NCBI GenBank assembly: GCA_003557645.1 | Contig: PWNV01000014.1 | Coordinates: 17,989 to 81,988 of the forward strand | DNA length: 64,000 nucleotides | Reading direction: 5' to 3' | DNA from: Candidatus Nealsonbacteria bacterium | GTDB taxonomy: Bacteria; Patescibacteriota; Minisyncoccia; Minisyncoccales; PWPS01 | In this document: in pieces, positions 1 to 64,000 of the stretch | How positions within the stretch are numbered: the first letter of the stretch is position 1 | Layout of the letters: each line of letters starts with the position of its first letter | Notes under the pieces: generated by a model | The model's input: the letters and a program-made list of their open reading frames with translations, nothing else | Told to the model about the DNA's origin: nothing | Database searches by the model: none | Program-made: the position numbers and the translations under genes

Positions 1-1123
1 ATGTTCCCATCGAACCAGGAATGATCACTGGCTGGCCTATTTTTTTGTACCTTTCTGGAATCTTCTCGCTCCCTGGAGGAAGTGCTCTCGTTGCTCCCTT
101 TCGATGTACAAGAAGCTTTTTCCCTTGATGCTCTTCCATCTTCACCGTGTTATGTGCTACATCATAAACCATTTCCAGTCTTTCCTCTCCAAATACTTCC
201 GTCCACGCTTTAGAAATGAAGTGTCCAATCATATGCCTGTTGGCAAAAGCATAGTTCATTGCTCCAGAAAGTGCTTTTTGATAATTTTCCCCTTCCTTAG
301 AAAGAAAGGGAGCACAAACAAGCTCTTTATCAGGAATACTAATACCATGCTCTTTCATCTTTCCTTTCATTGTGTTGATATGTTCGCTGGCTACTTGGTG
401 GCCAAGCCCTCGTGATCCCGAGTGAACCATAATCATCACCTGTCCTTTAAAAATACCCATTTCTTCTGCCCCTGGAAAAATTTCTTTAACTTCTTGAATC
501 TCTAAAAAATGATTTCCTGATCCCAAAGTACCTACCTGATCCGCCCCTCTTCTTTTTGCTTTTTCTGAAATTAGAGAAGAATCTGCGTTGCTCATTCTCC
601 CTTCTTCTTCACAAAGTTCCGCTTCGCTTCCTTTCCCATATCCTTCCTCGATTAGATAGTCTACCCCTTCTTCCAATATTCTATCTATCTGAGAAAAGGT
701 AAATTTAAGCCTTCTTCCTTTTCCTAGGCCAGAAGGAATTTCTTTCTGTATTTTTTCAGCTAATTTTTTTAGACTTCCCTCTGATCCCTTTTTAGAAACA
801 CTTGAAGCGAAAAGCCTCATTCCACAGTTTATATCATATCCACAAACTCCAGGAGATATCACCCCCTTATCTATCTCTGTAGCAATCACTCCCCCAATAG
901 GAGATCCATAGCCCTCGTGCACATCAGGCATGGCCATTGCGTACTTGTAAGCACCAGGAAGAGTAGCAAGATTTATAAGTTGATCTAGTGACCTGTCTTT
1001 CAGGCTTTCCCTTAAAATTTCTTTAGTTGCGTACACTCTTGCAGGAACAAACATATCACTCCTGTGCTCTCTGGAAACTTCCCATAGATAATCATTCTTT
1101 TTTTTAAAATTATCTATCAACAT
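1..1123 (-). CDS. rtcB: RNA-splicing ligase RtcB (3' part runs off window start)
   Basis: Manual translation of minus strand from ATG (revcomp at 1121-1123): MPDVHEGYGSPIGGV, GSGNHF, HNTVK, HRKGAT motifs typical of RtcB; no stop before position 1. Confidence 0.85.
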   Translation of the reverse strand, partial: MLIDNFKKKNDYLWEVSREHRSDMFVPARVYATKEILRESLKDRSLDQLINLATLPGAYKYAMAMPDVHEGYGSPIGGVIATEIDKGVISPGVCGYDINCGMRLFASSVSKKGSEGSLKKLAEKIQKEIPSGLGKGRRLKFTFSQIDRILEEGVDYLIEEGYGKGSEAELCEEEGRMSNADSSLISEKAKRRGADQVGTLGSGNHFLEIQEVKEIFPGAEEMGIFKGQVMIMVHSGSRGLGHQVASEHINTMKGKMKEHGISIPDKELVCAPFLSKEGENYQKALSGAMNYAFANRHMIGHFISKAWTEVFGEERLEMVYDVAHNTVKMEEHQGKKLLVHRKGATRALPPGSEKIPERYKKIGQPVIIPGSMGT

Positions 1124-2375
1124 TTTTCTCAAACTCTTCCTTTGCTATCTTTCGATCATCCCAAGGCACCTTTTTACCATCTTTCAAGCAAAGCCATGGT
1201 TCATTCCCTTTGCCGGTGATAATTATTATATCCCCCTCGCGTGCTCCCTTCACCGCTTCTCTTATTGCCTCTCTTCTGTCTGCTACTTTCTCCCCTTTTC
1301 CTTTCGTTCCAGAGATTACCTCATCAATAATCTCTTCTGGGTCTTCGTCGTAAGGATCTTCATTGGTAACAATAACGCGATCACAATATTTTACAGCAAT
1401 TTCTCCCATAACAGGTCTCTTCCATTTATCTCTTCCGCCACCACAAGACCCTAATACAGCTATCATATTTTTAGGAGAAAAAGACTCTTTGATTTCTTTA
1501 TAAACATCTTCCAGCGTTGTTGGTGTAACCGCATAATCAACAATTATCTTAAAAGGAAAAGATACTACTTCTTCCATTCTTCCCGGAATTACACTTACCT
1601 TGGAAAGAGCTTTTGCTGCTATTTCTATATTTACGTTTTCAATCATAGCAAAAGAAACAGCGGCAAGAGCGTTATAAACATTAAAAGAACCTTTCAGCTG
1701 GAGATCAAACCTGGTATTTTCCAGCATAAAACTCACTCCCTCATAGGTAGATTTTATTTCTGTAGCGTGTAATAACTTTCCTTGTCCCTTCCAAGAAGGC
1801 TTTTCTTTTTTGCTAAAGTAAATTTTTTCTGTACTTTTAAAGCCAAGAAAGTAATCTGCGTTTTCATCATCAATATTTATAATGTGAGTATCTTTTGTAG
1901 CTTGAAAAAGTTTTCCTTTTTCTTTTTTATAGTTTTCAAAACCTTTGTGAGCTTCAATGTGTTCGGGGGAAAGATTAGTAAAGCAAGCAGCAGAAAATCT
2001 TATAAACCTATGACGATGCTGTTTAATACCTTCTGAAGCAACTTCCATCACTGCTATTTGGCAACCTCTGTCAACCGCTTTTCTAAGAAGTGACTGAAGA
2101 ACACCTCTTCCAGGCATAGTCATCTTAAAAAGGTTTTGTTCTTCTTCTCCATCAATTTCAAATTTTACCGAAGAAAAAGCGGCTACCTTATACCCTGCCT
2201 CCTTAAAGATACGAGATGTTAAATCTACAGTGGTGGTTTTCCCGTTGGTCCCTGTTACAGCAAAAACTATTATCTTAGAAGAAGGGAAACGGTAATAAAG
2301 AGCTCCCAGGAAAGCTAAGGCAAAATGGTAAGCCCCAATAAGAGGAGTGATTTTACGTAATGTCTTTTTAATCAT
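1110..2375 (-). CDS. Mur ligase family protein, MurE-like (UDP-N-acetylmuramoyl-tripeptide synthetase family), lacks N-terminal domain
   Basis: VTGTNGKTTT P-loop, DYAVTPTTLE (cf. DYAHTPDAL), TGKGNE (cf. AGKGHE), VIVTNEDPYDEDPEEI tail as in MurE. Confidence 0.55.
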   Translation of the reverse strand: MIKKTLRKITPLIGAYHFALAFLGALYYRFPSSKIIVFAVTGTNGKTTTVDLTSRIFKEAGYKVAAFSSVKFEIDGEEEQNLFKMTMPGRGVLQSLLRKAVDRGCQIAVMEVASEGIKQHRHRFIRFSAACFTNLSPEHIEAHKGFENYKKEKGKLFQATKDTHIINIDDENADYFLGFKSTEKIYFSKKEKPSWKGQGKLLHATEIKSTYEGVSFMLENTRFDLQLKGSFNVYNALAAVSFAMIENVNIEIAAKALSKVSVIPGRMEEVVSFPFKIIVDYAVTPTTLEDVYKEIKESFSPKNMIAVLGSCGGGRDKWKRPVMGEIAVKYCDRVIVTNEDPYDEDPEEIIDEVISGTKGKGEKVADRREAIREAVKGAREGDIIIITGKGNEPWLCLKDGKKVPWDDRKIAKEEFEKNVDR

Positions 2376-2901
2376 TTCCCAGAATCTTTAATGCTTTCTT
2401 TACTCTTTCTTCTGTGCTCCCTTCATCTGAAATTTTTCTTAGGGCCTCTTTTATGTTTGCTTGAGGAAATCCAAGCTCCCGTAAAGCCTCAAAAACTTCA
2501 TCCTTTTCCGGCTCTTTTATAAACTTACGAGAGAGCTCAAACACTATCTGTTGGCCTTTTTTTTCTCCAATACTAAATATTTCCTTCATTATTTGCTTAT
2601 CCTCTCTTTGTATCGCCTCCTTCATCTCTTCCATGGGAGCAATAGATGCAATGCGAAGAGCTGTTTTAGGTCCAATCCCAGAAATATTCATTAATTTTTC
2701 AAAGAAGTCTAAATTTTCTTTATTCTCAAAACCATACAACCGAGACCCTTTATCCGTCACCTGCATATGACAATAAAGCATAACTTCCTTGTTCTCTCCT
2801 ATCTTCGAGGAAACCAAGACTTTGTATCCAACCCCTCCCACATCAACAACAACAAAATCCTTTTCCACTACTTCTATTTTTCCTTTTAAATAATAAATCA
2901 T
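2368..2901 (-). CDS. ruvA: Holliday junction DNA helicase RuvA
   Basis: MIYYLKGKIEVV... OB-fold plus HhH (GIGPKTALRI) and C-terminal domain; start placed at third Met of ORF. Confidence 0.8.
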   Translation of the reverse strand: MIYYLKGKIEVVEKDFVVVDVGGVGYKVLVSSKIGENKEVMLYCHMQVTDKGSRLYGFENKENLDFFEKLMNISGIGPKTALRIASIAPMEEMKEAIQREDKQIMKEIFSIGEKKGQQIVFELSRKFIKEPEKDEVFEALRELGFPQANIKEALRKISDEGSTEERVKKALKILGND

Positions 2902-2979
2902 GTATTTCATTATACAAAATAACAAGAAATAATAAAGAAGATTTGACTTAATAAAGAAAAAATGATATACGGTAGAACT

Positions 2980-3234
2980 ATGCCAATAATCAAATCAGCT
3001 AAAAAAAGACTAAAGCAAAGCGAAAAAAGAAGATCGCTTAATTTGAGATACAAAAATCAAATGAAACTGGTAGTAAAGCAGATCAGGGATCTTCTTAAGG
3101 AAAAAAAGAAAAGCGAAGCAAAAAAGCTTCTCCCAGAAGCTTATAAAAAAATTGATAAAGCTGCAAAAGCAGGAGTGATAAAAAAGAATACTGCTTCTAG
3201 AAAAAAATCACGATTGACGAAAGCTTTAGCTTAA
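2980..3234 (+). CDS. rpsT: 30S ribosomal protein S20
   Basis: MPIIKSAKKRLKQSEKRR... basic helical protein matching S20 N-terminus. Confidence 0.8.
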   Translation: MPIIKSAKKRLKQSEKRRSLNLRYKNQMKLVVKQIRDLLKEKKKSEAKKLLPEAYKKIDKAAKAGVIKKNTASRKKSRLTKALA

Positions 3235-4163
3235 GACTGAAAAACAAATAAATGGAGCGCTGAAACGGGATCGATCTGTCCCGTTTTTATTTTTAGATCT
3301 ATTTCGAAAAGCCAATCATACTTTTCTTCAAGTTCTTTGTAAGAAAATCTCTCTGCCTGCTTGTAGCTCTTTGCAAAAACAAAAGAGTGTAACTTTGATC
3401 TGCTTTTCACTTCTTTGTAAGGAAGGTTTTTCTCCAGAAGATCACTCACTATAAGCAGATTTCTAAACTGATAACTAATCATAGAAAAAAGATAGAGGGG
3501 GTTATCTCCTTTTTCTAAATGATCATGCAAGAGCAAGATAGCTTTTTCTCTATCACCCAATGCAACAGCATCTATCATTTTAAAAATATTAATCTCTATC
3601 TCTGGCTTAACAAGCAACTTCACGTCTTCTATTTTTATGTTTTTAGAATAGAGGGAAAGTTTTTCTATTTCATTTTTAGTTCTATGCAAATCTTCTCCAC
3701 GAAAGCGCATTAAGTAGTTGACCACCTCTTTTGTAGCTTTCACTTTTCTTTTCTCGAATTCTTTTTCAATCCACAAGGCAAGACTTCCTTTGACAAGAGG
3801 TTTAAACTCTTGATGTTTGCCTTTTTTCTCTTTTGTTAAGAAAACAAAAAGCTCATCTTTCTCTTTAATCTCACCTTCCTCATAAAAAACAATAATATTC
3901 TCGGAAGATATTATTTTTTCCGGCTTTTCGATAATCGCTTTTTTAAGAGAAGAAGAAGTAAAACCGTTTTTTACCACAAGAAGCCTTTTTTCTTGAAACA
4001 TAGAGACTTGCCGCTCCTCATCGTAGATGTCATCAAGCGAACTCTTTTCATTCAAAAATTTAAGATTGAGGCCGCTCGTATGCTTTTTTTCATACTCTTT
4101 AATAATATCTTGCAACTTTTCTTTTGAGCGATAAGTGTCTTTTCCGTGAAGAATAATAATCAT
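3231..4163 (-). CDS. holA: DNA polymerase III delta subunit
   Basis: MIIILHGKDTYRSKEKLQDII N-terminus and overall length/pattern of HolA; translationally coupled to mutM upstream. Confidence 0.65.
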   Translation of the reverse strand: MIIILHGKDTYRSKEKLQDIIKEYEKKHTSGLNLKFLNEKSSLDDIYDEERQVSMFQEKRLLVVKNGFTSSSLKKAIIEKPEKIISSENIIVFYEEGEIKEKDELFVFLTKEKKGKHQEFKPLVKGSLALWIEKEFEKRKVKATKEVVNYLMRFRGEDLHRTKNEIEKLSLYSKNIKIEDVKLLVKPEIEINIFKMIDAVALGDREKAILLLHDHLEKGDNPLYLFSMISYQFRNLLIVSDLLEKNLPYKEVKSRSKLHSFVFAKSYKQAERFSYKELEEKYDWLFEIDLKIKTGQIDPVSALHLFVFQS

Positions 4164-4984
4164 ATTTTCTGGCAAGTAGGACAATAATAAGTTCCCCTTC
4201 CTCCTACTTTAACTCTTTCTATCTTATCCTTACAGCTAAAACAGGGCAAGCCCTTCCGATTATATACCAGATGTTCATTTTGATATCCTCCCTTCTCTCC
4301 ACTTATAAGTCGATAATCACTCGTACTGTCTCCCTTGAGCTTTATTGATTTTTCCAGTATCTCTTTAAGAAAAGAGTAGATTCTTTTTTTCTCTTCTATG
4401 CTTAGAGATCCTGCATCTTTCCAAGGTGCAATTCCCGCCTTGAAAAGAACCTCAGCAGCATAGATGTTTCCAACACCAACAAGAAAGAACTGATTCATCA
4501 GCAAAGGTTTAATTTTTCCTTTCTTTTTGTTGAACAATTTAAGAAAATCCTCTTCCTTAAGAGATAGTGGCTCAGGGCCAAGCTTTTCCGAGTATTGCTT
4601 TTCTTCTTCTTTGGTAATTAGGGAAACCTTCGCAAATTTTCTCGGATCAGAAAGCGCGATCTGTTTCCCGTCATCAAGAAAAAAAATAAATCGTAAAAAT
4701 TTGTTTTTCCTTTCCTGCAAAATCTTTTCTTCACTCTCCCAATCTCCATTTTTTTGCTTCCACTTTCCAAGAAGTAAATGACCTGTCATACGCAAATGAA
4801 TAAATAAAACATTTTCACTGCTTAAGTCAAAAAAAATACACTTTCCTCTTCTTCTTATTTTCTCAATGCGTTTTCCTTCGAGCTCTTTCAAATCATTATC
4901 CCCCCATACACGCACAAAGGTCCTTTTGAGGACCTTTTTTTTAAGCGATGAAACTGTTGTCTCTACTTCAGGAAGTTCCGGCAT
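4160..4984 (-). CDS. mutM: Formamidopyrimidine-DNA glycosylase (Fpg/MutM)
   Basis: MPELPEVE N-terminal catalytic Pro, H2TH region, C-terminal CxxC...CxxC zinc finger (CPTCQK). Confidence 0.85.
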   Translation of the reverse strand: MPELPEVETTVSSLKKKVLKRTFVRVWGDNDLKELEGKRIEKIRRRGKCIFFDLSSENVLFIHLRMTGHLLLGKWKQKNGDWESEEKILQERKNKFLRFIFFLDDGKQIALSDPRKFAKVSLITKEEEKQYSEKLGPEPLSLKEEDFLKLFNKKKGKIKPLLMNQFFLVGVGNIYAAEVLFKAGIAPWKDAGSLSIEEKKRIYSFLKEILEKSIKLKGDSTSDYRLISGEKGGYQNEHLVYNRKGLPCFSCKDKIERVKVGGRGTYYCPTCQKI

Positions 4985-5014
4985 ATCAAAAACAACTAAA
5001 ATTTGTATCTTCCT

Positions 5015-5377
5015 CTAAAGAGTTTCTTGAATTTTTTCAATAATTTCTCCAGGGGTAAAGTGTGCTTTTATTAAAAAGTCAATTGCACCAAGGCTCAATC
5101 CTCTTTCTACTTCACTCTTCTGCCCTAGATTAGAGAGAATAATTACTGGAATATCTTTTACTTCTGGATCTTGCTTTACTCTCTCTAAAACAGTAAAACC
5201 ATCAATGCCTGGAAGAATAAGGTCCAGAAGAACTAAATCAGGCCTTTCTTCTTTTATTTTTTCTTCTCCCTCTTCTCCGTCCACAGCTTGAACCACCTCA
5301 TAATTCTCTCTGTCAAGCTTACGAGTAATCATCTCTCGAAGAAACTTATCATCTTCAACAACTAATATTTTAGCCAT
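5015..5377 (-). CDS. Single-domain response regulator (receiver only)
   Basis: MAKILVVEDD...DLVLLDLILPGIDGF...phospho-acceptor Asp context; no output domain. Confidence 0.8.
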   Translation of the reverse strand: MAKILVVEDDKFLREMITRKLDRENYEVVQAVDGEEGEEKIKEERPDLVLLDLILPGIDGFTVLERVKQDPEVKDIPVIILSNLGQKSEVERGLSLGAIDFLIKAHFTPGEIIEKIQETL

Positions 5378-5406
5378 ATTTTTTTATATTTATATTTTTA
5401 AAATTA

Positions 5407-5793
5407 TTAAATATTATTGTCTTTGGGTTTCCCAATTTGTTTAATTACTTTATCCACCACTTCTTGGGGGTCAAATTCTGTTTTTACAAGCCAATCACAC
5501 GCTCCAAGTCTTTGTGCTCGGTCAATCTCAACCGGTTGACCAGAGTTAGAAACTACAACAACAGGAACTCCTGAAAAACTTTTATCCTTTTGCATCTCTT
5601 CCATCATCTCAAACCCTCCCATGTTCGGCATAATAATATCTAAAAGAACAATATCTGGTTTTACCTGCTTTATTTTTTCAAGTCCCTCTATACCATCTCG
5701 TGCAACATCTGCTTCGTATCCCTCTTCTCTTAATCTCTTTTGTAATAAACTACGAAGAATCTCTTCATCTTCAACAATTAGAACTTTTTTCAT
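5407..5793 (-). CDS. Single-domain response regulator (receiver only)
   Basis: MKKVLIVEDEE...DIVLLDIIMPNMGGF; CheY-like. Confidence 0.8.
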   Translation of the reverse strand: MKKVLIVEDEEILRSLLQKRLREEGYEADVARDGIEGLEKIKQVKPDIVLLDIIMPNMGGFEMMEEMQKDKSFSGVPVVVVSNSGQPVEIDRAQRLGACDWLVKTEFDPQEVVDKVIKQIGKPKDNNI

Positions 5794-5858
5794 GATTTTA
5801 GGTGTTACCAGTCTTTTCTGTATTCTATTATGATTAAAAATAATGTCAACTAAAAATA

Positions 5859-7568
5859 TTATTTAACAAATGGAATGGTGAAATAGAAAGTACTTCCTTC
5901 TTCAGCCTTAGAGGTAAAACCAATCTTTCCACCGTGTGCATCAATAATATTTTTGGCGATGAAAAGCCCTATCCCTGACCCCTCCGTCTCCATACGCATT
6001 ACGTTTGCAGCACGAAAAAACTTAGTAAAAATTCTTTTTTTCTGTTCATCTGGTATCCCTACTCCCGTATCAGTAATTGATACTTTAATTTCTTCCTCTT
6101 CCTTACTAATAACAATAACCACCCCTCCTTCCTTGGTATAGTTTACGGCGTTATCTAGAAAATTCTGAATCACCATCTCAATTTTCTCCTTATCAATTTT
6201 AACTTTTGGCAGCTCTTCTTTTGGTTTTTCTACTTGAAGCTTTAATTTCTTCTCTTCTATTTTACTTTTATATTCTTCAATGATCGGACTAATGATTTCC
6301 ATCAAATCCACCTCTTCTGGCTTATATATATACCTTCCTTCTTCAATTCGGGTTACGTTTAAAAGATCATTGATTAAAGAAACCATGCGATTATTGGCAT
6401 CGTATGCCTTTTCAAGCAACTCTGTGTGTTCTTCAGGCGCATCCTTGCCCATCTCTTCTAAAATGGTTTTCAATGTCCACTTAACACCAGAAAGGGGGGT
6501 TCTAAGCTGATGAGCAGCAACAGAAACAAACTCCGTTTTTATCTGCTCCATCTGTTTTTCTCTTGTAATGTCATGCACATTTACAAGAGTACCAAAGTTT
6601 TTTCCCTTATATATAATAGGAATTGTTGTAATCTCAAGAAAAAAATTATCGCTAATCTGCATTTCTTTTCGGAACAAGTCTTCAATTTTTTCTCCGATTA
6701 CTTCAATCAACGACTCCAAAGCCGGTAAAGATTTAAGCTCCTTTATACTTTTCCCTCTAACATCTTTAGCTTTTACATTAAACATCTTCCCCGCCTCGGG
6801 ATTAATAAGAGTGAGCTCCTTCTTTTCATTGAAGAGAAAAAGTCCATCTGCAAAATTGCTAATTACTGCTAAGGTTTTTTCTCTTTCTCTTTCCACTTTT
6901 CTTAGCGATTCCTCATTCTCTTCCAAGATATTTAGAAGGGCAGTCTGAGACTTTTCCAGCTCTTTTGCTCTTTCCTGTAGCTCTTTTGTTCTTTCTTCTA
7001 CCTTTCTTTCCAGATTTTCATTTAACTCTTTAAGCTCTCTAGTACGAGCATTAATTTTAATTTCCAGTACCGCCTCAGATCTTTCTAACTTTTCTTTCGC
7101 TTTCTCCAGTTCTGCTGTCCTTTCTTTTATTTTTCTTTCCAGCTCCTCTTCAAACTCTTTCGTTTTTGTAATATCGGTAATTGTTAAAAAATAACCAGAA
7201 AAACTTCCATGTCGATCTTTCCTCGCAAGAGCAGACACTTCAACCGGAACCTCTTTTCCTTCTTTAGTGCTTAAGAAAGTTCTCCTATCGACTGCTCCTT
7301 CACTACTTGACACTTCTTCCTTAAAATCTTCGACAACCTCTTTATCTCTAAACAAAAATTCTATGTCATTTCCAATAACCTCCAATTTTTCATATCCGGT
7401 AAGATTTTCAAAGGACTGATTTACATCAAGAATAAAGTCAAGAGAATTTACCATACAAAAAGAAAGAGGGAGAAATGAGATAAACTCTTCTATATACTCC
7501 CTAAGCTCTTCAAGCTCTTTCTCTGTGGCTTCAATTATTTTTTCGCTTTTTGCTTTTTCTTCCGCCAT
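5859..7568 (-). CDS. Cytoplasmic sensor histidine kinase (coiled-coil, PAS-like, HisKA, HATPase_c)
   Basis: H-box AAHQLRTPLSGV, G-boxes DTGVGIP / GSGIGLFIAK; no TM segment; long coiled-coil in middle. Confidence 0.85.
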   Translation of the reverse strand: MAEEKAKSEKIIEATEKELEELREYIEEFISFLPLSFCMVNSLDFILDVNQSFENLTGYEKLEVIGNDIEFLFRDKEVVEDFKEEVSSSEGAVDRRTFLSTKEGKEVPVEVSALARKDRHGSFSGYFLTITDITKTKEFEEELERKIKERTAELEKAKEKLERSEAVLEIKINARTRELKELNENLERKVEERTKELQERAKELEKSQTALLNILEENEESLRKVEREREKTLAVISNFADGLFLFNEKKELTLINPEAGKMFNVKAKDVRGKSIKELKSLPALESLIEVIGEKIEDLFRKEMQISDNFFLEITTIPIIYKGKNFGTLVNVHDITREKQMEQIKTEFVSVAAHQLRTPLSGVKWTLKTILEEMGKDAPEEHTELLEKAYDANNRMVSLINDLLNVTRIEEGRYIYKPEEVDLMEIISPIIEEYKSKIEEKKLKLQVEKPKEELPKVKIDKEKIEMVIQNFLDNAVNYTKEGGVVIVISKEEEEIKVSITDTGVGIPDEQKKRIFTKFFRAANVMRMETEGSGIGLFIAKNIIDAHGGKIGFTSKAEEGSTFYFTIPFVK

Positions 7569-7628
7569 TCTTGTTTTGATTCTTACTTTTTAAAAATAGC
7601 ACTTTGAGATTTAGAATTCAATTCTTTT

Positions 7629-8516
7629 TTAAATTCCAAGTTCCAGGTTTACCTTTTCTTCCGGAAGACGATTAATCAAACTACTAAAACCAAGTCCTTC
7701 AAAAACAAGAGAAAGCCTTTCTTTCTTGTAATCGAAATAAAAATCTCCAAGATTAAAAGGAAAGTCTTTGTCCCTTCTTATCGTCGCCAATTCCTTGCTT
7801 AAAAAGGCTTTTTCTTTTTCTTCTTTCAATTTTTCTCTTAATCTCTCAGAAGCAACTTTATTTAAAGAAAAATACAAATTCTCCAAATTTTCAAACTCCT
7901 TGATAAGCTTTAATGCTGTCTTTTCTCCCACTCCGCTAACCCCAGGTATATTGTCCGAAGAGTCTCCCTGAAGAGCTTTTATATCTGGAATATTTCCTGG
8001 AGAAATTCCTTCATAACGCTCTTTAACCTTTTCTACGTCATATAAAACTCCTTCTTTTATTCCTCTTTTCAAGTTATAGATTTTTATGTTTTTGTCTGCT
8101 AGCTGTAAAATATCACCATCGCCACTTACAATAATTGTCTCCATCTCTTTCGAAGAAAAGAGAGAGAGAGTTCCTATGATATCATCCGCCTCCAGTCCTT
8201 TTTCTTCTAAAACAGAGACTCCCATTGCTTCAAAAATACTTTTCATTCCCTCTATTTGGGAAACAAGATCTGATGCAGTTTTAGGTCTTTGTTCCTTATA
8301 TTCCTTATACTTTTCATGCCGAAAAGTTTTTCCAGGAAAATCAAAAATTGCTGAAACATATTGAGGTCTAAAGGATGAAAATATCTTTAAAAACGCAAGC
8401 AAAGAACCGTACATCGCTCCTGCCGGTTTCCCATCCTTGGTGGTAAGTGGCGGAAGAGCGTGAAAAGCCCTGTGAAGAATAGAATTTGTGTCAATTAATA
8501 AGAATCTCTTTTCCAT
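7629..8516 (-). CDS. Stand-alone 5'-3' exonuclease (Pol I N-terminal/FEN-like)
   Basis: LLIDTNSILHRAFHALPP, GDSSDNIPGV, HhH; 295 aa without polymerase domain. Confidence 0.8.
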   Translation of the reverse strand: MEKRFLLIDTNSILHRAFHALPPLTTKDGKPAGAMYGSLLAFLKIFSSFRPQYVSAIFDFPGKTFRHEKYKEYKEQRPKTASDLVSQIEGMKSIFEAMGVSVLEEKGLEADDIIGTLSLFSSKEMETIIVSGDGDILQLADKNIKIYNLKRGIKEGVLYDVEKVKERYEGISPGNIPDIKALQGDSSDNIPGVSGVGEKTALKLIKEFENLENLYFSLNKVASERLREKLKEEKEKAFLSKELATIRRDKDFPFNLGDFYFDYKKERLSLVFEGLGFSSLINRLPEEKVNLELGI

Positions 8517-8761
8517 TGCTCTATACTATATCACATTAAAACCATCAAACACAGTCTTTGACAGAACGCCTTTTTTCTGATACTATAAAGTCATTATAAT
8601 AACTTTGGACTTGGAATTCATCTAAAAATCGTGTCCGTACTAAATTCACTATTTTTATATCGAGAACTAAAAAAATCGCGGGCTGTACTACTGAAATAGT
8701 GCCTGCATGCTCTTGAAAAAACGGGCAGAAAGACGTTGAAGAATCAAGTCTCCAAACTTGT

Positions 8762-10291
8762 ATGGAACAATTAACTTCACTTTTAGTGGCTGTGTTAATT
8801 TTGGTTACTGGTACCATTTTAGGGTATTACGCCAGACAATCAATCGCCAAAAGAGATCATAAGGCACTAGAAACCAAAGTACAGCAAAGAATAGATCACG
8901 CAAAAAAGAAAAGTAGAGGGATTATAAGCGAAGCAAAGAAACAAGCTGCTGAAACAGTAGAGACAGCAAAAAGAGAAACCGAAGAAAAGACAGAAGAACT
9001 TTTTAAACGAGAAAAATTTCTTTTAAAAAGAGAAAATTCTTTAGATAAAAAACTCTCTCATCATGAAAAAAGAGAGTCACTCTTTAATCAAAAAGTACAT
9101 CGCTTAAAAGAACTGAAAAGCCAAGTCGATACGATGCAAGAACAAGCTGAAACAGATCTTGCAAGAATTGCCGAGCTTTCTAAGGAAGAAGCTAAAGAAG
9201 AATTTCTTCAAGTCGTAGAAAGAGACTATGAAAAAGATATTGTTGATAGAATCGACAAGTTAGAAAGAGAAGGTCGAGACCGTTACTTACAAAGAGCAAG
9301 AGAAATCCTTGCTACTGTAATTCAAAAATACTCCGCTTCTCAAGTACAAGACCTTACAACGAGCAATGTAAGACTTCCCGACGACGAAATTAAAGGAAGA
9401 ATTATTGGAAAAGAGGGAAGAAACATTAAAACTCTAGAAAAATTAACCGGAGCAGAGGTAGTAGTAGATGACACTCCAGAAACGGTGGTTATCTCTAGCT
9501 TTGATCCGATAAGAAGACAGATCGCTAAAATAGCCTTGGAAAAACTTATTTTTGATGGAAGAATTCAACCAGCAAGAATAGAGGAAACTGTTGAAAAAGC
9601 AGAAGAAGAAGTTTCTGATCAGATTAAAAAAGCTGGAGAGCAAGCAGTTTACGACACAGGAGTTATCAATCTTGATCCAAAATTAGTAAATCTTTTAGGA
9701 AGACTTCTCTTCCGCTCTAGCTACGGTCAAAACATTTTAGCTCACTCTCTGGAGGTAAGTTTTCTTTCCGAGGCGATCGCTTCGGAGATCGGAGCAGACG
9801 CTTCTGTTTGTAAAAAAGCTGGGCTCTTGCACGACATCGGAAAAGCCTTGGACCACCAAGTAGAAGGCTCTCACGTTGATATAGGAATAAGGGTTTTAAA
9901 GAAGTTTGAAGTAGAAGAAGACATTATCACTGCAATGAAAGCTCATCACGAAGAATATCCTTATGAAAGCGTAGAAGCTGTAATTGTACAAACAGCAGAC
10001 GCGATTTCTGGAAGTAGGCCAGGAGCAAGAAAAGACACTCTAGAAAATTACTTAAAAAGACTAAGCGAACTGGAGGGAGTAGCAAACTCCTTTGCTGGAG
10101 TAGAAAAGTCATACGCTGTTCAGGCAGGTAGAGAAATAAGGGTGTTCGTAAAGCCAGAAGATGTAAGTGATTTGGAAGCAAAAAAGATATCTCGAAGTAT
10201 TGCAGACAAAATACAGCAAGATCTCAAATACCCAGGAGAAATAAAGGTGACTCTTATAAGGGAGAAAAGAATTATTGATTACGCAAAATAA
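8762..10291 (+). CDS. rny: Ribonuclease Y
   Basis: N-terminal TM helix, coiled-coil, KH (GRIIGKEGRNIK), HD domain (LLHDIGKA). Confidence 0.9.
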   Translation: MEQLTSLLVAVLILVTGTILGYYARQSIAKRDHKALETKVQQRIDHAKKKSRGIISEAKKQAAETVETAKRETEEKTEELFKREKFLLKRENSLDKKLSHHEKRESLFNQKVHRLKELKSQVDTMQEQAETDLARIAELSKEEAKEEFLQVVERDYEKDIVDRIDKLEREGRDRYLQRAREILATVIQKYSASQVQDLTTSNVRLPDDEIKGRIIGKEGRNIKTLEKLTGAEVVVDDTPETVVISSFDPIRRQIAKIALEKLIFDGRIQPARIEETVEKAEEEVSDQIKKAGEQAVYDTGVINLDPKLVNLLGRLLFRSSYGQNILAHSLEVSFLSEAIASEIGADASVCKKAGLLHDIGKALDHQVEGSHVDIGIRVLKKFEVEEDIITAMKAHHEEYPYESVEAVIVQTADAISGSRPGARKDTLENYLKRLSELEGVANSFAGVEKSYAVQAGREIRVFVKPEDVSDLEAKKISRSIADKIQQDLKYPGEIKVTLIREKRIIDYAK

Positions 10292-10301
10292 GAATTATAA
10301 A

Positions 10302-10329
10302 AACTCCGTCAAAAAGACGGAGTTTTTTC
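10302..10329 (+). terminator. Rho-independent terminator after rny
   Basis: ctccgtc-aaaaa-gacggag hairpin followed by TTTTTT. Confidence 0.7.
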
Positions 10330-10331
10330 TG

Positions 10332-10403
10332 AGCGGGCGAACGGATTCGAACCGTCATCACAACCTTGGAAGGGTTGGGTAATAGCCATTATACGACGCC
10401 CGC
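10332..10403 (-). tRNA. tRNA-Gly (anticodon UCC), CCA not encoded
   Basis: Cloverleaf folded by hand; near-identical to E. coli glyT (GCGGGCGTCGTATAATGGCTATTAC...); anticodon loop cuUCCaa. Confidence 0.85.
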
Positions 10404-10416
10404 AGGCTTCTAATTT

Positions 10417-10491
10417 GGTCGGGGCACTCGGATTCGAACCGAGAATCACTCGCACCCAAAGCGAGCATGTTAGCCGTTACACCATGCCCCG
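10417..10491 (-). tRNA. tRNA-Pro (anticodon UGG), CCA encoded
   Basis: Acceptor cggggca/tgccccg, anticodon loop uuUGGgu, TTCGAAT T-loop. Confidence 0.8.
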
Positions 10492-10538
10492 ACTACCTTG
10501 TAAGATACCACTGTTTTATCACAAAAGTCAACGCATTC

Positions 10539-11129
10539 TTATGCTTTCCTTTTCTCCGTAATCATTTCGTCAATTACTCCGTACTCTTTCGCTTCTTCTG
10601 GAGTAAGATAAAAATCGCGATCTGTATCCTTTCGAATTTTTGTAATGGGTTGCTTTGTATGACTAGCTATTATCTTGTTCAGCTTCTCTCTAATTTTTAA
10701 GATTTGTTTAGCAGTAATTTCAATCTCCGCGGCCGCACCACTCGCTCCTCCCATAACCTGATGAAGAAGTATCTCCGAGTTTGGAAGAGCAAATCTTTTT
10801 TTTGCTGCTCCTCCAGCAAGAAGAACCGCTCCCATTGATCCAGCCATTCCTACACACACAGTGGAAACATCACACTTTACATACTGCATCGTATCATATA
10901 TCGCCATTCCTGCTGTTACAGAGCCTCCTGGACTATTAATATAAAGACGAATATCTTTTTGCGAACTTTGACTGGCCAAAAAAAGCATCTGAGCGATAAT
11001 AGAATTAGCAATATCATCATTAATAGGAGACCCCAAGAAAACAATTCTTTCCTTTAATAATCTAGAATAAATATCGTATGCTCTTTCTCCATATTGAGTT
11101 TTTTCCACTACTGTTGGTATAAGATTCAT
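10539..11129 (-). CDS. clpP: ATP-dependent Clp protease proteolytic subunit
   Basis: Ser-His-Asp triad context [17 protein letters not shown]; classic ClpP length. Confidence 0.9.
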
Positions 11130-11136
11130 AGATTTT

Positions 11137-12276
11137 TTAATTATTTTCTACTTCTGCTGTTCCTTCTATTTCTTCTTTGCCAATTGCCTTCACATCAATT
11201 CTCCATCCAGTAAGCTTTGCTGCAAGACGTACATTCTGCCCATCTTTTCCTATCGCCAAAGAAAGCTGATCCTCTGGAACAGTAACAACCGCCCTTCCTT
11301 CTTTAATTTCCACATCTGATATTTTCGCTGGAGACAACGCGTTTTTAACAAAATCTTTCGGATCATCAAGGTACTCTATAATATCAATTTTTTCTCCGCT
11401 AAGCTCTGATATGATCGCACCTACGCGTGTCCCTCTTTGCCCTACCGCAGTTCCTACTGGATCAATTCCTTCTTCCTGAGAGTAAACAGCTATCTTAGCA
11501 CGAGATCCCGCCTCTCTTGCAATTGCTTTTATTTCTACTGTTCCAGCAGCAATTTCAGGAACTTCCAATTCAAAAAGTTTCGAAATTAGTTTCGGAAAAA
11601 CGCGGGAAAGAACCACACTCGGCCCCCTCGAACTATCTTCTACACTTAATACATAAACCTTATATCTCTGTCCCGGGCGATAACTCTCGTTAGGAATTTG
11701 CTCATCACTGTGTAAAATACCAAGAACTCTTCCTATATCAATTAACACGTTTCTTCCCTCCATTCTCTGCACAATTCCAGAAATAACTTCTCCTTCCTTC
11801 TCCTTATACTCATTGAAAATAAGTTCTCTTTCCGTCTCCTTTATTTTCTGTAAAATAACCTGTTTTGCTGTTTGCGCTGCAATTCTTCCAAAGTTATCTT
11901 TTCTCGGGAGAGAGGTTTCAATCTCTTCTCCAACTACAGTATCAGGTTTTATTTTCTTTGCATCTTCTAAGGTAATATGTCTTTTTGAGTTGTATTGAAC
12001 TTTTCCATCCTCGTTCTCTTCTTCCTCCACTCTCTCTTGATCCTCCTCTTCATCAAAAATAGCCGTTGTTTCATCTACCACCGTTTTTACCAACCAAAAA
12101 TCAGCTTCTCCCGTCTTGGGATTAACTTTTGCTTTTACTACCTCTCCTCTTTCTCTATATTCTTTCTTGTAAGCAGTGGCTATTGCTTGTTCAATAATCT
12201 CTATCATCTTTTGTTCTGGAATCTCTTTTTCTGTAGTAATTTGCGAAACCGCTGATGCAAATGATTTTATGTCCAT
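11137..12276 (-). CDS. nusA: Transcription termination/antitermination factor NusA
   Basis: N-terminal domain, S1 and two KH domains; GxxG KH motifs. Confidence 0.85.
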
Positions 12277-12389
12277 GAATTAACTTATTTGTAATTATTA
12301 ATAAATATTGTCCGCTTCATGACGGACAATACAAACTTCTCAAGTAACTTTCATTGTAACAAAATATCTTTCTTTGTCAAATAAAATAG

Positions 12390-12464
12390 TGGACCCAGCC
12401 GGATTCGAACCGGCGGCCTCTTGCATGCGAAGCAAGCGCTCTAGCCTGTCTGAGCTATGGGCCC
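12390..12464 (-). tRNA. tRNA-Ala (anticodon CGC)
   Basis: G3:U70 identity pair, anticodon loop uuCGCau. Confidence 0.8.
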
Positions 12465-12470
12465 TCCATG

Positions 12471-12543
12471 TCGGGCCGCCGGGATTCGAACCCGGAATCA
12501 CACGAACCCGAATCGTGTATGTTAGCCGTTACACCACGGCCCG
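12471..12543 (-). tRNA. tRNA-Pro (anticodon CGG)
   Basis: Acceptor cgggccg/cggcccg, anticodon loop uuCGGgu. Confidence 0.8.
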
Positions 12544-12553
12544 TTATCTTTAT

Positions 12554-13489
12554 CTATTCTTCTTTTACTCCCACTCTCTTCTTTGTCACCCATGCAAACC
12601 CTTCTCTTGAAGTGATCATCGCCACATCAACGGGCCCTCCAACTCCTGGCATATCTCCAGGGTCTCCTTTTATTCCATCCGAAAATCTTTGAATTGCAGA
12701 TGTGCTTTGAACCATCAGCACACAAAAATCAATTGCATCTTGTAATGTCATTGTTCCCCACTGAATAACGTACTCTAAGTTTCTTAATTGCTTATTAGTT
12801 TCTTCTTTCCCGTTTTGCTGTATCGCTTCTTTGACAAATTTAAGATTACCTATTCTCCCGTCAAAGCCCAAGACAATTCTTGAAACCACGTCTGTCTGCC
12901 CTATCCACGATGACCCGTACTCTTTACCTCCTTCATTTCCGTCTCTCACTTTTTGAACTTCTCCTGGAATATTACAAATACAAACTTGGTGGTTTCCGTC
13001 TTTATTGTACCCAACAACCATAAGCTTTATCATGTCAACAGTAGCTGAAGTTTCCTTTTCTTCCCCTTTACTATTCTTAAAGCGAATCTTAACAATCCCT
13101 CCTTCTTCTTTTTTATCTATAATCTCCGCTCCTTGTCTTTTTAAATCAATTTCAGCTCTTTTCATTAATTTCTCTACTCTCTCTTTATAATTATATTTTT
13201 TACTAAAAAGATAGTGTAATTTTTCCGCAATTTCTTGCACAGTTAAATTTTCTGTCTCTGTCTCGCACCTGAAAACATCAATAAATTTGCTAATATTTTT
13301 CATCACTCCGTCTTCTGGCAAAAAAGCAAGACCTGTTACGGCAACCCCCACCTTTTTGTTGATCTGAAAAAGCTTTGAAGCGTTATCTGAACCAATACGA
13401 GCCATTCCTTTGTGATTACGAAAAGACTGCCTGCTATCAACTGCTAAAATAATTCCCTCAGGAGTTGTTGTATTTATTGCCAAAGACAT
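12554..13489 (-). CDS. Ntn-hydrolase, proteasome beta-subunit/HslV-like protein with about 60-aa insertion
   Basis: N-terminal TTTPEGIILAVDSRQS (cf. HslV TTIVSVR..VIAGDGQ), conserved Lys (ASKLFQI), GVAVTG, GSSWIG (cf. GSGG) pattern. Confidence 0.45.
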   Translation of the reverse strand: MSLAINTTTPEGIILAVDSRQSFRNHKGMARIGSDNASKLFQINKKVGVAVTGLAFLPEDGVMKNISKFIDVFRCETETENLTVQEIAEKLHYLFSKKYNYKERVEKLMKRAEIDLKRQGAEIIDKKEEGGIVKIRFKNSKGEEKETSATVDMIKLMVVGYNKDGNHQVCICNIPGEVQKVRDGNEGGKEYGSSWIGQTDVVSRIVLGFDGRIGNLKFVKEAIQQNGKEETNKQLRNLEYVIQWGTMTLQDAIDFCVLMVQSTSAIQRFSDGIKGDPGDMPGVGGPVDVAMITSREGFAWVTKKRVGVKEE

Positions 13490-13599
13490 ATTTTTATTGT
13501 ATCTTATTATTAATAACTTTTTTAATTCTATTACAAGTTATGATTATATCAACCTTCCGCTAGCAAAAGGTCGTAAATATTAAAAAATACAATTAAAAA

Positions 13600-14085
13600 A
13601 TGAGCACTAAAATAATAGCATTAATCGGAGTCGTTCTTCTCGCCGTTCTTCTTCTACTTCTTTTCCTTGAAAGAACTGAAACAGAACTGCCAGAAGAGGA
13701 GATGGTAGACAAAGAGATTGAGTATTTTCTTTCTCTTAAAGAGGGAACTGTTTCTTCTTTAGGTGGTGATTACTTTATTATGGAAGCTATAGATACGAGA
13801 CGCTTTGAAGAAATGTCCGACGAAGAATTAATGAACTTAACAATAGAGGATTATGATACTGTCAATATAAAGGTAAATGTGACCGAAGAGACAGTTTTTG
13901 TTAATGAAACTGATTATCATTTTCTGGAAATTCCAGAAGAAAAGGAAGGATTAGAGGCTTTCGACTACATCAAGAACACTCCTGAAGAAGAGTATATTAT
14001 CGCTGTTTATGTTGACTTAGACGAAGAAACATACGAAGAAGACATCGTTGCTATCTATGTCTCCTGGAGTTACTATCCCAGATAA
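13600..14085 (+). CDS. Hypothetical membrane-anchored acidic protein
   Basis: Single N-terminal TM helix (IIALIGVVLLAVLLLLLFL) then Glu/Asp-rich domain. Confidence 0.5.
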   Translation: MSTKIIALIGVVLLAVLLLLLFLERTETELPEEEMVDKEIEYFLSLKEGTVSSLGGDYFIMEAIDTRRFEEMSDEELMNLTIEDYDTVNIKVNVTEETVFVNETDYHFLEIPEEKEGLEAFDYIKNTPEEEYIIAVYVDLDEETYEEDIVAIYVSWSYYPR

Positions 14086-14130
14086 ACAGTGAAGAAATCA
14101 ATTTGTAAACGCCTCGCAACGCGGGGCGTT

Positions 14131-15585
14131 TTATGTTACCCAGTACTTTTTTTTAGTCATTTCGTCACGCTTTACCTCCATTTTTTCTGCTTCTTTTTTT
14201 GCTTCTTTTGCTTTTTCTCTTACTTCTTCCTCCCTCCAGACTTTCATCTCCTCTATCTTTTTCTTTAGTGTTTCTTTTTTATTTAGGCTTGGATCGTTAA
14301 TAACATCAATTAGTAGGATGTTAAGAACTTCTCCAATTATTTTCCCTGGAGGAACACCCATTATTTTCATTACGTCATCTCCTCCTACCTTTAACATATT
14401 TACACTTATCGGGTCTTGTGAAACTTTATCAATAAGGTAGCGCATATGACGTAGTTTGTAGGGCTCTGCTTTTGGCACTCCCGAACCAATTCTGTCCGCC
14501 ATTCTAACCTCTAAAAGCTCTTCTATGTTTTCTTTTCCCACATTTTTAAGAAGTCTTCTTACTGAGCTCTCAGAAACCTCCCCTACATTATAATAGAACA
14601 AGTGATAACGAACCAAGAGGGTGATTTTTTCTATATCTTTCTTTTTAAACTTTAATCGCTTTAGAACTTCTCTTGTTATTCTTGCGCCAACAATTTCATG
14701 ATTGTAAAAGGTGGCATTCTCCCCTTCTCCTTCCTTCACTCTGGGCTTACCAATGTCGTGTAAAAGGGCAGCCATTCTTACGTGCATTCCAAAGCCCTTT
14801 TTAGCTGCATATTTTAAAGATTGAATCGAGTGTTCATAGCAATCATAAACATGATGTTTGTTTTGTGCCACCTTGTATCCTTCAAGAATCTCGGGAAGAA
14901 ACTGATCTAATAGATCCAGCTTTCGAAGACCTTCTACTCCTTCTGCCGCCTTTTCTGTCATAATTATCTTGATTAGCTCGTCTCTTATTCTTTCTCGCGA
15001 TATTTCTTGCAAAAGATGGCTGTTGCGCTTAATCGCTTCTTCTGTTTCTTTTTCAATAGAAAAATCAAGAGTTGTTGCAAGTCTCACTGCACGCATCAAC
15101 CTTAAACCATCTTCGGCAAGCCTTTCTTCAGGATCTCCTACCGCCCTTATCACCTTCTCTCCCAAATCCTTTTTTCCTTTATAAGGATCAATGATTACAC
15201 CATCTAATCCCATCGCCATCGCGTTAACAGTAAAATCTCTCCTCTTTAAATCTTCTTGAATGCTTTTTGTAAAAGAAACTTCATCTGGGTGTCTTTTGTC
15301 TTTGTATCCTTTTTCTGTTCGATACGGCGTAATCTGAACTTCCTGTAAATTTTCCTCTTCTTCTTCTTCTATTATTAGGGTAACTGTTCCAAAGTTATTA
15401 TCTGTGAAACTATTTTTAAATATACTTCCTATCTCTTTGGGAATCGCGCTGGTTGCAATATCAAAATCAACAGGGCTTTCCCCTCGCAAAATATCACGAA
15501 CGCACCCTCCTACCATGTACGCTTCAAACCCCTCACTTTCTAGTTTCTTTATTATTTTTTTGATTGTTTCTGGAATTTTCATCAT
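14131..15585 (-). CDS. cca: CCA-adding tRNA nucleotidyltransferase with HD domain
   Basis: GGCVRD...DFDIAT polymerase-beta head, HD domain (LLHDIGK); several tRNAs here lack encoded CCA. Confidence 0.85.
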   Translation of the reverse strand: MMKIPETIKKIIKKLESEGFEAYMVGGCVRDILRGESPVDFDIATSAIPKEIGSIFKNSFTDNNFGTVTLIIEEEEEENLQEVQITPYRTEKGYKDKRHPDEVSFTKSIQEDLKRRDFTVNAMAMGLDGVIIDPYKGKKDLGEKVIRAVGDPEERLAEDGLRLMRAVRLATTLDFSIEKETEEAIKRNSHLLQEISRERIRDELIKIIMTEKAAEGVEGLRKLDLLDQFLPEILEGYKVAQNKHHVYDCYEHSIQSLKYAAKKGFGMHVRMAALLHDIGKPRVKEGEGENATFYNHEIVGARITREVLKRLKFKKKDIEKITLLVRYHLFYYNVGEVSESSVRRLLKNVGKENIEELLEVRMADRIGSGVPKAEPYKLRHMRYLIDKVSQDPISVNMLKVGGDDVMKIMGVPPGKIIGEVLNILLIDVINDPSLNKKETLKKKIEEMKVWREEEVREKAKEAKKEAEKMEVKRDEMTKKKYWVT

Positions 15586-15644
15586 TTCATTGTACCTTAG
15601 CCGCTTGTTTTTTTCAATTACAGAAGGTAAAATAAAAAAACTAT

Positions 15645-15718
15645 GCCCCGGTAGCTCAACTGGATAGAGCGTCGGTCTTCGGAACCGCAGGCTGGGGGTT
15701 CGAATCCCTCCCGGGGTA
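15645..15718 (+). tRNA. tRNA-Arg (anticodon UCG), G1:U72 wobble
   Basis: Hand-folded cloverleaf, anticodon loop cuUCGga, TTCGAAT T-loop. Confidence 0.7.
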
Positions 15719-15781
15719 CGGTTTGATTAATCCTAAAAATAATCACTTTCATTTTTTAATAAAAAATATTATAATTGTTAA

Positions 15782-16201
15782 ATGATTAAAAGGATATTGA
15801 TAATTGCCTGCATTCTCGCCCTTTTTCCTCTTATTTCCTTCGCAAATGGAGAAGAGGGTCTTGTTCCTTGTGGCCCAGGAACCGGTGTGGATTGTCAGTT
15901 ATGCCATCTGTTTGTAATTTTTGGCAATGTTGTTGACTTCCTCATGACACGATTAATCCCTGCAGCAGCCATCATCCTTATAATCTACGGTGGAATCATG
16001 ACCTATGTCCATTCTGCTAACCCCGAAGGATTTTCCTACGGGAAGAAAGTTATCCTTATGGCTATTGCGGGTGTCTTTATCGCTTACACAGCTTGGATTA
16101 TAATCGGTCTTATTCTTCAAGGGTTAGGAATGGTAGAAGACTGGGGATTTCATGATTGGTGGCAAAGCGGCCTTTACACAATAGAGTGTCCTGTCGATTA
16201 G
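15782..16201 (+). CDS. VirB2/TrbC-like pilin-family small membrane protein (signal peptide plus two hydrophobic helices)
   Basis: Signal peptide, GLVPCGPG...CQLCHLF motif, then LIPAAAIILIIYGGIMTYV / VILMAIAGVFIAYTAWIIIGLI helix-loop-helix; same domain at C-terminus of ORF 28084..31224. Confidence 0.55.
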   Translation: MIKRILIIACILALFPLISFANGEEGLVPCGPGTGVDCQLCHLFVIFGNVVDFLMTRLIPAAAIILIIYGGIMTYVHSANPEGFSYGKKVILMAIAGVFIAYTAWIIIGLILQGLGMVEDWGFHDWWQSGLYTIECPVD

Positions 16202-16216
16202 AGCATCTTCTTTACT

Positions 16217-16292
<76 letters not shown>

Positions 16293-16322
16293 AAGAAAAA
16301 ATATAAATTAAATTAAAATCAC

Positions 16323-16577
16323 ATGCTTACAAAAGAAGAAAAAGAAGAAATATTAAAAGATTACGAAGACACCGGTGGTTCAGAGGCTCAGATAGCCTTG
16401 CTCTCAGCAAAGATAAAGAAACTCTTTCCTCATTTCAAGGAAAGCCCCAAAGACCTGCACTCTAAAAGAGGGCTTTTAGAGGCAGTAAATAAAAGAAGGA
16501 AACTTCTTTCCTATCTCCGTAAAGAAGATGAAGAAAGATACAATAAACTTGTTAAAAAATTGGGCTTAAAAAAATAA
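16323..16577 (+). CDS. rpsO: 30S ribosomal protein S15
   Basis: Conserved S15 sequence; canonical rpsO-pnp linkage. Confidence 0.85.
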   Translation: MLTKEEKEEILKDYEDTGGSEAQIALLSAKIKKLFPHFKESPKDLHSKRGLLEAVNKRRKLLSYLRKEDEERYNKLVKKLGLKK

Positions 16578-16578
16578 T

Positions 16579-17094
16579 ATGCTCATAAAACACAAGGGGC
16601 AGCGCGTGGCAATTTTTATCGACGTACAAAATCTTTACCACTCAGCAAAAAATCTTTATAACTCACGTGTTGACTTTAGCGCAATAGTAGAAAAAGCAGT
16701 AAGCAAAAGAAATCTTATTCGTTCTTTTGCTTATGTGATAAGAACCAAAACTGGTGAAGAAAAATCCTTTTTTGAAGCTCTCACCAATCTAGGAATAGAA
16801 ACCAGAATAAAAGACTTACAAGAGTTTTACGGTGGCCTCAAAAAAGGAGACTGGGACGTAGGAATTGTCGTTGATGCTATCCGTATGTCCATCAATGTAG
16901 ATGCTATTGTTCTTGTTACCGGAGATGGCGACTTCATCCCCCTTGTTGAATACTTAAAAAACAGAGGAAAACGAGTAGAAATAATGGCCTTTGAAAGATC
17001 TGCTTCCTCAAAATTAAAAGAAGTAGCGGATGAATTTATCGATCTTGAAAAAAGTCCTAAGAAATTCTTATTAAAGAAAAAAAGTCATGAATAA
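16579..17094 (+). CDS. NYN-domain (LabA-like) protein
   Basis: VAIFIDVQNLY...IVLVTGDGDFIPLV pattern of NYN/DUF88. Confidence 0.7.
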   Translation: MLIKHKGQRVAIFIDVQNLYHSAKNLYNSRVDFSAIVEKAVSKRNLIRSFAYVIRTKTGEEKSFFEALTNLGIETRIKDLQEFYGGLKKGDWDVGIVVDAIRMSINVDAIVLVTGDGDFIPLVEYLKNRGKRVEIMAFERSASSKLKEVADEFIDLEKSPKKFLLKKKSHE

Positions 17095-19183
17095 ATATAC
17101 TCTCACTCTTGGAAATTCTGATTTAATTGTTTCCTTGGAAAAATTAGCCGAGCAGGCAAACGGCGAGGTGTTGGTTCATTACGGAGACACGGTCGTCCTT
17201 GCTACCGTAACTCTTTCGGACGAAGACACTGAGAAAGATTTTTTTCCTCTTTCTGTAAGCTACGAAGAAAAATTTTACGCTGCAGGAAAGATAAGCGGTC
17301 CTCGCTACACAAGAAGAGAAGGAAGGCCTTCCGACAGAGCTACTTTAATTTCTCGTATGATTGATCGAGCCATCCGCCCTAAGTTTCCCAAAGAACTGAA
17401 AAAAGAAGTACAGATAATCGTTACCTGTCTTTCCTGGGATGAAGAAAATGATCCAGGAGTGCTAGGGATGATTGCTGCATCTCTTGCTCTTGAAATATCA
17501 GACGTTCCTTGGAACGGACCTCTTGGCTCGGTGAGAATAGGAAAAAATGGTGAATATATTTTAAATCCAAGCTCTACAGAAAGAGATGAAAGTGAGATAG
17601 ATCTTATTGTAAGCGGATTTATCAGCAAAGATAACAAGCTCATAACCAACATGATCGAGGGAAGTTTTAATGAAGTAGACGAAGAAGTAGCAGAAAAGGC
17701 CTTTCATTTTGCAGAAGACTCCATAAGACAGCTTTGCGCTTTTCAAGAAAAAATAAAAAAAGAAAAAGGAAAGGAAAAGATTGAGCTCTCTCCTCTTTTT
17801 TCTGACAAAAAAATAGAAAGCATTATCGCAGAAAAAATCAAAGAAGGAATGAAAGATATTTTCACAGAAAAAGAAGGAAGGGGTGATAAAATAAAAAAAC
17901 TTAAAAAAGATATTATTTCTTTTGCAAAAGAAAATTACGAAGACGCAACTGAGAAGAGTTACGCTGTTTCTTGCGTAGACACAGAGGTGGAAAAAGTTAT
18001 AAGAAAAAATATTTTAGAGAAAGAAGATCGTCCCGACGGAAGAAAAATGGACGAGGTAAGAGAAATAAGCACAAGCGTTGCCATTCTCCCTCGTACTCAC
18101 GGATCAGGCATTTTCAGAAGAGGCAAAACCAGATCACTTTCTATTATCACGCTTGGTGCTCCCGGTGAACAGCAACTTATCGAAGAGATGGAAGTTTCCG
18201 GTAAAAAACGTTTCATGCATCACTATAACTTTCCTTCTTATTCAGTTGGAGAAGTAAAACCTATTCGTGGTCCAGGGAGAAGAGATATCGGTCACGGAAT
18301 GCTTGCTGAAAAAGCAATCTTTCCTCTTCTTCCTAATATAGAAGATTTTCCCTACACCATTCGTGCAGTTTCAGAAATCCTTTCGTCTAATGGCTCAACT
18401 TCCATGGCTTCGGTTTGTAGCACCACTCTTGCATTGATGGATGCAGGGGTTCCGATTAAAAGACCTGTAGCAGGAATTTCTATCGGTCTTGTTACGGGAG
18501 ATCGTGGAGATTATAAGATGCTTACCGACATTCAAGGTCCTGAAGATCACTACGGCGACATGGATTTCAAAGTTGCAGGAACAAAGAACGGTATAACTGC
18601 TATTCAAATGGATGTAAAGATAGATGGCATTACGCAGAATATGATTAAAGAAGCTTTAAGCAGAGGAAAAGAAACTCGTTTTTACCTTCTAGAAGAAATA
18701 GCAAAAACGATTGAAACTCCGAGAAAAGAGCTTTCTCCTTACGCCCCTCGTATTGTTGTGATTAAGGTTGATCCAGAAAAAATAGGTGTCATAATAGGTC
18801 CTAAAGGAAAAACAATAAATGAAATAATGGAGGAAACAAATGTTTCTATTGATATTGATGATTCTGGCCTTGTTTCTGTCACTTCGGAAAATGAAGAAGA
18901 TATTGAAAAAGCTGTCTCTCGAATCAAAAACCTTACTCGTGAGGTTAAGGAAGGAGAAATCTTTGAAGGTAAAGTAATTAAAATATTTGATTTTGGAGCA
19001 GTAATAGAAATATTCCCTGGGCAAGAGGGTCTTTGTCATATTTCCGAGATCGCGCCACGAAGAGTACAGTCAGTAGAGAGTGAGTTAAAGAAAGACCAAA
19101 TCGTTCCTGTAAAAGTAATTAAAGTAGAAGAAAATGGGAAAGTAAGTCTTTCCATTAAAAGAGCAAAAGAGGATAAAAATTAA
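17087..19183 (+). CDS. pnp: Polynucleotide phosphorylase
   Basis: Two RNase PH domains, KH and S1 domains; 698 aa. Confidence 0.9.
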   Translation: MNKYTLTLGNSDLIVSLEKLAEQANGEVLVHYGDTVVLATVTLSDEDTEKDFFPLSVSYEEKFYAAGKISGPRYTRREGRPSDRATLISRMIDRAIRPKFPKELKKEVQIIVTCLSWDEENDPGVLGMIAASLALEISDVPWNGPLGSVRIGKNGEYILNPSSTERDESEIDLIVSGFISKDNKLITNMIEGSFNEVDEEVAEKAFHFAEDSIRQLCAFQEKIKKEKGKEKIELSPLFSDKKIESIIAEKIKEGMKDIFTEKEGRGDKIKKLKKDIISFAKENYEDATEKSYAVSCVDTEVEKVIRKNILEKEDRPDGRKMDEVREISTSVAILPRTHGSGIFRRGKTRSLSIITLGAPGEQQLIEEMEVSGKKRFMHHYNFPSYSVGEVKPIRGPGRRDIGHGMLAEKAIFPLLPNIEDFPYTIRAVSEILSSNGSTSMASVCSTTLALMDAGVPIKRPVAGISIGLVTGDRGDYKMLTDIQGPEDHYGDMDFKVAGTKNGITAIQMDVKIDGITQNMIKEALSRGKETRFYLLEEIAKTIETPRKELSPYAPRIVVIKVDPEKIGVIIGPKGKTINEIMEETNVSIDIDDSGLVSVTSENEEDIEKAVSRIKNLTREVKEGEIFEGKVIKIFDFGAVIEIFPGQEGLCHISEIAPRRVQSVESELKKDQIVPVKVIKVEENGKVSLSIKRAKEDKN

Positions 19184-19196
19184 TATTTTCCTTTCC

Positions 19197-21440
19197 ATGG
19201 AAGAAGACACAAACATCACACAAGAGGTCCGAACAATGAAAAAAGACCTCGCTGTTGCCCGGGAGGGGGGCGAAGAAAGTGTCGTTCCTTCTCCCAGTTC
19301 TAAAAAATCTCCTCAACCCAGAGATGACGAAGAAAGAAGAAGAGAAGAAGAAGTAATAAGAAACGAAGAAAGAAGGAAGGAAGAGAAAAAGCGCAAAGAG
19401 CGACTAGCTGAAGAAGAAAAAATAAGAGAGATTGAAAAAGAGAAAATTTCAACATGGATAAATGATATTCAAAAATCCAAACAAGGGATTAGAGGCAAGA
19501 TTGCAAAAGAGATAGAGTCTTTAAAGAAGGAAATTGAAAATAAAATTCGCGAAGAGGAGGAAAAGGGTCGTAAACTGGAAGAAATACTACAAAAAAAGGA
19601 GTCGTTTGAGACAAAGGAAAATCTTTTCAAAAAGAGCATTCTTAAGCTAGAAGAAAAAAAAGATGCACTAAAACTAAAAGAAGCGAGTTTTAAAAAGCAA
19701 ATCAAAGAAATAGAGAAGATAAAGAAAGAATCAGAAAAAAAAGAAGATATCATCATAAAAGAAGAAGAGTTAAGCGAGAGAAAAAGAGAAGTAACTCAAA
19801 AAAAATGGGACACAGAAAAAGATCTCATACGAACTAAGAAAACAACTCATGCTATTGACTTGAAAAAACTCTACCTTTCCCTTCAAGTAGGTAGAGAAGA
19901 GAGAGAAGTCGAGAAATTAAAAACAGAAAGAGAAGCTTTGGGTCTTCAGCTTTCTATTCTTGTTCCTCAAAACAAAATTTCTTTTCTAGAAGAAAGGATC
20001 AACCTCTATGATCAAATATTAGGCCTTTTTCAAGCTCGGAAAAAAAGAATAAAGGATAGATTAAGAAAAGTAGTTCAGGCAGATAAGAATATCAAAGAAA
20101 GGTTTGTTGATATAAAGGAAAAGCTTGCACAAACAAGCAGCAACGAAGAATTGGAATCCCTTGAAAACGAGAGATGGAAAATTGAAGAGAAAAAGAGACA
20201 GATTAAAGAAGAGGCTTGGGAGTGGCAAGAAACAATAAAGAAAACAGAAGAAAAAATAAAAATAATTGAAACCAAAAAGAAGTCTGCGGAAGAGAAAACT
20301 CTTTCCCTGCGAAAAGAAATACAGCAAAACGAAAAATCTCTGCAAGAAAAAAGAGCCCTGATAGAGACTCTTCAAAATAAAGAAAAGAGCTTAAGAGAAA
20401 AAGAAGAGGAGGACATCAAAGAAAAGAAACGTCTCATCGTCCTTAAGAGGAGAGAATTTCTCCTAAAAGACCCTGTTTACAGGAAAAAGATTGTTGCAAA
20501 ACGAGTAGATCTTTTAAGCAAGATCTGTAGCGCTATAGAAGAAAAAAATAAAATTAAAGCAGAGCTACGAAGTCTTTTAGAAAAGGAAAGAGAAATTGAA
20601 TCTGAATTAAAAGAAACCCAAAAAAAGGAAGATGAGCTAAAGAAAGAGAAAGAAGAAGTGGAGAGAAGAGAGAGGATAGCAAAAGACCCGCAAGAAGTCA
20701 GAGAAATGGAAGAAAAGAGGTGGAAGATAGGAGAAGAAAGAAGATCTGTAGAAAAAGAGGTTCTAGAAATTCAAGAAAAATTAAGTCCTTTTACAGAGAA
20801 AAGAAAAGAAGCTGAAAAAGAATACGCTGTTCTTTCAGAGAAAAAAACAAAAATAATTAAACAAGAAGCTTCTCTTGCGTCTAAGTTACGAAGATGGATT
20901 AAAGCAGAAGAGCAAAGAAAAGAGATAGAAAAAAGAAGATCTCAGATAAACAGGAAAAAAGAAAATATTTCTAATGAAAAGGAAGAAAAAGAAAAAGGTA
21001 TAGAGGGAGTTGAGAAAAAATTGAACAATATACTAAAAAGGGAGAGTGAAGTAGAAAAGGACGTTCGATGGATAGAAGAAAAAATACAAGCCATGAACAC
21101 CGAATCAAAAGAAAGAAGAAATGAAGTTAAAAAAATGTGGCAGTTAGAAGATAAAAGAAGGGAGATAGAAAAGATGAAATGGGAGCTACAAGAAAAAGTA
21201 GATGAAAGCGGGAAAGAAAAAGAAAAAATTGAACAACAATATCAACTCCTTCTAGATGAAGAAAGTCGCCTGCTCAAGGAGAAAGAAGGCTTTAAAGAGA
21301 AAGAAGCACTCCTATCACTAGAAAAAGAAAAAGAGGAGATAGAGAAGATGATGGAAGAAGAAGACAGCGAAGTTCTTGAGAAAAAATTCGTAGAAATCGC
21401 ACATCAAATGATAAGCGAACTTCAAAAAACGGTCTCTTAA
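19197..21440 (+). CDS. Giant Lys/Glu-rich coiled-coil protein with Trp-containing periodic repeats
   Basis: Repeats such as ENERWKIEEKKRQIKEEAWEWQE, KRWKIGEERRSVEKE, KMWQLEDKRREIEKMKWELQEK; no enzymatic motifs. Confidence 0.6.
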   Translation: MEEDTNITQEVRTMKKDLAVAREGGEESVVPSPSSKKSPQPRDDEERRREEEVIRNEERRKEEKKRKERLAEEEKIREIEKEKISTWINDIQKSKQGIRGKIAKEIESLKKEIENKIREEEEKGRKLEEILQKKESFETKENLFKKSILKLEEKKDALKLKEASFKKQIKEIEKIKKESEKKEDIIIKEEELSERKREVTQKKWDTEKDLIRTKKTTHAIDLKKLYLSLQVGREEREVEKLKTEREALGLQLSILVPQNKISFLEERINLYDQILGLFQARKKRIKDRLRKVVQADKNIKERFVDIKEKLAQTSSNEELESLENERWKIEEKKRQIKEEAWEWQETIKKTEEKIKIIETKKKSAEEKTLSLRKEIQQNEKSLQEKRALIETLQNKEKSLREKEEEDIKEKKRLIVLKRREFLLKDPVYRKKIVAKRVDLLSKICSAIEEKNKIKAELRSLLEKEREIESELKETQKKEDELKKEKEEVERRERIAKDPQEVREMEEKRWKIGEERRSVEKEVLEIQEKLSPFTEKRKEAEKEYAVLSEKKTKIIKQEASLASKLRRWIKAEEQRKEIEKRRSQINRKKENISNEKEEKEKGIEGVEKKLNNILKRESEVEKDVRWIEEKIQAMNTESKERRNEVKKMWQLEDKRREIEKMKWELQEKVDESGKEKEKIEQQYQLLLDEESRLLKEKEGFKEKEALLSLEKEKEEIEKMMEEEDSEVLEKKFVEIAHQMISELQKTVS

Positions 21441-21464
21441 ATAAGCTTTCCTAAAAGTAATTCT

Positions 21465-24365
21465 ATGCAAAACGATACAAAACCAATCACTGCCGAACTA
21501 GAAGAAGAATTGTCTGTATTAAAAAAACTAGAAGAAAAGCTAGAAGAGTTAAAAGTTAGTCTTGTTGGTGCTGCAGAAAAAAAAGAACAAATCAAAAAGA
21601 GCTTGGACCTTATAAAAGAAAAGGAAAAAGAGATAGAAGAGAGAGAAAGAGAACTTGAGAAAAAAGGAGAGGAAGCACAGAACGAGAAAGAGAAAAGAGA
21701 GGCCGGAGAAGAAAGATGGAAGGTAGAAGATAAGCGCAAAGAAATTGAGAAAGATCGATGGGATTGGGAAAATAAAATTAAAGAGGTAGAAGAGAACATC
21801 TCCTCTCTAGAAAAAGAGAAAGAAGCTACTATCGAAAAAAAGAAGGAGGCAGAAGAAAAGGTTGATCAGCTTCAAAAAAACGCAGAACAGGAGGATGAAG
21901 AAAGTATCAAAACGGCAATAGAAAGAAAGAAAGAGGAAGAGTCCTTGGCTCTTGAAGAAAAGAAAACCTTAGCTGTGAAAAAGGAGAAGGCAAAGGAGGT
22001 TTTAAAAGAAATAAAGGAAAAAGAAAAGGAAATAGAAAGAACCGAAAGAGATCTAGAAGGAAAAGAAGAGGCAGAAAAAGATTTTTCTGAAAAAAAGAAA
22101 CTTAAGGAAAAAAGGTGGGAAGCAGAAGATCAGCGTAAAAAAATAGAAGAAGAAAGATGGAAAATTGAAGAAACTGTCTCCTCTATAAATGAAAAAATTG
22201 AAAAGAAAAATACTAAACTAAGCAGACTAGAAGATGAGATCGAATCACTGCAAAGACAAAAAGACGAAGCAGAGGTAATTGCAGGAATCAAAGAAACGCC
22301 AAAACCAGAGGCTGATCTTGAGAAAAAGGAAAAAGAACCTTTAACCGGAGATCTTGAAGAAAAAATAGTCGAGAAGAAGGAATCTCTCTCTGAAGAAAAA
22401 GAAACTCTTTTTGCAAAAAGAATGGAGCTCTCCGACAAGCTTCGTGAAACAAAGAAAAAAGAAAGAGCGACAGAAAAAGAAAAAATAAAAATTGAGAGAG
22501 AAGAAACAGCCGTAAAAGGAACAAGTAAAGAGAAAGAGATAACTGAGAAAAAATGGGCGGTTGAGGAAGAAAGAAGATCTACAGAACAGATAAGATGGGA
22601 TTTAGAGAAGGAGCTAGGAGATGTTAATAAAAGAATAGAAGAAATCAAGAGAAAAGAGAAAGTTATTAGAAAAAAGGAAGAGGAACTAGCAAAAAGAAGA
22701 GAAGAGAGAGAAAGAGAAAGGGAGATAAGGCAAAGAGAAAGAGAAGTAACTTCTAAACTCCAAGACAAGGATCTCTCTTTAACACAACAAAAGAAGCTCC
22801 AGCTAGAAAAAATGGGTCTCCTAAAAGAAAAGCTAAGTGATCAGTTCTATCGATACAAAGAAGAAAAAAAACTTTTAGAAATTGAAATTGACAAGCTCTC
22901 ACAAAAGGAAAAAGAAAACGAGAGAAAGTTGGAAGAGGCTTATGAAGAAGAAAACTACGCAGAGAAAAAAAAGAATGAGATTGAGGCAAAGGAAAAAGCA
23001 ACACACAATGTAAAAGAAAAAGAAGAAATAGAAAAAAGCAGATGGGAAGCAGAAGAGGAAACGAGAGAAGCTAAAAGAGTTGTCTGGGATATTAAGGAAA
23101 GATTGAACGAAATAAAGAAAAGAAGTCGCAGAGCACACACAAAAAAATGGAAAGTTTCCACCAAGGAAAAGAGAGTTCAAGAAAAATGGCACAGCCTCGC
23201 TCGTAAAGAAGAAAGAGCTAGGGTTTCTCTGGAAAAAGCAAAAATAAAAGAAAAGATTAAATCTATTGAGAGTGAAAGGAGGACTCTTGACCTAGAAATA
23301 GTTAAGACAAAGGAAAGAAGAGATCATTTACAAGAAAAGATCGCTACTGTTATTGAAAAAGAAACTGTTATTGAAAAGAAAAAGAAAGAAATCGAAGAGG
23401 AAGAAACAGCCGCCAAAAACCCTGAAGAAAGAAGGGAGAAAGAAAAAGAGAGATGGAGAGTGGAAGAAAAAAGGAGAGAAATTGAGAAAGAAAAATGGTC
23501 ATTACAAGAAAAGATCAAAACAATAGAAAAAGATCTATACTCTTCTGAGCTGCATTATCAGCAAACGCTAAACAAAGAAGAAAACTTAAAGAAGAAAGAA
23601 TCCTCTCTTTCTAAAAAAGAAAAAGAGCTAATAGCCAAAGAAAGCAAGAGAGAGAAAGCTAAAGAGCTAAAAAGATTGCAGGCAATTAAGGGCAAGATCG
23701 AGGAGAAAAAAGAAAGCTTAATTGACGAAGAAAACCAACTAAAAGATTCTCTTAAAGAAATGAAGGAAAAAGTGAAAGGAATGAAGAAGGTTATGCACGA
23801 TATTGAAGAGGAAGAAGAATTCATCGAAGAACCTGAAGAAAGAAAAAAAGTAGAAGAAAAAAGATGGAAAGCAGAAGAAGATAAGCGCGAAACAGAAAAA
23901 AAGATCTGGGAATTAGAAAACAGATTAGCGGAAATTGAAACGGAGAGAAAGGGCTTTGATCTTATTAAAAAAAGAGAATCAGAAATCCAAGCAGAACTAG
24001 AAAAACTAGAATCTCTTTTAAGAAGAGAGAATGATGCTTTTGAAGAAGATTACACTGACGACCTAGAAGATGAGGAGGAAGCCACAGAAGAAATAGATCA
24101 AAGTTTAAGTAAAGAATCTTTTCGAGAAAGAAAAAAGAGAGAAATCGAAGAGGAAGATAGCGATGAAGAAGAAGATTATGAAGATGAAGAAGAAGATTAT
24201 GAAGATGAAGAAGAGGATGATGAGGAGAGAAAAGACAAAGATGAAGAAGAATATTATGAAGATGATGAAGAAGACGATGAGGAGGATGATGAAAAAACTC
24301 CATCAGAGTCAGAAGAAAAAGAGAAGAAAGATCCTAATATCTCTGACCTAGATTTTAAGTTTTAA
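21465..24365 (+). CDS. Giant Lys/Glu-rich coiled-coil paralog (six about 140-aa-period W repeats) with poly-acidic DYE tail
   Basis: ERWKVEDKRKEIEKDRWDWE, KRWEAEDQRKKIEEERWKIE, KKWAVEEERRSTEQIRWDLE, SRWEAEEETREAKRVVWDIK, ERWRVEEKRREIEKEKWSLQ, KRWKAEEDKRETEKKIWELE; same frame as upstream ORF, separated by one TAA. Confidence 0.6.
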   Translation: MQNDTKPITAELEEELSVLKKLEEKLEELKVSLVGAAEKKEQIKKSLDLIKEKEKEIEERERELEKKGEEAQNEKEKREAGEERWKVEDKRKEIEKDRWDWENKIKEVEENISSLEKEKEATIEKKKEAEEKVDQLQKNAEQEDEESIKTAIERKKEEESLALEEKKTLAVKKEKAKEVLKEIKEKEKEIERTERDLEGKEEAEKDFSEKKKLKEKRWEAEDQRKKIEEERWKIEETVSSINEKIEKKNTKLSRLEDEIESLQRQKDEAEVIAGIKETPKPEADLEKKEKEPLTGDLEEKIVEKKESLSEEKETLFAKRMELSDKLRETKKKERATEKEKIKIEREETAVKGTSKEKEITEKKWAVEEERRSTEQIRWDLEKELGDVNKRIEEIKRKEKVIRKKEEELAKRREEREREREIRQREREVTSKLQDKDLSLTQQKKLQLEKMGLLKEKLSDQFYRYKEEKKLLEIEIDKLSQKEKENERKLEEAYEEENYAEKKKNEIEAKEKATHNVKEKEEIEKSRWEAEEETREAKRVVWDIKERLNEIKKRSRRAHTKKWKVSTKEKRVQEKWHSLARKEERARVSLEKAKIKEKIKSIESERRTLDLEIVKTKERRDHLQEKIATVIEKETVIEKKKKEIEEEETAAKNPEERREKEKERWRVEEKRREIEKEKWSLQEKIKTIEKDLYSSELHYQQTLNKEENLKKKESSLSKKEKELIAKESKREKAKELKRLQAIKGKIEEKKESLIDEENQLKDSLKEMKEKVKGMKKVMHDIEEEEEFIEEPEERKKVEEKRWKAEEDKRETEKKIWELENRLAEIETERKGFDLIKKRESEIQAELEKLESLLRRENDAFEEDYTDDLEDEEEATEEIDQSLSKESFRERKKREIEEEDSDEEEDYEDEEEDYEDEEEDDEERKDKDEEEYYEDDEEDDEEDDEKTPSESEEKEKKDPNISDLDFKF

Positions 24366-24378
24366 GCCTCATCAAGCT

Positions 24379-25710
24379 ATGAATATTGTAACCTCAATTG
24401 AAACAGCAAGAAAAAAAGGAGCTTCTGATGAGAAGATCTTACTTGAAATAAGGAAACAAAATCCAGAGAAAGAAGACTTTTTTATTAAAGCAGAACACCG
24501 AGGAGCAAGCGCTTCTCATATTTTAGATGAGATAATTAGGCAAAATAAGGAAGAGAAAATAGAAGAAGATGCCACTTCTATTAGAAGAAGAAAAGAAGAA
24601 GAAAGAAGGAGAAAATTTTTGCAAAAAATTGAGGAGAAGGAAAAAGGAGAAAAGGAAGGTTTCGCTACTCCTTCCTCGGAAGCATTTACTCCTTCTTCTG
24701 TAACTCCTTCTCCAGAACAAGAAGAGATTTCTCCCCCTCTCTCTCCACCTCAAAAACCGCCCGAGAAAGAAAAACAAGTAAATCGTATACTTGTTATCAT
24801 AGTCATTCTTACTATTTTTGCTCTTTCTGTTGCTTTTCTTTATAGAATTTTGTTTCTGACCTCTCCTCCTGACGTCGAGCCAGTGGAAATAATTATAGAA
24901 GTTCCTATCCCCCGTGCACCTGAATCACTGGTAGAAATTGATGAAGAAAAAGATGATATTGTTAGATTCCCCGCTATAAACAGCAATGAACATATCATTG
25001 CTCTACGCAAAGCGATGGAAGAGATGGAGAGAGGAGAAATAACACGTATAATTATTGAAGACCAAAGAGAAGAAGAGCCACGTATTTCTGATCTGGAGGA
25101 TTTTTTTCGTCTTTTTAATATAAGGTCTCCCGAGAAGTTTTTTGAGATGATAGAAAAAGACTTTACTCTCTTAATATACACAAAAGAAGAGAAAAATCGC
25201 CTAGCCTTTGTAGTAAAAGCTAAAGAAAGAGACTTGGATCTAGAATGGTCTTTAATGAGGCCGTGGGAAAGATCTATCGAAAGGGATTTTCGTGGTCTTT
25301 TTGCTTTTCTGGAGATAGAAGTTGAAGATACTAGTGAAGAGTTAAATAATTTCATTTACGAAAGGCCTGGCAGAAGTAATCCTGTTATTCGTTATCGTAG
25401 CATCCCCTCAGATAAAAACCTTCTTATAGTTAAAGACTCTACTTCTGTCTATTCTGATACTGATAACTTTATCGAGATAGGAAGAACTTCGCATGAAGAA
25501 AAATATGAAGAATTAAAAGTAGAAGATGGTTGGTACAGTATTGCCATAAACAATACTGAAGGGTGGATAGAGGAAGATGCGGTTATAGAGGTAGAACCAT
25601 TCGGAGAGAACGTTGGCCTGTACTACTCTATTATGGAAGGGCGTATGGAGGATAAAATCGTCTTTTCTACTTCCCTTGAAAGTATCAAAGTAATAATTGA
25701 CCGTTTATAG
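24379..25710 (+). CDS. Hypothetical bitopic membrane protein (charged N-domain, Pro/Ser linker, TM, C-terminal globular domain)
   Basis: TM ILVIIVILTIFALSVAFLY in the middle; C-terminal GWYSI...GWIEEDAV reminiscent of SH3b-like fold. Confidence 0.45.
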   Translation: MNIVTSIETARKKGASDEKILLEIRKQNPEKEDFFIKAEHRGASASHILDEIIRQNKEEKIEEDATSIRRRKEEERRRKFLQKIEEKEKGEKEGFATPSSEAFTPSSVTPSPEQEEISPPLSPPQKPPEKEKQVNRILVIIVILTIFALSVAFLYRILFLTSPPDVEPVEIIIEVPIPRAPESLVEIDEEKDDIVRFPAINSNEHIIALRKAMEEMERGEITRIIIEDQREEEPRISDLEDFFRLFNIRSPEKFFEMIEKDFTLLIYTKEEKNRLAFVVKAKERDLDLEWSLMRPWERSIERDFRGLFAFLEIEVEDTSEELNNFIYERPGRSNPVIRYRSIPSDKNLLIVKDSTSVYSDTDNFIEIGRTSHEEKYEELKVEDGWYSIAINNTEGWIEEDAVIEVEPFGENVGLYYSIMEGRMEDKIVFSTSLESIKVIIDRL

Positions 25711-25713
25711 CTT

Positions 25714-26073
25714 ATGAATAAAACTCAAATTGAAAGTTTGAAAAGAAAACTGGAAGAAGACAAGGATTCTCTTCAGAAAACTTTACAACGCTTCGCTAAA
25801 AAAGGAAGTAAGCTCGAAGGAAATTGGGAAACCAACTATCCCGACTTTACTCCTAATGAATCAAGTAAAGAAGAGGAAGCCGATGAAGTGGAAGAGTACT
25901 CTGCTTTAATTAAAATAGAACATGCCCTGGAAGTCAGATTAAAAAATGTCAACGAAGCCTTAGAAAAAATGAAAAACGGTAATTATGGAACTTGCGAAAG
26001 ATGCGAAAAAGAAATTCCTTATGAAAAACTTTCTTTGGTTCCAGAAACAAAGACCTGCACCGATTGCGTATAG
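25714..26073 (+). CDS. DksA/TraR-family C4 zinc-finger protein
   Basis: Coiled-coil N-half, C-terminal CERCEKEIPYEKLSLVPETKTCTDC. Confidence 0.65.
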   Translation: MNKTQIESLKRKLEEDKDSLQKTLQRFAKKGSKLEGNWETNYPDFTPNESSKEEEADEVEEYSALIKIEHALEVRLKNVNEALEKMKNGNYGTCERCEKEIPYEKLSLVPETKTCTDCV

Positions 26074-26087
26074 ATCTTCTTAAAAGA

Positions 26088-26113
26088 AAATCCCCTCTTT
26101 AGGGGGTTTTTTG
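26088..26113. terminator. Bidirectional rho-independent terminator
   Basis: cccct-cttt-agggg hairpin followed by GTTTTTT, between convergent genes. Confidence 0.6.
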
Positions 26114-26119
26114 TTAGAG

Positions 26120-27124
26120 CTATCTAACTTGTCCTCCAACCGGGATGTGAGAAAAAGGATTCCTTATTCTTCTGGAAAGAATATCAAAGTGAACATGGCA
26201 TCCTGTTGAAAGTCCCGTAGTTCCCATTGTTCCAATTTGCTGTCCTTGATAAACTCTCTCTCCCACTCCAACATGCATTCCTTGTAAGTGTCCATAAAAA
26301 GCAACTACACTTCCATGATTGATCTTGATAAAGTTCCCCGCTGGCCAGGTATTGTAGGCTCTCTCTATTACTACTCCAGATTGCACGGCATAAATCGGGG
26401 TTCCACAGTTGTTAGCAATATCAACTGCATTGTAGTGGTGGGGTCCCTGTGTAAGGATTCCTGTTGCTGGAGGAATAAAGTGCATTGATGGAGTTGGCCT
26501 TGGTACAGTAGTTCTTGGAATTGGCGGCTGTTCCCCTCCTGGAACAATTATTAAGTCTCCTGGATAAATATTCTCAACGTATAGATTATTAAATTTTTCT
26601 ATCTCCTCCTTTTTTGCTTTATGTCTCTCTGCAACTTCAGACAAAGTATCCCCTGCTTCTACATAATACATCACTCCCGTAACAGGGAGGATTGTTAATT
26701 CTTCTCCCGGTTTTATCTTATCTCCCTTTATGTCGTTTGCCCATCTTATCGTGTCTTTGCTAATTCCAAACTTATCGGCTACATTATCAAGGGTATCTCC
26801 TTCTTCAACTTTATAAGAGATTATGCTGTTTCTTTGATCTATCCCGCCTCCTCTACCCATCACTTGAGAAGTTACAAAATAAGGAGTGGAATCAGAGAGA
26901 AGAGTGTTTTCGTGAGTAAATACAATCGGCTTAAAATCATCAAAAGATTCTCCTTGATAAGAAAGAAATATATCAATATCAGAAACAAAGCTCTCCTCTG
27001 AATAATCTTTCCTGTCTATAAAAAAACTTGAATCTGTAAAATGATTTAACGCTAAAAGAGAGAACACAAAAAGAAGGAAAAACTTACTTTTCCCCTTAAT
27101 GGCTACAAATCTACCTTGGCTCAA
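26120..27124 (-). CDS. LysM-domain M23 family peptidoglycan endopeptidase
   Basis: Two LysM repeats (GDTLDNVADKFGISKDTIRWAN; GDTLSEVAERH), M23 motifs HHYNAVD and HVHFD. Confidence 0.85.
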   Translation of the reverse strand: MSQGRFVAIKGKSKFFLLFVFSLLALNHFTDSSFFIDRKDYSEESFVSDIDIFLSYQGESFDDFKPIVFTHENTLLSDSTPYFVTSQVMGRGGGIDQRNSIISYKVEEGDTLDNVADKFGISKDTIRWANDIKGDKIKPGEELTILPVTGVMYYVEAGDTLSEVAERHKAKKEEIEKFNNLYVENIYPGDLIIVPGGEQPPIPRTTVPRPTPSMHFIPPATGILTQGPHHYNAVDIANNCGTPIYAVQSGVVIERAYNTWPAGNFIKINHGSVVAFYGHLQGMHVGVGERVYQGQQIGTMGTTGLSTGCHVHFDILSRRIRNPFSHIPVGGQVR

Positions 27125-27226
27125 AGATTTTCTTTTCGAGCCTCTTTTTTTTGAAGTATAAATAGCTTTAAATCTGTTATAAGCTGTGGTATTATTCTAC
27201 TAATTCAAGGCGAAAAGTCAATATAA

Positions 27227-28072
27227 ATGACCCTAACAAACAAAGACATTCTAAAAGAAGCTCTCGATAATTACTCCATAACTCCCAAAAAATCACTGGG
27301 ACAAAACTTCGTTATAGATAAGAATGTTATCAAAAAAATTTGTGACTGTGCCGATCTTTCAAAAGAAGATCAAGTCCTTGAAATCGGTCCGGGAACAGGA
27401 GCCCTTACCCTTTCTTTAGCGGAAAAAGTAACTCACGTCACCGCAATAGAAAAAGATAGGAGATTGATGCCCTTACTTCTTGACCTAACAAAAGAGACCA
27501 AGAACATAAGTGTCGTACATAGTGATATCTTGGATTTTTCCATTCCTTTCAAAAAGTATAAAGTTATAGCAAATCTCCCTTACTACGTTACTTCTCCTAT
27601 AATAAAAAAATTCTTAGAAGAATATTTTCCTCCTGAGATGCTTGTTCTCACTGTTCAAAGAGAAGTTGCAGAGAGAATAATAGCGAAACCTCCTAAAATG
27701 AGCCTCTTGTCTGTCTCCGTACAATTTTATGCCGATGCCAAGATAATATCTCACATTTCAAAAAACTCTTTCTGGCCACCTCCTTCTATCGAGTCTTCTA
27801 TTATAAAAATTACTCCAAAGAAAAATTCCTTTGATAAAGCTTTTAAGGAAGATTTTTTCCGCATCCTTAGAAAAGGATTTTCTCATCCCCGAAAACAAAT
27901 ACTAACCAATTTCCAGCTTGACAGAGAAAAGAAAAGTGGGGTAGACTTTACAAAACGAGAGATAATCTGTAACCTTATTAAAAAAAGTAACGTTGATGCA
28001 AGAAAGAGGCCCGAAAGCCTAAACATAGATCAATGGAAATCCCTAACTAAAAATCTTTCAAAAATCATCTAA
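27227..28072 (+). CDS. rsmA: 16S rRNA (adenine1518/1519-N6)-dimethyltransferase
   Basis: SLGQNFVIDKNVI, LEIGPGTGALT SAM motif, NLPYYVTSPI. Confidence 0.85.
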   Translation: MTLTNKDILKEALDNYSITPKKSLGQNFVIDKNVIKKICDCADLSKEDQVLEIGPGTGALTLSLAEKVTHVTAIEKDRRLMPLLLDLTKETKNISVVHSDILDFSIPFKKYKVIANLPYYVTSPIIKKFLEEYFPPEMLVLTVQREVAERIIAKPPKMSLLSVSVQFYADAKIISHISKNSFWPPPSIESSIIKITPKKNSFDKAFKEDFFRILRKGFSHPRKQILTNFQLDREKKSGVDFTKREIICNLIKKSNVDARKRPESLNIDQWKSLTKNLSKII

Positions 28073-28083
28073 TATAAAGCTTC

Positions 28084-31000
28084 ATGAAAAAACTTTTTCT
28101 CCTTTCTGCTCTCGTTTGTTTTCTCGCTCTTTCTTTTAACTTCGTGCTGGCAGACGACCCCCCTAAATGTACTCCCAAATGTGAGTGCATTTATGCTGAA
28201 ACTGAGCCCGAGCATGCAGGATGTGGTTTTCCAGAGTGTGGAGGAGTGGTAATAGAGTACTGGTATGATACAAGATGTGGCACGGGTTTTTGTTATGAAG
28301 TTGAAAACGAGTCCAACGGACCCTGGGAAGACGCTAGGCCTGAATGTAATTGGGGTTGGTCTTGTCATCCGGGATGCTTAGATCTTCCCACACCTGACTA
28401 TTATTGGGCTGATCCGGGAGAAACAATTAAACAAAAAGATTATCCTATCGCCTCTCAGTACCCATACGATGAAACTCCAAACGAGAGAGTATATCTTCCT
28501 GTTAAGCTTGGTTGGGACCATATAAGAGGATGGATGCACCCAACAGGACCTAAGTCTTATCGTATACAAATAGACGGGACAACCAGAGATTATCCCCCTC
28601 CTTACTCCTATCCTCCCGCTGACCCGTCCGACCCTGATCCTCCTGGCGGCCCAGGACCATCCCCTCCCGCAGAGGGATTTCTTACTTGGCCAGTTGATAA
28701 TATTTTTAATGTTAGTGATTACTACGCTCAAGACAGACGGGCAGCATCTTTTCCTTATCTCACAGACTATCACACTGGAATTGATTTTTTTGGTGGCAAC
28801 GTCCCGATATATGCAGCGGGCAACGGAGAAGTAGTAAGAGTAAACAGAAGCCTCCAGGCAGGGATGGGAAGATGGGTCTTGATCAAGCACCCCGGCATAA
28901 CCTCCACCGATGGAAGAACTGTCCTTACACGCTATCTCCACTTAAAGAGCATTGATCCCAATCTCAACGAAGGAGATATGGTCACTGCAGGACAACAAAT
29001 AGGAATAATGGGAGGAACAGGAAGTAGTGAAAATAGTTACGCCATACATCTTCACTGGGATGTTTGTTTTGGAAGTTGTAGGTACAGTAACTGGCCTAAT
29101 GAATTTGATGACCCTCTTAATTACATTACTCGTGATCAAAGGTGGGCAGACTTTATAGAAGCAAGAAGAAGTCACCACAATCACGGAAGAGAAAATTACT
29201 ATTGGCCGGGAACTGTGCCTATTTATATAAGTAATAAAGACACCGACCCCTTCGATCTTTACAACACCCCTCCTCCAACCACTTCTCTTAACAGCTCATC
29301 TTCTTCTTGTTCTTTGGTGACAAACGACTCTCTTCCCTCTAACGAAAATAATACCTCCTTTTTATCAGAGCTATCCTCTTCTTTCGTTTTGACATCAAAC
29401 TCTTTAGAAATAACTCTTGAAGAGTGTCTCCGCACCAATCGATTTATTGCTGATAAGTGTCTTCTACGGTCAGACTATAATCACAACTGGAGAGTGCAGG
29501 GCTGTTGTGACACAGAGTGTAACTCGTGTCACCCCACATGCTGGTCAGAATATGATTTTATAACAGACGAAGCTCCTGAACCTATTGAGCCATATGATCC
29601 TAGCTGGGCTGGAGATTACGGAATGGCAGGAGGTCATCATAATCCACTAGGCTTCCAAGACGCAAACTCAAAATGGTGTGATCCAGAAAACGAAGACGAT
29701 TATAAGGGTTATCTCCTTCTTGCTTTTAAGGAAATAAACGGAAATATGGTCTGTCATCCTGATCGTCTTCGTCCCGATGGCGTTTGTCGTCCTATTCTTG
29801 TCCGAGATGACAATCCTGTTCCTATCCACAGAGGACCTCCTCCCACAGAGATTATTAATATAAGAGAAGACCTTTTCAATGAAATAGGAGAAATATTTGC
29901 CTGGAGGGTGGCTGCTTGTGAGGATCATAAAATGGAAGACTGCTCTGACTATAGCCAGAAATGGAGACTTATTGTTGGAGACACAATAAAAAACCCTCAT
30001 GATTTTCAACCCGCAAACGACCCTGAAGGAGAAACTCCTATTGGAATTTATCCAGACGCTACTTTTAGATGGAACTGGCCCTTTGGAGCACACTCTTTTT
30101 GGTTCCAGCTTGCCGTAGATAACGAAAATCAAGACGTCATAATAGAAGAACTCCTAACCACTAACAGCTTTACCGTTCCAGCAGCAACTTTGGGAATTGA
30201 AAATCGCTTTATCTGGAGAGTTAAATCTTGCTACGATGAAGATGGAGAGAACTGCCTTGAAGAGTGGACAGAAAACATTCACTTTACTACTACGGGAAGA
30301 CCTCCTAACCTAGAGGAGACAGCCGTTCCTCCCGACGGAAGTGAGGAAGTGACTATTCCCCTTACCATAGAGTGGGAATCTGTCCCTGGAGCACAGTCAT
30401 ACATCTTTAGAATAGATGGAGAAGAGAGGCGTGTTTCTTCAGAAAAAATTCATCTTAATTATCCACAACTTAAAACAGGGACTGAGTACTCATGGACCGT
30501 AAAAACTTGTGCTGATCCGGGGGGCTCTGCTTTTTGTGGAGGATTTTGGTCTCCTGAAGTAAAATTTACAACTCTAGTTCTTCAGCCCCCTACAAATCCT
30601 AGCCCTGAAGACAATTCCACTCTTTTCACAGACACAAGAAGCATTAACGCTTCTTGGAGCAAGGCCAGAGGAGCAAACTATTACGAGTATGAGATTAGCT
30701 ACCCAGGAGGAGAAACAGAAAGTGATATTATTTCTGGAACATCCTTTTATGTCAACCTTTTTGACTTGGGAACATATAATTGGAGAGTTCGGTCTTGTCT
30801 TGACAGTAACTGCGAAGACAGCAGCGCTTTTTCCAACTGGAGCTTCACCTACGAAGAAATAGAAGCAGATGGAGTGGGTCTTGTTCCTTGTGGAAGGGCA
30901 TACGACAGCCCTAGCACTCCATGGAACGAGAGAGAGCCTTGTCAGTTGAAACATCTATTTATATTGTTTAAAATATTGACTGATTTTGTCCTTTGGAACC

Positions 31001-31224
31001 TTTTCCCAGTTGCTCTTGTTTTAATGGTTTTAACTACTGGTGCTTTGTTTTCGTTCGCTTCACCTTTGGGACCAAGCGTACTAGCAAGAGTAAAACTGTT
31101 ATGGAAAGGAGTAGGAATTGGTTTTGTTGTTCTTTTCTTTGGTTGGATTATTTTAACAATAGGTCTGTCAATGATAGGATACGACGCAGGTATCTACGGT
31201 CCGTGGTGGCAAATCAACTTTTAA
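28084..31224 (+). CDS. Giant secreted multidomain protein: Cys-rich N-domain, Pro-rich linker, M23 peptidase, four FN3-like WRVxxC repeats, C-terminal VirB2-like pilin/membrane domain
   Basis: Signal peptide; DYHTGIDFF...HLHWD M23 motifs; repeats FAWRVAACED / FIWRVKSCYD / YSWTVKTCAD / YNWRVRSCLD; C-terminal GLVPCG...CQLKHLF plus two TM helices matching ORF 15782..16201. Confidence 0.75.
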   Translation: MKKLFLLSALVCFLALSFNFVLADDPPKCTPKCECIYAETEPEHAGCGFPECGGVVIEYWYDTRCGTGFCYEVENESNGPWEDARPECNWGWSCHPGCLDLPTPDYYWADPGETIKQKDYPIASQYPYDETPNERVYLPVKLGWDHIRGWMHPTGPKSYRIQIDGTTRDYPPPYSYPPADPSDPDPPGGPGPSPPAEGFLTWPVDNIFNVSDYYAQDRRAASFPYLTDYHTGIDFFGGNVPIYAAGNGEVVRVNRSLQAGMGRWVLIKHPGITSTDGRTVLTRYLHLKSIDPNLNEGDMVTAGQQIGIMGGTGSSENSYAIHLHWDVCFGSCRYSNWPNEFDDPLNYITRDQRWADFIEARRSHHNHGRENYYWPGTVPIYISNKDTDPFDLYNTPPPTTSLNSSSSSCSLVTNDSLPSNENNTSFLSELSSSFVLTSNSLEITLEECLRTNRFIADKCLLRSDYNHNWRVQGCCDTECNSCHPTCWSEYDFITDEAPEPIEPYDPSWAGDYGMAGGHHNPLGFQDANSKWCDPENEDDYKGYLLLAFKEINGNMVCHPDRLRPDGVCRPILVRDDNPVPIHRGPPPTEIINIREDLFNEIGEIFAWRVAACEDHKMEDCSDYSQKWRLIVGDTIKNPHDFQPANDPEGETPIGIYPDATFRWNWPFGAHSFWFQLAVDNENQDVIIEELLTTNSFTVPAATLGIENRFIWRVKSCYDEDGENCLEEWTENIHFTTTGRPPNLEETAVPPDGSEEVTIPLTIEWESVPGAQSYIFRIDGEERRVSSEKIHLNYPQLKTGTEYSWTVKTCADPGGSAFCGGFWSPEVKFTTLVLQPPTNPSPEDNSTLFTDTRSINASWSKARGANYYEYEISYPGGETESDIISGTSFYVNLFDLGTYNWRVRSCLDSNCEDSSAFSNWSFTYEEIEADGVGLVPCGRAYDSPSTPWNEREPCQLKHLFILFKILTDFVLWNLFPVALVLMVLTTGALFSFASPLGPSVLARVKLLWKGVGIGFVVLFFGWIILTIGLSMIGYDAGIYGPWWQINF

Positions 31225-31233
31225 TTTAAATAA

Positions 31234-31920
31234 ATGTCTGATAAAAAAATAGTTATTGTAAGTTTCTTAATGATAGCTTTTCTGGTTCTCTCTACATATA
31301 TCCACAGTCAAAGAACTAGAGATATTCAAGAGAACGGCCATCCCGTGCTGCCAAGCAAAGAGTTCTCTTCTTCCGATCATTCTCTCCCCAAGTTAGAAGA
31401 CATTATCAGTGAAAGATCTGGAGAAAATCAAGGAGAGAGACTAAGAGAGCCCGAAGAAATCGAGTATAAAGAATTTATAGATCAAGATAACAAAATAACG
31501 GTAGAGTACCCTTCACACTGGAAAGTTACAGAAGATGCAACTCCCTTAGGGCAAGATAATATAGATTTCCTTTTTGTTGCTTTCTTAGAAGGATCCTACG
31601 AAGTAAGGGCTGGAATGACCATTTTGAGAGGACAAAACTTAGATGAAGACAGTAATTTGCTTGAAAAAACAGAAAGTACTTTTGCCGATGCCGCTAGCCG
31701 AGAAATTTTAGAAGAAAAAGAAACCGAAAACGGGAAGATATTTAAGACAAAATATAAAGATTCATTAGGAGAGATTCGTGGCAAAGAAAAGGTTATGCAG
31801 GCTAATGATAGTAGTTACATGGTCTCCGTTTTTGTGATGTCTCACTCCTGGGAAGATTTCTTACCTCAAACAGATCATATAATTAATTCTGCCACAATTA
31901 GAACAGAAAACGACTTATGA
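31234..31920 (+). CDS. Hypothetical bitopic protein (N-terminal TM plus periplasmic/extracellular domain), VirB8-like topology
   Basis: Single TM (IVIVSFLMIAFLVLSTYI) then about 200-aa soluble domain; size and topology as VirB8 but no sequence motif recognised. Confidence 0.35.
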   Translation: MSDKKIVIVSFLMIAFLVLSTYIHSQRTRDIQENGHPVLPSKEFSSSDHSLPKLEDIISERSGENQGERLREPEEIEYKEFIDQDNKITVEYPSHWKVTEDATPLGQDNIDFLFVAFLEGSYEVRAGMTILRGQNLDEDSNLLEKTESTFADAASREILEEKETENGKIFKTKYKDSLGEIRGKEKVMQANDSSYMVSVFVMSHSWEDFLPQTDHIINSATIRTENDL

Positions 31921-33035
31921 TAAAAAAACCCACCTTACTAAAAATAACAAAGCTTGCACTTGTCTTTCTATTTTTTTCTTTTCTTCCTTTTACTTTTTCT
32001 TTTGCCGGCGAAGATCCGGCTGAAACAGAAGTTATCTGGCCCACCTCTCCTGTAGGAACAGAGTTTACTCGAGACATGCCATTGCACGAGCTTATCGCTT
32101 ATTTTTATGAATGGGGTATTGTTATCGGAATACTGGCAGTGTTTGGTATTTTGGTTTTCGCCGGATTTCAATACACAATTTCTGCTGGAAAGCCTGCCAT
32201 GATGACAGACGCCCTAAGTAGAATTCAAGCTGCAATAATTGGTCTTGTTCTTCTTTTATCTTCTTGGCTAATATTAAGCATTATTAACCCTGAATTGGTA
32301 AAAATTTCTCCTATCACATTTAGTATTTCTGATGAAATACGTGGATTAAATCTTGACGTTGATGATCTCTACGGAGCACCAGTCGACGCTGTAGAGTTCT
32401 ATCCTAAAAAGAATTATGAAGGAGATATTATCTCCACATTATATACTCCAAAAAGATCAACATATGAAATAAGAATAGAACAAGTTCATTATTTAAGTCA
32501 GGGTGGAACAGTTGCTGCTCCAGGAGAAGGAGAAGCAATTCCTCCAGAATCAGCAAGAGGATTTACAGCTATTCCTCCTTCCGAGATGATACAGTGGGAA
32601 CAAGGAATAGATCTTGATTATCAAAGATACAGTCATCCTCCTCTAGATGGAGTACTCGCAGGAACAGGATCATATCTCTCCTTTGGACAAAAAATGATTC
32701 CAGATCCCGAAGGTCTTTATAAAGAAGGAGGATCTTCTTTAGTTGATCTTTACGAAGAAACAACCAGGGGTTTTTGGGACTGGCTTACGGGAACGAAAAT
32801 TAATTGTGAAAGCAAATTAAGTCGAGGAATAATTTCCACGGTTGATGTTAGAGAAGGAATTTTTGGTTTTGACAGAGAAATAAACTGCATGATAATTGAA
32901 CGAAGACACGTGCCTTTAGATGATGCCTTGTTTGGTAGTCCTGGTGAAAACGCGGTAAGAGTTTCTCCCGTTTTTTGCGATGGAGGTGATCCGTGTTTCT
33001 ACAATCCTCCGGAAGACGAAATTCCAGAAGATTAA
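31917..33035 (+). CDS. VirB2/TrbC-like pilin domain protein with about 240-aa C-terminal extracellular extension
   Basis: Signal peptide, LHELIAYFYEWGIVIGILAVFGILVFAGFQYTISAGKP...IQAAIIGLVLLLSSWLILSIINP two-helix pilin pattern. Confidence 0.55.
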   Translation: MIKKPTLLKITKLALVFLFFSFLPFTFSFAGEDPAETEVIWPTSPVGTEFTRDMPLHELIAYFYEWGIVIGILAVFGILVFAGFQYTISAGKPAMMTDALSRIQAAIIGLVLLLSSWLILSIINPELVKISPITFSISDEIRGLNLDVDDLYGAPVDAVEFYPKKNYEGDIISTLYTPKRSTYEIRIEQVHYLSQGGTVAAPGEGEAIPPESARGFTAIPPSEMIQWEQGIDLDYQRYSHPPLDGVLAGTGSYLSFGQKMIPDPEGLYKEGGSSLVDLYEETTRGFWDWLTGTKINCESKLSRGIISTVDVREGIFGFDREINCMIIERRHVPLDDALFGSPGENAVRVSPVFCDGGDPCFYNPPEDEIPED

Positions 33036-33065
33036 ATGTAAGTTATTTTTGATTAAATATAAAAA

Positions 33066-35306
33066 ATGAATTTTTTAAAGGAAAAGTGTAAATCTAAACT
33101 GAGACACGTGTTCACTCTACTATTTTTTCTCTTCTTCCTTTTTATTCCGGAGATAACAGAGGGGTTTGCTTTTAGTCTTGGAGAAAAGCAGCTTGCAGGT
33201 CTTTCTGAAGTAGTGGGTCCAGTTTTGGCTCTTGGTATCTTTCTTTTTGCCTTCCTTATTTTTTCCTACGGCCTTTTAGTGGTAGCAACCGAATATTTGC
33301 TAGCAATTATCATCTCTACTCCCGATGCTCTTACGCTGAGTGCAGAAAAAGCTCCTTTTGTAGATATAGGATGGCAGTTTATTCTAGGAATATCCAACAT
33401 GCTCCTTATTCTTGCTTTTATTGTTATTGCTATCTCCGTTATATTAAGATTCGAAAATCTTGGCTTTAAAAAGGCATTTCCTAGACTAATCGGTGTTGCC
33501 CTTCTTATAAACTTCTCACTGGTGTTTGTAGGGATGGGAATTGATATCTCGAATGTTTTTTTTAGCACTATTGAAAATGAGCTTATTCTAGAGATGGATC
33601 CTGAGTGCTCTTGGCAGGCCGCAGGTCTGGGAGATTGTCCAGAAGACACCAGCCCAAGTGCCGAAGGGAATTGTCTAGGACCAAATCCTGGAGGATCTCT
33701 TTGTTGCTGTTATGAGGCAGAAACCACCACCCTTATATCCGAATCAATGGAGATGCTCTTCTCTGGGGCAGCTCAAAGAATAATTAATTTTGGCGCTATT
33801 CTCGCTGGTTTTGCAGCGGCAATGTTAATACCTTATGTATCTGTAGGGGTGCAGTTTGCAGTTATTATAGCTGGTGTAGTCTGGTTCTCCGATATTATGG
33901 CAATGCTTACTCAGGGACTAATAATGTTTCTTCTTGCAGGAGCTTTCTTTCTCTTTTTTATTATTTTCCTTGTACGAATCTTTGTTATTCAAATACTTGC
34001 TATCGTCGCTCCCCTTGCCTTTATTTGTTTGATTTTCCCAGGAACACAGTTATATAAATATTTTGAAATGTGGGTAAGAAGTCTTCTTCAGTGGCTTTTT
34101 GCTGGTATTGCCTTCCTTTTTCTGCTCATCCTTGGCTTTAATATGGTTGGTATGGTAGATGGTCTCGTAGGGGTTATCGGAGATTTAGAAGTAGAAGGAG
34201 AAAATACCTGGGTTGTTGCAATAAAGAACGTCTTCTTAGACAGTGGTTTTGTTTACTATATCGTCCTTCTTGTTTATTTTGTAACTATTCTTTTTTTCGG
34301 TAAAAAATTCATTCCAGCTGGAGTAGATGCAATGATTAGTCAAGCTAAGTCTGTTAGCTCTTCGGTTACCGGAATAGCAGGAAAAGCATTTAATCGTAGC
34401 CTTGTACCAAAGAGAGCGCAAGATCAAGCCAATGTTCCCGAAGGAGCTGAGAACATGGCAAATTGGATGAGAAAGAGTAGAGTGCCTGGAGCAAGACTAG
34501 CAGCCCCTACTGTTGCTAGATGGGCTAAGAGAAGAAAGGACGAGGCGGAAAAAGAAGCAAAAGAGGTATCAAGAGACTTTCGTCGTATGGATCAAGTAAG
34601 AAGAGCGGGCGGAACCCAGCAAGAATTAAAGGCGTTATCTTCTACAGGAACTAAGAGACAACGCCACGGGGCAGATTTAGCTTGGGAGGCTAAGATAGGT
34701 GAATTAGAAAAGAAGAAAAAAGAAGTAGAAGAAAGTAGAGGAAAAGCTCCATCAAGATCTGAGGTTGAAAAAGATCTTCCAATAAGAACAGGTGAATCTA
34801 CAACAGACTGGAAGATAAGAGTCGGTAAGGAGCTAGACAGAAGAGAAAGGCAACACAACGCCCCTGTAAGAAGAGTTGAAAAAGAGATAGAATCTTGGAA
34901 TCGAATGGCCCCTCATTTGGGAGCTCCTAATGAAGATGATATTGCAAAAAAGATTCCAAAGGTGGAAGGAGAATCTAGAACGCAAAGAAAACAGAAAATA
35001 CAAAAAGCAATGGACGAAGCCTTAAACAAGCATAGAAGTAAAGTAGGAAAAACCGTTAATGATATGTCTCCAAGTGAACAAGCAAGCATGTTGTCTTCTG
35101 CCTATGATAATAAGACGGTTGTTACTCACATGACAAAAAAGAAGGCTAATATTGATGCGCTGGTGGAGAAGAAAAATTATAAGAATCTAAGAAGAACAAT
35201 CAAAACTTTCAATAAGCTTCATCCTAAAGTACGACAAAAGAGAAGAAAAGTCTTCGATACAATAACAGCCACTCCCGCGTGGAAAGAAGCTAAAAGAATA
35301 AAATAG
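33066..35306 (+). CDS. VirB6/TrbL/TcpH-like polytopic membrane protein with Cys-rich loop and long basic C-terminal tail
   Basis: Signal/TM1 plus at least 7 further TM helices, extracellular loop CSWQAAGLGDCPEDTSPSAEGNCLGPNPGGSLCCC, about 300-aa Lys/Arg-rich cytoplasmic tail. Confidence 0.55.
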   Translation: MNFLKEKCKSKLRHVFTLLFFLFFLFIPEITEGFAFSLGEKQLAGLSEVVGPVLALGIFLFAFLIFSYGLLVVATEYLLAIIISTPDALTLSAEKAPFVDIGWQFILGISNMLLILAFIVIAISVILRFENLGFKKAFPRLIGVALLINFSLVFVGMGIDISNVFFSTIENELILEMDPECSWQAAGLGDCPEDTSPSAEGNCLGPNPGGSLCCCYEAETTTLISESMEMLFSGAAQRIINFGAILAGFAAAMLIPYVSVGVQFAVIIAGVVWFSDIMAMLTQGLIMFLLAGAFFLFFIIFLVRIFVIQILAIVAPLAFICLIFPGTQLYKYFEMWVRSLLQWLFAGIAFLFLLILGFNMVGMVDGLVGVIGDLEVEGENTWVVAIKNVFLDSGFVYYIVLLVYFVTILFFGKKFIPAGVDAMISQAKSVSSSVTGIAGKAFNRSLVPKRAQDQANVPEGAENMANWMRKSRVPGARLAAPTVARWAKRRKDEAEKEAKEVSRDFRRMDQVRRAGGTQQELKALSSTGTKRQRHGADLAWEAKIGELEKKKKEVEESRGKAPSRSEVEKDLPIRTGESTTDWKIRVGKELDRRERQHNAPVRRVEKEIESWNRMAPHLGAPNEDDIAKKIPKVEGESRTQRKQKIQKAMDEALNKHRSKVGKTVNDMSPSEQASMLSSAYDNKTVVTHMTKKKANIDALVEKKNYKNLRRTIKTFNKLHPKVRQKRRKVFDTITATPAWKEAKRIK

Positions 35307-35317
35307 CATCAATTACT

Positions 35318-35725
35318 ATGCCTAAAAAAATAATCTATCCTAAAAATACCAAAGAAGTAATTCAGAGAATTATCGAAGATAGTAATAGGTTAAAATCAAT
35401 GCAAGAAAAGGCCTTTGAGAGATGGAGTAATTCTAAAGAAGGAGAAGAAAGTGAGAAAATTATGTTTTCCTCTCCTGGAGGTGTTATTTCTGAAGCCATC
35501 TCAGACTTTGCGCACGGTGAAATCAAAAAAGAAGATCTGGTCCCTTTGTTTGTTGAGCGCCTTGAAATTAGTGAAAAAAGAGCTCAAAAAATTAAAAAAA
35601 TCTTAAGTACAGAAATATTTCCCCTCCTCTCCTCTTCTGGTGGTAAGAAAAGCAAAAGTGTTTCTTCTGAAGGAGAAAAGAAAACAAAAAAAGAAAAAGA
35701 CCCTTATAGAGAGCCCATAACATAA
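35318..35725 (+). CDS. Hypothetical small Lys/Glu-rich protein
   Basis: ORF only; no recognised motifs. Confidence 0.35.
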   Translation: MPKKIIYPKNTKEVIQRIIEDSNRLKSMQEKAFERWSNSKEGEESEKIMFSSPGGVISEAISDFAHGEIKKEDLVPLFVERLEISEKRAQKIKKILSTEIFPLLSSSGGKKSKSVSSEGEKKTKKEKDPYREPIT

Positions 35726-35747
35726 CTCTCTTTATTGTTATTAAAAA

Positions 35748-35775
35748 AGACCGGTACTCTTTAGTGTACCGGTCT
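35748..35775. terminator. Bidirectional terminator, perfect 10-bp palindrome
   Basis: agaccggtac-N8-gtaccggtct followed by T-rich tract; between convergent genes. Confidence 0.7.
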
Positions 35776-35783
35776 TACTTCTT

Positions 35784-37028
35784 CTAATAAAAGAACTTTA
35801 GCCTCCTTTTCCAGGAAAGCTTTGTTTTTGGTTTATACTTTTTCTTGCCGTGATCAGCATCCTCATCGTCGTCATCATCGTCGTCATCATCATCGTCAAT
35901 CTTCTGCCTACTCTCTTTTTCCTTCTCTACTTTCTCTATCTTTTGCTGCTCTTCTTTTTCTCGTTTTTTGTCTTCTTCTTGAATATTTTTTCCTTGTGGC
36001 ATTCTGAGGAATCCCGCAATTGTATTAAGGAAGCTTTTCTCTAGTGATCCGCCTCCCTCAACATCAATATTTACGTAACTACCATTTTCCATTGCCAATT
36101 TTTTCTTGATCATTTCCCTTGCCCAGCGAGCAAAGACTTCCTTCATCTCTGGGTCTTCTCTTATTTCCTTGGCAACTTGACGGGGAGTCTTTCCATAAGC
36201 TTCCGCCATCATATAGACAACGGTCTTAGCGATTTCTCCGGACCTTGCTTTGGCTTTAAATTCTTGCTTTTGTTCGCTGGCCAAAGCCTTTGAGATCTCT
36301 TCGTCCATCGGGGAGATATCAAGGAAAGTAACTCCCTCCTCAGCTATCTTCACTCCCCATTTACGAAGCGTCCCTCCTTCTTCTCTTAACAGTTTGCTCT
36401 CCTTGAGATACTCCCAAATCTTTGCACTTTTAAGTTTGTATAAGTCTTCAAATGAATAACTCGAAACAAAAGAGCGCATCACTCCATCGATTTGGGACAA
36501 CGCTTCCTCTAGTGAGTTCTCCGGAGAGACAAAGAGGAAAAGATAAGGATTTTCAATTTTTAAAGTAACTAAATATTTTACCCTAACTTGAAACCTCTCT
36601 GGCCTTTTCGTTTCAGCGTTCTCTATTTCCGAAGAGTAAACCTCAGGCTTGAGCTTTACTTCATTGAACTCTTCCTTTGCTCCTTTTATACCTTCTTTAC
36701 GCCCATGTTTGTCACTCCATGAGATAGAATAAGTATAAGTTTTTTTGAAGGGAAAGAGTCCAAAATAAAAGAGACCACCAAAAATCCTTCCAGTAATTTT
36801 CTTCCTTACTGCTCCTACTGCTTCGTCGTGCCCTTCTCGTAGCACAGTAAAATTTTCATCCATAAAATGATCTCTCCAGACCATTTTAAAGGAATGAAAC
36901 TGACCAAAGGACATTATTGCCCGAGCCGTTCCTTCTTTAACACTTCCAAAGGAGTGTCTTAGAAAAAAATAAATAAAAGAAACAATACTTCCAAGAAAAA
37001 GAAGAATCAAGACAGTCCATATAATCAT
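35784..37028 (-). CDS. SPFH/band-7 domain membrane protein with C-terminal poly-Asp tract
   Basis: N-terminal TM, KWGVKIAEEGVTFLDISPMDEEISKALASEQKQEFKAKARSGEIAK pattern of SPFH C-region; 9xD+E+D stretch. Confidence 0.5.
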   Translation of the reverse strand: MIIWTVLILLFLGSIVSFIYFFLRHSFGSVKEGTARAIMSFGQFHSFKMVWRDHFMDENFTVLREGHDEAVGAVRKKITGRIFGGLFYFGLFPFKKTYTYSISWSDKHGRKEGIKGAKEEFNEVKLKPEVYSSEIENAETKRPERFQVRVKYLVTLKIENPYLFLFVSPENSLEEALSQIDGVMRSFVSSYSFEDLYKLKSAKIWEYLKESKLLREEGGTLRKWGVKIAEEGVTFLDISPMDEEISKALASEQKQEFKAKARSGEIAKTVVYMMAEAYGKTPRQVAKEIREDPEMKEVFARWAREMIKKKLAMENGSYVNIDVEGGGSLEKSFLNTIAGFLRMPQGKNIQEEDKKREKEEQQKIEKVEKEKESRQKIDDDDDDDDDDDEDADHGKKKYKPKTKLSWKRRLKFFY

Positions 37029-37150
37029 CTCTACACCTCCATTTTTAAGTTGTTAAGTGTACATTTTCTGCCTTTATTTTTTTTATCATTAAATCTTGCT
37101 TTTGTCAAGTACTCTCTTTACTTGCCTTCTCTTTGTGCTAAAATATTTAC

Positions 37151-37567
37151 ATGAGATTCAAAGTTCCAAGAAATATTGAGCATGAAGCAAAAGTAGTGGG
37201 GCCCGCTACTTTTCAGCAAATTCTTCCTATTGGAGGGGCCTCTTTTATTATCTTTATTCTTTACCTTTTACTTAGAGAAAAAAGCATGTTCCTCTTCTTT
37301 TTTCTCTCTACTATCGTTGCTTCCGGCGGCTTCGCTTTGTCTTTTTTAAAAATCAATCAGATGCCCTTATCCCAATACATCAAAAATTACATTTCTTTCT
37401 CCCTTGCTCCGCGAGAGTATATCTGGAAGAAAAAGGAGAAAACTATTAATATATCTACAGAAAGAAAAGCCACGGTAGTAAAAGAAAAAATAGAGAAAGA
37501 AGAGGAAAACAAGCCAAGAAAAGAAAGTCAAATAAATAGAATCAGCTCAAAAATTGATTCACTTTAA
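37151..37567 (+). CDS. PrgI/VirB3-like small membrane protein
   Basis: MRFKVPRNIEHEAKVVGPATFQQ N-terminus then two hydrophobic helices; located immediately upstream of VirB4 as VirB3/PrgI genes are. Confidence 0.5.
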   Translation: MRFKVPRNIEHEAKVVGPATFQQILPIGGASFIIFILYLLLREKSMFLFFFLSTIVASGGFALSFLKINQMPLSQYIKNYISFSLAPREYIWKKKEKTINISTERKATVVKEKIEKEEENKPRKESQINRISSKIDSL

Positions 37568-37569
37568 AT

Positions 37570-38199
37570 ATGCCCTTAAGCACTCAAGAATTACTTGAAA
37601 TTAAGCAGATTAGAGAAGGTGTTCTCGTCCTCAAAAACAACCAGCTACGAGGAATTTTGATGGTTTCGTCAATAAATTTTGTTTTAAAATCTGAAGAAGA
37701 GCAAAAAGCAACTATTTATCATTTTCAATCCTTCTTGAATTCCTTGGATTTCTACTTACAGATAGTTATTCAGTCTAGAAGAACAAATATTAGGGGATAT
37801 ATTGATAAAATCAAGAAAATAGAAAAAGAACACACTAATGAGCTTTTACAGTTTCAAATAGCGGGTTATATAAAGTTCTTGGAAGACTTTGTAAGAAAGG
37901 AAGATGTTTATAGTAAAAACTTTTTTGTAATCATTCCTTATGGTGTTGGAGAGACTAAAACATCAACACGTGATGTTATGGCTGCTAGAAAAGGAACCCT
38001 TACTGATGAGATTTTTGAAAGGGCAAGAGATCAGCTATATCAAAGAATGGAGTTTGCCGCTTTGGGTCTTCGTAGGTGTGGTCTCCACTCCGCTCCATTA
38101 ACTTCTTCTGAAATTATAGAATTACTTTGGAGTATGCATCATCCAAAACAAGCAGAAAAGGGATATTTCCCAGAAATACCTGATGAACTTATTATGTAA
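37570..38199 (+). CDS. VirB4/TrsE/PrgJ-like ATPase, N-terminal fragment (split gene, part 1)
   Basis: REGVLVLKNNQLRGILMVSSINFVLKSEEEQKATIYHFQSFLNSLDFYLQIVI matches VirB4 N-terminal region; ends 17 nt inside next ORF in different frame. Confidence 0.6.
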   Translation: MPLSTQELLEIKQIREGVLVLKNNQLRGILMVSSINFVLKSEEEQKATIYHFQSFLNSLDFYLQIVIQSRRTNIRGYIDKIKKIEKEHTNELLQFQIAGYIKFLEDFVRKEDVYSKNFFVIIPYGVGETKTSTRDVMAARKGTLTDEIFERARDQLYQRMEFAALGLRRCGLHSAPLTSSEIIELLWSMHHPKQAEKGYFPEIPDELIM

Positions 38200-40021
38200 A
38201 ATGTCACATTTTATAAAAAATTTTAAAGAAATTCTTGGCTTAAATCTTCCTGGTAAAAAAACTTCTTCCAAGCCAGAGGAAGATGATGACTTTTTTGAGA
38301 TAAAAGACATTATCGCTCCTTCTTTTATAGAAGAGAAACAAGGAATGATAAAAATAGGTGAGAAAAGTTGTCGCTCTTTCTTTGTTTTCTCTTACCCTCA
38401 TTACCTTACAAGCGGTTGGCTTATCTCAGTAATTAACTTAGGAGCACAGATGGATATATCTTTTTTTATTCATTCTGTAGACACAACTCTTATTTTAAAA
38501 AAACTAAGAAAAAAACTTACTGAGGTTCAAGCAGAGATAATGGAAAATGAAAGTAAAGGAATTGTTCGCGATCCTGCTTTGGAAACAGCTCATCAAGACA
38601 TGGAAGATCTACGAGACAGACTTCAATCTGCACAAGAAAGAATGTTCCAGTTTGGCTTTTATATTACTATTTACGGAGATAATGATAAGGAGTTAGAGGA
38701 CATAGAAACCGTTTTAAGGTCTATATTGGAAGCAAAGGTAGTTTACCTTAAGTCTGCTCTCTTTCAGCAAAAGGACGGCTTTATTAGCACCTCTCCTTAC
38801 GGAAGAGATATACTTCAAACCCACAGCCCGATGAATACAGAACCCCTTTCCAGTATCTTCCCCTTTATTTCTTCCGAACTTACCTCTAACGACGGAATTT
38901 TATACGGAATCAACAAGCACAATAACTCTCTTGTTTTGTTTGATCGTTTTGAATTGGAAAATCCAAATCAAATAGTTTTTGGAACTTCGGGAGTAGGAAA
39001 ATCTTATCTCGTAAAATTAGCACTTCTAAGGTCTATTATGGTAGGCTCGGAAGCTATTGTTATTGATCCGGAAAACGAATACAAAACATTAGCCGAAGCA
39101 GTCGGAGGCTCTTTTTACGATATTTCCCTAGGTTCAGATAATCATATTAACCCTTTTGATATACCAGTTCCAAAAGAAGACGAAACAGCAGAGGAAGTTT
39201 TAAGGACAAATACCATTAATTTGGTTGGACTTTTAAGAATGATGTTGGGAGGATTAACTCCAGAAGAAGATGCTGTTATTGATCAAGCTATTTATGAGAC
39301 TTATGCAGCAAAAGACATCACAGCAGACAGTGATCCGAGTACATGGGAAGAAAAAGTACCTCTTTTTTCAGATTTAGAACAAATATTAGAATCAATGGAA
39401 GGAACAAGATCTCTGATGCTGCGTCTTAGAAGATTTTCAAAAGGAACTTATTCTAAGTTTTTTAACCAACACTCTAACGTCAAACTTGAAGGAAATCTAA
39501 CTGTTTTTGGGATAAGAGACCTTGAAGAAGAGCTCCGTCCGATGGCAATGTTTATTATTATGCGCTATATCTGGAAAACAGTAACCACCTCTATGAAAAA
39601 ACGAGTTCTCGTAATTGATGAGGCTTGGTGGATGATGCAGAGCGAAGATGGAGCATCATTCCTTTTTGGCTTAGTCAAAAGATCAAGAAAATACTGGTTA
39701 GGAGTTACTACTATTACTCAAGATGTTGCTGATTTTATGCGTTCCGAATACGGTCAACCCATCGTTACCAACTCTGCTCTAAAGGTACTACTTAAACAGT
39801 CCTCTGCTGTTATTGATAAAATTCAAGAAACATTTAGCCTTACAGATCAAGAAAAATTTATCCTTTTAGAAGGACAAGTGGGAGAGGGTATCTTTTTTGC
39901 TGGTCAAAAGAGAGTTGCTATTGAGATTACTGCCTCTCCTGCAGAAGACCAAATTATTACCTCTTCACCTGAAGAGATAAAGAAAATAAAGGATAAAAAG
40001 AGAAAAGAAGCAGGACTCTAA
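38183..40021 (+). CDS. VirB4/TrsE/PrgJ-like ATPase, C-terminal part (Walker A and DEAW Walker B)
   Basis: DIIAPSFIEE...FFVFSYPHYLTSGWL, Walker A GTSGVGKS, Walker B VLVIDEAWWMM (VirB4 family DEAW signature). Confidence 0.7.
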   Translation: MNLLCKMSHFIKNFKEILGLNLPGKKTSSKPEEDDDFFEIKDIIAPSFIEEKQGMIKIGEKSCRSFFVFSYPHYLTSGWLISVINLGAQMDISFFIHSVDTTLILKKLRKKLTEVQAEIMENESKGIVRDPALETAHQDMEDLRDRLQSAQERMFQFGFYITIYGDNDKELEDIETVLRSILEAKVVYLKSALFQQKDGFISTSPYGRDILQTHSPMNTEPLSSIFPFISSELTSNDGILYGINKHNNSLVLFDRFELENPNQIVFGTSGVGKSYLVKLALLRSIMVGSEAIVIDPENEYKTLAEAVGGSFYDISLGSDNHINPFDIPVPKEDETAEEVLRTNTINLVGLLRMMLGGLTPEEDAVIDQAIYETYAAKDITADSDPSTWEEKVPLFSDLEQILESMEGTRSLMLRLRRFSKGTYSKFFNQHSNVKLEGNLTVFGIRDLEEELRPMAMFIIMRYIWKTVTTSMKKRVLVIDEAWWMMQSEDGASFLFGLVKRSRKYWLGVTTITQDVADFMRSEYGQPIVTNSALKVLLKQSSAVIDKIQETFSLTDQEKFILLEGQVGEGIFFAGQKRVAIEITASPAEDQIITSSPEEIKKIKDKKRKEAGL

Positions 40022-40470
40022 TTTTTCTTTTTTATAACTACTCTCCTTTGAGAACCTTCGTCTACACTCTCTGTTATTATATCTTCTCTTTTCGCAAGGG
40101 TTAAATGAATAATTCTTCTCTCGTAAGCAGATAAGGAAGGAAATTTTTTTCCTACTCCAGTAAGAGAAACCTCATCAGCGGTTTTATTTGCAATTTCTTC
40201 TAGTTGTTCTCCTTTCCTTTTCTTATAATCATTAATATCTAGATTAATAAATAGTGGTTCAGAGCTGTTTTTTCTTGCTATGATCTTTAAAAGCCTTTCA
40301 ATCTCAACCAAGGATTGACCCCTCTCTCCTATAAAAGCTTGAGGGCTTTTTATCCTTGCATAAACATTAAGATTTTTATCGTCATTAGAAAAAAACTCCA
40401 CCTTAATGTCTGAATCAATTAAATAGAAAAATTTAATTATAATATCTTTGATTTCTTGCTTTGTCTTCAT
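40018..40470 (-). CDS. jag: Jag/KhpB RNA-binding protein (KH plus R3H)
   Basis: R3H motif ERRIIHLTL, position downstream of yidC. Confidence 0.7.
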   Translation of the reverse strand: MKTKQEIKDIIIKFFYLIDSDIKVEFFSNDDKNLNVYARIKSPQAFIGERGQSLVEIERLLKIIARKNSSEPLFINLDINDYKKRKGEQLEEIANKTADEVSLTGVGKKFPSLSAYERRIIHLTLAKREDIITESVDEGSQRRVVIKKKN

Positions 40471-41174
40471 ACTTCTTCACTTTTTTTCACCATATAATGT
40501 TGTGATATAGAAAAAATAATTGTTATTATCCAATAAAGTCCAACTGCAGAGGGAAGATTAAGAAGTATTATAAAAGTAAACCCTGGTAAGAAAATCATCA
40601 TGTGTGATTGCATCATTTTTGCCATATCCTTACTATCTTCTTTTCCTTTATTCTCCATCGTCATTTTCATTTGCAAATACTGTCCTCCTCCCGCTAAAAC
40701 AGCGAGAATAACATTTGCTGTTGACAGGTCTATAATTCCAAGGAATGTAGTGTCTACGCTCTCTGGAGAGGGAATAAAGTTGTAAAGATGAGTCATCTCT
40801 CCTGTTTCCAATCCTCTTCGAAAAATCTGAAACAAGGAAATAAGTATGGGTAGTTGAATAAAAAGAGGAAAAAGGCCAGAGAAAGGGTTAACTTTGGCTT
40901 TTTTATAAGCCTCCATTATCTTTCTTGCCTGAGTTTCTTTGTCATCCTTATATTTCTCTTGTAACTTCTTTATCTCAGGTTGAATCTTTTGTATTTCTTT
41001 TTGAGATCTTGTAGCCTTCAGTCCTAAGGGGTAAAGAATACTCTTAATAAGAACTGTGACTAGAACAACGGCAATTCCTAGGTCAGCAAAAGGAACTACG
41101 TTATAGAAAAAAATTAGCAAATTAAAGAGAGGCTGGTATATTGTTATGTAAAAAAAATCGGCTATAAAGCTCAT
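40467..41174 (-). CDS. yidC: Membrane protein insertase YidC (short, Gram-positive type)
   Basis: Multi-TM Oxa1 family pattern, rnpA-yidC-jag synteny. Confidence 0.8.
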   Translation of the reverse strand: MSFIADFFYITIYQPLFNLLIFFYNVVPFADLGIAVVLVTVLIKSILYPLGLKATRSQKEIQKIQPEIKKLQEKYKDDKETQARKIMEAYKKAKVNPFSGLFPLFIQLPILISLFQIFRRGLETGEMTHLYNFIPSPESVDTTFLGIIDLSTANVILAVLAGGGQYLQMKMTMENKGKEDSKDMAKMMQSHMMIFLPGFTFIILLNLPSAVGLYWIITIIFSISQHYMVKKSEEV

Positions 41175-41178
41175 TGTT

Positions 41179-41523
41179 TTAACTCTTAATCACCTTCGCT
41201 TTTTGTAATATATCCACTACTCCTTCCTTGATCTCTTTATAACTTCTTTTATCTAAGTCTTTCTTACTGATAACAATAACATCAAACCCTTTTTCAATTT
41301 GTTTAAAAACACTTCTTACTGCTTCTCTTTTCTTTCTTTTTAAGGTATTCCTTACTACTGCTTTTCTATATATTTTTACTGGAACAACAAAAGCGAAACG
41401 GGAGAAATCTAAATTATTTTCTTTTACTTTTATTAAGTAAGTCTGATTTTCAAACTTCTTTCCGTTTCGAAAAATATCATCAAACTCCTTCCTTTTTTTA
41501 ATTCTATATTTAAAAGAAAGCAT
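41179..41523 (-). CDS. rnpA: Ribonuclease P protein component
   Basis: Basic small protein, RNR-like motif region, synteny rpmH-rnpA. Confidence 0.75.
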   Translation of the reverse strand: MLSFKYRIKKRKEFDDIFRNGKKFENQTYLIKVKENNLDFSRFAFVVPVKIYRKAVVRNTLKRKKREAVRSVFKQIEKGFDVIVISKKDLDKRSYKEIKEGVVDILQKAKVIKS

Positions 41524-41526
41524 TAA

Positions 41527-41661
41527 TTAGACAGTAAGCCTGCTTCTTTTCTTCCTTATTCTGCGCTTTAAAACAGATCTTCCTGCTTTGTTTTTAATTC
41601 TTGCAAAAAATCCATGCGCTCTTTTCCTTTTTCTATTTTTTGGATTAGTAAAAAATGACAT
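41527..41661 (-). CDS. rpmH: 50S ribosomal protein L34 (not in ORF track, 44 aa)
   Basis: Manual translation MSFFTNPKNRKRKRAHGFFARIKNKAGRSVLKRRIRKKRSRLTV matches L34 consensus. Confidence 0.85.
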   Translation of the reverse strand: MSFFTNPKNRKRKRAHGFFARIKNKAGRSVLKRRIRKKRSRLTV

Positions 41662-41840
41662 AGTTTCGTAAAATTTACCTTGTTATTCTACTTCAAATTA
41701 ATTTAAATGTCAATTTATAAAACTAAATTAGTTATCCCCACTTTTTCCACATGTTATTAAGATATTAACAGATAAATGGAGTTTTCCCCACCATTTTAAT
41801 TATGCTATAATCCACCTAGTTAATTTTAATATAATTAAAA
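41662..41840. promoter_or_regulatory. Chromosomal replication origin region (oriC) with DnaA-box cluster between rpmH and dnaA
   Basis: AT-rich; DnaA-box-like 9-mers ttatcccca (41732), ttttccaca (41744), ttttcccca (41782), taatccacc (about 41808) all same orientation. Confidence 0.7.
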
Positions 41841-43193
41841 ATGATTACAGAGAAAGAAAAACTTTGGCAATCAGTCTTAGCTCAAGTTCAATTAAATACC
41901 TCTGAAGCAAATTTTAATACATGGTTTAAGGGCACTCAAATTTATTCCCTTGAGGATCCTAAAATAATTATTGCTGTTCCTAATTCTTTTGTAAAAGAGT
42001 GGCTAGAAAATAAATATAACAAAATAATACTTAAAACAATAAAAGAGCTAAATAATAATATAAAAGAAATTAATTATATTATTAAAACCCCTAGCAAAAA
42101 AGAAGTAGAGAGAGAGGAAAAGATTGGACCGATTAATCAAATGCAATTTCAAGAGTTTTCAGTAGACTCATCTACAGGTCTAAATCCTAAATATACATTT
42201 GAAAATTTTGTAGTTGGTCCTTTTAATGAACTCGCACATGCTGCTAGTTTTGCTGTTTCAGAGAGTCCCGGAACAATTTATAATCCCCTTTTTATTTATG
42301 GGAAAACAGGGCTTGGAAAAACACATCTTTTACAAGCAGTAGGAAACGAGATAAAAAATAAAATTAAGAATAAAAATATTTTATATATTCAAGCACAAAA
42401 GTTTATCTCTGAAGTAGTTTCTTCTATAAGAAATGGAAAGATGGAGGAGTTTAAAAATCAATATAAAGATATTGATATTATTATTATTGATGACATTCAA
42501 TTCCTTTCAGGAAAAGAAAAAACACAAGAAGAGTTTTTTCATATTTTTAATGAATTATATGAGAAAAATAAACAAATTATTCTTTCTTCAGACAGACCTC
42601 CAAAATCAATTAATGCTCTTACTGATAGATTAAGATCTCGATTTGAAGGAGGGATGATTACTGATATAGATTATCCTGATCTTGAAACTAGAGCCGCTAT
42701 TCTTAAGAAGAAGGCTATCGAAAAAGAATTTAATCTTTCTGATGATGTCTGTTCTTATATAGTAGAAAATATTCAAAAAAATATCAGAGAATTAGAGGGA
42801 GTTTTAAATAAATTAATAATTCATCAAAAAGTTCATAAAGAAGATATTAATATGGACAGAATAAAGATTGTTTTAAAAAATATAATTCAATCTTCAACAA
42901 CCTCTTTTTCTTCACAAAATATATTTAAAGTTGTATCAGATTATTATGAAATTAATGAAAAGGAGATAAAAAGCTCTTCTAGAAAAAGAGAAATTGTAAA
43001 ACCAAGACAAATTATAATTTATTTATTAAGAAATGAATTAAATTATTCCTTTCCTTATATTGGTAAAAAAATAGGAGGAAAAGATCATACAACAATAATA
43101 TATTCTTTTAATAAAATAAATAAGGATTTAAAAATAAATGAAGATTTAAGAGAGGAGATATCATATATTAAACAAACAATATCTTCTATGTAA
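41841..43193 (+). CDS. dnaA: Chromosomal replication initiator DnaA
   Basis: AAA+ Walker A GKTGLGKTHL, DnaA domain IV; rpmH-dnaA-dnaN synteny. Confidence 0.9.
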   Translation: MITEKEKLWQSVLAQVQLNTSEANFNTWFKGTQIYSLEDPKIIIAVPNSFVKEWLENKYNKIILKTIKELNNNIKEINYIIKTPSKKEVEREEKIGPINQMQFQEFSVDSSTGLNPKYTFENFVVGPFNELAHAASFAVSESPGTIYNPLFIYGKTGLGKTHLLQAVGNEIKNKIKNKNILYIQAQKFISEVVSSIRNGKMEEFKNQYKDIDIIIIDDIQFLSGKEKTQEEFFHIFNELYEKNKQIILSSDRPPKSINALTDRLRSRFEGGMITDIDYPDLETRAAILKKKAIEKEFNLSDDVCSYIVENIQKNIRELEGVLNKLIIHQKVHKEDINMDRIKIVLKNIIQSSTTSFSSQNIFKVVSDYYEINEKEIKSSSRKREIVKPRQIIIYLLRNELNYSFPYIGKKIGGKDHTTIIYSFNKINKDLKINEDLREEISYIKQTISSM

Positions 43194-43369
43194 AAGTTGT
43201 GGAAAAGATGTAAAAAAGATGAATATAATTAAAACTTCTTTTTTTCTCCTTATTTATCCCCTTTTCTTTTTTCCTTTTTTACCACTTTTCTTCAATTATT
43301 TTCCCCACCTTATTTAAGTTTAAAAACTAAATTAATAACATCTTTAATAATAACAATAAATTTAAAAGT
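43194..43369. promoter_or_regulatory. Second DnaA-box cluster between dnaA and dnaN (bipartite origin)
   Basis: tgtggaaaa (43198, reverse box), tttatcccc (about 43253), ttttcccca (43310); AT-rich. Confidence 0.55.
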
Positions 43370-44488
43370 ATGAATATTAAAGTATTACAGAGTAAATTAA
43401 AGGAAGGGTTAAATATTATAAGTAGAGCATCTCTTAAATCTACTACTCTCCCTATTTTGAAAAATATTTTAATAAAAGGAGAAAATAATTTTCTTTCACT
43501 TTTATCTACAGATTTAGAAATTGGTATAAATTGGTGGACGCTTGCAAAAGTGGAAAAGGATGGAGAGATAACTGTTCCTTTTAATGTTTTATCAAGTTTT
43601 GTAAATTTACTTCCAAATGAAAAAGTTGATTTAATTTTAAAAAAAGAGACTTTATCTGTTCAGTGTGAGGATTATAAAATCCAAATTAATGGTGTTAATA
43701 CGAAAGAATTTCCTATTATTCCTAAAATAGAGGAAAAAAATTCTATAAATTTAAGTAGTAAGAGTTTTTGTGAAGGTTTATCTCAAATAATTGATATTCC
43801 TTCTTTATCTAAAGTAAAACCAGAGATATCAGGGATATTACTATGTTTTACAAAAGAGGGAGTAAAAATAGTTGCAACTGATAGTTATAGATTAGCGGAA
43901 AAACAGATCAATATTAAAAATAAAAGCAGTAATCTTTCTTTTATTATTCCTCAAAAAACAGCACGAGAAGTTGTTAATATATTTAAAGATTTAGATGAGG
44001 AGATGGAGATTATTTTTGGTGATAATCAAATTTTATTTAGAGCAAATATGAAGGAAGCAGAGCACCCTTATATCGAGCTTACCTCTAAATTAATTGAGGG
44101 AGAGTATCCTGACTATAAGAGTATTATTCCTCCTAGTTTTAAATCGCAAATTATATTAGATAGAGAAGAATTTCTAAATAAGATAAAAGCAGCGAGTATT
44201 TTTAGTGGAAGGGTAAATGAAGTTAATTTAGATATTAATACTGAAAAAGAAGAGATAGTTATTAAGAGCCAAGCTACTGATCTTGGGGATTATAAAGCTA
44301 AAATAAAAGGAAGAGCTGAAGGTGATAAGGTAAATGTTTCTTTTAATAATCGTTTCCTTTTAGATGGACTTGTAAATATCAAAAGCTCAGAAGTAGTTTT
44401 TGAAATTAGTGGAGATTCTAGTCCTGGCGTTTTAAAACCAGTTGGAAAAAGTGATTTTCTTTATGTGGTTATGCCGATTAAAAGTTAA
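43370..44488 (+). CDS. dnaN: DNA polymerase III beta sliding clamp
   Basis: Three-domain clamp, 372 aa, follows dnaA. Confidence 0.85.
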   Translation: MNIKVLQSKLKEGLNIISRASLKSTTLPILKNILIKGENNFLSLLSTDLEIGINWWTLAKVEKDGEITVPFNVLSSFVNLLPNEKVDLILKKETLSVQCEDYKIQINGVNTKEFPIIPKIEEKNSINLSSKSFCEGLSQIIDIPSLSKVKPEISGILLCFTKEGVKIVATDSYRLAEKQINIKNKSSNLSFIIPQKTAREVVNIFKDLDEEMEIIFGDNQILFRANMKEAEHPYIELTSKLIEGEYPDYKSIIPPSFKSQIILDREEFLNKIKAASIFSGRVNEVNLDINTEKEEIVIKSQATDLGDYKAKIKGRAEGDKVNVSFNNRFLLDGLVNIKSSEVVFEISGDSSPGVLKPVGKSDFLYVVMPIKS

Positions 44489-46347
44489 AGAAAACTTTCA
44501 AAAAATTCTCTCCAAATAGGTGCGGTAACAACTATTCCAGGCGCGTTTATCATTGATGCATTATTATTATTACCCGTCCACACTCCTACCACTAAAGAAG
44601 AGTTATATCCGATTGTCCATCCATCTCGGAAGTTTTGTGTACTACCTGTTTTTACTGCGATGTCGTGGTCTGGGAAATGAAGTAAAGAATTTTGACCAAA
44701 AACAGGGGCTCTTGCTGAATTATCAGAAAGGATGTCAGTTATTTCTTCTGCTATAGAAGAAGAAAGAACTCTTCTTAATGTTGGTTCGTTTTTTTCTATA
44801 ATATTACCGTGCTTATCAGTTATCTTTTTAATAAAGATAGGAGAATTTCTGTATCCACCAGAAGCAAAAACTCCATAAGCAGAAGTTATTTCAAGTAGCT
44901 TTACATCTCCTCCTCCTAAAACAAGAGGAAGGCCATAAAAACTGGCATCACGAGGAAGTTCAATTCCAAAAAGCCTTGCGTTTTCTACGCTTCTTTCTAA
45001 ACCAGCTAAGTCTCTTAGTGCTTTAACAGAAGGTATATTTAGAGATTGTGCAAGGGACTGTCTAAGAGTTACCTCTCCTCTGAACTGGCCGTCGTAATTT
45101 CTTGGTATATAAGGGTTACTTACTGTTCCAAAATTTGTTCTTTCATCTATTACAATAGTATCTCCACTGTAACCATTCTGGAAAGCTGTTGCATAAACGA
45201 AAGGTTTAAAAGAGGAACCAGGTTGCCTTTCTCTCATTGCTACATTTGAATAAGGATCAAATTTACAAGTAGATCCAGGAATACAACCTTCTGGAAAGGG
45301 TTCACTTGAATAATCTACTGATCCTACCATAGCAAGAATTTCTCCTGTATTAGGCTCAATAGCAACTAAAGCAGAGTTATAAGCGTTGTGTTGATAGTTA
45401 TTAACAGCTTTTTCTTTTATAATCTTTTCTGCTTTTTGCTGCATTTCAAAGTCAATAGTAGTATAAACTTGAAGACCATTCTCTTTTAAAAACTCTTCTC
45501 CATATTTTTTCTCTAATTGACTTTTAACTTCCATTACAAAGTGTGGAGCTCGAAGATAAATCGAGAAAGATGAAAACTCTAAATCTTCTTCTTTCGCTTC
45601 TTCTAACTCCTCCTCTGTTATTAAATCGTTTTGGTACATTCTATTTAAGAGATGATCTTTCCTAAGAATTAAAGTCTCTACGTTTTCTCCAAAAGGAGAA
45701 AGGTAACTTGGAGAGGGAACAAGAGTTACTAAGACAGCAGACTCGTTAAGACTTAATTCTTTTGCAGGTTTATTGAAGTAGGTTTGTGCTGCTGCCTCAA
45801 TTCCATAAGCGTTATGACCAAAAGGAATTTGATTTAAATAAAATTCAAGAATTTGATCTTTCGAATATCTTCTTTCTAGCTCTAATGTAAGAATAATCTC
45901 TCTTATTTTTCTCATATAAGTTCTTTCTGCGCTGAGGAAGGCAGAGCGGACAAATTGTTGAGAGATAGTTGAGCCCCCTGCTACAGTCCTTCCTCTTTGG
46001 AAATTAGCTATTGCTGAACGAACTATTCCTTGAAAATCTACTCCATAGTGATTATAGAAATTAGAGTCTTCTGCGGTGAGAATAGCATCTATAAAGTGAG
46101 GAGGAATATCTGATATTTCTATTACATCTCTTCTTTCTTCTCCGTGAATGGTGTAAAGGAGATGATTTCCACTTCTATCGTAGATGTGAGTAGGTTCTGC
46201 TGTGGGACTATCCATAAAACGTTCTGGACGTGGAAGATCTCGCGCAAAATAGATAAAGACGAGGGAAGCAAAAAGAACAACGGAAAGAATAACCGCGATA
46301 AAGCCGTAAAGCAAATTAATAAGTATTTTTTTTCTTTTCATTTTCAT
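44485..46347 (-). CDS. Class A penicillin-binding protein (GT51 transglycosylase plus transpeptidase)
   Basis: N-terminal TM, GT51 motifs EDSNFYNHYGVD, GGSTISQQ, RKIRE; SxxK transpeptidase region. Confidence 0.85.
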   Translation of the reverse strand: MKMKRKKILINLLYGFIAVILSVVLFASLVFIYFARDLPRPERFMDSPTAEPTHIYDRSGNHLLYTIHGEERRDVIEISDIPPHFIDAILTAEDSNFYNHYGVDFQGIVRSAIANFQRGRTVAGGSTISQQFVRSAFLSAERTYMRKIREIILTLELERRYSKDQILEFYLNQIPFGHNAYGIEAAAQTYFNKPAKELSLNESAVLVTLVPSPSYLSPFGENVETLILRKDHLLNRMYQNDLITEEELEEAKEEDLEFSSFSIYLRAPHFVMEVKSQLEKKYGEEFLKENGLQVYTTIDFEMQQKAEKIIKEKAVNNYQHNAYNSALVAIEPNTGEILAMVGSVDYSSEPFPEGCIPGSTCKFDPYSNVAMRERQPGSSFKPFVYATAFQNGYSGDTIVIDERTNFGTVSNPYIPRNYDGQFRGEVTLRQSLAQSLNIPSVKALRDLAGLERSVENARLFGIELPRDASFYGLPLVLGGGDVKLLEITSAYGVFASGGYRNSPIFIKKITDKHGNIIEKNEPTLRRVLSSSIAEEITDILSDNSARAPVFGQNSLLHFPDHDIAVKTGSTQNFRDGWTIGYNSSLVVGVWTGNNNNASMINAPGIVVTAPIWREFFESFL

Positions 46348-46402
46348 CTTCTCTATTTTATCTTAATTATCTAATTTTTCAAATAATAATATTTTTGTTA
46401 TA

Positions 46403-47593
46403 ATGAAAAGCATGGAAGAAAAAATAAAAAACATACTAGAAAGAGGAGCAGAGGATATTGTCGGGAAAGAAGAGATTGAGAAAAAACTTCGGGAAGGGGA
46501 AAAGTTAAGAGTAAAATTTGGACTTGATCCCACTGGAACAAATATCCATTTAGGAGGAGCTTCTCAGTTTTGGAGATTAAAGGCATTCCAAGACCTAGGT
46601 CACCAGGTAGTTTTTATTATTGGAGATTTTACAGCTAAAATTGGAGATGCTTCTGATAAACAGGAGATGAGAAAAAATCTCACAGACGATGAAATAGCAG
46701 ATAATATGAAGGACTATAAGGAACAGATTAGTAAAATTCTAGACATGGATAAAATCGAGATTAGGTATAATAGCGAGTGGTTTAATGATTTTGACTTAAA
46801 AAAACTTATTCCTCTTGCAATGGAGTTTACTTCTCAGCAGATGATTCAGCGACGTAATTTTAAAGAAAGATGGGATCAAGAAAAACCAATTGGCCTTCAT
46901 GAACTTCTTTATCCCCTTTTGCAAGGCTATGATTCTGTGGCGGTGAAGGCAGATGTAGAGATTGGTGGATTTGATCAGCTTTTTAACCTGAAAGCTGGGA
47001 GAAAAATTCAAAGATTCTATAAACAAAAACCACAATATATTATTACATCAAAAATGCTTTATGGTCTTGACGGAAGAGAGATGTCAACTAGTTGGGGGAA
47101 TGTGGTGAATATAAACGAAAAAGCAAAAGAGATGTACGGGAAGGTAATGTCAATACAGGATGATTTAATAATAGACTATTTCGAGCTTTGTGCATTTGTT
47201 GATTATAAGGAATTAGAAGAAATAAGAAATAGAATTTCTAAAGGAAAAATTAATCCAAGAGATGCAAAGGCGGATCTTGCCTTTCGTATAGTCAAACTTT
47301 ATCACGGTGAAGAGGAAGCAGAGGAAGCAGCAGAACATTTTGAGCGTGTTTTTTGCAAAAAAGAGAATCCGGAGGAGATAGAAGAAGTTGAAATAAAGAA
47401 GGAGAAGATGAGCGTGCTTGATCTGCTATCTTTTTCAGGAATGATCTCTTCTAGAGCAGAAGGGAAGAGGCTTGTAAATCAGAGAGGAGTTAAAATAAAT
47501 GAAGATATTATAGAAGATCCTCATCAGGTAGTAGAAGTTACTGAAGGAATGATAATAAAAATAGGTAAGAGAAAATTTAAAAAAGTGATATAG
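46403..47593 (+). CDS. tyrS: Tyrosyl-tRNA synthetase
   Basis: HLGG (HIGH-class), KMSTS (KMSKS), C-terminal S4-like domain; true start may be second ATG at 46412. Confidence 0.85.
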   Translation: MKSMEEKIKNILERGAEDIVGKEEIEKKLREGEKLRVKFGLDPTGTNIHLGGASQFWRLKAFQDLGHQVVFIIGDFTAKIGDASDKQEMRKNLTDDEIADNMKDYKEQISKILDMDKIEIRYNSEWFNDFDLKKLIPLAMEFTSQQMIQRRNFKERWDQEKPIGLHELLYPLLQGYDSVAVKADVEIGGFDQLFNLKAGRKIQRFYKQKPQYIITSKMLYGLDGREMSTSWGNVVNINEKAKEMYGKVMSIQDDLIIDYFELCAFVDYKELEEIRNRISKGKINPRDAKADLAFRIVKLYHGEEEAEEAAEHFERVFCKKENPEEIEEVEIKKEKMSVLDLLSFSGMISSRAEGKRLVNQRGVKINEDIIEDPHQVVEVTEGMIIKIGKRKFKKVI

Positions 47594-48056
47594 ATTTATT
47601 TATTCCACAGATAGCTGCTCCCAGAGCATCTGCCGCATCATCTGGTTGCGGCTTTTCTTTTAAATTTAAAAGAAGTTGAATCATTTTTTGCACTTGTTCT
47701 TTATCTGCTTGCCCATAACCAGCGATAGAACTTTTTATTTCTGGTGGGGTAAACTCTTGAACAGGAACCCCCTCTCTTTCGGCAGTCATCATAATTACAC
47801 CTTTTGCTTGGCTAACGGGGATAATGGTTTTAAGGTTTTTAAAAAAATATACTTTTTCTATTCCGAGAATAGTAGGATTATATTTTTTAATAATAAAAGA
47901 AAGCTCTTCACCTAAAATACTTAATCTTTTAGGCATAGCGATGTTTTTGTCTGTTTTAATAACTCCATAACCAAGGCAGGAAAAAGCATTTCCTTTGCAC
48001 TCTACTATGCCGTATCCGGTAGTGGCGATACCTGGATCTATTCCGATACCGATCAT
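47577..48056 (-). CDS. ruvC: Holliday junction resolvase RuvC
   Basis: MIGIGIDPGIATTGYGIVE RNase H-like start, catalytic acidic residues. Confidence 0.85.
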   Translation of the reverse strand: MIGIGIDPGIATTGYGIVECKGNAFSCLGYGVIKTDKNIAMPKRLSILGEELSFIIKKYNPTILGIEKVYFFKNLKTIIPVSQAKGVIMMTAEREGVPVQEFTPPEIKSSIAGYGQADKEQVQKMIQLLLNLKEKPQPDDAADALGAAICGINKSISLF

Positions 48057-48742
48057 ATTTTTGTATTTAAATAAACTCCCTCAACTGATGATAAACTATC
48101 TAAGTCGTCAAAAAGCTTTTTATCACTTTTACTTGCAGGGCCGATGATATCGTTTGCTCTCCAACCTAAAGTGAATGAAGATATTTTTTCTCCCAAAACA
48201 TTTTTTAAGTTTTCTGTTGCTTGAGGGGAAACGTAAAGAAAAAAGGAGTGGTTTTTTTCTTCAACATCTTCTACGTTATGTTCTATTGCTTTCGTTAGCA
48301 TTTCTTCATTTTTTTCTGTTTCAATAATTCCCTGAGGCTGGAAGAGCCACTTTACAGCACCTGGCTTAACAAGTTTTCCTCCATGTTTTTTCAATATTTC
48401 TTTTATTTCGTTTAAGTCACGATTTCTATTATCAGTTGATCCTTGAATAAGAAAAGCTGATTGATCTGGTCCGTAAGCCTCAAAAAGAAAAGGCTCAAGC
48501 TTTCCTTCTTCTCCAACACCCATACCCCTTTTTATTGCGCGGTTAATATTTTCTTTAGGCATATCGGCTTCTTTTGCCCTTAAAATAGCCATACGGAGAG
48601 CAGGATTAGATTGGGGATCATCCCCTTTTTCTCGTACAGCAGAGATCAGGAGACGTGCCATTTTTGAAAAAAGCACGGCTCTTTTTTTGTCTTCTGCTTC
48701 CTTTTTTCTTTTTATGTTTTTGAAGTGACTGTGTCCTGCCAT
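48053..48742 (-). CDS. yebC: YebC/PmpR family transcriptional regulator
   Basis: MAGHSHFKNIKRKKEAEDKKR... conserved YebC N-terminus. Confidence 0.85.
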   Translation of the reverse strand: MAGHSHFKNIKRKKEAEDKKRAVLFSKMARLLISAVREKGDDPQSNPALRMAILRAKEADMPKENINRAIKRGMGVGEEGKLEPFLFEAYGPDQSAFLIQGSTDNRNRDLNEIKEILKKHGGKLVKPGAVKWLFQPQGIIETEKNEEMLTKAIEHNVEDVEEKNHSFFLYVSPQATENLKNVLGEKISSFTLGWRANDIIGPASKSDKKLFDDLDSLSSVEGVYLNTKI

Positions 48743-49383
48743 TTTTTTAAAAATAAAATTAGAAAACCCAAAAAAGCTGAAGAGAAAAAGGCAATAAGAT
48801 AAGGATTTCCTTTTTCTTCTTTTCTTGGCTCTGTATAAGTTTTTTGTATTTTTAAAGGTGATTCCGGTGGAGGATATAGGAAAAAGTCATCAGCATTGTT
48901 TTGTGTGTTTTTATATTCTCCGTCAATTTTCTTTCTTCTTATTACTTGTCCTTTTTCCGGATTAAAGGGGAAAATATAATTTTCTTTATATTGATTATCT
49001 CCATCTCCCCAACCCAAGGAGTCTAAAATATTTCCCTCATTATCGAAAACAGCAATACTGTTATTACGAGAAAGGTACTGGGTGGACTGTATATCTGCAT
49101 CTATTTTTTCTGGAAAATTTTTGTTTCTTGAACTTGCCCAAAGAAGATAATCACCCTCTTTAATAGTTATTCCAGAAGGGATTACCCGAACAGAACTTTC
49201 ACTTCCCGTAGAAGTTCTTTTCCTTATTCTGTATCCTTCAAGATTTTTTTCTTTTAAGGAGGGGTTGTAAATTAATATATAACAGTCATCGCTTCTTTCT
49301 CCTTCTATTTGTACTTCTGTTATTAACAACGCATCAACAATTAAAGGAGATAAAGCTAGAAAAAGACACAACAAAAAAATCAT
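48712..49383 (-). CDS. Secreted lamin-tail-domain (LTD) protein
   Basis: Signal peptide; LLITEVQIEG...DCYILIYNPS...NLEGYRI pattern of LTD (PF00932). Confidence 0.55.
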   Translation of the reverse strand: MIFLLCLFLALSPLIVDALLITEVQIEGERSDDCYILIYNPSLKEKNLEGYRIRKRTSTGSESSVRVIPSGITIKEGDYLLWASSRNKNFPEKIDADIQSTQYLSRNNSIAVFDNEGNILDSLGWGDGDNQYKENYIFPFNPEKGQVIRRKKIDGEYKNTQNNADDFFLYPPPESPLKIQKTYTEPRKEEKGNPYLIAFFSSAFLGFLILFLKKWQDTVTSKT

Positions 49384-50384
49384 ATCTTCTTATTTTTCTT
49401 TAAATATTCTTTTGCTTTTTGAGTAACTACTCTTCCGCGTGGAGTTCTTTTTATAAATCCCAACTGCATAAGATAAGGCTCATAAATATCAATAATGGTT
49501 TCTTCTTCCTCTCCAGTAGAGATAGAGAGTGATTGAAGTCCCGCGGGACCACCTCCAAAATTTTCAAAAAGAACTTGCAATATTTTTCTGTCACCAGATT
49601 CTAATCCCATCTCATCAATATCTAAAAAAGAAAGAGCCTTAATAGCTTCTTTTCCAGTAACAACTCCCTTTCCCTCTACTTCTGAAAAGTCACGAACTCT
49701 CTTTAAAAGTCTGCTTGCTACTCGTGGATTAAATCTTGATCGCGATGCTATTGTCTTTATCGCTTCTTCCTCTATCTCTACCTCTAAAAGAGATGCTGAT
49801 CTTTTAATAATGGAACCGATTTCTTTTAAGTTGTAATTATCAAGGCGAAAGATAGCTCCGAAACGACTTCTTAAAGGTGAAGATAGAAGAGCAAGTCTTG
49901 TAGTTGCTCCAATTAAAGTAAATCTTGGTATCTTTAAATCCATTGTTCTTGCCATAGGGCCCTTGCCGATAATAAGGTTTAGTTTAAACTCTTCCATTAC
50001 AGGGTATATCATCTCTTCACAAGTTTTATTTGTGCGATGTATCTCATCAATGAAAAGAATATCTCCTTCACGCAAATTGGTGAGGATAGCTGCTAAATCA
50101 CCTGATTTTTTAATAGAAGGACCAGCGATGGTACGAACACCAGTACCCATTTTTTTTGCTACTAAGTAAGAGAGAGTAGTTTTTCCAAGCCCTGGTCCCC
50201 CGTAGAAAAGGATATGTTCAATGCAGGGGTCTTTTCTCTTCTTTGCTGCTTCTGTAATGATGCGAATGTTTTTTTTAATGCGATCTTGACCAAGGTAATC
50301 CTGGAAAGTTTGTGGGCGAAGAGCAAGATCAAGAGTACGATCTTCTTCTGTCGGTATAGGTATAATTTTCTTATTTTGTGGCAT
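49380..50384 (-). CDS. ruvB: Holliday junction DNA helicase RuvB
   Basis: LRPQTFQDYLGQ, Walker A GPGLGKTTL, sensor motifs. Confidence 0.9.
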   Translation of the reverse strand: MPQNKKIIPIPTEEDRTLDLALRPQTFQDYLGQDRIKKNIRIITEAAKKRKDPCIEHILFYGGPGLGKTTLSYLVAKKMGTGVRTIAGPSIKKSGDLAAILTNLREGDILFIDEIHRTNKTCEEMIYPVMEEFKLNLIIGKGPMARTMDLKIPRFTLIGATTRLALLSSPLRSRFGAIFRLDNYNLKEIGSIIKRSASLLEVEIEEEAIKTIASRSRFNPRVASRLLKRVRDFSEVEGKGVVTGKEAIKALSFLDIDEMGLESGDRKILQVLFENFGGGPAGLQSLSISTGEEEETIIDIYEPYLMQLGFIKRTPRGRVVTQKAKEYLKKNKKI

Positions 50385-50386
50385 AT

Positions 50387-51688
50387 CTAAGTAACCCTAT
50401 CTACTTCTTCTATAGTTGTTTCTCCATTTAATACCTTTATCATGCCGTCTTGTCGCATAGTAAGCATTCCCTTTTCGATAGCCTTGTTTCTTATTTTTGA
50501 AGTAGAAGGAGACGAAAGAATAAGCTCTTCCATCTCTTCATCAACAACTAAGGCCTCAAAAATTCCAGCCCTTCCTCTGTATCCGGTATAGCTGCATTCG
50601 CGGCAACCTTTCTTTTGAGCAAGCTTTATGATCTCCGGGAAGGAAACGACATTTTCACTTACTCCTTCCAGCTCTTCTTTTAATTTTTTTAAAGTTTCTT
50701 CTTCTGCTTCTACAAAGCGAGCACAAGATTTACAAATTTTTCGTACTAACCTTTGTGCAATCGCCAGATTAATAGAGGGAGCAATGTTTATAGGATTTTC
50801 TCCAATAGCTTGCAGTCTCGCTATTGCTCCAGCAGCGTCGTTAGTGTGAAGGGTGGAAAAAACAAGATGACCAGTAAGAGCAGCTTGCATGCTGATTTGA
50901 GCAGTTTCAAGGTCTCTTATCTCTCCTACTAAAATTACATCAGGATCCTGTCTTACGATGGTTCGCAGACCACTGGCAAAGTCATACCCTTTGCTTGAAT
51001 CAGCTCTTGTTTGTGATATTCCGTCTAAATGGTATTCGACAGGGTCTTCGATAGTTACAATTTTTATTTCTGGATCATTAATAGTTTTTAGGAAGGCGTA
51101 AAGCGTGGTTGTTTTACCAGAACCGGTGGGACCAGTAACAATAATCATTCCATTGGGCTTTGTTATTTCGTTCTTGAAGAGCTCAAAAAGATCTTCTCTA
51201 AGACCAAGACCATCAAGAGTTATTAATTTCCGAGGGTCAAGAAGTCGCATTACAATTGTTTCTCCATACTCGGAAGGGAGGGTAGACATTCTAATCTCAA
51301 TAGAGAGATCTTCTTTAGGGATCCATATCGTAAATCTTCCGTCTTGAGGGCGGTCTTCAATATTAATTTTTACACGAGAAAGAAGCTTAATACGTGAAGT
51401 AATTTTATTACAAAGTTCTCTGTCTATATCGGCAACGTCATGCAAGACGCCGTCTATTCTCATTCTCAATCTCACGTTCTCTTCTTCAGGTTCAATATGG
51501 ATGTCGGATGACTCAATTATGACAGAACCCATAAGAACAAGCTCAAGAAATTCAGAGATATTCTCTTTTTCAAAGCTTCTTATTTTCTCTTGAAGGCTAG
51601 GGAGGTTACGTACATCTCTTCTAAGTTTTTCTGAGATAGACTCAGTAATCCTTATTTCTCCCGATACGCCCTTGGAATTTTTAAGCAT
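50387..51688 (-). CDS. Type IV pilus/type II secretion assembly ATPase (PilB/GspE family, short form)
   Basis: SDIHIEP...RLRMRIDGVL, Walker A GPTGSGKTTTL, tetracysteine CKSC...CREC motif. Confidence 0.8.
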   Translation of the reverse strand: MLKNSKGVSGEIRITESISEKLRRDVRNLPSLQEKIRSFEKENISEFLELVLMGSVIIESSDIHIEPEEENVRLRMRIDGVLHDVADIDRELCNKITSRIKLLSRVKINIEDRPQDGRFTIWIPKEDLSIEIRMSTLPSEYGETIVMRLLDPRKLITLDGLGLREDLFELFKNEITKPNGMIIVTGPTGSGKTTTLYAFLKTINDPEIKIVTIEDPVEYHLDGISQTRADSSKGYDFASGLRTIVRQDPDVILVGEIRDLETAQISMQAALTGHLVFSTLHTNDAAGAIARLQAIGENPINIAPSINLAIAQRLVRKICKSCARFVEAEEETLKKLKEELEGVSENVVSFPEIIKLAQKKGCRECSYTGYRGRAGIFEALVVDEEMEELILSSPSTSKIRNKAIEKGMLTMRQDGMIKVLNGETTIEEVDRVT

Positions 51689-51750
51689 AAAAGGTATTAT
51701 TATCTGTGCGTAAATTTAGCTTAAAACTCTTTATTAGTCAATTTTAATTT

Positions 51751-52230
51751 ATGAAAATCAAGATTTCTTCTCCATTAAAAATGAGAAAAATCGGTAGTTA
51801 TCTTGCTCAGGATCTAGCAAAAAGAGAGATGGCGGTAGTACTATCTTTGGAGGGTGATTTAGGAAGCGGGAAAACTACTTTTTTACAGGGATTTGCGAAA
51901 GGACTTAATGTAGAAGAAGAAATTACGAGCCCTACGTTTTTAATATTTAAAAAATATAAGACAGAGGGACAAAAGTTCTTTTATCATTTTGATGCTTACA
52001 GAGTAGAAGAGAAAGATCTTCTTTCTCTGGGAATAAATGAAATAATGGAGAAAAAAGAAAACCTTATTGCGATAGAATGGGGAAATAAAGTAAAAAAAAA
52101 TCTGCCGAAAGAAGCGATAAGATTGTTTTTTGAAGTTATCTCTGACTTAGAGAGAGAGTTGATAGTAAGTGATAAGAGTGGTATAATAAGTGATAAATTT
52201 TTTGAAAGGGCCCGTAGCTCAGTTGGCTAG
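51751..52230 (+). CDS. tsaE: tRNA threonylcarbamoyladenosine biosynthesis protein TsaE
   Basis: LEGDLGSGKTTFLQG P-loop, ITSPTF; 3' end reads 23 nt into tRNA-Ala. Confidence 0.75.
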   Translation: MKIKISSPLKMRKIGSYLAQDLAKREMAVVLSLEGDLGSGKTTFLQGFAKGLNVEEEITSPTFLIFKKYKTEGQKFFYHFDAYRVEEKDLLSLGINEIMEKKENLIAIEWGNKVKKNLPKEAIRLFFEVISDLERELIVSDKSGIISDKFFERARSSVG

Positions 52231-52281
52231 AGCGTTTGCGTGGCACGCAAAAGGTCATCGGTTCAAGTCCGATCGGGTCCA
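52208..52281 (+). tRNA. tRNA-Ala (anticodon GGC)
   Basis: G3:U70, anticodon loop guGGCac. Confidence 0.8.
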
Positions 52282-52305
52282 CCCTAATAGGAGACCCCCA
52301 GTTAT

Positions 52306-52392
52306 GGAGGGGTACCGAAGTGGTTATAACGGCATCGCCTCGAAAGCGAATGGCTCTTAAAGGGCACGTGGGTTCGAATCCCACCCCCTCCG
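52306..52392 (+). tRNA. tRNA-Ser (anticodon CGA), long variable arm
   Basis: Type II structure, G73 discriminator, anticodon loop cuCGAaa. Confidence 0.75.
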
Positions 52393-52417
52393 CTTATTTT
52401 AATAATTACTGTAATTT

Positions 52418-52783
52418 ATGTTTAAATTTAAAAAGAAAGAGAAAGAAGTGCCAAAGGACATAAGTAGCCTTGTTGACAGAATCAACACACTAGAAGAAGA
52501 AAACAGAGAGTTAAAAAAAGAGATCGAAAAGATTTACCAAAAACAAGAAAGCTTTCTGCAAAAAATAGAAGTGGTGAGGTTTAATCCCTTCTCTGATTCG
52601 GGAGGAAATCAAAGCTTTTCAATGGCACTTCTGGACAATAGCGGAAACGGAGCAGTTATTACTAGTCTTTATTCCAGCGAAGGCAATAGGGTTTACGCAA
52701 AGCCGATCAGAGGGGGCGTTTCAGAGTATTCTCTTTCTGTAGAAGAGGAAAAAGTGATAGGAAAATTAAATAAAGATGAATAA
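52418..52783 (+). CDS. Hypothetical coiled-coil protein (DUF4446-like)
   Basis: Coiled-coil N-half then VRFNPFSDSGGNQSFSMALLDNSGNGAVITSLY pattern recalled for DUF4446. Confidence 0.35.
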   Translation: MFKFKKKEKEVPKDISSLVDRINTLEEENRELKKEIEKIYQKQESFLQKIEVVRFNPFSDSGGNQSFSMALLDNSGNGAVITSLYSSEGNRVYAKPIRGGVSEYSLSVEEEKVIGKLNKDE

Positions 52784-54263
52784 AAAAAAGAAAAACTTAA
52801 TAACAAGACCTCCAGTTGTAGTGATTTTGGGTCACGTTGATCATGGCAAGAGTTCCCTTTTAGAGGCGATAAAAGATCTTAAGATTACACAAAATGAGGC
52901 GGGAGGAATTACACAACATATAGGAGCATATGCTGTTGATCATGAAGGAAAAATGATTACTTTTATTGATACTCCCGGACATGAGGCTTTTTCTGCAATG
53001 AGATCAAGAGGAACGGAGGTTGCTGATATTGGAGTTCTAGTTGTAGCCGCTGATGAAGGAGTAAGAGAACAAACCAAAGAAGCAATCTCTCACTTAAAAG
53101 ACTCAGGAATACCTTTCTTAGTTGCAATAAACAAAATGGATAAGCAAGGATCTCAGCCAGAAAAAGTAAAGCAAGATCTTTCTAAAGAGGGCATCTTTTT
53201 AGAATCTTATGGAGGGAAAATTCCTTCGGTGAGTGTTTCTGCTCTTAAAAAAGAAGGGATTGAAGATCTTTTAGAGGTTATTCTTTTGATTGCTGAGATG
53301 GAAGAGATGAAAGGAAACCCTGAAGCACCTGCTGAGGGGGTGATAATTGAAAGTCATCTTGACTCGAAAAGAGGAACTATTGTTTCTTTGATTGTTAAAA
53401 ATGGAGTTCTTAGAAAGGGAGATATAATAGCGACGGAATCTTCTTTTGGAAAATTAAAAACAATAGAAGGGATCCTTGGAGAAGAAAAAGAGGAGGCGGG
53501 ACTATCTGCTCCTGTCTTAGTAGCAGGGATTAAAGGAAACCCTTGTGTTGGGGATGAATTTTTTACGTGTAACAGCATCGAAGAAGCAAAGAAATTTGCC
53601 TCTCAAAAGAGAAAAGAGAAAGGGTTTGTGGAGTGTGAAGGAGAAAAAAAGAACTTAAATGTTATTATAAAAGCAGATGTTATTGGTCTTGCAGAAGCTA
53701 TTTTAAGCTCTCTAGAAAAAATACCACAAGAGGAGGTTAGAGTAAGAGTAGTTAGTTCCGGCATTGGAAGTGTTAGTGAATCTGATATTGAACTCGCCAA
53801 AACAACCGACTCTAAAATATTTTCTTTCCGTGTAAAAAAAGATAAGGCAGCAGAGAAGATGGCGATAAAGGAAGGAATAGAGGTGAAGAATTTTGAAGTT
53901 ATTTATGAGCTAATAGATGAAGTAAAAAAAGAAGCAGAAGATTTGCTGGGATATGAAACAGTGAGAGTTGAAAAAGGACAAGCAAAGATTCTTGCCATTT
54001 TCCGAGAAGAAAAGAATAGGCAAGTACTAGGAGCTGAGAATATTAAAGGAGAAGGGAAAAAAGGATCTCTTGTTGAGATTTGGAGAAAGGGAGAAAAAAT
54101 CGGGGAAGGAAAAGTTATAAACCTCAAAAAGGAGGAAAAAAATATAGAAAAAATTACAGGGAAGGAAGAGTTTGGTATGCTTTTTGAGGGAAGGACGAAG
54201 GCAAAAGAAGGAGATTTCTTTCACTTTTATGAGGAAGAAAGAAAAAAGAGAACTCTTTCTTAA
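52776..54263 (+). CDS. infB: Translation initiation factor IF-2 (short form without N-terminal region)
   Basis: G-domain GHVDHGKSSLL, DTPGHEAF, NKMD; beta-barrel domains. Confidence 0.85.
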   Translation: MNKKKKNLITRPPVVVILGHVDHGKSSLLEAIKDLKITQNEAGGITQHIGAYAVDHEGKMITFIDTPGHEAFSAMRSRGTEVADIGVLVVAADEGVREQTKEAISHLKDSGIPFLVAINKMDKQGSQPEKVKQDLSKEGIFLESYGGKIPSVSVSALKKEGIEDLLEVILLIAEMEEMKGNPEAPAEGVIIESHLDSKRGTIVSLIVKNGVLRKGDIIATESSFGKLKTIEGILGEEKEEAGLSAPVLVAGIKGNPCVGDEFFTCNSIEEAKKFASQKRKEKGFVECEGEKKNLNVIIKADVIGLAEAILSSLEKIPQEEVRVRVVSSGIGSVSESDIELAKTTDSKIFSFRVKKDKAAEKMAIKEGIEVKNFEVIYELIDEVKKEAEDLLGYETVRVEKGQAKILAIFREEKNRQVLGAENIKGEGKKGSLVEIWRKGEKIGEGKVINLKKEEKNIEKITGKEEFGMLFEGRTKAKEGDFFHFYEEERKKRTLS

Positions 54264-54269
54264 GAATAT

Positions 54270-54341
54270 GGCCTGGTGCCCGAGGAGCTTAGGGAGCGGT
54301 CTGCAAAACCGTTTACAGGGGTGCAAATCCCCTCCAGGCCT
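54270..54341 (+). tRNA. tRNA-Cys (anticodon GCA), atypical T-loop (G at position 55)
   Basis: Acceptor ggcctgg/ccaggcc, anticodon loop cuGCAaa; T-loop tgcaaat. Confidence 0.55.
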
Positions 54342-54351
54342 CTAGAAAGAA

Positions 54352-54435
54352 GCCGCGGTGGCGGAATCGGTATACGCGACGGACTTAAAATCCGTTGGGA
54401 AAATTCCCTTGTGGGTTCGAGTCCCACCCGCGGCA
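54352..54435 (+). tRNA. tRNA-Leu (anticodon UAA), type II
   Basis: 3-bp D stem, long variable hairpin gggaaaattccc, anticodon loop cuUAAaa. Confidence 0.8.
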
Positions 54436-54443
54436 CATTAAAA

Positions 54444-54470
54444 AACTCGGCGCTTTTTGGCGCCGAGTAA
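54444..54470. terminator. Bidirectional rho-independent terminator
   Basis: ctcggcgc-ttttt-ggcgccgag hairpin with flanking A/T runs. Confidence 0.7.
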
Positions 54471-54488
54471 AAGTTTATTGAAGAACTT

Positions 54489-55082
54489 TTATTTAAGAAT
54501 TTCTATGTAAGCCCCTCTTCTTCCGAAGTTAAGCGCTCCTTGCCTTGAAGAGAAAAAGACATCCACGGTTCCGTTAATAGTAGGACTCATTCTATCTTCT
54601 ACTGTGTAGATCTTATCTCCAAAAAGAGAAGGTATTCTTATCTTTGTTCCAAAAGGAAGAAAGTTAGCTGCTACAATACCATCCCGTGGATAAGTTCCAG
54701 AAGCAGTTACGGAAGGATTTCCGGAAAAGCACATTCCTGCCATAGCGTTGGCGTCAAGAGGAGCGTAAGCAGTTACATTTACCCACATACGATCTAAGAC
54801 AATCTCTTCTTTTTCTATTTTTGGAGATCCCATTACTTGTGGCTTGTGATATGTGGGAGACGATACGGCAAGAAGAGTGTTGTCGTCATGAAGATCGTAA
54901 TCCTCATTTTTCTCTTTTTCAACTCTATCAAGAGAAGAGATAACAAACTTTTTTTCTGTTTCGCCTTCTTTTGCCGTCTCTCCTTCTGAGAAGTTAAAGA
55001 GAAGAAGAAAAGCTATAACCATTACGGAAAAGAAGGCAATATTCAGACTTCCGTCATCGGAAGAACTATTGATCTTGTTCAT
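54489..55082 (-). CDS. 3D-domain (MltA-like) cell-wall-binding protein
   Basis: N-terminal TM, C-terminal VAANFLPFGTKIRIP...VEDRMSPTINGTVDVFF 3D-domain pattern. Confidence 0.6.
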   Translation of the reverse strand: MNKINSSSDDGSLNIAFFSVMVIAFLLLFNFSEGETAKEGETEKKFVISSLDRVEKEKNEDYDLHDDNTLLAVSSPTYHKPQVMGSPKIEKEEIVLDRMWVNVTAYAPLDANAMAGMCFSGNPSVTASGTYPRDGIVAANFLPFGTKIRIPSLFGDKIYTVEDRMSPTINGTVDVFFSSRQGALNFGRRGAYIEILK

Positions 55083-55195
55083 GTTTTTAATGATTTTTCT
55101 ACTAAATAAAAAGCCCCTCTCTTTAAAGAAGGGTAACTACACTTTATCACAGAAAAGAAATAGTGTCAAGAGATTTTGAGGAAAAACTGATTATG

Positions 55196-55267
55196 AGCGG
55201 GAGACGGGATTTGAACCCGCAACCTTTTGCATGGCAAGCAAACGCTCTGCCGTTGAGCTACTCCCGC
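55196..55267 (-). tRNA. tRNA-Gly (anticodon GCC)
   Basis: gcgggag acceptor, anticodon loop uuGCCau. Confidence 0.8.
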
Positions 55268-55274
55268 AAATTTG

Positions 55275-55346
55275 TGCCGCGGGTGAGAATTGAACTCACG
55301 ACCTAACGATTTTCAGTCGTTCGCTCTACCACTGAGCTACCGCGGC
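55275..55346 (-). tRNA. tRNA-Phe (anticodon GAA)
   Basis: gccgcgg acceptor, anticodon loop cuGAAaa. Confidence 0.8.
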
Positions 55347-55359
55347 TGGCAAAACTGTG

Positions 55360-55433
55360 TGGACGGTGTAGGACTCGAACCTACGACCCCCTCGATGTAA
55401 GCGAGGTGCTCTAGCCAACTGAGCTAACCGTCC
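55360..55433 (-). tRNA. tRNA-Val (anticodon UAC)
   Basis: ggacggt acceptor, anticodon loop cuUACau. Confidence 0.8.
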
Positions 55434-55451
55434 GACTTCTTTAAAGGGCTA

Positions 55452-55538
55452 TGGTGCCCAGGGTGGGACTTGAACCCACACGTCCATAAGAACACATGGC
55501 CCTCAACCATGCCTGTCTACCAATTCCAGCACCTGGGC
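55452..55538 (-). tRNA. tRNA-Leu (anticodon GAG), type II, CCA encoded
   Basis: gcccagg acceptor, long variable arm, anticodon loop uuGAGgg. Confidence 0.8.
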
Positions 55539-55552
55539 ATTTTAAATCTGCG

Positions 55553-55885
55553 CTACTTTATTTTCTTTCTTGCTATTTTCTTCGATTTATCCTTAATGTA
55601 ATATATTTTAGCTTTTCTTGCTCTTCCTGCTTTCACAATTTCAATCTTTTCTATTATTGGAGAGTGGATTGGAAATATCTTTTCGGTTCCAACTTTATCA
55701 ACAATTTTTCTTACGGTAATGGTTGCGCTAGCAGTGTTCCCATGTTTTTTGGCGATAACTAATCCTTCAAAGGCTTGCGTTTTTCCGTTTACTTTCTCTG
55801 TAACACGAACAGTGTTTCCCGTTGCTATCTGAGGGATATCATCTCTTGTTTGGTTTTTTTTGAATTCTTCCAGTTTAGTAGACAT
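55553..55885 (-). CDS. rplS: 50S ribosomal protein L19
   Basis: Conserved L19 sequence (IPQIATGNTVRV...). Confidence 0.85.
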   Translation of the reverse strand: MSTKLEEFKKNQTRDDIPQIATGNTVRVTEKVNGKTQAFEGLVIAKKHGNTASATITVRKIVDKVGTEKIFPIHSPIIEKIEIVKAGRARKAKIYYIKDKSKKIARKKIK

Positions 55886-56567
55886 TTTTTTTCAAGTTTT
55901 GAATAATTTTTTTTAAGTCTGTAGGTAATTTTGCGTGTAGCTTCTTCTTTCCGAGAGGAGTTTTAATCTCTATTGATTTTGCGTGTAAAAACTGCCTTTC
56001 AAGTTCTTTTGGGTCGGTTTGATCTTTAAAGCGATATAACTTATCTCCCGCAACAGGGTGTCCGATGTAAGAAAGGTGACATCTTATCTGATGTTTTCTC
56101 CCTGTTCTTGGGAAAACTTCTAGAAGGGAATAGTTAGAAAATGTTTTCAGTACTCGGAAAATGGTTACAGCCTCCCTTCCCCCTCCCTCTGTATAAGAAC
56201 CTTGCTTTCTTCTGTCTTTTGGAGATCGCTTCATAAATGTTCTTATCTCTCCGCAGTTTTTCTTGACTGGTTTAAAGACAAGGGCAATATACCTTTTTTT
56301 TGCATTTTGTTCAAGTAGCTCTTTTTGTAGCGAAGATAAAGTTGCCTTGTCTCTTGCAAAAAGAAGGATGCCCGAAGTGTCTTTGTCTAGTCTATGCACT
56401 GCTCCACACCTCACTCTGTCAACTTCTTTCAGTTCAGGGAAAGAAGAAGAGAGAATAGAGGCTACGCTTTTTTCTTTGGATGGGCTGTTTTGCTCGTTGA
56501 AAACCACCATGCCGGGAGGCTTGTTTACGGCAAGAACATATTTATCTTTGTAAACTGCTTCTATCAT
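55875..56567 (-). CDS. RluA-family pseudouridine synthase
   Basis: LAVNKPPGMVVF, HRLDKDTSGILLFA catalytic Asp motif; start moved to Met17 to avoid overlap with tRNA. Confidence 0.75.
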   Translation of the reverse strand: MIEAVYKDKYVLAVNKPPGMVVFNEQNSPSKEKSVASILSSSFPELKEVDRVRCGAVHRLDKDTSGILLFARDKATLSSLQKELLEQNAKKRYIALVFKPVKKNCGEIRTFMKRSPKDRRKQGSYTEGGGREAVTIFRVLKTFSNYSLLEVFPRTGRKHQIRCHLSYIGHPVAGDKLYRFKDQTDPKELERQFLHAKSIEIKTPLGKKKLHAKLPTDLKKIIQNLKKNVY

Positions 56568-56573
56568 AATGTG

Positions 56574-56646
56574 TGGGCGCGCCCTGACTTGAACAGGGGA
56601 CCTCGTCGATGTCAACGACGCGCTCTGCCGACTGAGCTACGCGCCC
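56574..56646 (-). tRNA. tRNA-Val (anticodon GAC)
   Basis: gggcgcg acceptor, anticodon loop uuGACau. Confidence 0.8.
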
Positions 56647-56651
56647 GCATG

Positions 56652-56725
56652 TGCGCGTGGATGGACTCGAACCATCGACCTCAGACTTATAAGATCTGCG
56701 CTCTCACCGACTGAGCTACACGCGC
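56652..56725 (-). tRNA. tRNA-Ile (anticodon UAU)
   Basis: Perfect cloverleaf gcgcgtg...cacgcgc, anticodon loop cuUAUaa. Confidence 0.7.
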
Positions 56726-56770
56726 TTGTTTCCGTGATATTATACCACAAGATTGAAATTTTACCACTCC

Positions 56771-58609
56771 TTACTTGGTTTCTTTTTTGATGAGTTTTTC
56801 GTACTCTTTTCTTTCTATGGTTTCGTTTTCCATCAAGTGCTTTGCTACCGTGTCTAATGATTTCTTTTGCTTCTTTAAAAGAAGATCAGCTTTTTTTTCT
56901 GCTTCTCTAATAAAAGAAGAGACTTCTTTATCTATTTTAGAAGCGGTTTCTTCGGAATAGTTTTTTTCGCTAGGCATATCTCTTCCTAAAAAGATGTGTT
57001 CTTTTTCTCCTCCGTAATGAACAGGACCAAGAGCAGACATACCAAACTCCTTAACCAGTTTTCTTGCATATTTAGAGGCTCTTTCTAAGTCGTTTACTGC
57101 TCCGGTGGATATCTCTTTAAAGGCAAGCTTTTCTGCACAATATCCCCCCATAAGCACTGCCATTTCGGAGATAAACTCGGATTTTCTTTTTGTCCTACTT
57201 TCCTCGGAAGGAATTTTGATTGTATATCCTCCTACTTGTCCCCTTGATACAATTGAAATTTTTCTTACAGGCTCTGCTTCTGGAAGGAAAGAAGAAACAA
57301 CAGCGTGTCCCGCTTCATGATAAGCGGTTATCTCCTTTTCTTTTTTGCTTATTGTGTAATTTTTTCTCTCTGGCCCAAGTAGTACTTTTTCTATTGATTC
57401 TAAGAAATCACTTTGACTAATTTTAGATTTTCTTTTTCTTGCAGCAAAAATAGCAGCCTCGTTTGTCAGATTGGAAATATCAGCACCAGAAAAACCAGGA
57501 GTACGCTCTGCCACCTCTTTGAAATCTACTCCTGAAGAAAGAGGCATTTTCTTGGAGTGTATTTTTAGCATCTTTTCTCTTGTTTTTTTATCTGGTAAGT
57601 CAAGAACAATTTTTCTGTCAAAGCGGCCAGGACGAAGTAGAGCTGAGTCAAGAACGTCTGGACGGTTAGTACTGGCAAGAACCACTATTTGTGTGTCTTG
57701 CTGAAAACCATCCATCTCTGACAAGATTTGATTTAAGGTTTGCTCTCTTTCATCGTGTCCTCCTCCTAGTCCAGCTCCCCTTGCTCTTCCAATAGCATCA
57801 AGCTCATCTATATAAATAATGCAAGGTTGTTTGCTTTTTGCGTTATTAAAGAGATCTCTTACCCTTCCACTTCCCACTCCCACAAAAAGCTCAATAAACT
57901 CTGATCCAGAAATTTCAAAAAAAGGAACACTTGCCTCGCCTGCAGTAGCTCTTGCAAGAAGAGTCTTTCCTGTCCCTGGTGCACCAGTCAGGAGAACCCC
58001 TTTTGGAATACGAGCTCCAAGTTTTAGAAATCTTTTCGGGTCTTTTAAAAATTCTACAATCTCTTTTAATTCTTCTTTTGATTCTTCAAGACCGGCCACA
58101 TCATCAAAGGATATTTTTTCTTTTCCGTCGTCTTTATCTCCAACGAGTCTTGCTTTTGCTTTTGAAAAATCAAGTGCTTGCATCGCTCCTCCTTTAGCTT
58201 GTTTAAAGACGGAACGGAAAATAAAAAAGATAAAAATAATAGGAAGAGATATAATCAGTAAAGTAAGTAAAGGAGACCAGTCCTGTTCTCTCTGGTAATC
58301 TACATCGAGAAGATGTATTTTGGATTCTTCTGCTCCCCAATCTTTCATAGAAGGAACAAACTCCGCTCTTTCTTCTTTTTTAGCAACGGCTTTGCTTTCG
58401 TCTTTGTAGAGTATCTCTATCTCGGTTCCCCTTACAGTGATGTGCTTTATTTTTTCTTCGTTAATTTGTTCTGCTAGAAGGCGCAGACTTATCTCTTCGG
58501 GCTTTTGAAAAGAGTCGGAGGCGATAATCCCAAAAAGAGTAACGATCACAAGGAAGAACAACAAGAAAACGCCGACATTTTTGCTTAGTGTTTTAGTTAT
58601 TTTTTTCAT
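56771..58609 (-). CDS. ftsH: ATP-dependent zinc metalloprotease FtsH
   Basis: N-terminal TMs, AAA+ Walker [21 protein letters not shown] zinc motif. Confidence 0.9.
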
Positions 58610-58685
58610 GTAAATTATTTAAATAAATTTGTACTATAGGATATCATAAAGCGTTATCATTTCAAGAAAGTATAATATTTTTAGT

Positions 58686-58714
58686 TTGACTCAGAGCACT
58701 TTTTTTATTATAAT
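58686..58714 (+). promoter_or_regulatory. Consensus sigma-70-type promoter (TTGACT-17-TATAAT) driving tRNA-Arg/His/Arg array
   Basis: TTGACT at 58686-58691, 17-nt spacer, TATAAT at 58709-58714, about 20 nt upstream of tRNA 5' end. Confidence 0.65.
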
Positions 58715-58733
58715 GCAGTTTATCTTAGAGAAT

Positions 58734-58807
58734 CTCCCTGTAGCTCAACTGGATAGAGCGACAGCCTTCTAAGCTGTAGGTTGCAGGTTCGAGTCCTGCC
58801 GGGGAGA
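58734..58807 (+). tRNA. tRNA-Arg (anticodon UCU)
   Basis: C1:G72, anticodon loop cuUCUaa. Confidence 0.75.
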
Positions 58808-58815
58808 CAAAAAAT

Positions 58816-58888
58816 GGCGGCCGTAGCTTAATGGTAAAGCACTCGGTTGTGGTCCGAGAGCATGCGGGTTCGAGTCCCGTCGGTCGCC
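58816..58888 (+). tRNA. tRNA-His (anticodon GUG) with genomically encoded G-1
   Basis: Extra 5' G opposite C73 discriminator, anticodon loop uuGUGgu. Confidence 0.8.
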
Positions 58889-58897
58889 CAAGTAGTA

Positions 58898-58971
<74 letters not shown>

Positions 58972-58999
58972 CATGAACCTCTCTTAATTTATAAAACGA

Positions 59000-59031
59000 A
59001 AAACTCGGCTAGTATCCGAGCTTTATTTTTT
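59000..59031. terminator. Bidirectional rho-independent terminator
   Basis: ctcgg-ctagtat-ccgag hairpin flanked by A-run and T-run, between tRNA array and convergent rpsA. Confidence 0.7.
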
Positions 59032-59039
59032 GAATAAAA

Positions 59040-60092
59040 TTATTTTTCGATGAGTCTTAATCCAAGGCGGTGGTCACTGGCGTTAATGGATAAGATTTTA
59101 AACTTATAACTCTTTCCCACCTCCAAAGCTTCTTCCATTTTTTCACGCGTTTGAAATTCAGAAATATGACAAAGTCCTTGGATGCCGGATTCGATTTCCA
59201 CAAAAGCACCAAAAGAGATAAATTTTGTAACAGTTCCTTCAATAATGTCTCCACTTTTATAGTTCTTTTCTACTTCTTTCCAAGGATCTGATTTTAGTGC
59301 TTTAAGAGAAAGGAAAACTTTGCCGTTATCAATTTTAATTATTTTTGCTTTTATCTTTTCTCCTTCTTTTAAGATTTCGCGAGGATTCTCTACCAAGCTC
59401 CAGTTCATTTCAGAAATATGAATAAGTCCCTCGATACCTTCTCCGAAACGAACGAATGCTCCAAAATCAACAATTCCTGTTACTTCTCCTTCAACAACAT
59501 CTCCTTCTTTGTGGTCTTTTAGAGAACCATCTGCTTGTTCTGATTCGTTTGTTCTTTCAGAGAGAATAAGTTTTTCTCCTTCTTTTGAGAGGTCAAGAAT
59601 TTTTACCTCTAGCTCTTTTCCGACAAGGCTTTGTAATTCCTTCAATATTTTTGACGTATCTCCACCCTCAACTCGAGGATAATTTTCTGAAGAAAGTTGA
59701 GAAGAAGGAATAAAAGAAGGAATTCCGGATACTTTAGTAAGTAAGCCTCCTTTATTCGCGCCCTCAATTTTTACAATAAGAGTTTCTTTATTATCCTTTT
59801 TCTCTTGCAAGGTGCCCCAAGCAAGCTCTTTTCGTGCTTGAATGCGAGAACACTCTACATAGCCGTCTTCTGTCTCCAGGGCAATTATCTTTACTGTAAT
59901 AGTGTCTCCGTCTTCAAGATCCTTCAGTTCATCTTTTGATTGCTGGAACTCTCTTCCGTATATTATTCCAGTGCCAAAAAGACCCAAATCAACAAAAGCG
60001 GCAGCACGTCCTTTACCGACAATCGTTGTGTCTACAGTATCTCCCACTCGGGGAATTTCAAGTAAGTTTTTTTCTTTTAGTACTTGTTTCAT
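59040..60092 (-). CDS. rpsA: 30S ribosomal protein S1 (four S1 domains)
   Basis: Repeated S1 OB-fold motifs (G.V.G.V....GAFV). Confidence 0.8.
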   Translation of the reverse strand: MKQVLKEKNLLEIPRVGDTVDTTIVGKGRAAAFVDLGLFGTGIIYGREFQQSKDELKDLEDGDTITVKIIALETEDGYVECSRIQARKELAWGTLQEKKDNKETLIVKIEGANKGGLLTKVSGIPSFIPSSQLSSENYPRVEGGDTSKILKELQSLVGKELEVKILDLSKEGEKLILSERTNESEQADGSLKDHKEGDVVEGEVTGIVDFGAFVRFGEGIEGLIHISEMNWSLVENPREILKEGEKIKAKIIKIDNGKVFLSLKALKSDPWKEVEKNYKSGDIIEGTVTKFISFGAFVEIESGIQGLCHISEFQTREKMEEALEVGKSYKFKILSINASDHRLGLRLIEK

Positions 60093-60155
60093 AACAATTT
60101 CAGAGTTTACACCATTTCTTGAATTTTTTCAAGAGGGGTGATAGAATTAGCACGT

Positions 60156-60839
60156 ATGCATATTGTATGGTATGGACAATCGTGTTTTAAAATTACCTTG
60201 CAGCCTCAAAAAAGGTCTAAACAGTGGGCTTCTTTGGTGATAGATCCTTTCAGCGAAAGCATTGGATTAAAATTACCAAAAATAGAGGCAGATGTTCTTC
60301 TTGTAACCCATGAGCATGAGGATCATGGAAACAGAAGTGCTATTGGGAAAGACCCCTTTATTATTGATGGTCCTGGAGAGTATGAAATTAAAGATATCTT
60401 TATCTATGGAGTTCAGTCTTTTCATGACAAAAAGCTTGGAGAGGAGAGAGGATTAAACACGATATATACTATTACCGTTGAAGATATGAGAATCTGTCAT
60501 ATGGGAGATTTTGGTCAAGAAGAGCTAACAAGCAAACAACTTGAAGATATAGGAGATGTGGATATTCTTATGATTCCTGTTGGAGGAAAATATACTATTG
60601 ATGCAAAAGGAGCGACAAAAATAATAGCGCAGATAGAGCCAAGAGTAGTAATACCGATGCACTATAGTATTCCAGAGTTAAAGATAGAGCTAGACGATCT
60701 CTCTGCGTTTTTAAAAGCAGTTGGAGAAAAAAAAGTAGACGCAGTGGAAAAATTTTCGGTGGCAAAGAAAAATTTCTCAGGAGAAGAAATGAGTATTGTT
60801 TCACTGATTCCGCAAGCTAAAAAAATATCTAAAAAATGA
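60156..60839 (+). CDS. MBL-fold metal-dependent hydrolase (UPF0173-like)
   Basis: [10 protein letters not shown] His motif, start at [11 protein letters not shown]. Confidence 0.7.
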
Positions 60840-63298
60840 CCGAGAAAAAGAAAGAAAGAGAAAATTATGATATTGGATATGTTAAAGTAACGAGCATCTC
60901 GCAAGAGATGCGCGAGTCTTATATAGACTATGCAATGTCAGTAATTGTGGGAAGAGCCCTTCCCGATGTGCGTGACGGCTTAAAGCCGGTACACAGAAGA
61001 ATACTCTACACTATGAAAGAAGATGGTTCGCTGCATAACGCCAGATATAAGAAGTCGGCGAGTGTAGTAGGAACAACTCTGGCAAGATATCATCCGCACG
61101 GAGATATGGCGGTTTATAACTCTATGGTATTAATGGCTCAAGACTTTTCCATGCGTTATCCGCTAGTGCAAGGACAAGGAAACTTTGGATCAATTGATGG
61201 AGACCCTCCCTCTGCTATGAGATACAGTGAAGCGAGGCTTTCTAAAATGGGTGAGGCGATGTTACAAGATATTCAAAAAGATACGGTTAATTATATTTCT
61301 AATTATGATGGAACGAGGAAAGAGCCGACAGTCCTTCCTTCTCCTGTTCCTCAGTTGCTCTTAAACGGGTCTTTAGGAATTGCTGTTGGAATGGCCACTA
61401 ATATTCCTCCTCACAACCTCTCGGAAGTTATCGATGCAACGGTTCATATCATTGATAATCCCAAAGCGGACACAGAGGATCTTTTTAAGTTCATAAAAGG
61501 CCCCGACTTTCCTACCGGAGGGGAGATATATAATAAGGAGGAGATTATTGCTGCTTACTCTAAAGGGAAAGGTTCGATCACAATTCGAGGAAAAGCGGAG
61601 ATAGTTGAAGAGAAAGGAAAAGCACAGATTATTATCACGGAAATACCTTATCGTGTTCGAAAAGCAAGAATGGTGGAGGAGTTTGCAAAGATGGTGCAAA
61701 ATAAAAGATTGGAAGGAGTTAAAGATATAAGAGATGAGTCTGATAGAGAGGGAATGCGTATAGCCTTAGACTTAAAAAGCGGTGCTTACCCAAGAAAGAT
61801 TTTAAATCGTCTTTATAACTTCTCTTCTCTACAAGAGGTGTTCCACTTAAATATGATATCTCTTGTTGATGGAATACAGCCTCGTGTAATGGGGCTTGTT
61901 GAGATGCTTCAGTATTATATTAGTCATCGAATAGAAGTAATAACAAGAAGGACAAAGTTTGACCTTGATAGAGCTAAAGAAAGAGCTCATATCCTCGAAG
62001 GACTTGATAAAGCGCTTTCCAATATCGACGAAGTTATAAAAATCATCAAAAAATCAGAGAGCAAGGAAGATGCCAAAAAGAATCTTATTAAAAAGTTTAA
62101 GTTTACAGAGATTCAAGCAACCGCTATTTTAGAGATGCGACTTCACAAGCTCGCCAAACTAGAAAGAGGAGAGATAGAACAAGAGCTCAAAGAAAAGAAA
62201 GCACTAATAAAAGAGCTTACATCCATTCTAAATAGCAAAAAAAAGATAAAGGAAGTTGTAAAGAGAGAACTCCTGGAAATGAAAGAGACCTTTGGAGATA
62301 AAAGAAGAACAAAAGTATACGATGAGGGACTAAAGAAAGCGGATGATTTAGATTTAATTCCTCAAGAAGAAACAATAATTACTATTACTCAAGGTGGGTA
62401 TATAAAAAGAGTAAATCCTTCTACTTACAAGTCACAAAAAAGAGGAGGAAAGGGAATGCTTGGAATGAAGACAGGAAACGATGATGTTGTAGAGCACTTC
62501 ATTGAAGCAATGACTCATGATTTTCTGCTATTTTTTACTGATAACGGAAAAGTTTTTCGAGTTCCAGTATATCAGGTTCCTGAAGGAGCAAGAGCAGCTC
62601 GCGGAAGAGGACTTTTAAACTTTTTAGAGATATCTTCTGAAGAAAAAGTACTTGCCGTTATTCCTCTTGGAAAAGAAGAAGTGACGGAAAAAAAGAACTT
62701 GGTAATAGTAACTAAGAAGGGAATAATCAAAAAGACATCACTTAAAGAGTTTGCTAACATACGCCGTTCTGGACTTATCGCCATTACTCTAAAAGATAAG
62801 GATGAGGTTCATAGAGTCAGAAAAACTGATGGCAATAGCGAGATTGTAATTGGTACAAAGAAAGGGAAGCTTATCAGGTTTGGAGAAGAAGATGTGCGCA
62901 ACATGGGAAGACAGGCTAGCGGAGTGAAAGGGATAAATTTGAAAAAAGAAGACAGCATAGCAGATATGGAGGTAATTAGGAAAGAAGAAGTGAAAACAGC
63001 TCAGATCTTATTTATGACGGAAAACGGATACGGAAAGAGAATAAAGATAAAGAACTATCGTCCGCAACATAGAGGAGGAATGGGAGTTAAGACAATAAAG
63101 AACATTGAAAAGGTAGGTAATATTATTTCTTTACGAACTATTTTTTCCGATAGCGGTGATCTTATGGCTATTTCGCAGAAAGGAAAAATAATAAGAACAG
63201 AGATTAAAAATATACCCGAGCAGTCTCGCATAACGCAAGGAGTTAGATTAATGAAGATGGATAAAGGAGATAAATTAGCTTCCATTATCTGCTTATGA
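60836..63298 (+). CDS. gyrA: DNA gyrase subunit A
   Basis: [26 protein letters not shown], active-site Tyr region, C-terminal beta-pinwheel repeats. Confidence 0.9.
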
Positions 63299-63798
63299 AC
63301 CCAGAAGAAGTTATAGGAGAACTTAATATAAAGGAAGACACAAATGTTGCTGATTTTGGTTGTGGTTCTGGGGGATTTACTTTTCCTGCCGCTAAGAAGG
63401 CGAAGAGGGGGAAAATTTATGCAATTGATTTTTCCAAAGAGGCGCTTTCTGCACTAAAGGGGAAAATGGAAAGAGAAAAGGCACAAAATATACGAACAAT
63501 TCTTGCTGATATAGAAGAAGGGCTAGAGCTAAAGGAAGGAATTGTTGACCTGGTAATCATGTCTAATATTTTCTTCCAATCTGATAATAGAGAGATAATA
63601 TTAAAAGAGGCTTACCGCGTTTTATGCAAAGGAGGAGAAGCACTTGTCGTTGACTGGAAGAGAGGAGATATTGTTGGTGTTAAGGAGAAAGTTTTACCAG
63701 AGGAAGTAAAAAGCATCGCTTCAAAAATAGGATTTGAGACGGAAAAAGAATTTGATATTAAGCCATATCACTATGCTGTTATATTAAAAAAGGCATGA
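63295..63798 (+). CDS. Class I SAM-dependent methyltransferase
   Basis: [12 protein letters not shown] motif I. Confidence 0.7.
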
Positions 63799-64000
63799 TT
63801 AAAAAAACATTTATCTTATTAATACTTTCCTGTCTTCTCTTACCTTTGATGGTTTTTGGAGGTTCGGGAGAGGGAATAACACTAAAAAACATCTTAAAAT
63901 TTGATACCTTCGAAGAGCTGGTTGATTCGATTATTGCCCTTCTTTTCTATGTTGGCATAATTTTAGCTCCTGTATTCATTCTTCTTGGAGCATTTTACTT
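63795..64000 (+). CDS. Partial small secreted/membrane protein, possibly another pilin-like gene (runs off window end)
   Basis: Manual translation [27 protein letters not shown]...LVDSIIALLFYVGIILAPVFILLGAFY: signal peptide then hydrophobic helix as in VirB2-like genes. Confidence 0.35.
   Translation, partial: MIKKTFILLILSCLLLPLMVFGGSGEGITLKNILKFDTFEELVDSIIALLFYVGIILAPVFILLGAFY

Follow-up and report, generated by a model that had tools for sequence, protein, structure and literature searches.

The genes found between positions 28084 and 40021 of the window, that is, of the 64-kb stretch of DNA under study, raise the question of whether they form an accessory island carrying a Gram-positive-type T4SS with an unusual component set, as an initial annotation had proposed, or a system that belongs to the chromosome itself. 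All of the ORFs in that annotation are present at the same coordinates, and we consider it highly probable that the block is a chromosomal, vertically inherited Patescibacteria-type T4SS, descended from monoderm MPF_FATA conjugation machinery and residing in a Candidatus Nealsonbacteria-like (Paceibacteria) genome. The block type is already known, being the origin-proximal chromosomal T4SS/pilus cluster of ultra-small CPR (Patescibacteria). A survey of 3,035 genomes has described the distribution of this T4SS, without a relaxase, and its dnaA/dnaN/ksgA/rnpA/rpmH neighbourhood (Quinonero-Coronel 2025, PMC12102498), and S. epibionticum cannot grow epibiotically without the T4SS and its pilin array, the latter lying within the T4SS cluster (Wang 2023, PMC10633639). 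The function of the Patescibacteria T4SS has been called completely unknown (PMC11665869). The Gram-positive character of the system stands, as we find an MPF_FATA-like set with VirB2-like pilins in a CPR genome, but the set is not unusual: VirB4, TrsD, PrgI, VirB6 and a pilin array without relaxase are the usual combination in the phylum (PMC12102498). The less ordinary feature of the locus is an M23 peptidase within a giant pilin-domain protein.

Among the products of the block are the parts of a cytoplasmic-membrane T4SS module: VirB4, split into TrsD and an ATPase body, PrgI/VirB3 and an extended VirB6. The ATPase body (612 aa; 38183..40021, + strand) belongs to the CD1110 family of NCBIfam (E 1.3e-107; 361 bits, above the cutoff of 325), covers positions 186-734 of a 752-position VirB4 profile and has intact Walker A (GTSGVGKS, aa 267) and Walker B (VLVIDEAW, aa 475) motifs, the latter containing the DEAW noted in the initial annotation. 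Further matches are to the Pfam TraG P-loop (E 7.5e-27), PDB 4AG5 (E 2.7e-44) and TrwK (E 1e-5), and its relatives are all from Patescibacteria MAGs (52-85% identity), the nearest being a Nealsonbacteria MAG. The VirB4 N-terminal domain is separately encoded as TrsD (209 aa; 37570..38199, + strand; NCBIfam TrsD E 3e-9), an ORF overlooked in the initial annotation, which matches VirB4_plasma (E 1.1e-9, profile positions 104-232) and positions 5-81 of the CD1110 profile; in 77 of the 80 related loci it likewise stands as an ORF of its own, about 210 aa long. Directly 5' of it, here as in 72/80 related loci, lies the gene of the PrgI/VirB3-like protein (138 aa; 37151..37567, + strand), which was correctly recognised, as evidenced by the Pfam PrgI match (E 1.2e-10) and a TM profile with two helices.

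In the VirB6-like polytopic protein (746 aa; 33066..35306, + strand), the TM domain spans about 480 aa, includes a Cys-rich loop on the outside and is followed by a basic cytoplasmic tail of 266 aa (69 K+R versus 40 D+E). The VirB6-like identity of the protein is confirmed by family profiles together with the predicted fold, both of which lead to TrwI: Pfam TrbL/VirB6 is matched by 7 of 43 relatives (best E 2.4e-7), PF04610 is carried by 2/29 database homologues, the best PDB match of the family profile is TrwI (E 0.0022), and the AF2 model (pLDDT 74.7) has TrwI/VirB6 as best Foldseek matches (probability 1.00, E 0.02). The gene, whose product the initial annotation had described as VirB6/TcpH-like and polytopic with a basic tail, is found in about 56 of the 80 related loci.

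The block also encodes VirB2-type pilin-domain proteins, an assignment based on Pfam PF18895 and topology; the pilin profile gave no sequence-level match to solved VirB2/TraA structures. The giant secreted protein (1046 aa; 28084..31224, + strand) carries a signal peptide and is rich in Cys in its N-terminal region; its M23 domain (aa 229-327, nt 28768-29064; Pfam Peptidase_M23 E 2e-16) has both zinc motifs intact, HxxxD (H230..D234) and HxH (H322-L-H324), and is accompanied by Ig/FN3-like Cys-pair repeats, about five in number, and by a pilin-type C-terminus. This last region (aa 932-1043, nt 30877-31212) is a two-helix domain of the T4SS-pilin type with two TM helices predicted from the TM profile, and the VirB2/TrbC-like ending ascribed to the protein is borne out by its homology to T4SS_pilin, both in phmmer, in which it matches a 139-aa PF18895 pilin of the window, and in hhalign profile-profile comparison with the family of the 372-aa pilin (probability 96.7%, E 3.7e-10). 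A direct PF18895 match is found in 18 of the 56 members of the giant (class-A) family, and an M23 domain is inserted in 5/56. The class-A C-terminal pilin domain occurs in 7423 representative clusters, mostly in proteins of 400-1668 aa and at the extreme C-terminus. A precedent for an M23/LytM domain in the hydrolase of a monoderm T4SS is PrgK of pCF10 (PMC11323569).

The second VirB2-like protein, reported as having a large extension (372 aa; 31917..33035, + strand), indeed scores above the PF18895 cutoff (E 2.6e-7, 31.1 bits versus 26.6); behind its signal peptide lie the T4SS_pilin domain (aa 56-131, nt 32082-32309) and, at the C-terminus, an ectodomain some 245 aa long, for which no Pfam match was obtained; 72 'class B' proteins of related loci resemble it. 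By phmmer and alignment, the giant C-terminal domain has its closest paralogue outside the reported block, in a stand-alone small pilin (139 aa; 15782..16201, + strand; PF18895 E 1.4e-5, TrbC E 0.058); the two share the motifs GLVPCG..CQLxHLF..WWQ, and the small pilin is a candidate for the major pilin. Of the pilin-domain ORFs in related loci, 89/103 are extended by 100 aa or more, and 5 loci have M23-pilin fusions, in both orientations, with zinc motifs intact in all four full-length fusions. Ectodomain-rich pilins and M23-pilin fusions with intact zinc motifs suggest pilin-anchored wall hydrolases; neither the large ectodomains on most pilin-domain proteins nor the fusions were found in Wang 2023 or Quinonero-Coronel 2025.

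The 228-aa membrane protein (31234..31920, + strand) is bitopic, as initially described, with an N-terminal TM helix and a disordered linker, while the VirB8 identity also proposed was rejected, given that a structure model, moderately confident with a mean pLDDT of 58.8, shows a PsbP/Mog1/DcrB-like fold of the ectodomain. A small soluble protein with a Lys-rich C-terminus (135 aa; 35318..35725, + strand) has no TM helix and no significant Pfam/NCBIfam match, and its family lies directly 3' of the VirB6-like gene in 21 related loci. On the opposite strand, as had been noted, is a membrane-anchored SPFH/Band-7 protein (414 aa; 35784..37028, - strand; Band_7 E 4.3e-7) with an N-terminal TM helix and an acidic, poly-Asp tail, a candidate membrane scaffold whose gene is found at the same place and in the same orientation in 14 related loci. 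The palindrome AAGACCGGTAC..GTACCGGTCTT (35747..35776), detected by terminator and inverted-repeat scans, has an 11-bp stem with 6 GC pairs and a T-run on the minus strand, and probably acts as a bidirectional terminator, with the convergent genes of the 135-aa and SPFH proteins on either side. It is the sole strong palindrome and sits within the block, not at the flank as had been claimed; moreover, the stop codons of VirB4 and jag overlap, so that a flanking terminator cannot fit there.

In the mechanism that we propose, VirB4 would be docked on a VirB6 platform by way of TrsD and PrgI and would pull pilin-domain proteins out of the membrane, and these would build a pilus or stalk across the cell wall, toward the host cell. 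Its bulk subunit would likely be the 139-aa pilin, and the two pilin-domain proteins with ectodomains, the giant M23 protein and the 372-aa one, would probably enter it in few copies or be placed at its tip; a point against the pilus model is the steric clash to be expected if large ectodomains were present on each subunit. The surface exposed by ectodomain-bearing pilins would include adhesive Ig-like repeats and a catalytically active M23 domain, an endopeptidase that would cut peptidoglycan cross-links of the cell's own wall (a VirB1/PrgK-like role), of the host wall, or of both, and the SPFH protein would probably scaffold the membrane complex. As initially reported, there is no VirD4, relaxase or VirB11 in the block, and profile searches detected no T4CP or relaxase among the large ORFs of the window; the search covered 64 kb, and a T4CP could sit elsewhere in the genome, VirD4 homologues being distant from virB4 in most genomes of the 2025 survey (PMC12102498). 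With neither a relaxase nor a coupling protein nearby, the most likely role of the system is in attachment to the host and in exchange with it, by export of effectors or uptake of macromolecules, and not in conjugation. A use other than classical conjugation, already proposed, is probable and matches the published description of Patescibacteria T4SSs (PMC10633639, PMC12102498).

Uptake of macromolecules as the function proper, with host DNA or RNA drawn in by way of the pilus or channel to feed a nucleotide-auxotrophic bacterium, as in H. pylori ComB or archaeal Ced, is possible, if on the whole unlikely. The absence of T4CP and relaxase nearby would suit it, nucleotide acquisition through the T4SS has been speculated upon (PMC11665869), and host-RNA feeding has been proposed together with tubular structures (bioRxiv 10.64898/2026.06.21.733656); the window also contains genes for PNPase and RNase Y, though these are housekeeping. 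VirB4 weakly resembles the import ATPases of Ced (CedB E 4.6e-18, CedD E 2e-5) but is far closer to conjugative VirB4 (E 1e-107 versus 1e-18), and neither a ComEC/ComB-like nor a nuclease partner is seen within the block. The uptake scheme fits the structural part of the mechanism preferred here, differing only in transport direction and cargo.

Another explanation, which we regard as rather unlikely, is that no polymer forms from the pilin-domain proteins, whose two-helix hairpin would simply be a membrane anchor or T4SS export tag for surface enzymes and adhesins; VirB4/VirB6 would then form a short wall-spanning channel without pilus, like classical Gram-positive T4SSs. Indeed, the pilin-domain proteins of related loci are mostly large (median 438 aa, maximum 1436 aa; 14/103 small), their profile does not match solved pilins, and monoderm T4SSs usually have no pili according to the literature. 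No T4SS pilus is known from a monoderm, beyond what the tubular structures of a 2026 preprint suggest (bioRxiv 10.64898/2026.06.21.733656). However, VirB2-sized members exist, including the 139-aa protein with the shared domain and a weak TrbC/VirB2 signal, the domain is in the Pfam T4SS_pilin family, the pilin arrays of S. epibionticum are essential and lie within the T4SS cluster (PMC10633639), and the tubular structures are reported at a parasite-host interface (same preprint), all of which speaks against this reading.

Synteny and composition point to a conserved, origin-proximal chromosomal cluster that is vertically inherited. The block adjoins the replication origin, an arrangement shared by most relatives. 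PrgI-TrsD-VirB4 is present in 72-77 of the 80 loci of species-level relatives, and jag-yidC-rnpA-dnaA-dnaN follows downstream in 36-60/80, many loci being incomplete. The initial annotation had named, as something that would refute it, the same block standing universally at the origin of relatives with a known unrelated function: the location largely holds, whereas the function would be a related one. GC3 of the block resembles the remainder of the window and equals that of housekeeping genes; GC is somewhat raised at 28-31 kb (0.42-0.44), with the excess of the giant gene at codon position 2, which reflects amino-acid composition. An integrated conjugative element or accessory island, recently gained by horizontal transfer and with a Gram-positive conjugation apparatus, to which this local GC and the best VirB4 matches (CD1110 of CTn2 and Mbov_0397 ICE families) might point, is very improbable in view of the identical chromosomal context in up to 77/80 relatives, the housekeeping-level GC3, the lack of tRNA or direct-repeat/att-like borders around the block and of relaxase, T4CP or integrase among the scanned ORFs of the 64-kb window, and the inference in the literature that the Patescibacteria T4SS, acquired in a single ancient transfer or ancestral, has since been inherited vertically. 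Just upstream of ksgA lies a second M23 peptidase, with LysM (26120..27124, - strand; M23 E 2.9e-23, LysM E 8.8e-20), and this M23LysM(-)/ksgA(+) pair precedes the T4SS genes in 17/80 related loci, a conserved position from which it may be a T4SS-associated cell-wall hydrolase.

In respect to known systems, the locus resembles the Gram-negative VirB/TrwR388-type in its VirB6-like protein, nearest to TrwI by profile and fold, in a VirB4 related to TrwK, and in pilin-domain proteins with VirB2-like signal peptide and two-helix topology. It differs in that no VirB7/9/10 outer-membrane core, VirB5 tip protein, VirB8 or VirB11 is found, the pilin domains carry fused ectodomains that run to hundreds of residues, and VirB6 has the 266-aa basic tail. 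With MPF_FATA systems it shares a VirB4 that fits best, above cutoff, with the CD1110 family (C. difficile CTn2), a PrgI-family VirB3, a split TrsD-type VirB4 N-terminus matching pGO1 (pGO1/pSK41 trs: TrsC, TrsD, TrsE) and an M23/LytM hydrolase linked to the machine, as PrgK in pCF10 prg/pcf (PrgI, PrgJ, PrgH, PrgK, PrgL), although the zinc motifs are intact here and degenerate in the LytM domain of PrgK (PMC11323569). Unlike MPF_FATA, which resides on mobile elements and lacks VirB2-like pilins, the locus is chromosomal, vertically inherited and has such pilins, and no relaxase, T4CP, PrgB-type adhesin or NTF2-fold VirB8 (PrgL/TraM) was detected. The likeness is closest to the Patescibacteria T4SS (Ca. 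Southlakia epibionticum ML1, SEML1_0006-0019), with VirB4, a separate TrsD, PrgI/VirB3, VirB6, several genes for VirB2-like pilins, neither relaxase nor T4CP in the vicinity and, in Paceibacteria, proximity to dnaA, dnaN, rnpA, rpmH and ksgA. The PsbP-like bitopic and SPFH genes lie inside the cluster in 8 and 14 related loci, respectively, and are not mentioned in the published accounts compared. The pilin genes, which in several relatives are downstream of VirB4, are upstream of VirB6 in this lineage, and the M23 domain inserted in the giant class-A pilin-domain protein sets this locus apart from the Patescibacteria T4SS.

The block at 28084–40021 encodes an intact split VirB4, made of TrsD and an ATPase body, with VirB3-like and VirB6-like membrane partners at a conserved chromosomal position close to the origin. 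An ORF scan recovered all of the genes which the initial annotation had placed there, as well as one that it had overlooked, the TrsD gene at 37570–38199. On the forward strand, a giant protein of 1046 aa (28084–31224), with a Peptidase_M23 domain at aa 229–327 (Pfam, E 2e-16), is followed by p228, a 228-aa bitopic protein (31234–31920) whose sole match is a weak one to PsbP_2 (E 0.007), by pilin372, a 372-aa pilin-domain protein (31917–33035), by a polytopic VirB6-like protein of 746 aa (33066–35306) and by p135, a small 135-aa protein (35318–35725), the last two being without Pfam or NCBIfam matches of their own. An SPFH protein with an N-terminal TM helix is encoded on the reverse strand at 35784–37028 (Pfam Band_7, E 4.3e-7, 30.6 bits where the threshold is 23.6), after which the forward strand continues with a PrgI/VirB3-like protein (37151–37567, PrgI E 1.2e-10), TrsD (NCBIfam, E 3e-9) and the 612-aa body of the VirB4 ATPase (38183–40021). 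Hydropathy profiles back the topologies that had been proposed: a signal peptide and two C-terminal TM helices in the giant protein, one N-terminal helix in p228, a signal peptide and two helices in pilin372, and some 7–8 helices in the 746-aa protein, whose basic tail holds 69 K+R versus 40 D+E in 266 aa. On one side ksgA (27227–28072, forward strand) ends 11 nt ahead of the block, and on the other jag, yidC, rnpA, rpmH, dnaA and dnaN follow it. The palindromic terminator said to flank the block is, on the contrary, misplaced: the sole strong palindrome found by terminator and inverted-repeat scans (35747–35776) sits within the block, between the convergent p135 and SPFH genes, and at the far edge the stop codon of VirB4 overlaps that of jag, so that no terminator flanks the block on that side. 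Overall, the earlier observation was mostly correct, with one gene missed and three details wrong.

The VirB4 body scores 361 bits against a cutoff of 325 with the CD1110 VirB4-like family of NCBIfam (E 1.3e-107) and covers profile positions 186–734 of 752, and TrsD aligns to the N-terminal positions of VirB4; the two ORFs jointly make up a full-length VirB4. The ATPase body has an intact Walker A motif (GTSGVGKS) at aa 267 and an intact Walker B motif (VLVIDEAW) at aa 475, and the closest solved structure is 4AG5, the C-terminal domain of a Gram-positive VirB4 (E 2.7e-44), with TrwK next, which confirms the ATPase with a DEAW Walker B that had been read from the sequence; the search of TrsD against the PDB returned nothing meaningful. 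With an above-threshold VirB4-family ATPase and both Walker motifs, the block qualifies as a VirB4-based T4SS. A scan with VirB4, using one genome per species, recovered 80 best loci, and all 80 belong to Patescibacteria MAGs with 52–85% identity, the nearest being a Candidatus Nealsonbacteria MAG. A frameshifted or pseudogenised VirB4 was considered and ruled out, as 77 of these 80 loci encode TrsD on its own, in an ORF of about 210 aa.

VirB6/TrbL homology of the 746-aa protein had likewise been expected, and it holds by way of the family, the TM domain of the protein itself being without any Pfam match. Indeed, 7 of 43 aligned relatives match TrbL/VirB6 of Pfam (best E 2.4e-7), PF04610 is carried by 2 of 29 database homologues, and the top PDB match of the family profile is TrwI (E 0.0022), the VirB6 of R388. 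In agreement, when the TM domain was modelled with AlphaFold2 (pLDDT 74.7) and compared by Foldseek, TrwI chains ranked first, with a probability of 1.00, E 0.02 and a TM-score on the target of 0.52. This family evidence and the predicted fold are consistent with a VirB6-like protein. At aa 165–238 the protein has a Cys-rich external loop (ECSWQAAGLGDCPEDTSPSAEGNCLGPNPGGSLCCCYE), modelled with low confidence, and the giant protein contains 34 cysteines, mainly paired within repeats; together these suggest that this CPR organism forms many extracellular disulfide bonds.

That the giant protein ends in a pilin domain became apparent only from iterative and profile–profile searches. Its C-terminal 120 aa, taken in isolation, have no Pfam match, direct BLASTP against the domain of pilin372 gave nothing, and a word-indexed homologue search with the C-terminal pilin domain returned 2 matches. 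However, phmmer from the C-terminal segment directly finds a 139-aa protein encoded at 15782–16201, an iterated search over the ORFs of the 80 related loci settles on a set of 103 pilin-domain ORFs that includes pilin372, hhalign relates the giant C-terminal family to that of pilin372 with a probability of 96.7% (E 3.7e-10), and 18 of 56 members of the giant protein's family match PF18895 (T4SS_pilin) unaided. A VirB2/TrbC-like pilin domain ending the giant M23 protein, as initially annotated, is thus supported as a predicted domain, its profile having no sequence match in the PDB to solved VirB2/TraA pilins. The second such pilin, pilin372, exceeds the gathering score of PF18895 (E 2.6e-7, 31.1 bits against 26.6) and carries the large extension attributed to it, which spans about 245 aa and contains no Pfam domain. 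The 139-aa protein lies 12 kb upstream of the block on the forward strand, bracketed by genes for tRNA-Arg (15645–15719) and tRNA-Lys (16217–16292); it reaches 25.5 bits with PF18895, slightly under the 26.6 cutoff (E 1.4e-5), and matches TrbC/VirB2 weakly. It shares GLVPCG..CQLxHLF..WWQ motifs with the C-terminal domain of the giant protein, of which it is the closest paralogue, and is a candidate for a major pilin encoded apart from the cluster.

Only 14 of the 103 pilin-domain ORFs are of VirB2 size. In 72 the domain is near the N-terminus with 100 aa or more behind it (lengths have a median of 438 aa and reach 1436 aa), in 9 it is internal, and in 8 it lies at the extreme C-terminus behind a large secreted region, as in the giant protein. 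This last type is widespread, since its profile, searched against 1.84 billion representatives, matches 7423 clusters at E ≤ 1e-3, of which 157 still pass at E ≤ 1e-30, the top 150 matches being mostly proteins of 400–1668 aa that terminate in the pilin domain. From the positive-inside rule and the topology of VirB2, both N- and C-terminal kinds of extension are expected to be extracellular. Among 56 proteins of the C-terminal type, 28 have Ig-like repeats, 5 have M23 and 1–2 have C39/C70-like peptidases. The M23 domain precedes the pilin domain in the giant protein and in locus L001 and follows it in L002, L016 and L037, and each of the four full-length fusions keeps both zinc motifs, HxxxD and HxH, intact. 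Fusion of a seemingly active M23 peptidase to the pilin domain has therefore happened on more than one occasion. With regard to the VirB1-type cell-wall hydrolases of T4SSs, the block has an M23 domain with intact zinc ligands but neither an SLT nor a CHAP domain. In the main texts of the published accounts consulted, M23–pilin fusions, the PsbP-like protein and the SPFH protein go unmentioned.

The bitopic protein p228 had been taken for VirB8. It is PsbP-like and does not present the NTF2-like VirB8 fold, so that the VirB8 annotation is likely an error; its model is limited (pLDDT 58.8) because the alignment is shallow, the word-indexed homologue search having returned 4 matches. The fold is also that of the T6SS immunity proteins Tsi3 and TplEi, which raised the idea that p228 confers immunity to the M23 domain; this was not adopted, as p228 homologues remain in L002 and L003 where no gene for M23 or for a large protein with a C-terminal pilin domain precedes them.

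A mechanism may be proposed by analogy with R388, in whose model VirB6 is the site of pilus assembly. VirB4, TrsD and PrgI would dock onto a VirB6 platform, a step modelled on that system, and pull pilin-domain proteins out of the membrane. The bulk subunit would be the 139-aa pilin, the proteins with ectodomains would enter as minor or tip subunits that display adhesive repeats and the peptidase, the M23 domain could open peptidoglycan of the cell's own wall, the host wall or both, and the SPFH protein might scaffold the membrane complex. A rival role, in nucleic-acid uptake, would fit the same architecture. Another rival reading takes the pilin-domain proteins as non-polymerising, with the hairpin serving as an anchor or export tag; the family match, signal peptide and two-TM hairpin assign them to VirB2/T4SS_pilin, their polymerisation being a prediction. 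Returning to the filament, we tentatively advance a joint reading, rather unlikely as a whole, in which the VirB2-type pilin domain of Paceibacteria is a modular anchor that loads large ectodomains on a T4SS-built filament, forming an enzyme-tipped 'drill' for the host wall. The ectodomains would be Ig-repeat adhesins, catalytically intact M23 domains and occasionally C39/C70 peptidases, the drill would breach the host cell wall and open a conduit for feeding or exchange, and the repeated appearance of M23–pilin fusions, with either domain first, would be a result of selection for hydrolase delivery by the pilus. The Patescibacteria T4SS is essential in the one member of the phylum that is amenable to genetics, and across about 80 related species most 'pilins' of such loci are large ectodomain-bearing proteins; the pattern of ectodomain and M23 fusions yields the testable hypothesis of pilin-anchored wall hydrolases and adhesins at the parasite–host interface. 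Two likely annotation errors are corrected as well, the bitopic protein being PsbP-like and not VirB8, and VirB4 being split with TrsD.

The block had been called an accessory island, and here the analysis disagrees. Over the 80 loci, where counts are lower bounds as many contigs are incomplete, PrgI is found in 72, the VirB6-like gene in about 56, the p135 family in 21, SPFH with position and strand unchanged in 14 and the p228 family in 8; jag (48), yidC (60), rnpA (36), dnaA (55) and dnaN (50) lie downstream and ksgA (28) upstream. The suggested compositional comparison of block and flanks gave a GC3 of 0.24–0.38 for the T4SS genes, equal to that of housekeeping genes of the window, and the raised GC at codon position 2 of the giant gene reflects a Pro/Gly/Cys-rich composition. 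No tRNA or att-like repeats were found at the block borders, and no relaxase, T4CP (VirD4-type coupling protein) or integrase among the scanned large ORFs of the 64-kb window, which upholds the reported lack of coupling protein and relaxase. On synteny, codon-position GC and the borders, an ICE or genomic island is rejected, and a mobile conjugative element is essentially excluded. In many related loci (L015, L017, L025, L033, L035, L041, L044 and others) the genes for pilin-domain proteins occupy the stretch from virB4 to jag, downstream of VirB4, unlike in the window, where they are upstream of VirB6; the PrgI-TrsD-VirB4 core has thus kept its place, and the pilin array has shifted its position in the locus. 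Directly upstream of ksgA, a second M23 peptidase, with two LysM domains, is encoded on the reverse strand (26120–27124); in 17 of the 80 loci this divergent pair lies ahead of the T4SS genes, so the peptidase may be a conserved wall hydrolase of the neighbourhood.

Other features of the window were observed. At 19197–24365 (forward strand) two Lys/Glu/Arg/Asp-rich proteins of 747 and 966 aa, 52–59% charged and probably coiled-coil, show recurring ERWK(V/I)EE(K/R)R..IEKE.W motifs and no Pfam matches; their genes cause the extreme purine skew at 19–24 kb (AT skew up to 0.55, GC skew 0.36), and the gene after them (24379–25710) encodes a 443-aa protein with a single TM helix. The dnaA and dnaN genes (41841–44488, forward strand) are far more AT-rich than every other gene examined, with a GC of 0.26–0.28 and a GC3 of 0.14–0.15 (GC3 is 0.22–0.41 in the others); rnpA is low as well, and composition is thus locally anomalous around the origin. 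Upstream of dnaA, a single near-consensus DnaA box was found (TTTTCCACA, at 41743). On the reverse strand, a T2SSE-family ATPase of the PilB/PilT/GspE type (50387–51688, E 1e-119) adjoins ruvB and is probably part of a type IV pilus or type II secretion system distinct from the T4SS, and a 223-aa lamin-tail domain protein (LTD, E 1e-10) is encoded at 48712–49383 between ruvB and a YebC/TACO1-family gene.

The kind of system was correctly recognised by the initial annotation, and it is one already published. In Ca. Southlakia epibionticum, a T4SS cluster of Gram-positive-like composition with essential pilin genes and no recognisable coupling protein or relaxase is needed for epibiotic growth (Wang et al. 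2023, PMC10633639). A survey of 3,035 Patescibacteria genomes found VirB4 in 2,417, as a clade nested in MPF_FATA, with TrsD as its commonest partner, PrgI/VirB3, VirB6 and VirB2-like pilin arrays close by, VirB8 seldom detectable, relaxases almost absent and, in Paceibacteria and Microgenomatia, a location close to dnaA, dnaN, rnpA, ksgA and rpmH (Quinonero-Coronel et al. 2025, PMC12102498). A 2025 FEMS review (PMC12857230) and a PNAS perspective (PMC11665869) restate this picture, call the function unknown and speculate on effector delivery or host-molecule uptake, and a 2026 preprint (bioRxiv 10.64898/2026.06.21.733656) describes tubular structures, possibly T4SS pili, at the parasite–host interface. 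The component set described as unusual is therefore the norm of the phylum according to the survey, and the locus adds no new kind of system. In fact, the separate TrsD beside virB4, the PrgI/VirB3, VirB6 and VirB2-like pilins, the absence of relaxase and T4CP nearby and the dnaA/dnaN/rnpA/rpmH/ksgA location of Patescibacteria-clade T4SS are all encountered within the 64-kb window. PrgK of pCF10 has a degenerate LytM domain (PMC11323569), whereas the zinc motifs of the M23–pilin fusions are intact. With respect to conjugative T4SS of the MPF_FATA type, the relaxase, oriT and VirD4/TcpA coupling protein are undetected in the window, and whereas those elements are plasmids or ICEs, the block occupies a conserved chromosomal context.

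Follow-up and report, generated by a model that had tools for sequence, protein, structure and literature searches.

Why does a T4SS-like locus in an ultra-small bacterium open with a gene that joins a peptidoglycan hydrolase to a pilin? A T4SS-like system is widespread among Patescibacteria; it proved essential in the one species tested and uses VirB2-like pilins, which were unexpected in a monoderm (PMC10633639, PMC11665869, PMC12857230). These pilins are an essential part of the loci, in most of which VirB1 is missing and to which no function has been assigned (PMC12102498, PMC12857230, PMC10633639, PMC11665869). We analysed a stretch of 64,000 nucleotides from a Candidatus Nealsonbacteria bacterium (contig PWNV01000014.1), referred to here as the window, in which an original prediction had described a secreted fusion of an M23 peptidase, FN3-like repeats and a pilin domain. 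The ORF is present as described, at 28084..31224 on the forward strand, with an ATG start and 1046 residues, and it is a real surface protein of an ultra-small Patescibacteria bacterium.

Domain organisation of the fusion protein

The protein is built as a signal peptide, a Cys-rich head, five FN3 repeats with the M23 domain nested in the first of them, and a C-terminal pilin module. Residues 1-23 (28084..28152, +) form a Sec-type signal peptide with an MKK n-region, a hydrophobic core and a predicted cleavage after VLA, immediately before DD; the proposed signal peptide is borne out in the sequence by MKKLFLLSALVCFLALSFNFVLA followed by DD, together with a hydrophobic window over aa 1-25. It is of the ordinary Sec kind; the T4P-type leader (class III signal peptide) is absent from the N-terminus, the hydrophobic hairpin of the protein being C-terminal and not an N-terminal alpha1 helix as in T4P pilins. 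The head (aa 24-135; 28153..28488, +) lies at the distal end of the molecule, and the Cys-rich character ascribed to it is confirmed by the 10 Cys counted in aa 29-98. Four of these, C52, C65, C94 and C98, are at least 90% conserved over 30 family members. The head is detectable by phmmer in 13 of 150 relatives and was modelled by AF2 with low confidence.

The analysis of the region between the head and the pilin module indicates a stalk of five repeats, where four had been predicted. The first, r0, occurs in two halves, at aa 136-168 (28489..28587, +; LPVKLGW...SYRIQIDG) and aa 443-492 (29410..29559, +; WRVQGCC...C...C), the latter consisting of beta strands with a pLDDT of 79-88; both halves are contiguous in relatives P0033, P0064 and P0036. 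It is followed by r1 (aa 493-632; 29560..29979, +), which has an internal elaboration of ~40 aa and is matched in 100/150 relatives, r2 (aa 633-737; 29980..30294, +), r3 (aa 738-831; 30295..30576, +) and r4 (aa 832-925; 30577..30858, +). A self-BLAST of the window protein gave no internal repeat match. With profiles built from the family, each of r0-r4 proves homologous to the others (hhalign 96-99.8%, negative controls <1%), r1 matching r0, r2, r3 and r4 at 96-98% and r2 matching r3 at 99.8% (E=9e-28). The motif W-x-V-x-x-C recurs at aa 469, 607, 711, 804 and 900, against a chance expectation of ~0.06 occurrences estimated from residue frequencies.

The repeats are FN3 by predicted fold. The AF2 model has a pLDDT of 80-93 over aa 443-925, and its best Foldseek matches, which cover r2, r3 and r4 as tandem domains, are multi-FN3 fragments (6mfa, E=3.7e-14; 3t1w; contactins; cytokine receptors). 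The window protein has no PF00041 match and no Pfam FN3 or Ig-like model above threshold; Ig_Rha78A_N reaches a sub-threshold 16.3 bits vs 27.4 at aa 782-830, within r3, and is matched by 16/30 relatives at E<=0.001 (best 7.8e-9).

The two halves of r0 are separated by the peptidase. The Pro-rich stretch found at aa 169-197 (28588..28674, +; pLDDT <50), in agreement with the linker originally predicted, serves as the N-terminal tether of an M23 (LytM/lysostaphin-type) zinc metallopeptidase domain at aa 198-345 (28675..29118, +; pLDDT 80-95), and a helical and Ser/Asn-rich low-complexity linker at aa 346-442 (29119..29409, +; pLDDT <50 over aa 352-440) serves as its C-terminal tether, which is missing from family members without M23. 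The M23 domain and the two disordered linkers (~275 aa) increase the spacing from Y159 to F454 to 295 aa, vs ~20 aa in typical members. The M23 domain is therefore an insertion inside a loop of r0 and not a bead on a string. A "second Cys-rich region", formerly placed after the peptidase, is indeed Cys-rich; since M23 interrupts the first repeat, it corresponds to the second half of r0 plus r1.

The assignment of the insert to the M23/LytM family is firm. PF01551 matches aa 229-327 with 60.4 bits vs a cutoff of 28.7 (E=2e-16), and M23 enzymes in the PDB match down to E=4.8e-8 (ShyA, 6ue4). Zinc binding was assigned to HxxxD and to the second His of HxH, and catalysis to the His in YxHL and the first His of HxH; in the alignment with ShyA, H230-x3-D234 (H230-TGI-D234), YLH286L and H322-L-H324 all fall onto the catalytic motifs. 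These motifs are kept in the inserts of relatives P0032, P0120, P0042 and P0063; P0034 has HLD. Judged by its motifs, the domain appears to be an intact, catalytically complete peptidase of the cell-wall-cutting type.

The C-terminal pilin module

The last 121 residues (aa 926-1046; 30859..31224, +) were identified as a VirB2-like pilin module by BLASTP, hhalign and AF2. A GLVPCG...C loop (C936, C953) leads to a helix at 955-991, a short loop, a second helix at 997-1030 and the tail GIYGPWWQINF, with the basic residues R1002, K1004 and K1008 after the turn. The AF2 model is a two-helix hairpin (pLDDT 85.6; H30-70 and H73-105 of the module), whose two hydrophobic segments are also seen by hydropathy.

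The closest comparison in the window is a stand-alone GLVPCG pilin of 139 aa at 15782..16201 (+), a candidate major pilin subunit, which matches PF18895 (25.5 bits, E=1.4e-5) and TrbC (E=0.058). It is a paralogue of the fusion C-terminus: the C-terminal 144 aa of the fusion share 33% identity with it over 116 aa (BLASTP, E=3e-7), GLVPCG and CQL-HLF being conserved between both, and in profile-profile comparison the fusion module matches 22 stand-alone pilins, all PF18895-positive, at 99.8% (hhalign, E=4.8e-30). The original prediction had been staked on this homology, or an alignment with TrbC/VirB2 models, and on the zinc ligands of the M23 domain; both points were put to the test, and the ligands as well as the pilin homology withstood it.

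The window module itself gives no Pfam T4SS_pilin (PF18895) or TrbC match at E<=0.1, and its link to the Pfam T4SS pilin family, as read from the alignments, runs through profiles. PF18895 is matched by 18/30 aligned modules, including at least 11/23 isolated modules of the fusion type. Against genuine VirB2/TrbC, the stand-alone CPR pilin family reaches 90.8% (E=1.2e-6) over both helices, the mixed profile of fusion and stand-alone sequences 74.7%, and the fusion-only profile of 110 sequences 32.8% (E=4.6e-4) with both helices in register, while reversed or shuffled controls give <=1.2%. The 90.8% alignment to TrbC/VirB2 is that of pilins of the 15782..16201 type; 7/22 stand-alone relatives also match Pfam TrbC (PF04956). 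Searches against solved conjugative pilins gave no sequence or fold match to the window module. Taken through the profile comparisons, membership of the C-terminal module in the Patescibacteria T4SS pilin family is supported.

In stand-alone pilins GLVPCG follows directly after the signal-peptidase site, with AxA immediately before it, and VirB2/TrbC pilins undergo terminal processing and cyclisation. The fusion could by analogy be a transient precursor, in which a cut at or just before GLVPCG would yield two products, a small mature pilin and a soluble exoenzyme made of head, FN3 and M23. In the window protein, however, ~900 aa lie between the signal peptide and GLVPCG, and the fusions show neither an AxA motif nor a hydrophobic segment before it (EADGVG, GSKETG, EIKKGG and PPPGFG, among others), so that signal peptidase I would have no recognisable site; nor is a dedicated protease evident in the locus. 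Processing at GLVPCG in the fusions is therefore unsupported by their sequences, and we consider the precursor very improbable.

A conserved locus and a variable insert

An exhaustive homologue search returned 214 cluster representatives at E<=1e-30, with roughly 580 relatives at E<=1e-10, and the architecture was read in the best 150 of the 214. Nearly all of these have a signal peptide, a Cys-rich head, about five FN3 repeats and a C-terminal pilin, the pilin module being present in 146/150; the landmark spacing is constant in r1-r4 and the pilin, as is that from the last FN3 to the module. In contrast with this constancy, M23 is carried by only 5/150, and among 30 loci compared it occurs in the fusion protein only in the window and in one other (L001; 1/30 reference loci). 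Other relatives carry a C39-like peptidase, a GH5 cellulase or a C70 peptidase in the same r0 region. By these comparisons the head, the FN3 stalk and the pilin module are the constant parts, and the insert in the first FN3 is the variable one. The covalent M23-FN3-pilin fusion foreseen in the original prediction is real but not a one-off: the window protein represents a rare form of a large family, apparently undescribed, whose members open the T4SS cluster in these bacteria.

The genomic setting is that of a T4SS-like locus. The locus lies beside dnaA and runs in the order ksgA, fusion gene, small secreted protein, second modular pilin, VirB6-like protein, PrgI/VirB3 and VirB4; the fusion gene comes first in the T4SS-like part, with synteny across ~20 Nealsonbacteria/Paceibacteria MAG loci. 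The second modular pilin (31917..33035, +) matches PF18895 above cutoff (31.1 bits) at aa 64-123, continues after this module into a C-terminal extension of ~250 aa, and is syntenic in the ~20 loci. The next gene (33066..35306, +) has no Pfam match; its multiple hydrophobic segments, its long hydrophilic C-terminal tail and its conserved position in these loci suggest a VirB6-like polytopic membrane protein, an assignment by position and topology only. The T4SS-like setting ascribed to the gene is supported by PrgI/VirB3 (37151..37567, +; PF12666, E=1.2e-10) and a VirB4-type ATPase in two overlapping ORFs of 209 and 612 aa (37570..40021, +; TraG P-loop E=7.5e-27, AAA_10, TraC_F_IV), both pieces being conserved in all loci compared. 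These PrgI and VirB4/TraG P-loop genes lie 6-10 kb downstream of the fusion gene on the same strand.

A catalytically complete M23 domain in a gene of such a locus raises the question of whether the protein is the machine's own wall opener, an analogue of VirB1, PrgK or TcpG that would cut the producer's peptidoglycan locally during assembly, with the pilin module keeping M23 beside the machine. Gram-positive PrgK likewise includes a LytM/M23-type domain, and most Patescibacteria genomes with VirB2-like pilins have no recognisable VirB1 (PMC12102498). Against this stands the rarity of M23 in a T4SS locus that is otherwise conserved: M23 in this protein is not a conserved component of the related T4SS loci, as a VirB1/PrgK-type enzyme would be. 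The GH5 cellulase and the C39/C70 peptidases of other members are not enzymes that remodel a murein sacculus, and the M23 domain sits in the FN3 furthest from the membrane anchor. Moreover, two genes upstream of the fusion gene lies a separate secreted protein with M23 and two LysM domains (26120..27124, -; PF01551 E=2.9e-23, LysM E=8.8e-20), which is kept in most loci; the fused M23 is thus unlikely to be the general wall-opening enzyme of the system. We regard the own-wall function as improbable.

Proposed role and comparison with known systems

We propose that the product of the gene is a "giant pilin" of the T4SS-like machine of Patescibacteria, a modular VirB2-like subunit that would display swappable enzymes at a distance of some 20 nm from the membrane, and we give this reading about an even chance. 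Once exported by Sec, the protein would have its hairpin in the membrane in N-out/C-out orientation, the basic loop facing the cytoplasm, as in a VirB2 pilin before assembly, and the stalk of five FN3 repeats, roughly 15-20 nm by textbook FN3 dimensions, would project the head and the tethered M23 domain past the cell's own wall. The pilin module may let the T4SS platform recruit the protein, which would either stay at the base or join the filament as a low-copy subunit, its most plausible place there being the distal end. VirB2 pilin termini are solvent-exposed, with the basic loop facing the lumen (bioRxiv 10.1101/2024.03.04.583355); since the N-terminus is exposed in assembled pili, filament incorporation of the fusion is sterically plausible. 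The M23 domain could then cut peptide cross-links in an external envelope, that of a partner cell or of debris, and so aid contact, penetration or scavenging. One Nealsonbacteria in cultivation grows on cell lysate and is found attached to Methanothrix (bioRxiv 10.1101/2022.04.20.488981). Because in relatives other hydrolases take the place of M23 at this site, the scaffold would be a general display platform, with M23 as the cargo of the window lineage.

The hairpin might instead be a membrane anchor only, its pilin ancestry a historical accident, and the protein a cell-surface stalk that stays in the membrane outside any filament, comparable in function to the wall-spanning adhesins or enzymes of monoderms. 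A large ectodomain would be sterically awkward in a helical pilus, the window module is too diverged for Pfam pilin models, and Gram-positive T4SSs normally use surface adhesins and not pili (PMC12102498). The fusion type has also lost two of the four conserved Cys of stand-alone pilins, the second Cys of the CxxC and the C-terminal one. However, the extracellular GLVPCG...TPWNERExCQxKH loop and the C-terminal GIFGxWWxIxF tail are strongly conserved though needless for anchoring, the gene is invariably first in the T4SS-like locus, and the spacing noted above holds between the last FN3 and the module. An anchor-only stalk is possible, though we think it rather doubtful.

A stronger version of the giant-pilin reading, which we put forward tentatively and think unlikely, makes the family tip-forming or low-copy modular VirB2 pilins that replace the missing VirB5 adhesin and arm the filament with exchangeable hydrolases (M23, C39-like, GH5). 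If true, the T4SS-like machine of these epibionts would be an enzyme-tipped probe breaching or grazing the partner's envelope, and a system said to have no known role at all would thereby gain a concrete mechanism for the first time. In a large branch (Nealsonbacteria/Paceibacteria) the T4SS locus opens with a conserved giant pilin-like protein, whose sole variable part is the enzyme-bearing insert at the membrane-distal end; this suggests that the tasks of the system include contact-dependent degradation outside the cell, and adds context to the reported scarcity of VirB1 homologues in Patescibacteria T4SS genomes. The soluble M23 domain, the FN3 stalk, against which antibodies can be raised, and the defined pilin module are reagents with which the proposal can be tested.

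The nearest known relatives are the Patescibacteria VirB2-like pilins (PF18895; Southlakia epibionticum, TM7x arrays), which share with the C-terminal 120 aa of the fusion the GLVPCG...C loop, two hydrophobic helices, the basic turn and the aromatic tail, and whose loci carry VirB3, VirB4 and VirB6-like genes near dnaA as in the window (PMC12102498). They differ in being ~130-190 aa long, with the core right after the signal peptide, where the fusion interposes its head, five FN3 and M23, and in their four conserved Cys; the window module lies below the Pfam thresholds. The VirB2/TrbC/TraA pilins of diderms (PF04956) have the same helix-loop-helix hairpin with a basic loop, to which the stand-alone CPR relatives align far better than the fusion-only profile. 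In the searchable literature we found neither a modular T4SS pilin nor a VirB2 that carries a large folded extension at its N-terminus; within that literature, the fusion would be the first case in which a T4SS pilin module is covalently joined to folded domains. The VirB5 tip proteins and extended VirB6 would share the proposed role, a low-copy, distal or surface-exposed contact with the target (PMC12857230), a likeness of function only, with no relationship to the fusion in sequence or fold. VirB1, PrgK (pCF10), TraG (pIP501) and TcpG (pCW3) resemble the fusion in being membrane-tethered proteins of T4SS loci with a peptidoglycan-hydrolase-type domain; however, each of them is a dedicated and conserved component, anchored at its N-terminus and equipped with SLT, CHAP, NlpC or glucosaminidase domains, whereas in the fusion M23 is a rare, swappable, membrane-distal insert on an FN3 stalk whose anchor is a pilin hairpin at the C-terminus. 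Finally, in modular type IV pilins such as PilB and PilC of Streptococcus sanguinis a pilin module is fused to a globular module that the filament displays. The display principle is the same as that proposed here, but T4P are an unrelated filament system with a class III signal peptide and a prepilin peptidase, and their functional modules lie C-terminal to the pilin domain, whereas those of the fusion lie N-terminal to its pilin module.

Domain architecture and the nested M23 domain

The window protein, encoded as predicted at 28084..31224 (+), has 1046 aa and starts with a Sec signal peptide of typical form (MKK, hydrophobic core, VLA/DD), followed by the Cys-rich N-terminus of the mature protein, with 10 Cys within aa 29-98, and by a Pro-rich stretch at aa 169-197. 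Pfam Peptidase_M23 scores 60.4 bits over aa 229-327 (cutoff 28.7; E=2e-16), and in a search of solved structures aa 198-328 align with ShyA (E=4.8e-8). In a check for mis-called M23 motifs, H230-x3-D234, YLH286L and H322-L-H324 fall on the catalytic motifs of ShyA, and thus the domain looks like an active enzyme, not a degenerate M23 of the activator type. At 0.42-0.46, the gene's G+C exceeds the 0.34-0.40 of its surroundings (28000..31000 of the window), which is probably compositional, the protein being rich in Pro, Gly, Cys and Trp, and not a sign of recent transfer.

The original prediction of four FN3-like repeats was right as to the fold; their number is five. In the full-length AlphaFold2 model (mean pLDDT 71.4) aa 443-925 are confident and all-beta and the M23 domain is likewise confident, with pLDDT below 50 at aa 169-229, aa 352-440 and in much of the Cys-rich head. 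Foldseek matched it best to multi-FN3 fragments from fibronectin, contactins and cytokine receptors, with E down to 3.7e-14. No internal repeats were seen by self-BLAST; W-x-V-x-x-C occurs five times (aa 469, 607, 711, 804 and 900), and the profiles of the successive repeats, r0 (the most membrane-distal) to r4, taken from an alignment of 30 family members, are all related to one another by homology (hhalign 96-99.8%, E 1e-9 to 1e-28; negative controls <1%).

An alignment with relatives that have no M23 demonstrates that their first repeat is unbroken (LPVKLxW...SYRIEIE...NxFxAD-CLL...HxWRVQACC). In the window protein and its relative P0032, ~275 aa comprising a Pro-rich linker, the M23 domain, a short helical segment and a Ser/Asn-rich linker separate SYRIQIDG from TLEECLRTNRFIAD. 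Between Y159 and F454 typical members have ~20 aa, M23 carriers 289-328 aa, and the spacing of landmarks through r1-r4 and the pilin is constant across the family; other long members carry 143-520 extra residues one loop earlier than the M23 site. Judged from this alignment, the M23 of the window protein is nested in r0.

The C-terminal pilin module

The anticipated homology of the C-terminus to the stand-alone GLVPCG pilin at 15782..16201 (+), which lies between tRNA-Arg(tcg) and tRNA-Lys(ctt) (region 15645..16292), was confirmed over the last 144 aa (33% identity, E=3e-7, GLVPCG and CQL-HLF shared). The isolated module matched no Pfam model at E<=0.1; the stand-alone pilin, at 25.5 bits, narrowly misses the 26.6-bit cutoff of PF18895 (T4SS_pilin) and has E=0.058 with TrbC, the model of VirB2/TrbC conjugative pilins. 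A search with the two-sequence module profile gave 29 relatives, nearly all of 129-193 aa with PF18895, two being fragments with the same repeat motif ahead of GLVPCGR. In a profile-profile check, fusion-type modules, those at the C-terminus of FN3 proteins, matched 22 stand-alone pilins at 99.8% (E=4.8e-30, 105 columns). PF18895 is matched by all 22 of these pilins, seven of which also match TrbC/VirB2, and by 18 of 30 isolated modules, including at least 11 of 23 of fusion type. Against a genuine VirB2/TrbC reference, built from eight annotated genes of MPF_T plasmids, stand-alone CPR pilins gave 90.8% across both helices (E=1.2e-6), a mixed profile including fusion modules 74.7%, and a fusion-only profile of 110 sequences 32.8% (E=4.6e-4) in the register of the stand-alone pilins; reversed or column-shuffled controls gave <=1.2%. 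On these homologies we assign the C-terminal module to the T4SS pilins.

From a 30-sequence alignment AlphaFold2 confidently modelled the module as two long helices that form a hairpin (pLDDT 85.6). Fold searches with this model lacked specificity, unsurprisingly for such a simple fold. That the hairpin only anchors the window protein in the membrane we regard as somewhat doubtful. In stand-alone pilins GLVPCG stands immediately after the AxA site of the signal peptide. The C-terminal Cys and the second Cys of CxxC co-occur or are both absent in these pilins; fusion-type modules have lost the pair. It seems very improbable that the window protein is a processed precursor.

A family of FN3-pilin proteins and its T4SS-like locus

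The fusion is no one-off and belongs to a large family. An exhaustive HMMER search with aa 335-1046 yielded 214 cluster representatives at E<=1e-30, a number that rose to 584 at E<=1e-10 and to 1737 at E<=1e-3. Among the best 150, almost all alignments reach the query's very end and the relative's own C-terminus. By phmmer, 146 of these 150 have the pilin module, 147-150 have r3 and r4, and three have M23 (five after iterative search). A typical member has ~800 aa, about five WxVxxC motifs and the C-terminus GIFGxWWxIxF. Pfam assigned M23 to five of 30 members with long N-terminal regions, Peptidase_C39_2 to two, and GH5 cellulase and C70 to one each; an Ig-like model matched 16 and T4SS_pilin directly four. 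HxxxD, YxHL and HxH are kept in the family's M23 inserts, one member having HLD instead, and comparison revealed no specific relationship of these inserts to the neighbouring M23+LysM gene. In four giant proteins (P0050, P0157, P0163 and P0170; 1803-3283 aa) the family's FN3 type occurs 8-17 times, without the pilin module or the WxVxxC motif; the repeat thus also serves other proteins, probably of surface-layer type.

The fusion gene is the first of a T4SS-like locus. Downstream on the same strand lie genes for a small secreted protein (31234..31920, +), a second modular pilin (31917..33035, +), a polytopic membrane protein (33066..35306, +; VirB6-like by position and topology only), PrgI/VirB3 (37151..37567, +) and a VirB4-type ATPase in two ORFs of 209 and 612 aa (37570..38199 and 38183..40021, +), overlapping by 17 nt in different frames. 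The second modular pilin, found directly downstream in ~20 loci, has a signal peptide and PF18895 at aa 64-123 (31.1 bits) and is extended C-terminally by ~250 aa that include 4 Cys, its polarity being opposite to that of the fusion, with the pilin N-terminal. Since both VirB4 pieces are separately conserved in every related locus (50-85% identity), the gene appears to be truly split and not an artefact of a sequencing frameshift. The cluster adjoins jag, yidC and rnpA (-) and dnaA and dnaN (+) (40018..44488; named by sequence and gene order) and therefore sits at what is presumably the replication origin, as reported for a T4SS-like cluster in some Patescibacteria.

Two genes upstream of the fusion, a secreted M23 + 2xLysM protein (26120..27124, -; conserved in ~18 loci) may represent an M23 that is atypical or has a regulatory role, because its first zinc motif is HHYNAVD, with no clean HxxxD. 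A scan of species-representative genomes gave 30 loci, labelled mostly Candidatus Nealsonbacteria, Paceibacterota and Minisyncoccales, in which tblastn with the window neighbours revealed the shared order dksA, M23+LysM (-), ksgA, FN3-pilin gene and T4SS genes, the last in ~20 of the 30. Only one of these other loci, L001, has M23 in its FN3-pilin protein, a full-length orthologue (47% identical). Several other loci (L007, L008, L010, L012, L019) have a homologue of ORF 15782 located 8-9 kb upstream of their fusion gene. Two Glu/Lys-rich proteins of 747 and 966 aa (19197..21440 and 21465..24365, +; 0-1 Cys, no TM segment) had no Pfam match and are conserved in L001 (53-61% identity). Several third-party MAGs named 'uncultured Candidatus Saccharibacteria' or 'Gammaproteobacteria' (L003, L006, L009, L011 and others) show the Nealsonbacteria-type order around the FN3-pilin family, which suggests taxonomic mislabelling. 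The window also contains 19 tRNA genes in several clusters; ARAGORN identified a tRNA-Ile with anticodon TAT (56651..56725, -), uncommon in bacteria.

Proposed role and known systems

Together with the positively charged residues that follow the turn, the signal peptide suggests an N-out, basic turn in, C-out topology. This would match VirB2 pilins, whose basic loop faces the lumen and whose termini are both solvent-exposed (bioRxiv 10.1101/2024.03.04.583355), so that an N-terminal extension would point away from the filament. With a pilus rise of ~13 Å it seems sterically impossible for every subunit to be fully decorated, which makes it more plausible that the protein acts in low copy number, at the base or the tip. 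It is improbable that the M23 is a VirB1-like autolysin opening the producer's own wall: it is held by two disordered tethers in the FN3 domain farthest from the anchor, where other members have non-murein hydrolases, and for these reasons an external target would be favoured. Our overall reading, that of a low-copy VirB2-like modular pilin at the base or tip with its M23 aimed at an external target, is one in which belief and doubt are about balanced. One cultivated member of the Nealsonbacteria is a Methanothrix epibiont growing on cell lysate (bioRxiv 10.1101/2022.04.20.488981), a lifestyle that fits host-envelope attack or scavenging.

M23 peptidases, FN3 arrays and VirB2-like pilins of Patescibacteria are all known kinds of parts. 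A T4SS pilin module C-terminal to a long FN3 stalk with an enzyme-insertion hot-spot, encoded by a conserved first gene of the locus, was not found in the searchable literature, nor were names for the window protein or its relatives in public sources. The conservation of the FN3-pilin gene at the head of the locus, with a hot-spot for enzymes in its stalk, is a family-level finding more consequential than the single fusion. The locus resembles reported Patescibacteria T4SSs, which lie near dnaA, have VirB2-like pilins and usually lack VirB1 (PMC12102498), and the closest analogy in principle is with the modular pilins of type IV pili, an unrelated system.

What the first reader, a model, noticed from the sequence alone, without database searches (positions are those of the whole stretch)
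37570..40021. VirB4-family ATPase encoded as two overlapping ORFs in different frames
ORF 37570..38199 carries the VirB4/TrsE N-terminal region. ORF 38183..40021 (a +1 frame shift, with a 17-nt overlap) continues with the typical IAPSxIEE ... YP ... GWL region, Walker A GTSGVGKS and DEAW. Together they are about 815 aa, the normal VirB4 size. The junction lies in an A/T homopolymer-rich stretch (ataaaaaatttt, ggtaaaaaaac). This could be a sequencing or assembly indel, a recent pseudogenisation, programmed frameshifting, or a genuinely split two-subunit ATPase.
Basis: seen in the sequence. Interest (0 to 1): 0.6.

Follow-up and report, generated by a model that had tools for sequence, protein, structure and literature searches.

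The report
Naturally split VirB4 secretion ATPase
The two reading frames are not a sequencing error or a frameshift. They are the normal, conserved two-gene form (a TrsD-like protein plus a VirB4 ATPase) of the type IV secretion motor in Patescibacteria, and this arrangement is already published.

Summary
ORF 37570..38199 (209 aa) and the next ORF, in the +1 frame, together cover a full VirB4 without overlapping each other.

The split is a conserved two-gene arrangement:
- Every one of the 120 best homologues of ORF1 is a stand-alone protein of 179-232 aa that ends at the same residue.
- In 79 related Patescibacteria genomes the ATPase gene follows directly. It lies in frame 0, +1 or +2 (24/26/30), with spacers from -4 to +505 nt. 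One spacer holds an inserted gene. No locus is fused.
- Two independent assemblies give identical junction DNA.

This excludes an indel, a recent pseudogene and programmed frameshifting.

Two details need correcting. The conserved start of the ATPase is ATG 38201 (TAA-A-ATG, 606 aa), so the 17-nt overlap is probably only a product of longest-ORF calling.

The break point matches TrsD/TrsE of staphylococcal plasmid pSK41 and PrgI/TrsD-like/ATPase triads on Bacillus and Clostridioides plasmids.

A 2025 paper (PMC12102498) already reports TrsD, VirB4, PrgI/VirB3 and pilin genes next to dnaA across Patescibacteria. Verdict: ordinary and already known.

The parts
37117..37144 (+). Promoter-like site (TTTACT-16 nt-TAAAAT, with TG before the -10) upstream of the prgI-like gene. 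Possible promoter of the prgI / trsD-like / virB4 operon.
   Evidence: Consensus scan. The number of such sites in the region is no higher than in shuffles, so this is only a candidate.
37151..37567 (+). PrgI family (VirB3-like) small membrane protein, 138 aa. First gene of the triad.
   Evidence: Pfam PF12666 PrgI, E 1.2e-10, 42.3 bits against a cut-off of 27. A PrgI homologue lies directly upstream of the ORF1 homologue in 62 of 74 related loci, and also on Bacillus and Clostridioides plasmids.
37570..38199 (+). TrsD-like protein, 209 aa: the detached N-terminal subdomain of VirB4. It starts 2 nt after the prgI stop.
   Evidence: NCBIfam places it at the N-terminal end of three full-length VirB4 models and on TrsD. 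2904 homologues; the best 120 are all stand-alone proteins of 179-232 aa carrying PF26593 (TraC-like). The C-terminus is conserved to the last residues. The 14 best PDB matches of the AF2 model are all TrwK/VirB4. Pairwise match to pSK41 TrsD, E 5e-5.
38197..38203 (+). Gene junction TAA-A-ATG: the stop of the trsD-like gene, 1 nt, then the conserved start of virB4.
   Evidence: Read from the sequence. Identical in two Logan assemblies and kept in the 85%-identical relative L001. Across 80 loci the spacer ranges from -4 to +505 nt and all three frames occur.
38201..40021 (+). VirB4 / TrsE-like ATPase, 606 aa: a disordered linker (residues 1-36), the second half of the VirB4 N-terminal domain, and the RecA-like C-terminal domain. 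The longest-ORF start at 38183 would give 612 aa.
   Evidence: NCBIfam conju_CD1110, 361 bits (cut-off 325), model positions 186-734 of 752. PDB 4ag5 VirB4 E 2.7e-44 and TrwK. Foldseek 4ag5 E 4e-21 and TrwK 6e-18. All 120 best homologues are 573-612 aa.
38981..39004 (+). Walker A motif GTSGVGKS.
   Evidence: G264, G266, K267 and S268 are invariant in 52 and in 61 homologues.
39617..39628 (+). Walker B region DEAW.
   Evidence: D473, E474, A475 and W476 are invariant.
31917..33035 (+). Context: protein with a T4SS pilin (VirB2-like) domain, 372 aa.
   Evidence: Pfam PF18895 T4SS_pilin, E 2.6e-7, 31.1 bits against a cut-off of 26.6.
33066..35306 (+). Context: 746-aa protein with many hydrophobic stretches. 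It sits where a VirB6-like channel subunit would be expected, but this was not demonstrated.
   Evidence: Translation. No Pfam or NCBIfam hit. The assignment rests only on position and on the gene content described in PMC12102498.
28084..31224 (+). Context: 1046-aa protein with an M23 peptidase domain. Candidate cell-wall hydrolase of the system (a VirB1-like role).
   Evidence: Pfam Peptidase_M23, E 2e-16. NCBIfam peptidoglycan endopeptidase models, all below their cut-offs.
41841..43193 (+). Context: probable dnaA, by position beside rpmH, rnpA, yidC and jag (40018..41661, - strand). This would place the cluster at the chromosomal replication origin.
   Evidence: Inferred by reading the translations. 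No family search was run on these ORFs. The same neighbourhood (dnaA, rnpA, rpmH, ksgA) is described for Patescibacteria virB4 in PMC12102498. KsgA (RrnaAD) at 27227..28072 does have a Pfam hit.

Best explanation
[quoted passage not shown] The ORFs belong to a three-gene unit: prgI (VirB3-like membrane anchor, 37151..37567), a trsD-like gene (37570..38199) and virB4 (most likely 38201..40021).

The TrsD-like protein is the first roughly 200 residues of a canonical VirB4 N-terminal domain, made as a separate polypeptide. The ATPase gene encodes the rest: a linker, the second half of the N-terminal domain, and the Walker A/B motor domain. The break is ancient and falls at the same point as the TrsD/TrsE break of staphylococcal pSK41/pGO1-type conjugation systems and of Bacillus and Clostridioides plasmids.

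Shown here: the two parts are complementary and colinear with fused VirB4; the split is conserved; each gene has its own start codon.

Inferred:
- The two proteins reassemble non-covalently into a VirB4-like unit.
- The TrsD-like part provides the membrane-proximal contact to PrgI/VirB3, as the VirB4 N-terminal domain does in the R388 structure.
- The 2-nt and 1-nt spacings, in a genome whose genes lack Shine-Dalgarno sequences, give coupled and roughly equimolar translation.
For: Complementarity: ORF1 matches model positions 19-153 of 792 (TIGR00929), 104-232 of 894 (VirB4_plasma) and 5-81 of 752 (CD1110). ORF2 matches positions 217-770, 275-893 and 186-734 of the same three models. The ORF1 and ORF2 profiles show no relationship to each other (hhalign probability 0.4%), so they are parts of one protein rather than duplicates.

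Fold: the 14 best PDB matches of the ORF1 model are all TrwK/VirB4. The ORF2 model matches VirB4 structures.

Conservation of the split:
- The best 120 ORF1 homologues are 179-232 aa, with the C-terminus ...GY[YF]PE[IF]PxEL conserved and followed by a stop.
- The best 120 ORF2 homologues are 573-612 aa.
- In 79 of 79 informative loci the ATPase gene follows. The relative frame is 0/+1/+2 in 24/26/30 loci and the spacer runs from -4 to +505 nt.
- In L063 a separate small gene lies between the two.

Not an artefact: junction DNA is identical in Logan assemblies of SRR490128 and SRR490129, and there is no indel relative to the 85%-identical relative.

Same break point elsewhere: ORF1 residues 4-193 align with pSK41 TrsD residues 33-218, and ORF2 residue 36 aligns with TrsE residue 36. 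B. mycoides p226 carries PrgI, a 304-aa protein and a 699-aa ATPase, which align colinearly.

Literature: PMC12102498 reports TrsD (a remote homologue of the VirB4 N-terminus) as the most abundant T4SS component in Patescibacteria. It is mostly adjacent to virB4, lies near dnaA/rnpA/rpmH/ksgA, and is listed as essential in Ca. Southlakia epibionticum.
Against: - No experiment or multimer model here shows that the two proteins bind each other or PrgI.
- The ORF1 matches to full-length VirB4 models are weak (E 1e-9 to 2e-3) and fall below every NCBIfam cut-off, including the TrsD model (37 bits against 200).
- The fold match to TrwK is marginal (best E 7e-3, TM-score 0.47).
- The ORF2 model is poor in its N-terminal part (pLDDT below 50 for residues 1-45 and 183-254).
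- The choice of start, 38201 or 38183, rests on comparison alone.
- Translational coupling is inferred from spacing only.
Confidence: 0.93

Rival explanations
1. A sequencing or assembly indel broke a single 815-aa VirB4 gene into two frames.
For: The region is AT-rich with A6 and A7 runs nearby. The two ORFs are in different frames and overlap if the first ATG is used.
Against: Junction DNA is identical in two assemblies made from separate runs. The 85%-identical relative has the same TAA-A-ATG and no indel. Every ORF1 homologue stops at the same residue. None of 79 related loci is fused, and 24 of the 80 loci compared (window included) have both genes in the same frame separated by a stop. 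The A-runs lie outside the only interval (38120-38196) where a shift could fuse the ORFs.
Confidence: 0.01
2. Recent pseudogenisation: VirB4 is being lost in this reduced genome and the split is a disabling mutation.
For: Patescibacteria have reduced genomes. No relaxase or coupling protein was seen among the neighbouring ORFs that were checked.
Against: Both halves are conserved at 52-85% identity across the clade. Walker A/B and many other residues are invariant. The split is shared with functional conjugative plasmids such as pSK41. TrsD and VirB4 are listed as essential in Ca. S. epibionticum (PMC12102498).
Confidence: 0.01
3. Programmed +1 ribosomal frameshifting, or stop-codon bypass, makes a fused full-length VirB4, possibly alongside the separate products.
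For: In this window and in L001 the ORF2 frame is open for 77 nt upstream of the ORF1 stop, and ORF2 is in the +1 frame. A rare fused product cannot be excluded from sequence alone.
Against: The relative frame is 0/+1/+2 in 24/26/30 loci, and spacers reach tens to hundreds of nt. No slippery motif is conserved even between the window and its 85%-identical relative. ORF1-frame residues are conserved up to the stop, and the ORF2 N-terminus begins with a conserved Met. In L063 another gene sits between the two.
Confidence: 0.02
4. The ORF1 protein is an independent accessory protein that only resembles the VirB4 N-terminus, for example an old duplicate with its own role. It would not be the missing piece of the ATPase.
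For: The literature assigns TrsD no function. Similarity to VirB4 N-termini is weak. Bacillus homologues carry extra N- and C-terminal extensions (304 aa). In Gracilibacteria, TrsD is reported as not associated with virB4.
Against: ORF2 and its homologues lack exactly the model positions that ORF1 covers, in three separate full-length VirB4 models. The combined length, 209 + 606 = 815 aa, equals a canonical VirB4. Adjacency and gene order (prgI, trsD-like, virB4) are conserved from staphylococcal plasmids to Patescibacteria.
Confidence: 0.04

Closest known systems
Patescibacteria (CPR) chromosomal T4SS as described by Quinonero-Coronel et al., Microb Genom 2025 (PMC12102498)
   Same: Same gene set: TrsD homologue, VirB4, PrgI/VirB3 and VirB2-like pilin, with M23/LysM hydrolases nearby. 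Same location next to dnaA, rnpA, rpmH and ksgA. The closest relatives are Nealsonbacteria/Paceibacteria genomes.
   Different: Nothing substantive differs. This work adds the junction geometry (all three frames, spacers -4 to +505 nt), the likely true start at 38201, and an explicit demonstration that TrsD and the ATPase are complementary parts with the same break point as pSK41.
TrsD/TrsE (TraD/TraE) of staphylococcal conjugative plasmids pSK41/pGO1 (MPF_FATA class)
   Same: A small protein of 227 aa followed by a 672-aa DUF87/VirB4 ATPase. ORF1 aligns with TrsD almost end to end, and ORF2 residue 36 aligns with TrsE residue 36, so the fission point is the same. A small gene precedes trsD in pSK41, as prgI does here.
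   Different: Identity is only 20-26%. ORF1 scores 37 bits against the 200-bit cut-off of the NCBIfam TrsD model. pSK41 is a plasmid with a relaxase and a VirD4 coupling protein. Here the cluster is chromosomal, lies at the replication origin, and has no relaxase or coupling protein among the ORFs checked.
PrgI / hypothetical protein / DUF87 ATPase triads on Bacillus (including pXO1-type), Clostridioides and other Bacillota plasmids
   Same: Same gene order and colinear alignment. Residues 75-265 of the B. mycoides p226 304-aa protein align with ORF1 residues 10-203. The ATPase starts at the same DVIAP/DIIAP motif.
   Different: The plasmid proteins are longer (about 304-314 aa and 640-699 aa) and about 25% identical.
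Canonical single-chain VirB4 (TrwK of R388, PDB 7o41/8rtb; CD1110-family and mycoplasma ICE VirB4)
   Same: Same overall domain order and ATPase motifs. The ORF1 and ORF2 models both find TrwK as a structural match. HMM coordinates are colinear.
   Different: These are one polypeptide of 750-900 aa. Here the first roughly 200 residues are a separate gene product.

Membership tests
VirB4 family T4SS ATPase (ORF2) | Score above the curated cut-off of a VirB4 family model | tested here: met
   NCBIfam NF045971 conju_CD1110: 361 bits against a cut-off of 325, E 1.3e-107, model positions 186-734 of 752.
VirB4 family T4SS ATPase (ORF2) | Walker A and Walker B motifs of the RecA-like C-terminal domain | tested here: met
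   GTSGVGKS at 38981-39004 and DEAW at 39617-39628. Both are invariant in homologues.
VirB4 family T4SS ATPase (ORF2) | Sequence and fold similarity to solved VirB4 structures | tested here: met
   phmmer against 4ag5, E 2.7e-44, and TrwK, 1.1e-5. Foldseek against 4ag5, E 4e-21, and TrwK, 6e-18. The model has pLDDT of only 64 overall but 80-95 over the ATPase core.
VirB4 family T4SS ATPase (ORF2) | Complete N-terminal domain within the same polypeptide | tested here: not met
   ORF2 lacks model positions 1 to about 185-275 of the three full-length models. ORF1 supplies them. Only the pair of proteins, not ORF2 alone, equals a canonical VirB4.
TrsD/TraD family (ORF1) | Score above the NCBIfam NF041427 cut-off | tested here: not met
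   37 bits against a cut-off of 200, E 3e-9, model positions 21-153 of 201. ORF1 is a distant homologue, not a member of that staphylococcal-type subfamily as NCBI delimits it.
TrsD/TraD family (ORF1) | Homology to a prototype TrsD over its full length | tested here: met
   BLASTP against pSK41 TrsD: ORF1 residues 4-193 align with TrsD residues 33-218, E 5e-5, 20% identity. The source database records Pfam PF26593 (TraC-like) for this exact protein. That model is absent from the local Pfam copy.
TrsD/TraD family (ORF1) | Small stand-alone gene directly upstream of the virB4/trsE ATPase gene | tested here: met
   True of the window, of 79 of 79 informative loci, of pSK41, and of Bacillus and Clostridioides plasmids.
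PrgI / VirB3-like (37151..37567) | Pfam PF12666 above the gathering score, located upstream of virB4 | tested here: met
   42.3 bits against a cut-off of 27. Conserved upstream in 62 of 74 loci.
Patescibacteria origin-proximal T4SS (PMC12102498) | Chromosomal location near dnaA, rnpA, rpmH and ksgA | tested here: met
   ORFs that read as jag, yidC, rnpA, rpmH and dnaA lie at 40018..43193. These were identified from the translations, with no family search. KsgA (RrnaAD) at 27227..28072 has a Pfam hit.
Patescibacteria origin-proximal T4SS (PMC12102498) | No relaxase or coupling protein in the cluster | tested here: inconclusive
   No relaxase or VirD4 domain was found among the ORFs scanned between 19 and 40 kb. 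Several large ORFs have no family hit, and the rest of the window was not scanned.
Programmed ribosomal frameshift gene | Conserved frame relation and conserved slippery site at the junction | tested here: not met
   Relative frame 0/+1/+2 in 24/26/30 loci, spacer -4 to +505 nt. No motif is conserved between the window and L001 beyond coding constraints.

The most novel reading that the evidence does not exclude
Splitting off the first roughly 200 residues of VirB4 could be functionally exploited rather than neutral. The free TrsD-like subunit might be a separately dosed or exchangeable adaptor that docks the ATPase hexamer to PrgI/VirB3 only when the machine is assembled. That would give this essential, relaxase-less Patescibacteria T4SS a regulatory step that single-chain VirB4 systems lack. 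In the window's own sub-lineage, a minor fused product made by a +1 shift within 38120-38196 is also not strictly excluded.
Probability: 0.1. Interest if true: 0.4.

Novelty: already known. Interest (0 to 1): 0.12.

Why it matters
The practical value is for annotation. Gene callers and reviewers should not flag this junction as a frameshift or pseudogene, should not merge the two ORFs, and should probably start the ATPase at 38201. Annotated starts in the source databases disagree: 612 aa for this genome, 595 aa for the 85%-identical relative.

Biologically, the locus is one more example of the origin-proximal T4SS of Patescibacteria, which is essential in the one cultured species tested. It confirms that this system shares the TrsD/TrsE fission with pSK41-type Gram-positive conjugation systems. 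The function of TrsD is still unassigned in the literature. The complementarity shown here supports the simple idea that it is the detached N-terminal, VirB3-facing module of VirB4.

Tried and rejected
- A profile search of ORF1 against PDB sequences gave only chance hits, E > 0.5.
- The local Pfam copy has no model matching ORF1. PF26593 appears only in the precomputed annotations.
It was repeated with database homologues after a second protein search.
- The secondary structures of ORF1 and of the ORF2 N-terminal region look alike, so I tested whether ORF1 is a duplicate of that region. hhalign gave probability 0.4%, and the idea was rejected at the sequence level.
- I checked whether the A-runs could be a frameshift site. 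They lie after the ORF1 stop, so this was rejected.
- An apparent second break in the VirB4 of L057 turned out to be a scaffold gap of Ns.
- NCBIfam and Pfam scans of the neighbouring large ORFs (19197..25710, 31234..31920, 33066..35306) found nothing useful.
Full report
OBSERVATION. The second is in the +1 frame relative to the first. The motifs named are all there: IAPSFIEE at 38312-38335, SGWL at 38411-38422, Walker A GTSGVGKS at 38981-39004 and DEAW at 39617-39628. ORF2 passes the curated cut-off of the NCBIfam model for CD1110-type VirB4 ATPases (361 bits against 325, E 1.3e-107). It matches model positions 186-734 of 752, so the N-terminal part of the model is missing. ORF1 matches that missing part in three full-length VirB4 models: positions 19-153 of 792 in TIGR00929, 104-232 of 894 in the mycoplasma ICE VirB4 model, and 5-81 of 752 in CD1110. 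It also matches the TrsD/TraD model (E 3e-9). All of these ORF1 matches are below the family cut-offs. The gene just upstream, 37151..37567, is a PrgI-family (VirB3-like) protein.

IS THE SPLIT REAL AND CONSERVED? ORF1 has 2904 database homologues. The 120 best (55-100% identical) are all stand-alone proteins of 179-232 aa from Patescibacteria. In an alignment of 20 of them the C-terminus (...GY[YF]PE[IF]PxEL plus two residues) is conserved, and all end at the same position. The 120 best homologues of ORF2 are all 573-612 aa, and none is a fused protein of about 800 aa.

I fetched 80 loci from different genomes. They are mostly labelled Nealsonbacteria, Paceibacteria or Wildermuthbacteria, and three are complete chromosomes. 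I measured the junction in each. In 79 of the 80 loci the ATPase gene follows the ORF1 homologue. The remaining locus ends at a contig edge. Among 80 junctions, counting the window, the ATPase gene lies in frame 0, +1 or +2 relative to ORF1 in 24, 26 and 30 cases. The spacer between stop and start is -4 (ATGA) in 12 cases, mostly 1-23 nt, and as long as 505 nt. In L063 the 505-nt spacer holds a separate small ORF. A PrgI homologue lies directly upstream in 62 of 74 loci that have enough upstream sequence. Two assemblies made independently from two sequencing runs (Logan, SRR490128 and SRR490129) carry exactly the junction DNA of the window. The 85%-identical relative L001 differs only by substitutions, with no indel.

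WHAT THIS EXCLUDES. An assembly indel and a recent pseudogene are excluded, because the stop, the restart and both coding halves are conserved across a deep clade. Programmed frameshifting is excluded as the mechanism, because the frame relation and spacing are not conserved and a third of the loci have both genes in the same frame separated by a stop. The ORF2 frame is open only from 38120, so a fusing shift would have to occur within 38120-38196.

CORRECTION OF THE GENE MODEL. The ATG at 38183 is not conserved in L001, which reads CCG GAA GAA where the window reads CCT GAT GAA. Both sequences keep ATG-TAA-A-ATG. Read from ATG 38201, the N-terminus MSHFIKNFKEILGL matches the N-termini of the nearest homologues (MSNFIENFKKMF, MGLLEDFKKL, MNEILNKIKEFL and others). 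In several of these an in-frame stop lies immediately upstream of the Met. Genes in this window generally have no Shine-Dalgarno motif and are preceded by A/T-rich sequence, as 38201 is and 38183 is not. Only 4 of 80 junctions have an SD-like motif. The ATPase gene is therefore most likely 38201..40021 (606 aa), and the 17-nt overlap is a product of longest-ORF calling. The source databases record different lengths for this protein and its relative (612 aa here, 595 aa for the 85%-identical relative).

STRUCTURE. An AlphaFold2 model of ORF1 (66-sequence alignment, mean pLDDT 77.7) was searched against the PDB with Foldseek. Its 14 best hits are all chains of TrwK/VirB4 from the R388 T4SS, although the scores are marginal (best E 7e-3, probability 1.0, TM-score 0.47). 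A profile of ORF1 finds nothing in the PDB by sequence. The ORF2 model (pLDDT 64 overall, high over the ATPase core, residues 1-45 disordered) matches VirB4 of Thermoanaerobacter (E 4e-21) and TrwK over about 570-640 aligned columns. This agrees with the sequence hits. A profile-profile comparison of ORF1 with ORF2 finds no relationship. The two are complementary parts of a VirB4, not duplicates. The break falls inside the VirB4 N-terminal domain, at about position 190-215 of a canonical 790-aa protein.

RELATIVES OUTSIDE PATESCIBACTERIA. A tblastn search of ORF1 against plasmids finds 338 records. Most are Bacillus, including pXO1 of B. anthracis. Others are Clostridium/Clostridioides and a few haloarchaea. 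Where the records are annotated, almost every match lies under a separate 'hypothetical protein'. On B. mycoides p226 and Clostridioides pESW1602 the order is PrgI, then a hypothetical protein (304 or 314 aa), then a DUF87/ATP-binding protein (699 or 640 aa). Both p226 proteins align colinearly with ORF1 and ORF2, and the ATPase begins at the same DVIAP/DIIAP motif. On the prototype plasmid pSK41, trsD (227 aa) is followed 14 nt later by the 672-aa DUF87 ATPase TrsE. ORF1 residues 4-193 align with TrsD residues 33-218 (E 5e-5), and ORF2 residue 36 aligns with TrsE residue 36 (E 1e-43). The fission point is therefore the same. The split is an old feature shared by one branch of Gram-positive conjugation systems and the Patescibacteria system.

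COMPARISON WITH THE LITERATURE. Quinonero-Coronel et al. (Microb Genom 2025, PMC12102498) surveyed T4SS genes in Patescibacteria. Their findings:
- TrsD is mostly encoded next to virB4.
- VirB4, TrsD, PrgI/VirB3, VirB6 and VirB2-like proteins are widespread.
- Relaxases are mostly absent.
- The cluster often lies near dnaA, rnpA, rpmH and ksgA.
- The TrsD homologue of Ca. Southlakia epibionticum is listed as essential.

The window fits this description. KsgA is at 27227..28072, M23/LysM hydrolases at 26120..27124 and 28084..31224, and a T4SS-pilin-domain protein at 31917..33035. ORFs that read as jag, yidC, rnpA, rpmH and dnaA lie at 40018..43193. Those five were identified by reading the translations, not by a family search. 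The finding is thus a further instance of a published arrangement.

MECHANISM. Shown: three tightly spaced genes (prgI, 2 nt, trsD-like, 1 nt, virB4), each with its own conserved start and stop; complementarity of the two VirB4 parts; conservation of the catalytic motifs. Inferred from general knowledge of VirB4 (in the R388 inner-membrane complex the N-terminal domain of VirB4 contacts VirB3 and the membrane face, while the C-terminal domain forms the ATPase ring): the TrsD-like protein probably binds both PrgI and the N-terminal region of the 606-aa ATPase. That would rebuild a VirB4-like protomer non-covalently. The minimal spacers probably couple translation so that the parts are made in similar amounts. 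Confidence that this is a genuine, conserved two-gene VirB4: about 0.93. Confidence in the specific adaptor role: moderate, and untested.

VERDICT. The arrangement is already known, so interest is low. The practical value is in preventing mis-annotation as a frameshift or pseudogene.

Noticed in passing
L010:4632-8438, L013:1608-5399, L014:4745-8536, L049:4661-8437, L055:1682-5035: Five of the 80 related VirB4 genes encode proteins of 1117-1268 aa instead of about 600. The two that were scanned (L010 and L055) contain an intein (Intein_splicing plus a LAGLIDADG homing endonuclease) inserted just before the P-loop ATPase domain.
   Followed up: partly
L063:4679-5190: A 505-nt spacer between the trsD-like gene and virB4 holds a small ORF of about 125 aa (KYDLEERTAAFGENIINFAKTIP...KYWLRII). 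It looks like a four-helix-bundle / 23S rRNA intervening-sequence-type protein, judged by eye and not tested. This is an insertion between the two halves of the split VirB4.
   Followed up: partly
L057:4323-4343: The apparent second break of VirB4 in this Wildermuthbacteria scaffold coincides with a run of N, so it is a scaffold gap and not a biological split.
   Followed up: yes
window 35784..37028 (- strand): An SPFH/Band-7 domain protein (414 aa) lies between the putative VirB6-like gene and prgI, on the opposite strand. It has a C-terminal tail containing an uninterrupted run of 11 aspartates followed by E-D-A-D (DDDDDDDDDDDEDAD) and a lysine-rich end.
   Followed up: no
window 19197..25710 and 31234..31920: Four ORFs (747, 966, 443 and 228 aa) upstream in the same orientation have no significant Pfam or NCBIfam match. 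They may be further uncharacterised components of the secretion cluster or surface proteins.
   Followed up: partly
window, gene starts throughout (e.g. 13600, 31234, 33066, 41841): Start codons in this genome are preceded by A/T-rich sequence with no Shine-Dalgarno motif. Only 4 of 80 virB4 starts in related genomes have an SD-like motif. Window GC content is 36.7%.
   Followed up: partly
plasmid hits (e.g. NZ_CP129994.1 Salinibaculum; Natrinema records; NC_001496.1 pXO1 88620-89192): TrsD-like homologues of ORF1 are detectable on haloarchaeal plasmids (Natrinema, Salinibaculum) and on B. anthracis pXO1. Where annotated, they are labelled 'hypothetical protein'.
   Followed up: no
window 38183 vs 38201; P0121 (612 aa) vs P0122 (595 aa): The source databases record different lengths, and so different start codons, for this VirB4 and its 85%-identical relative. 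Neither matches the comparatively conserved start (606 and 605 aa).
   Followed up: yes
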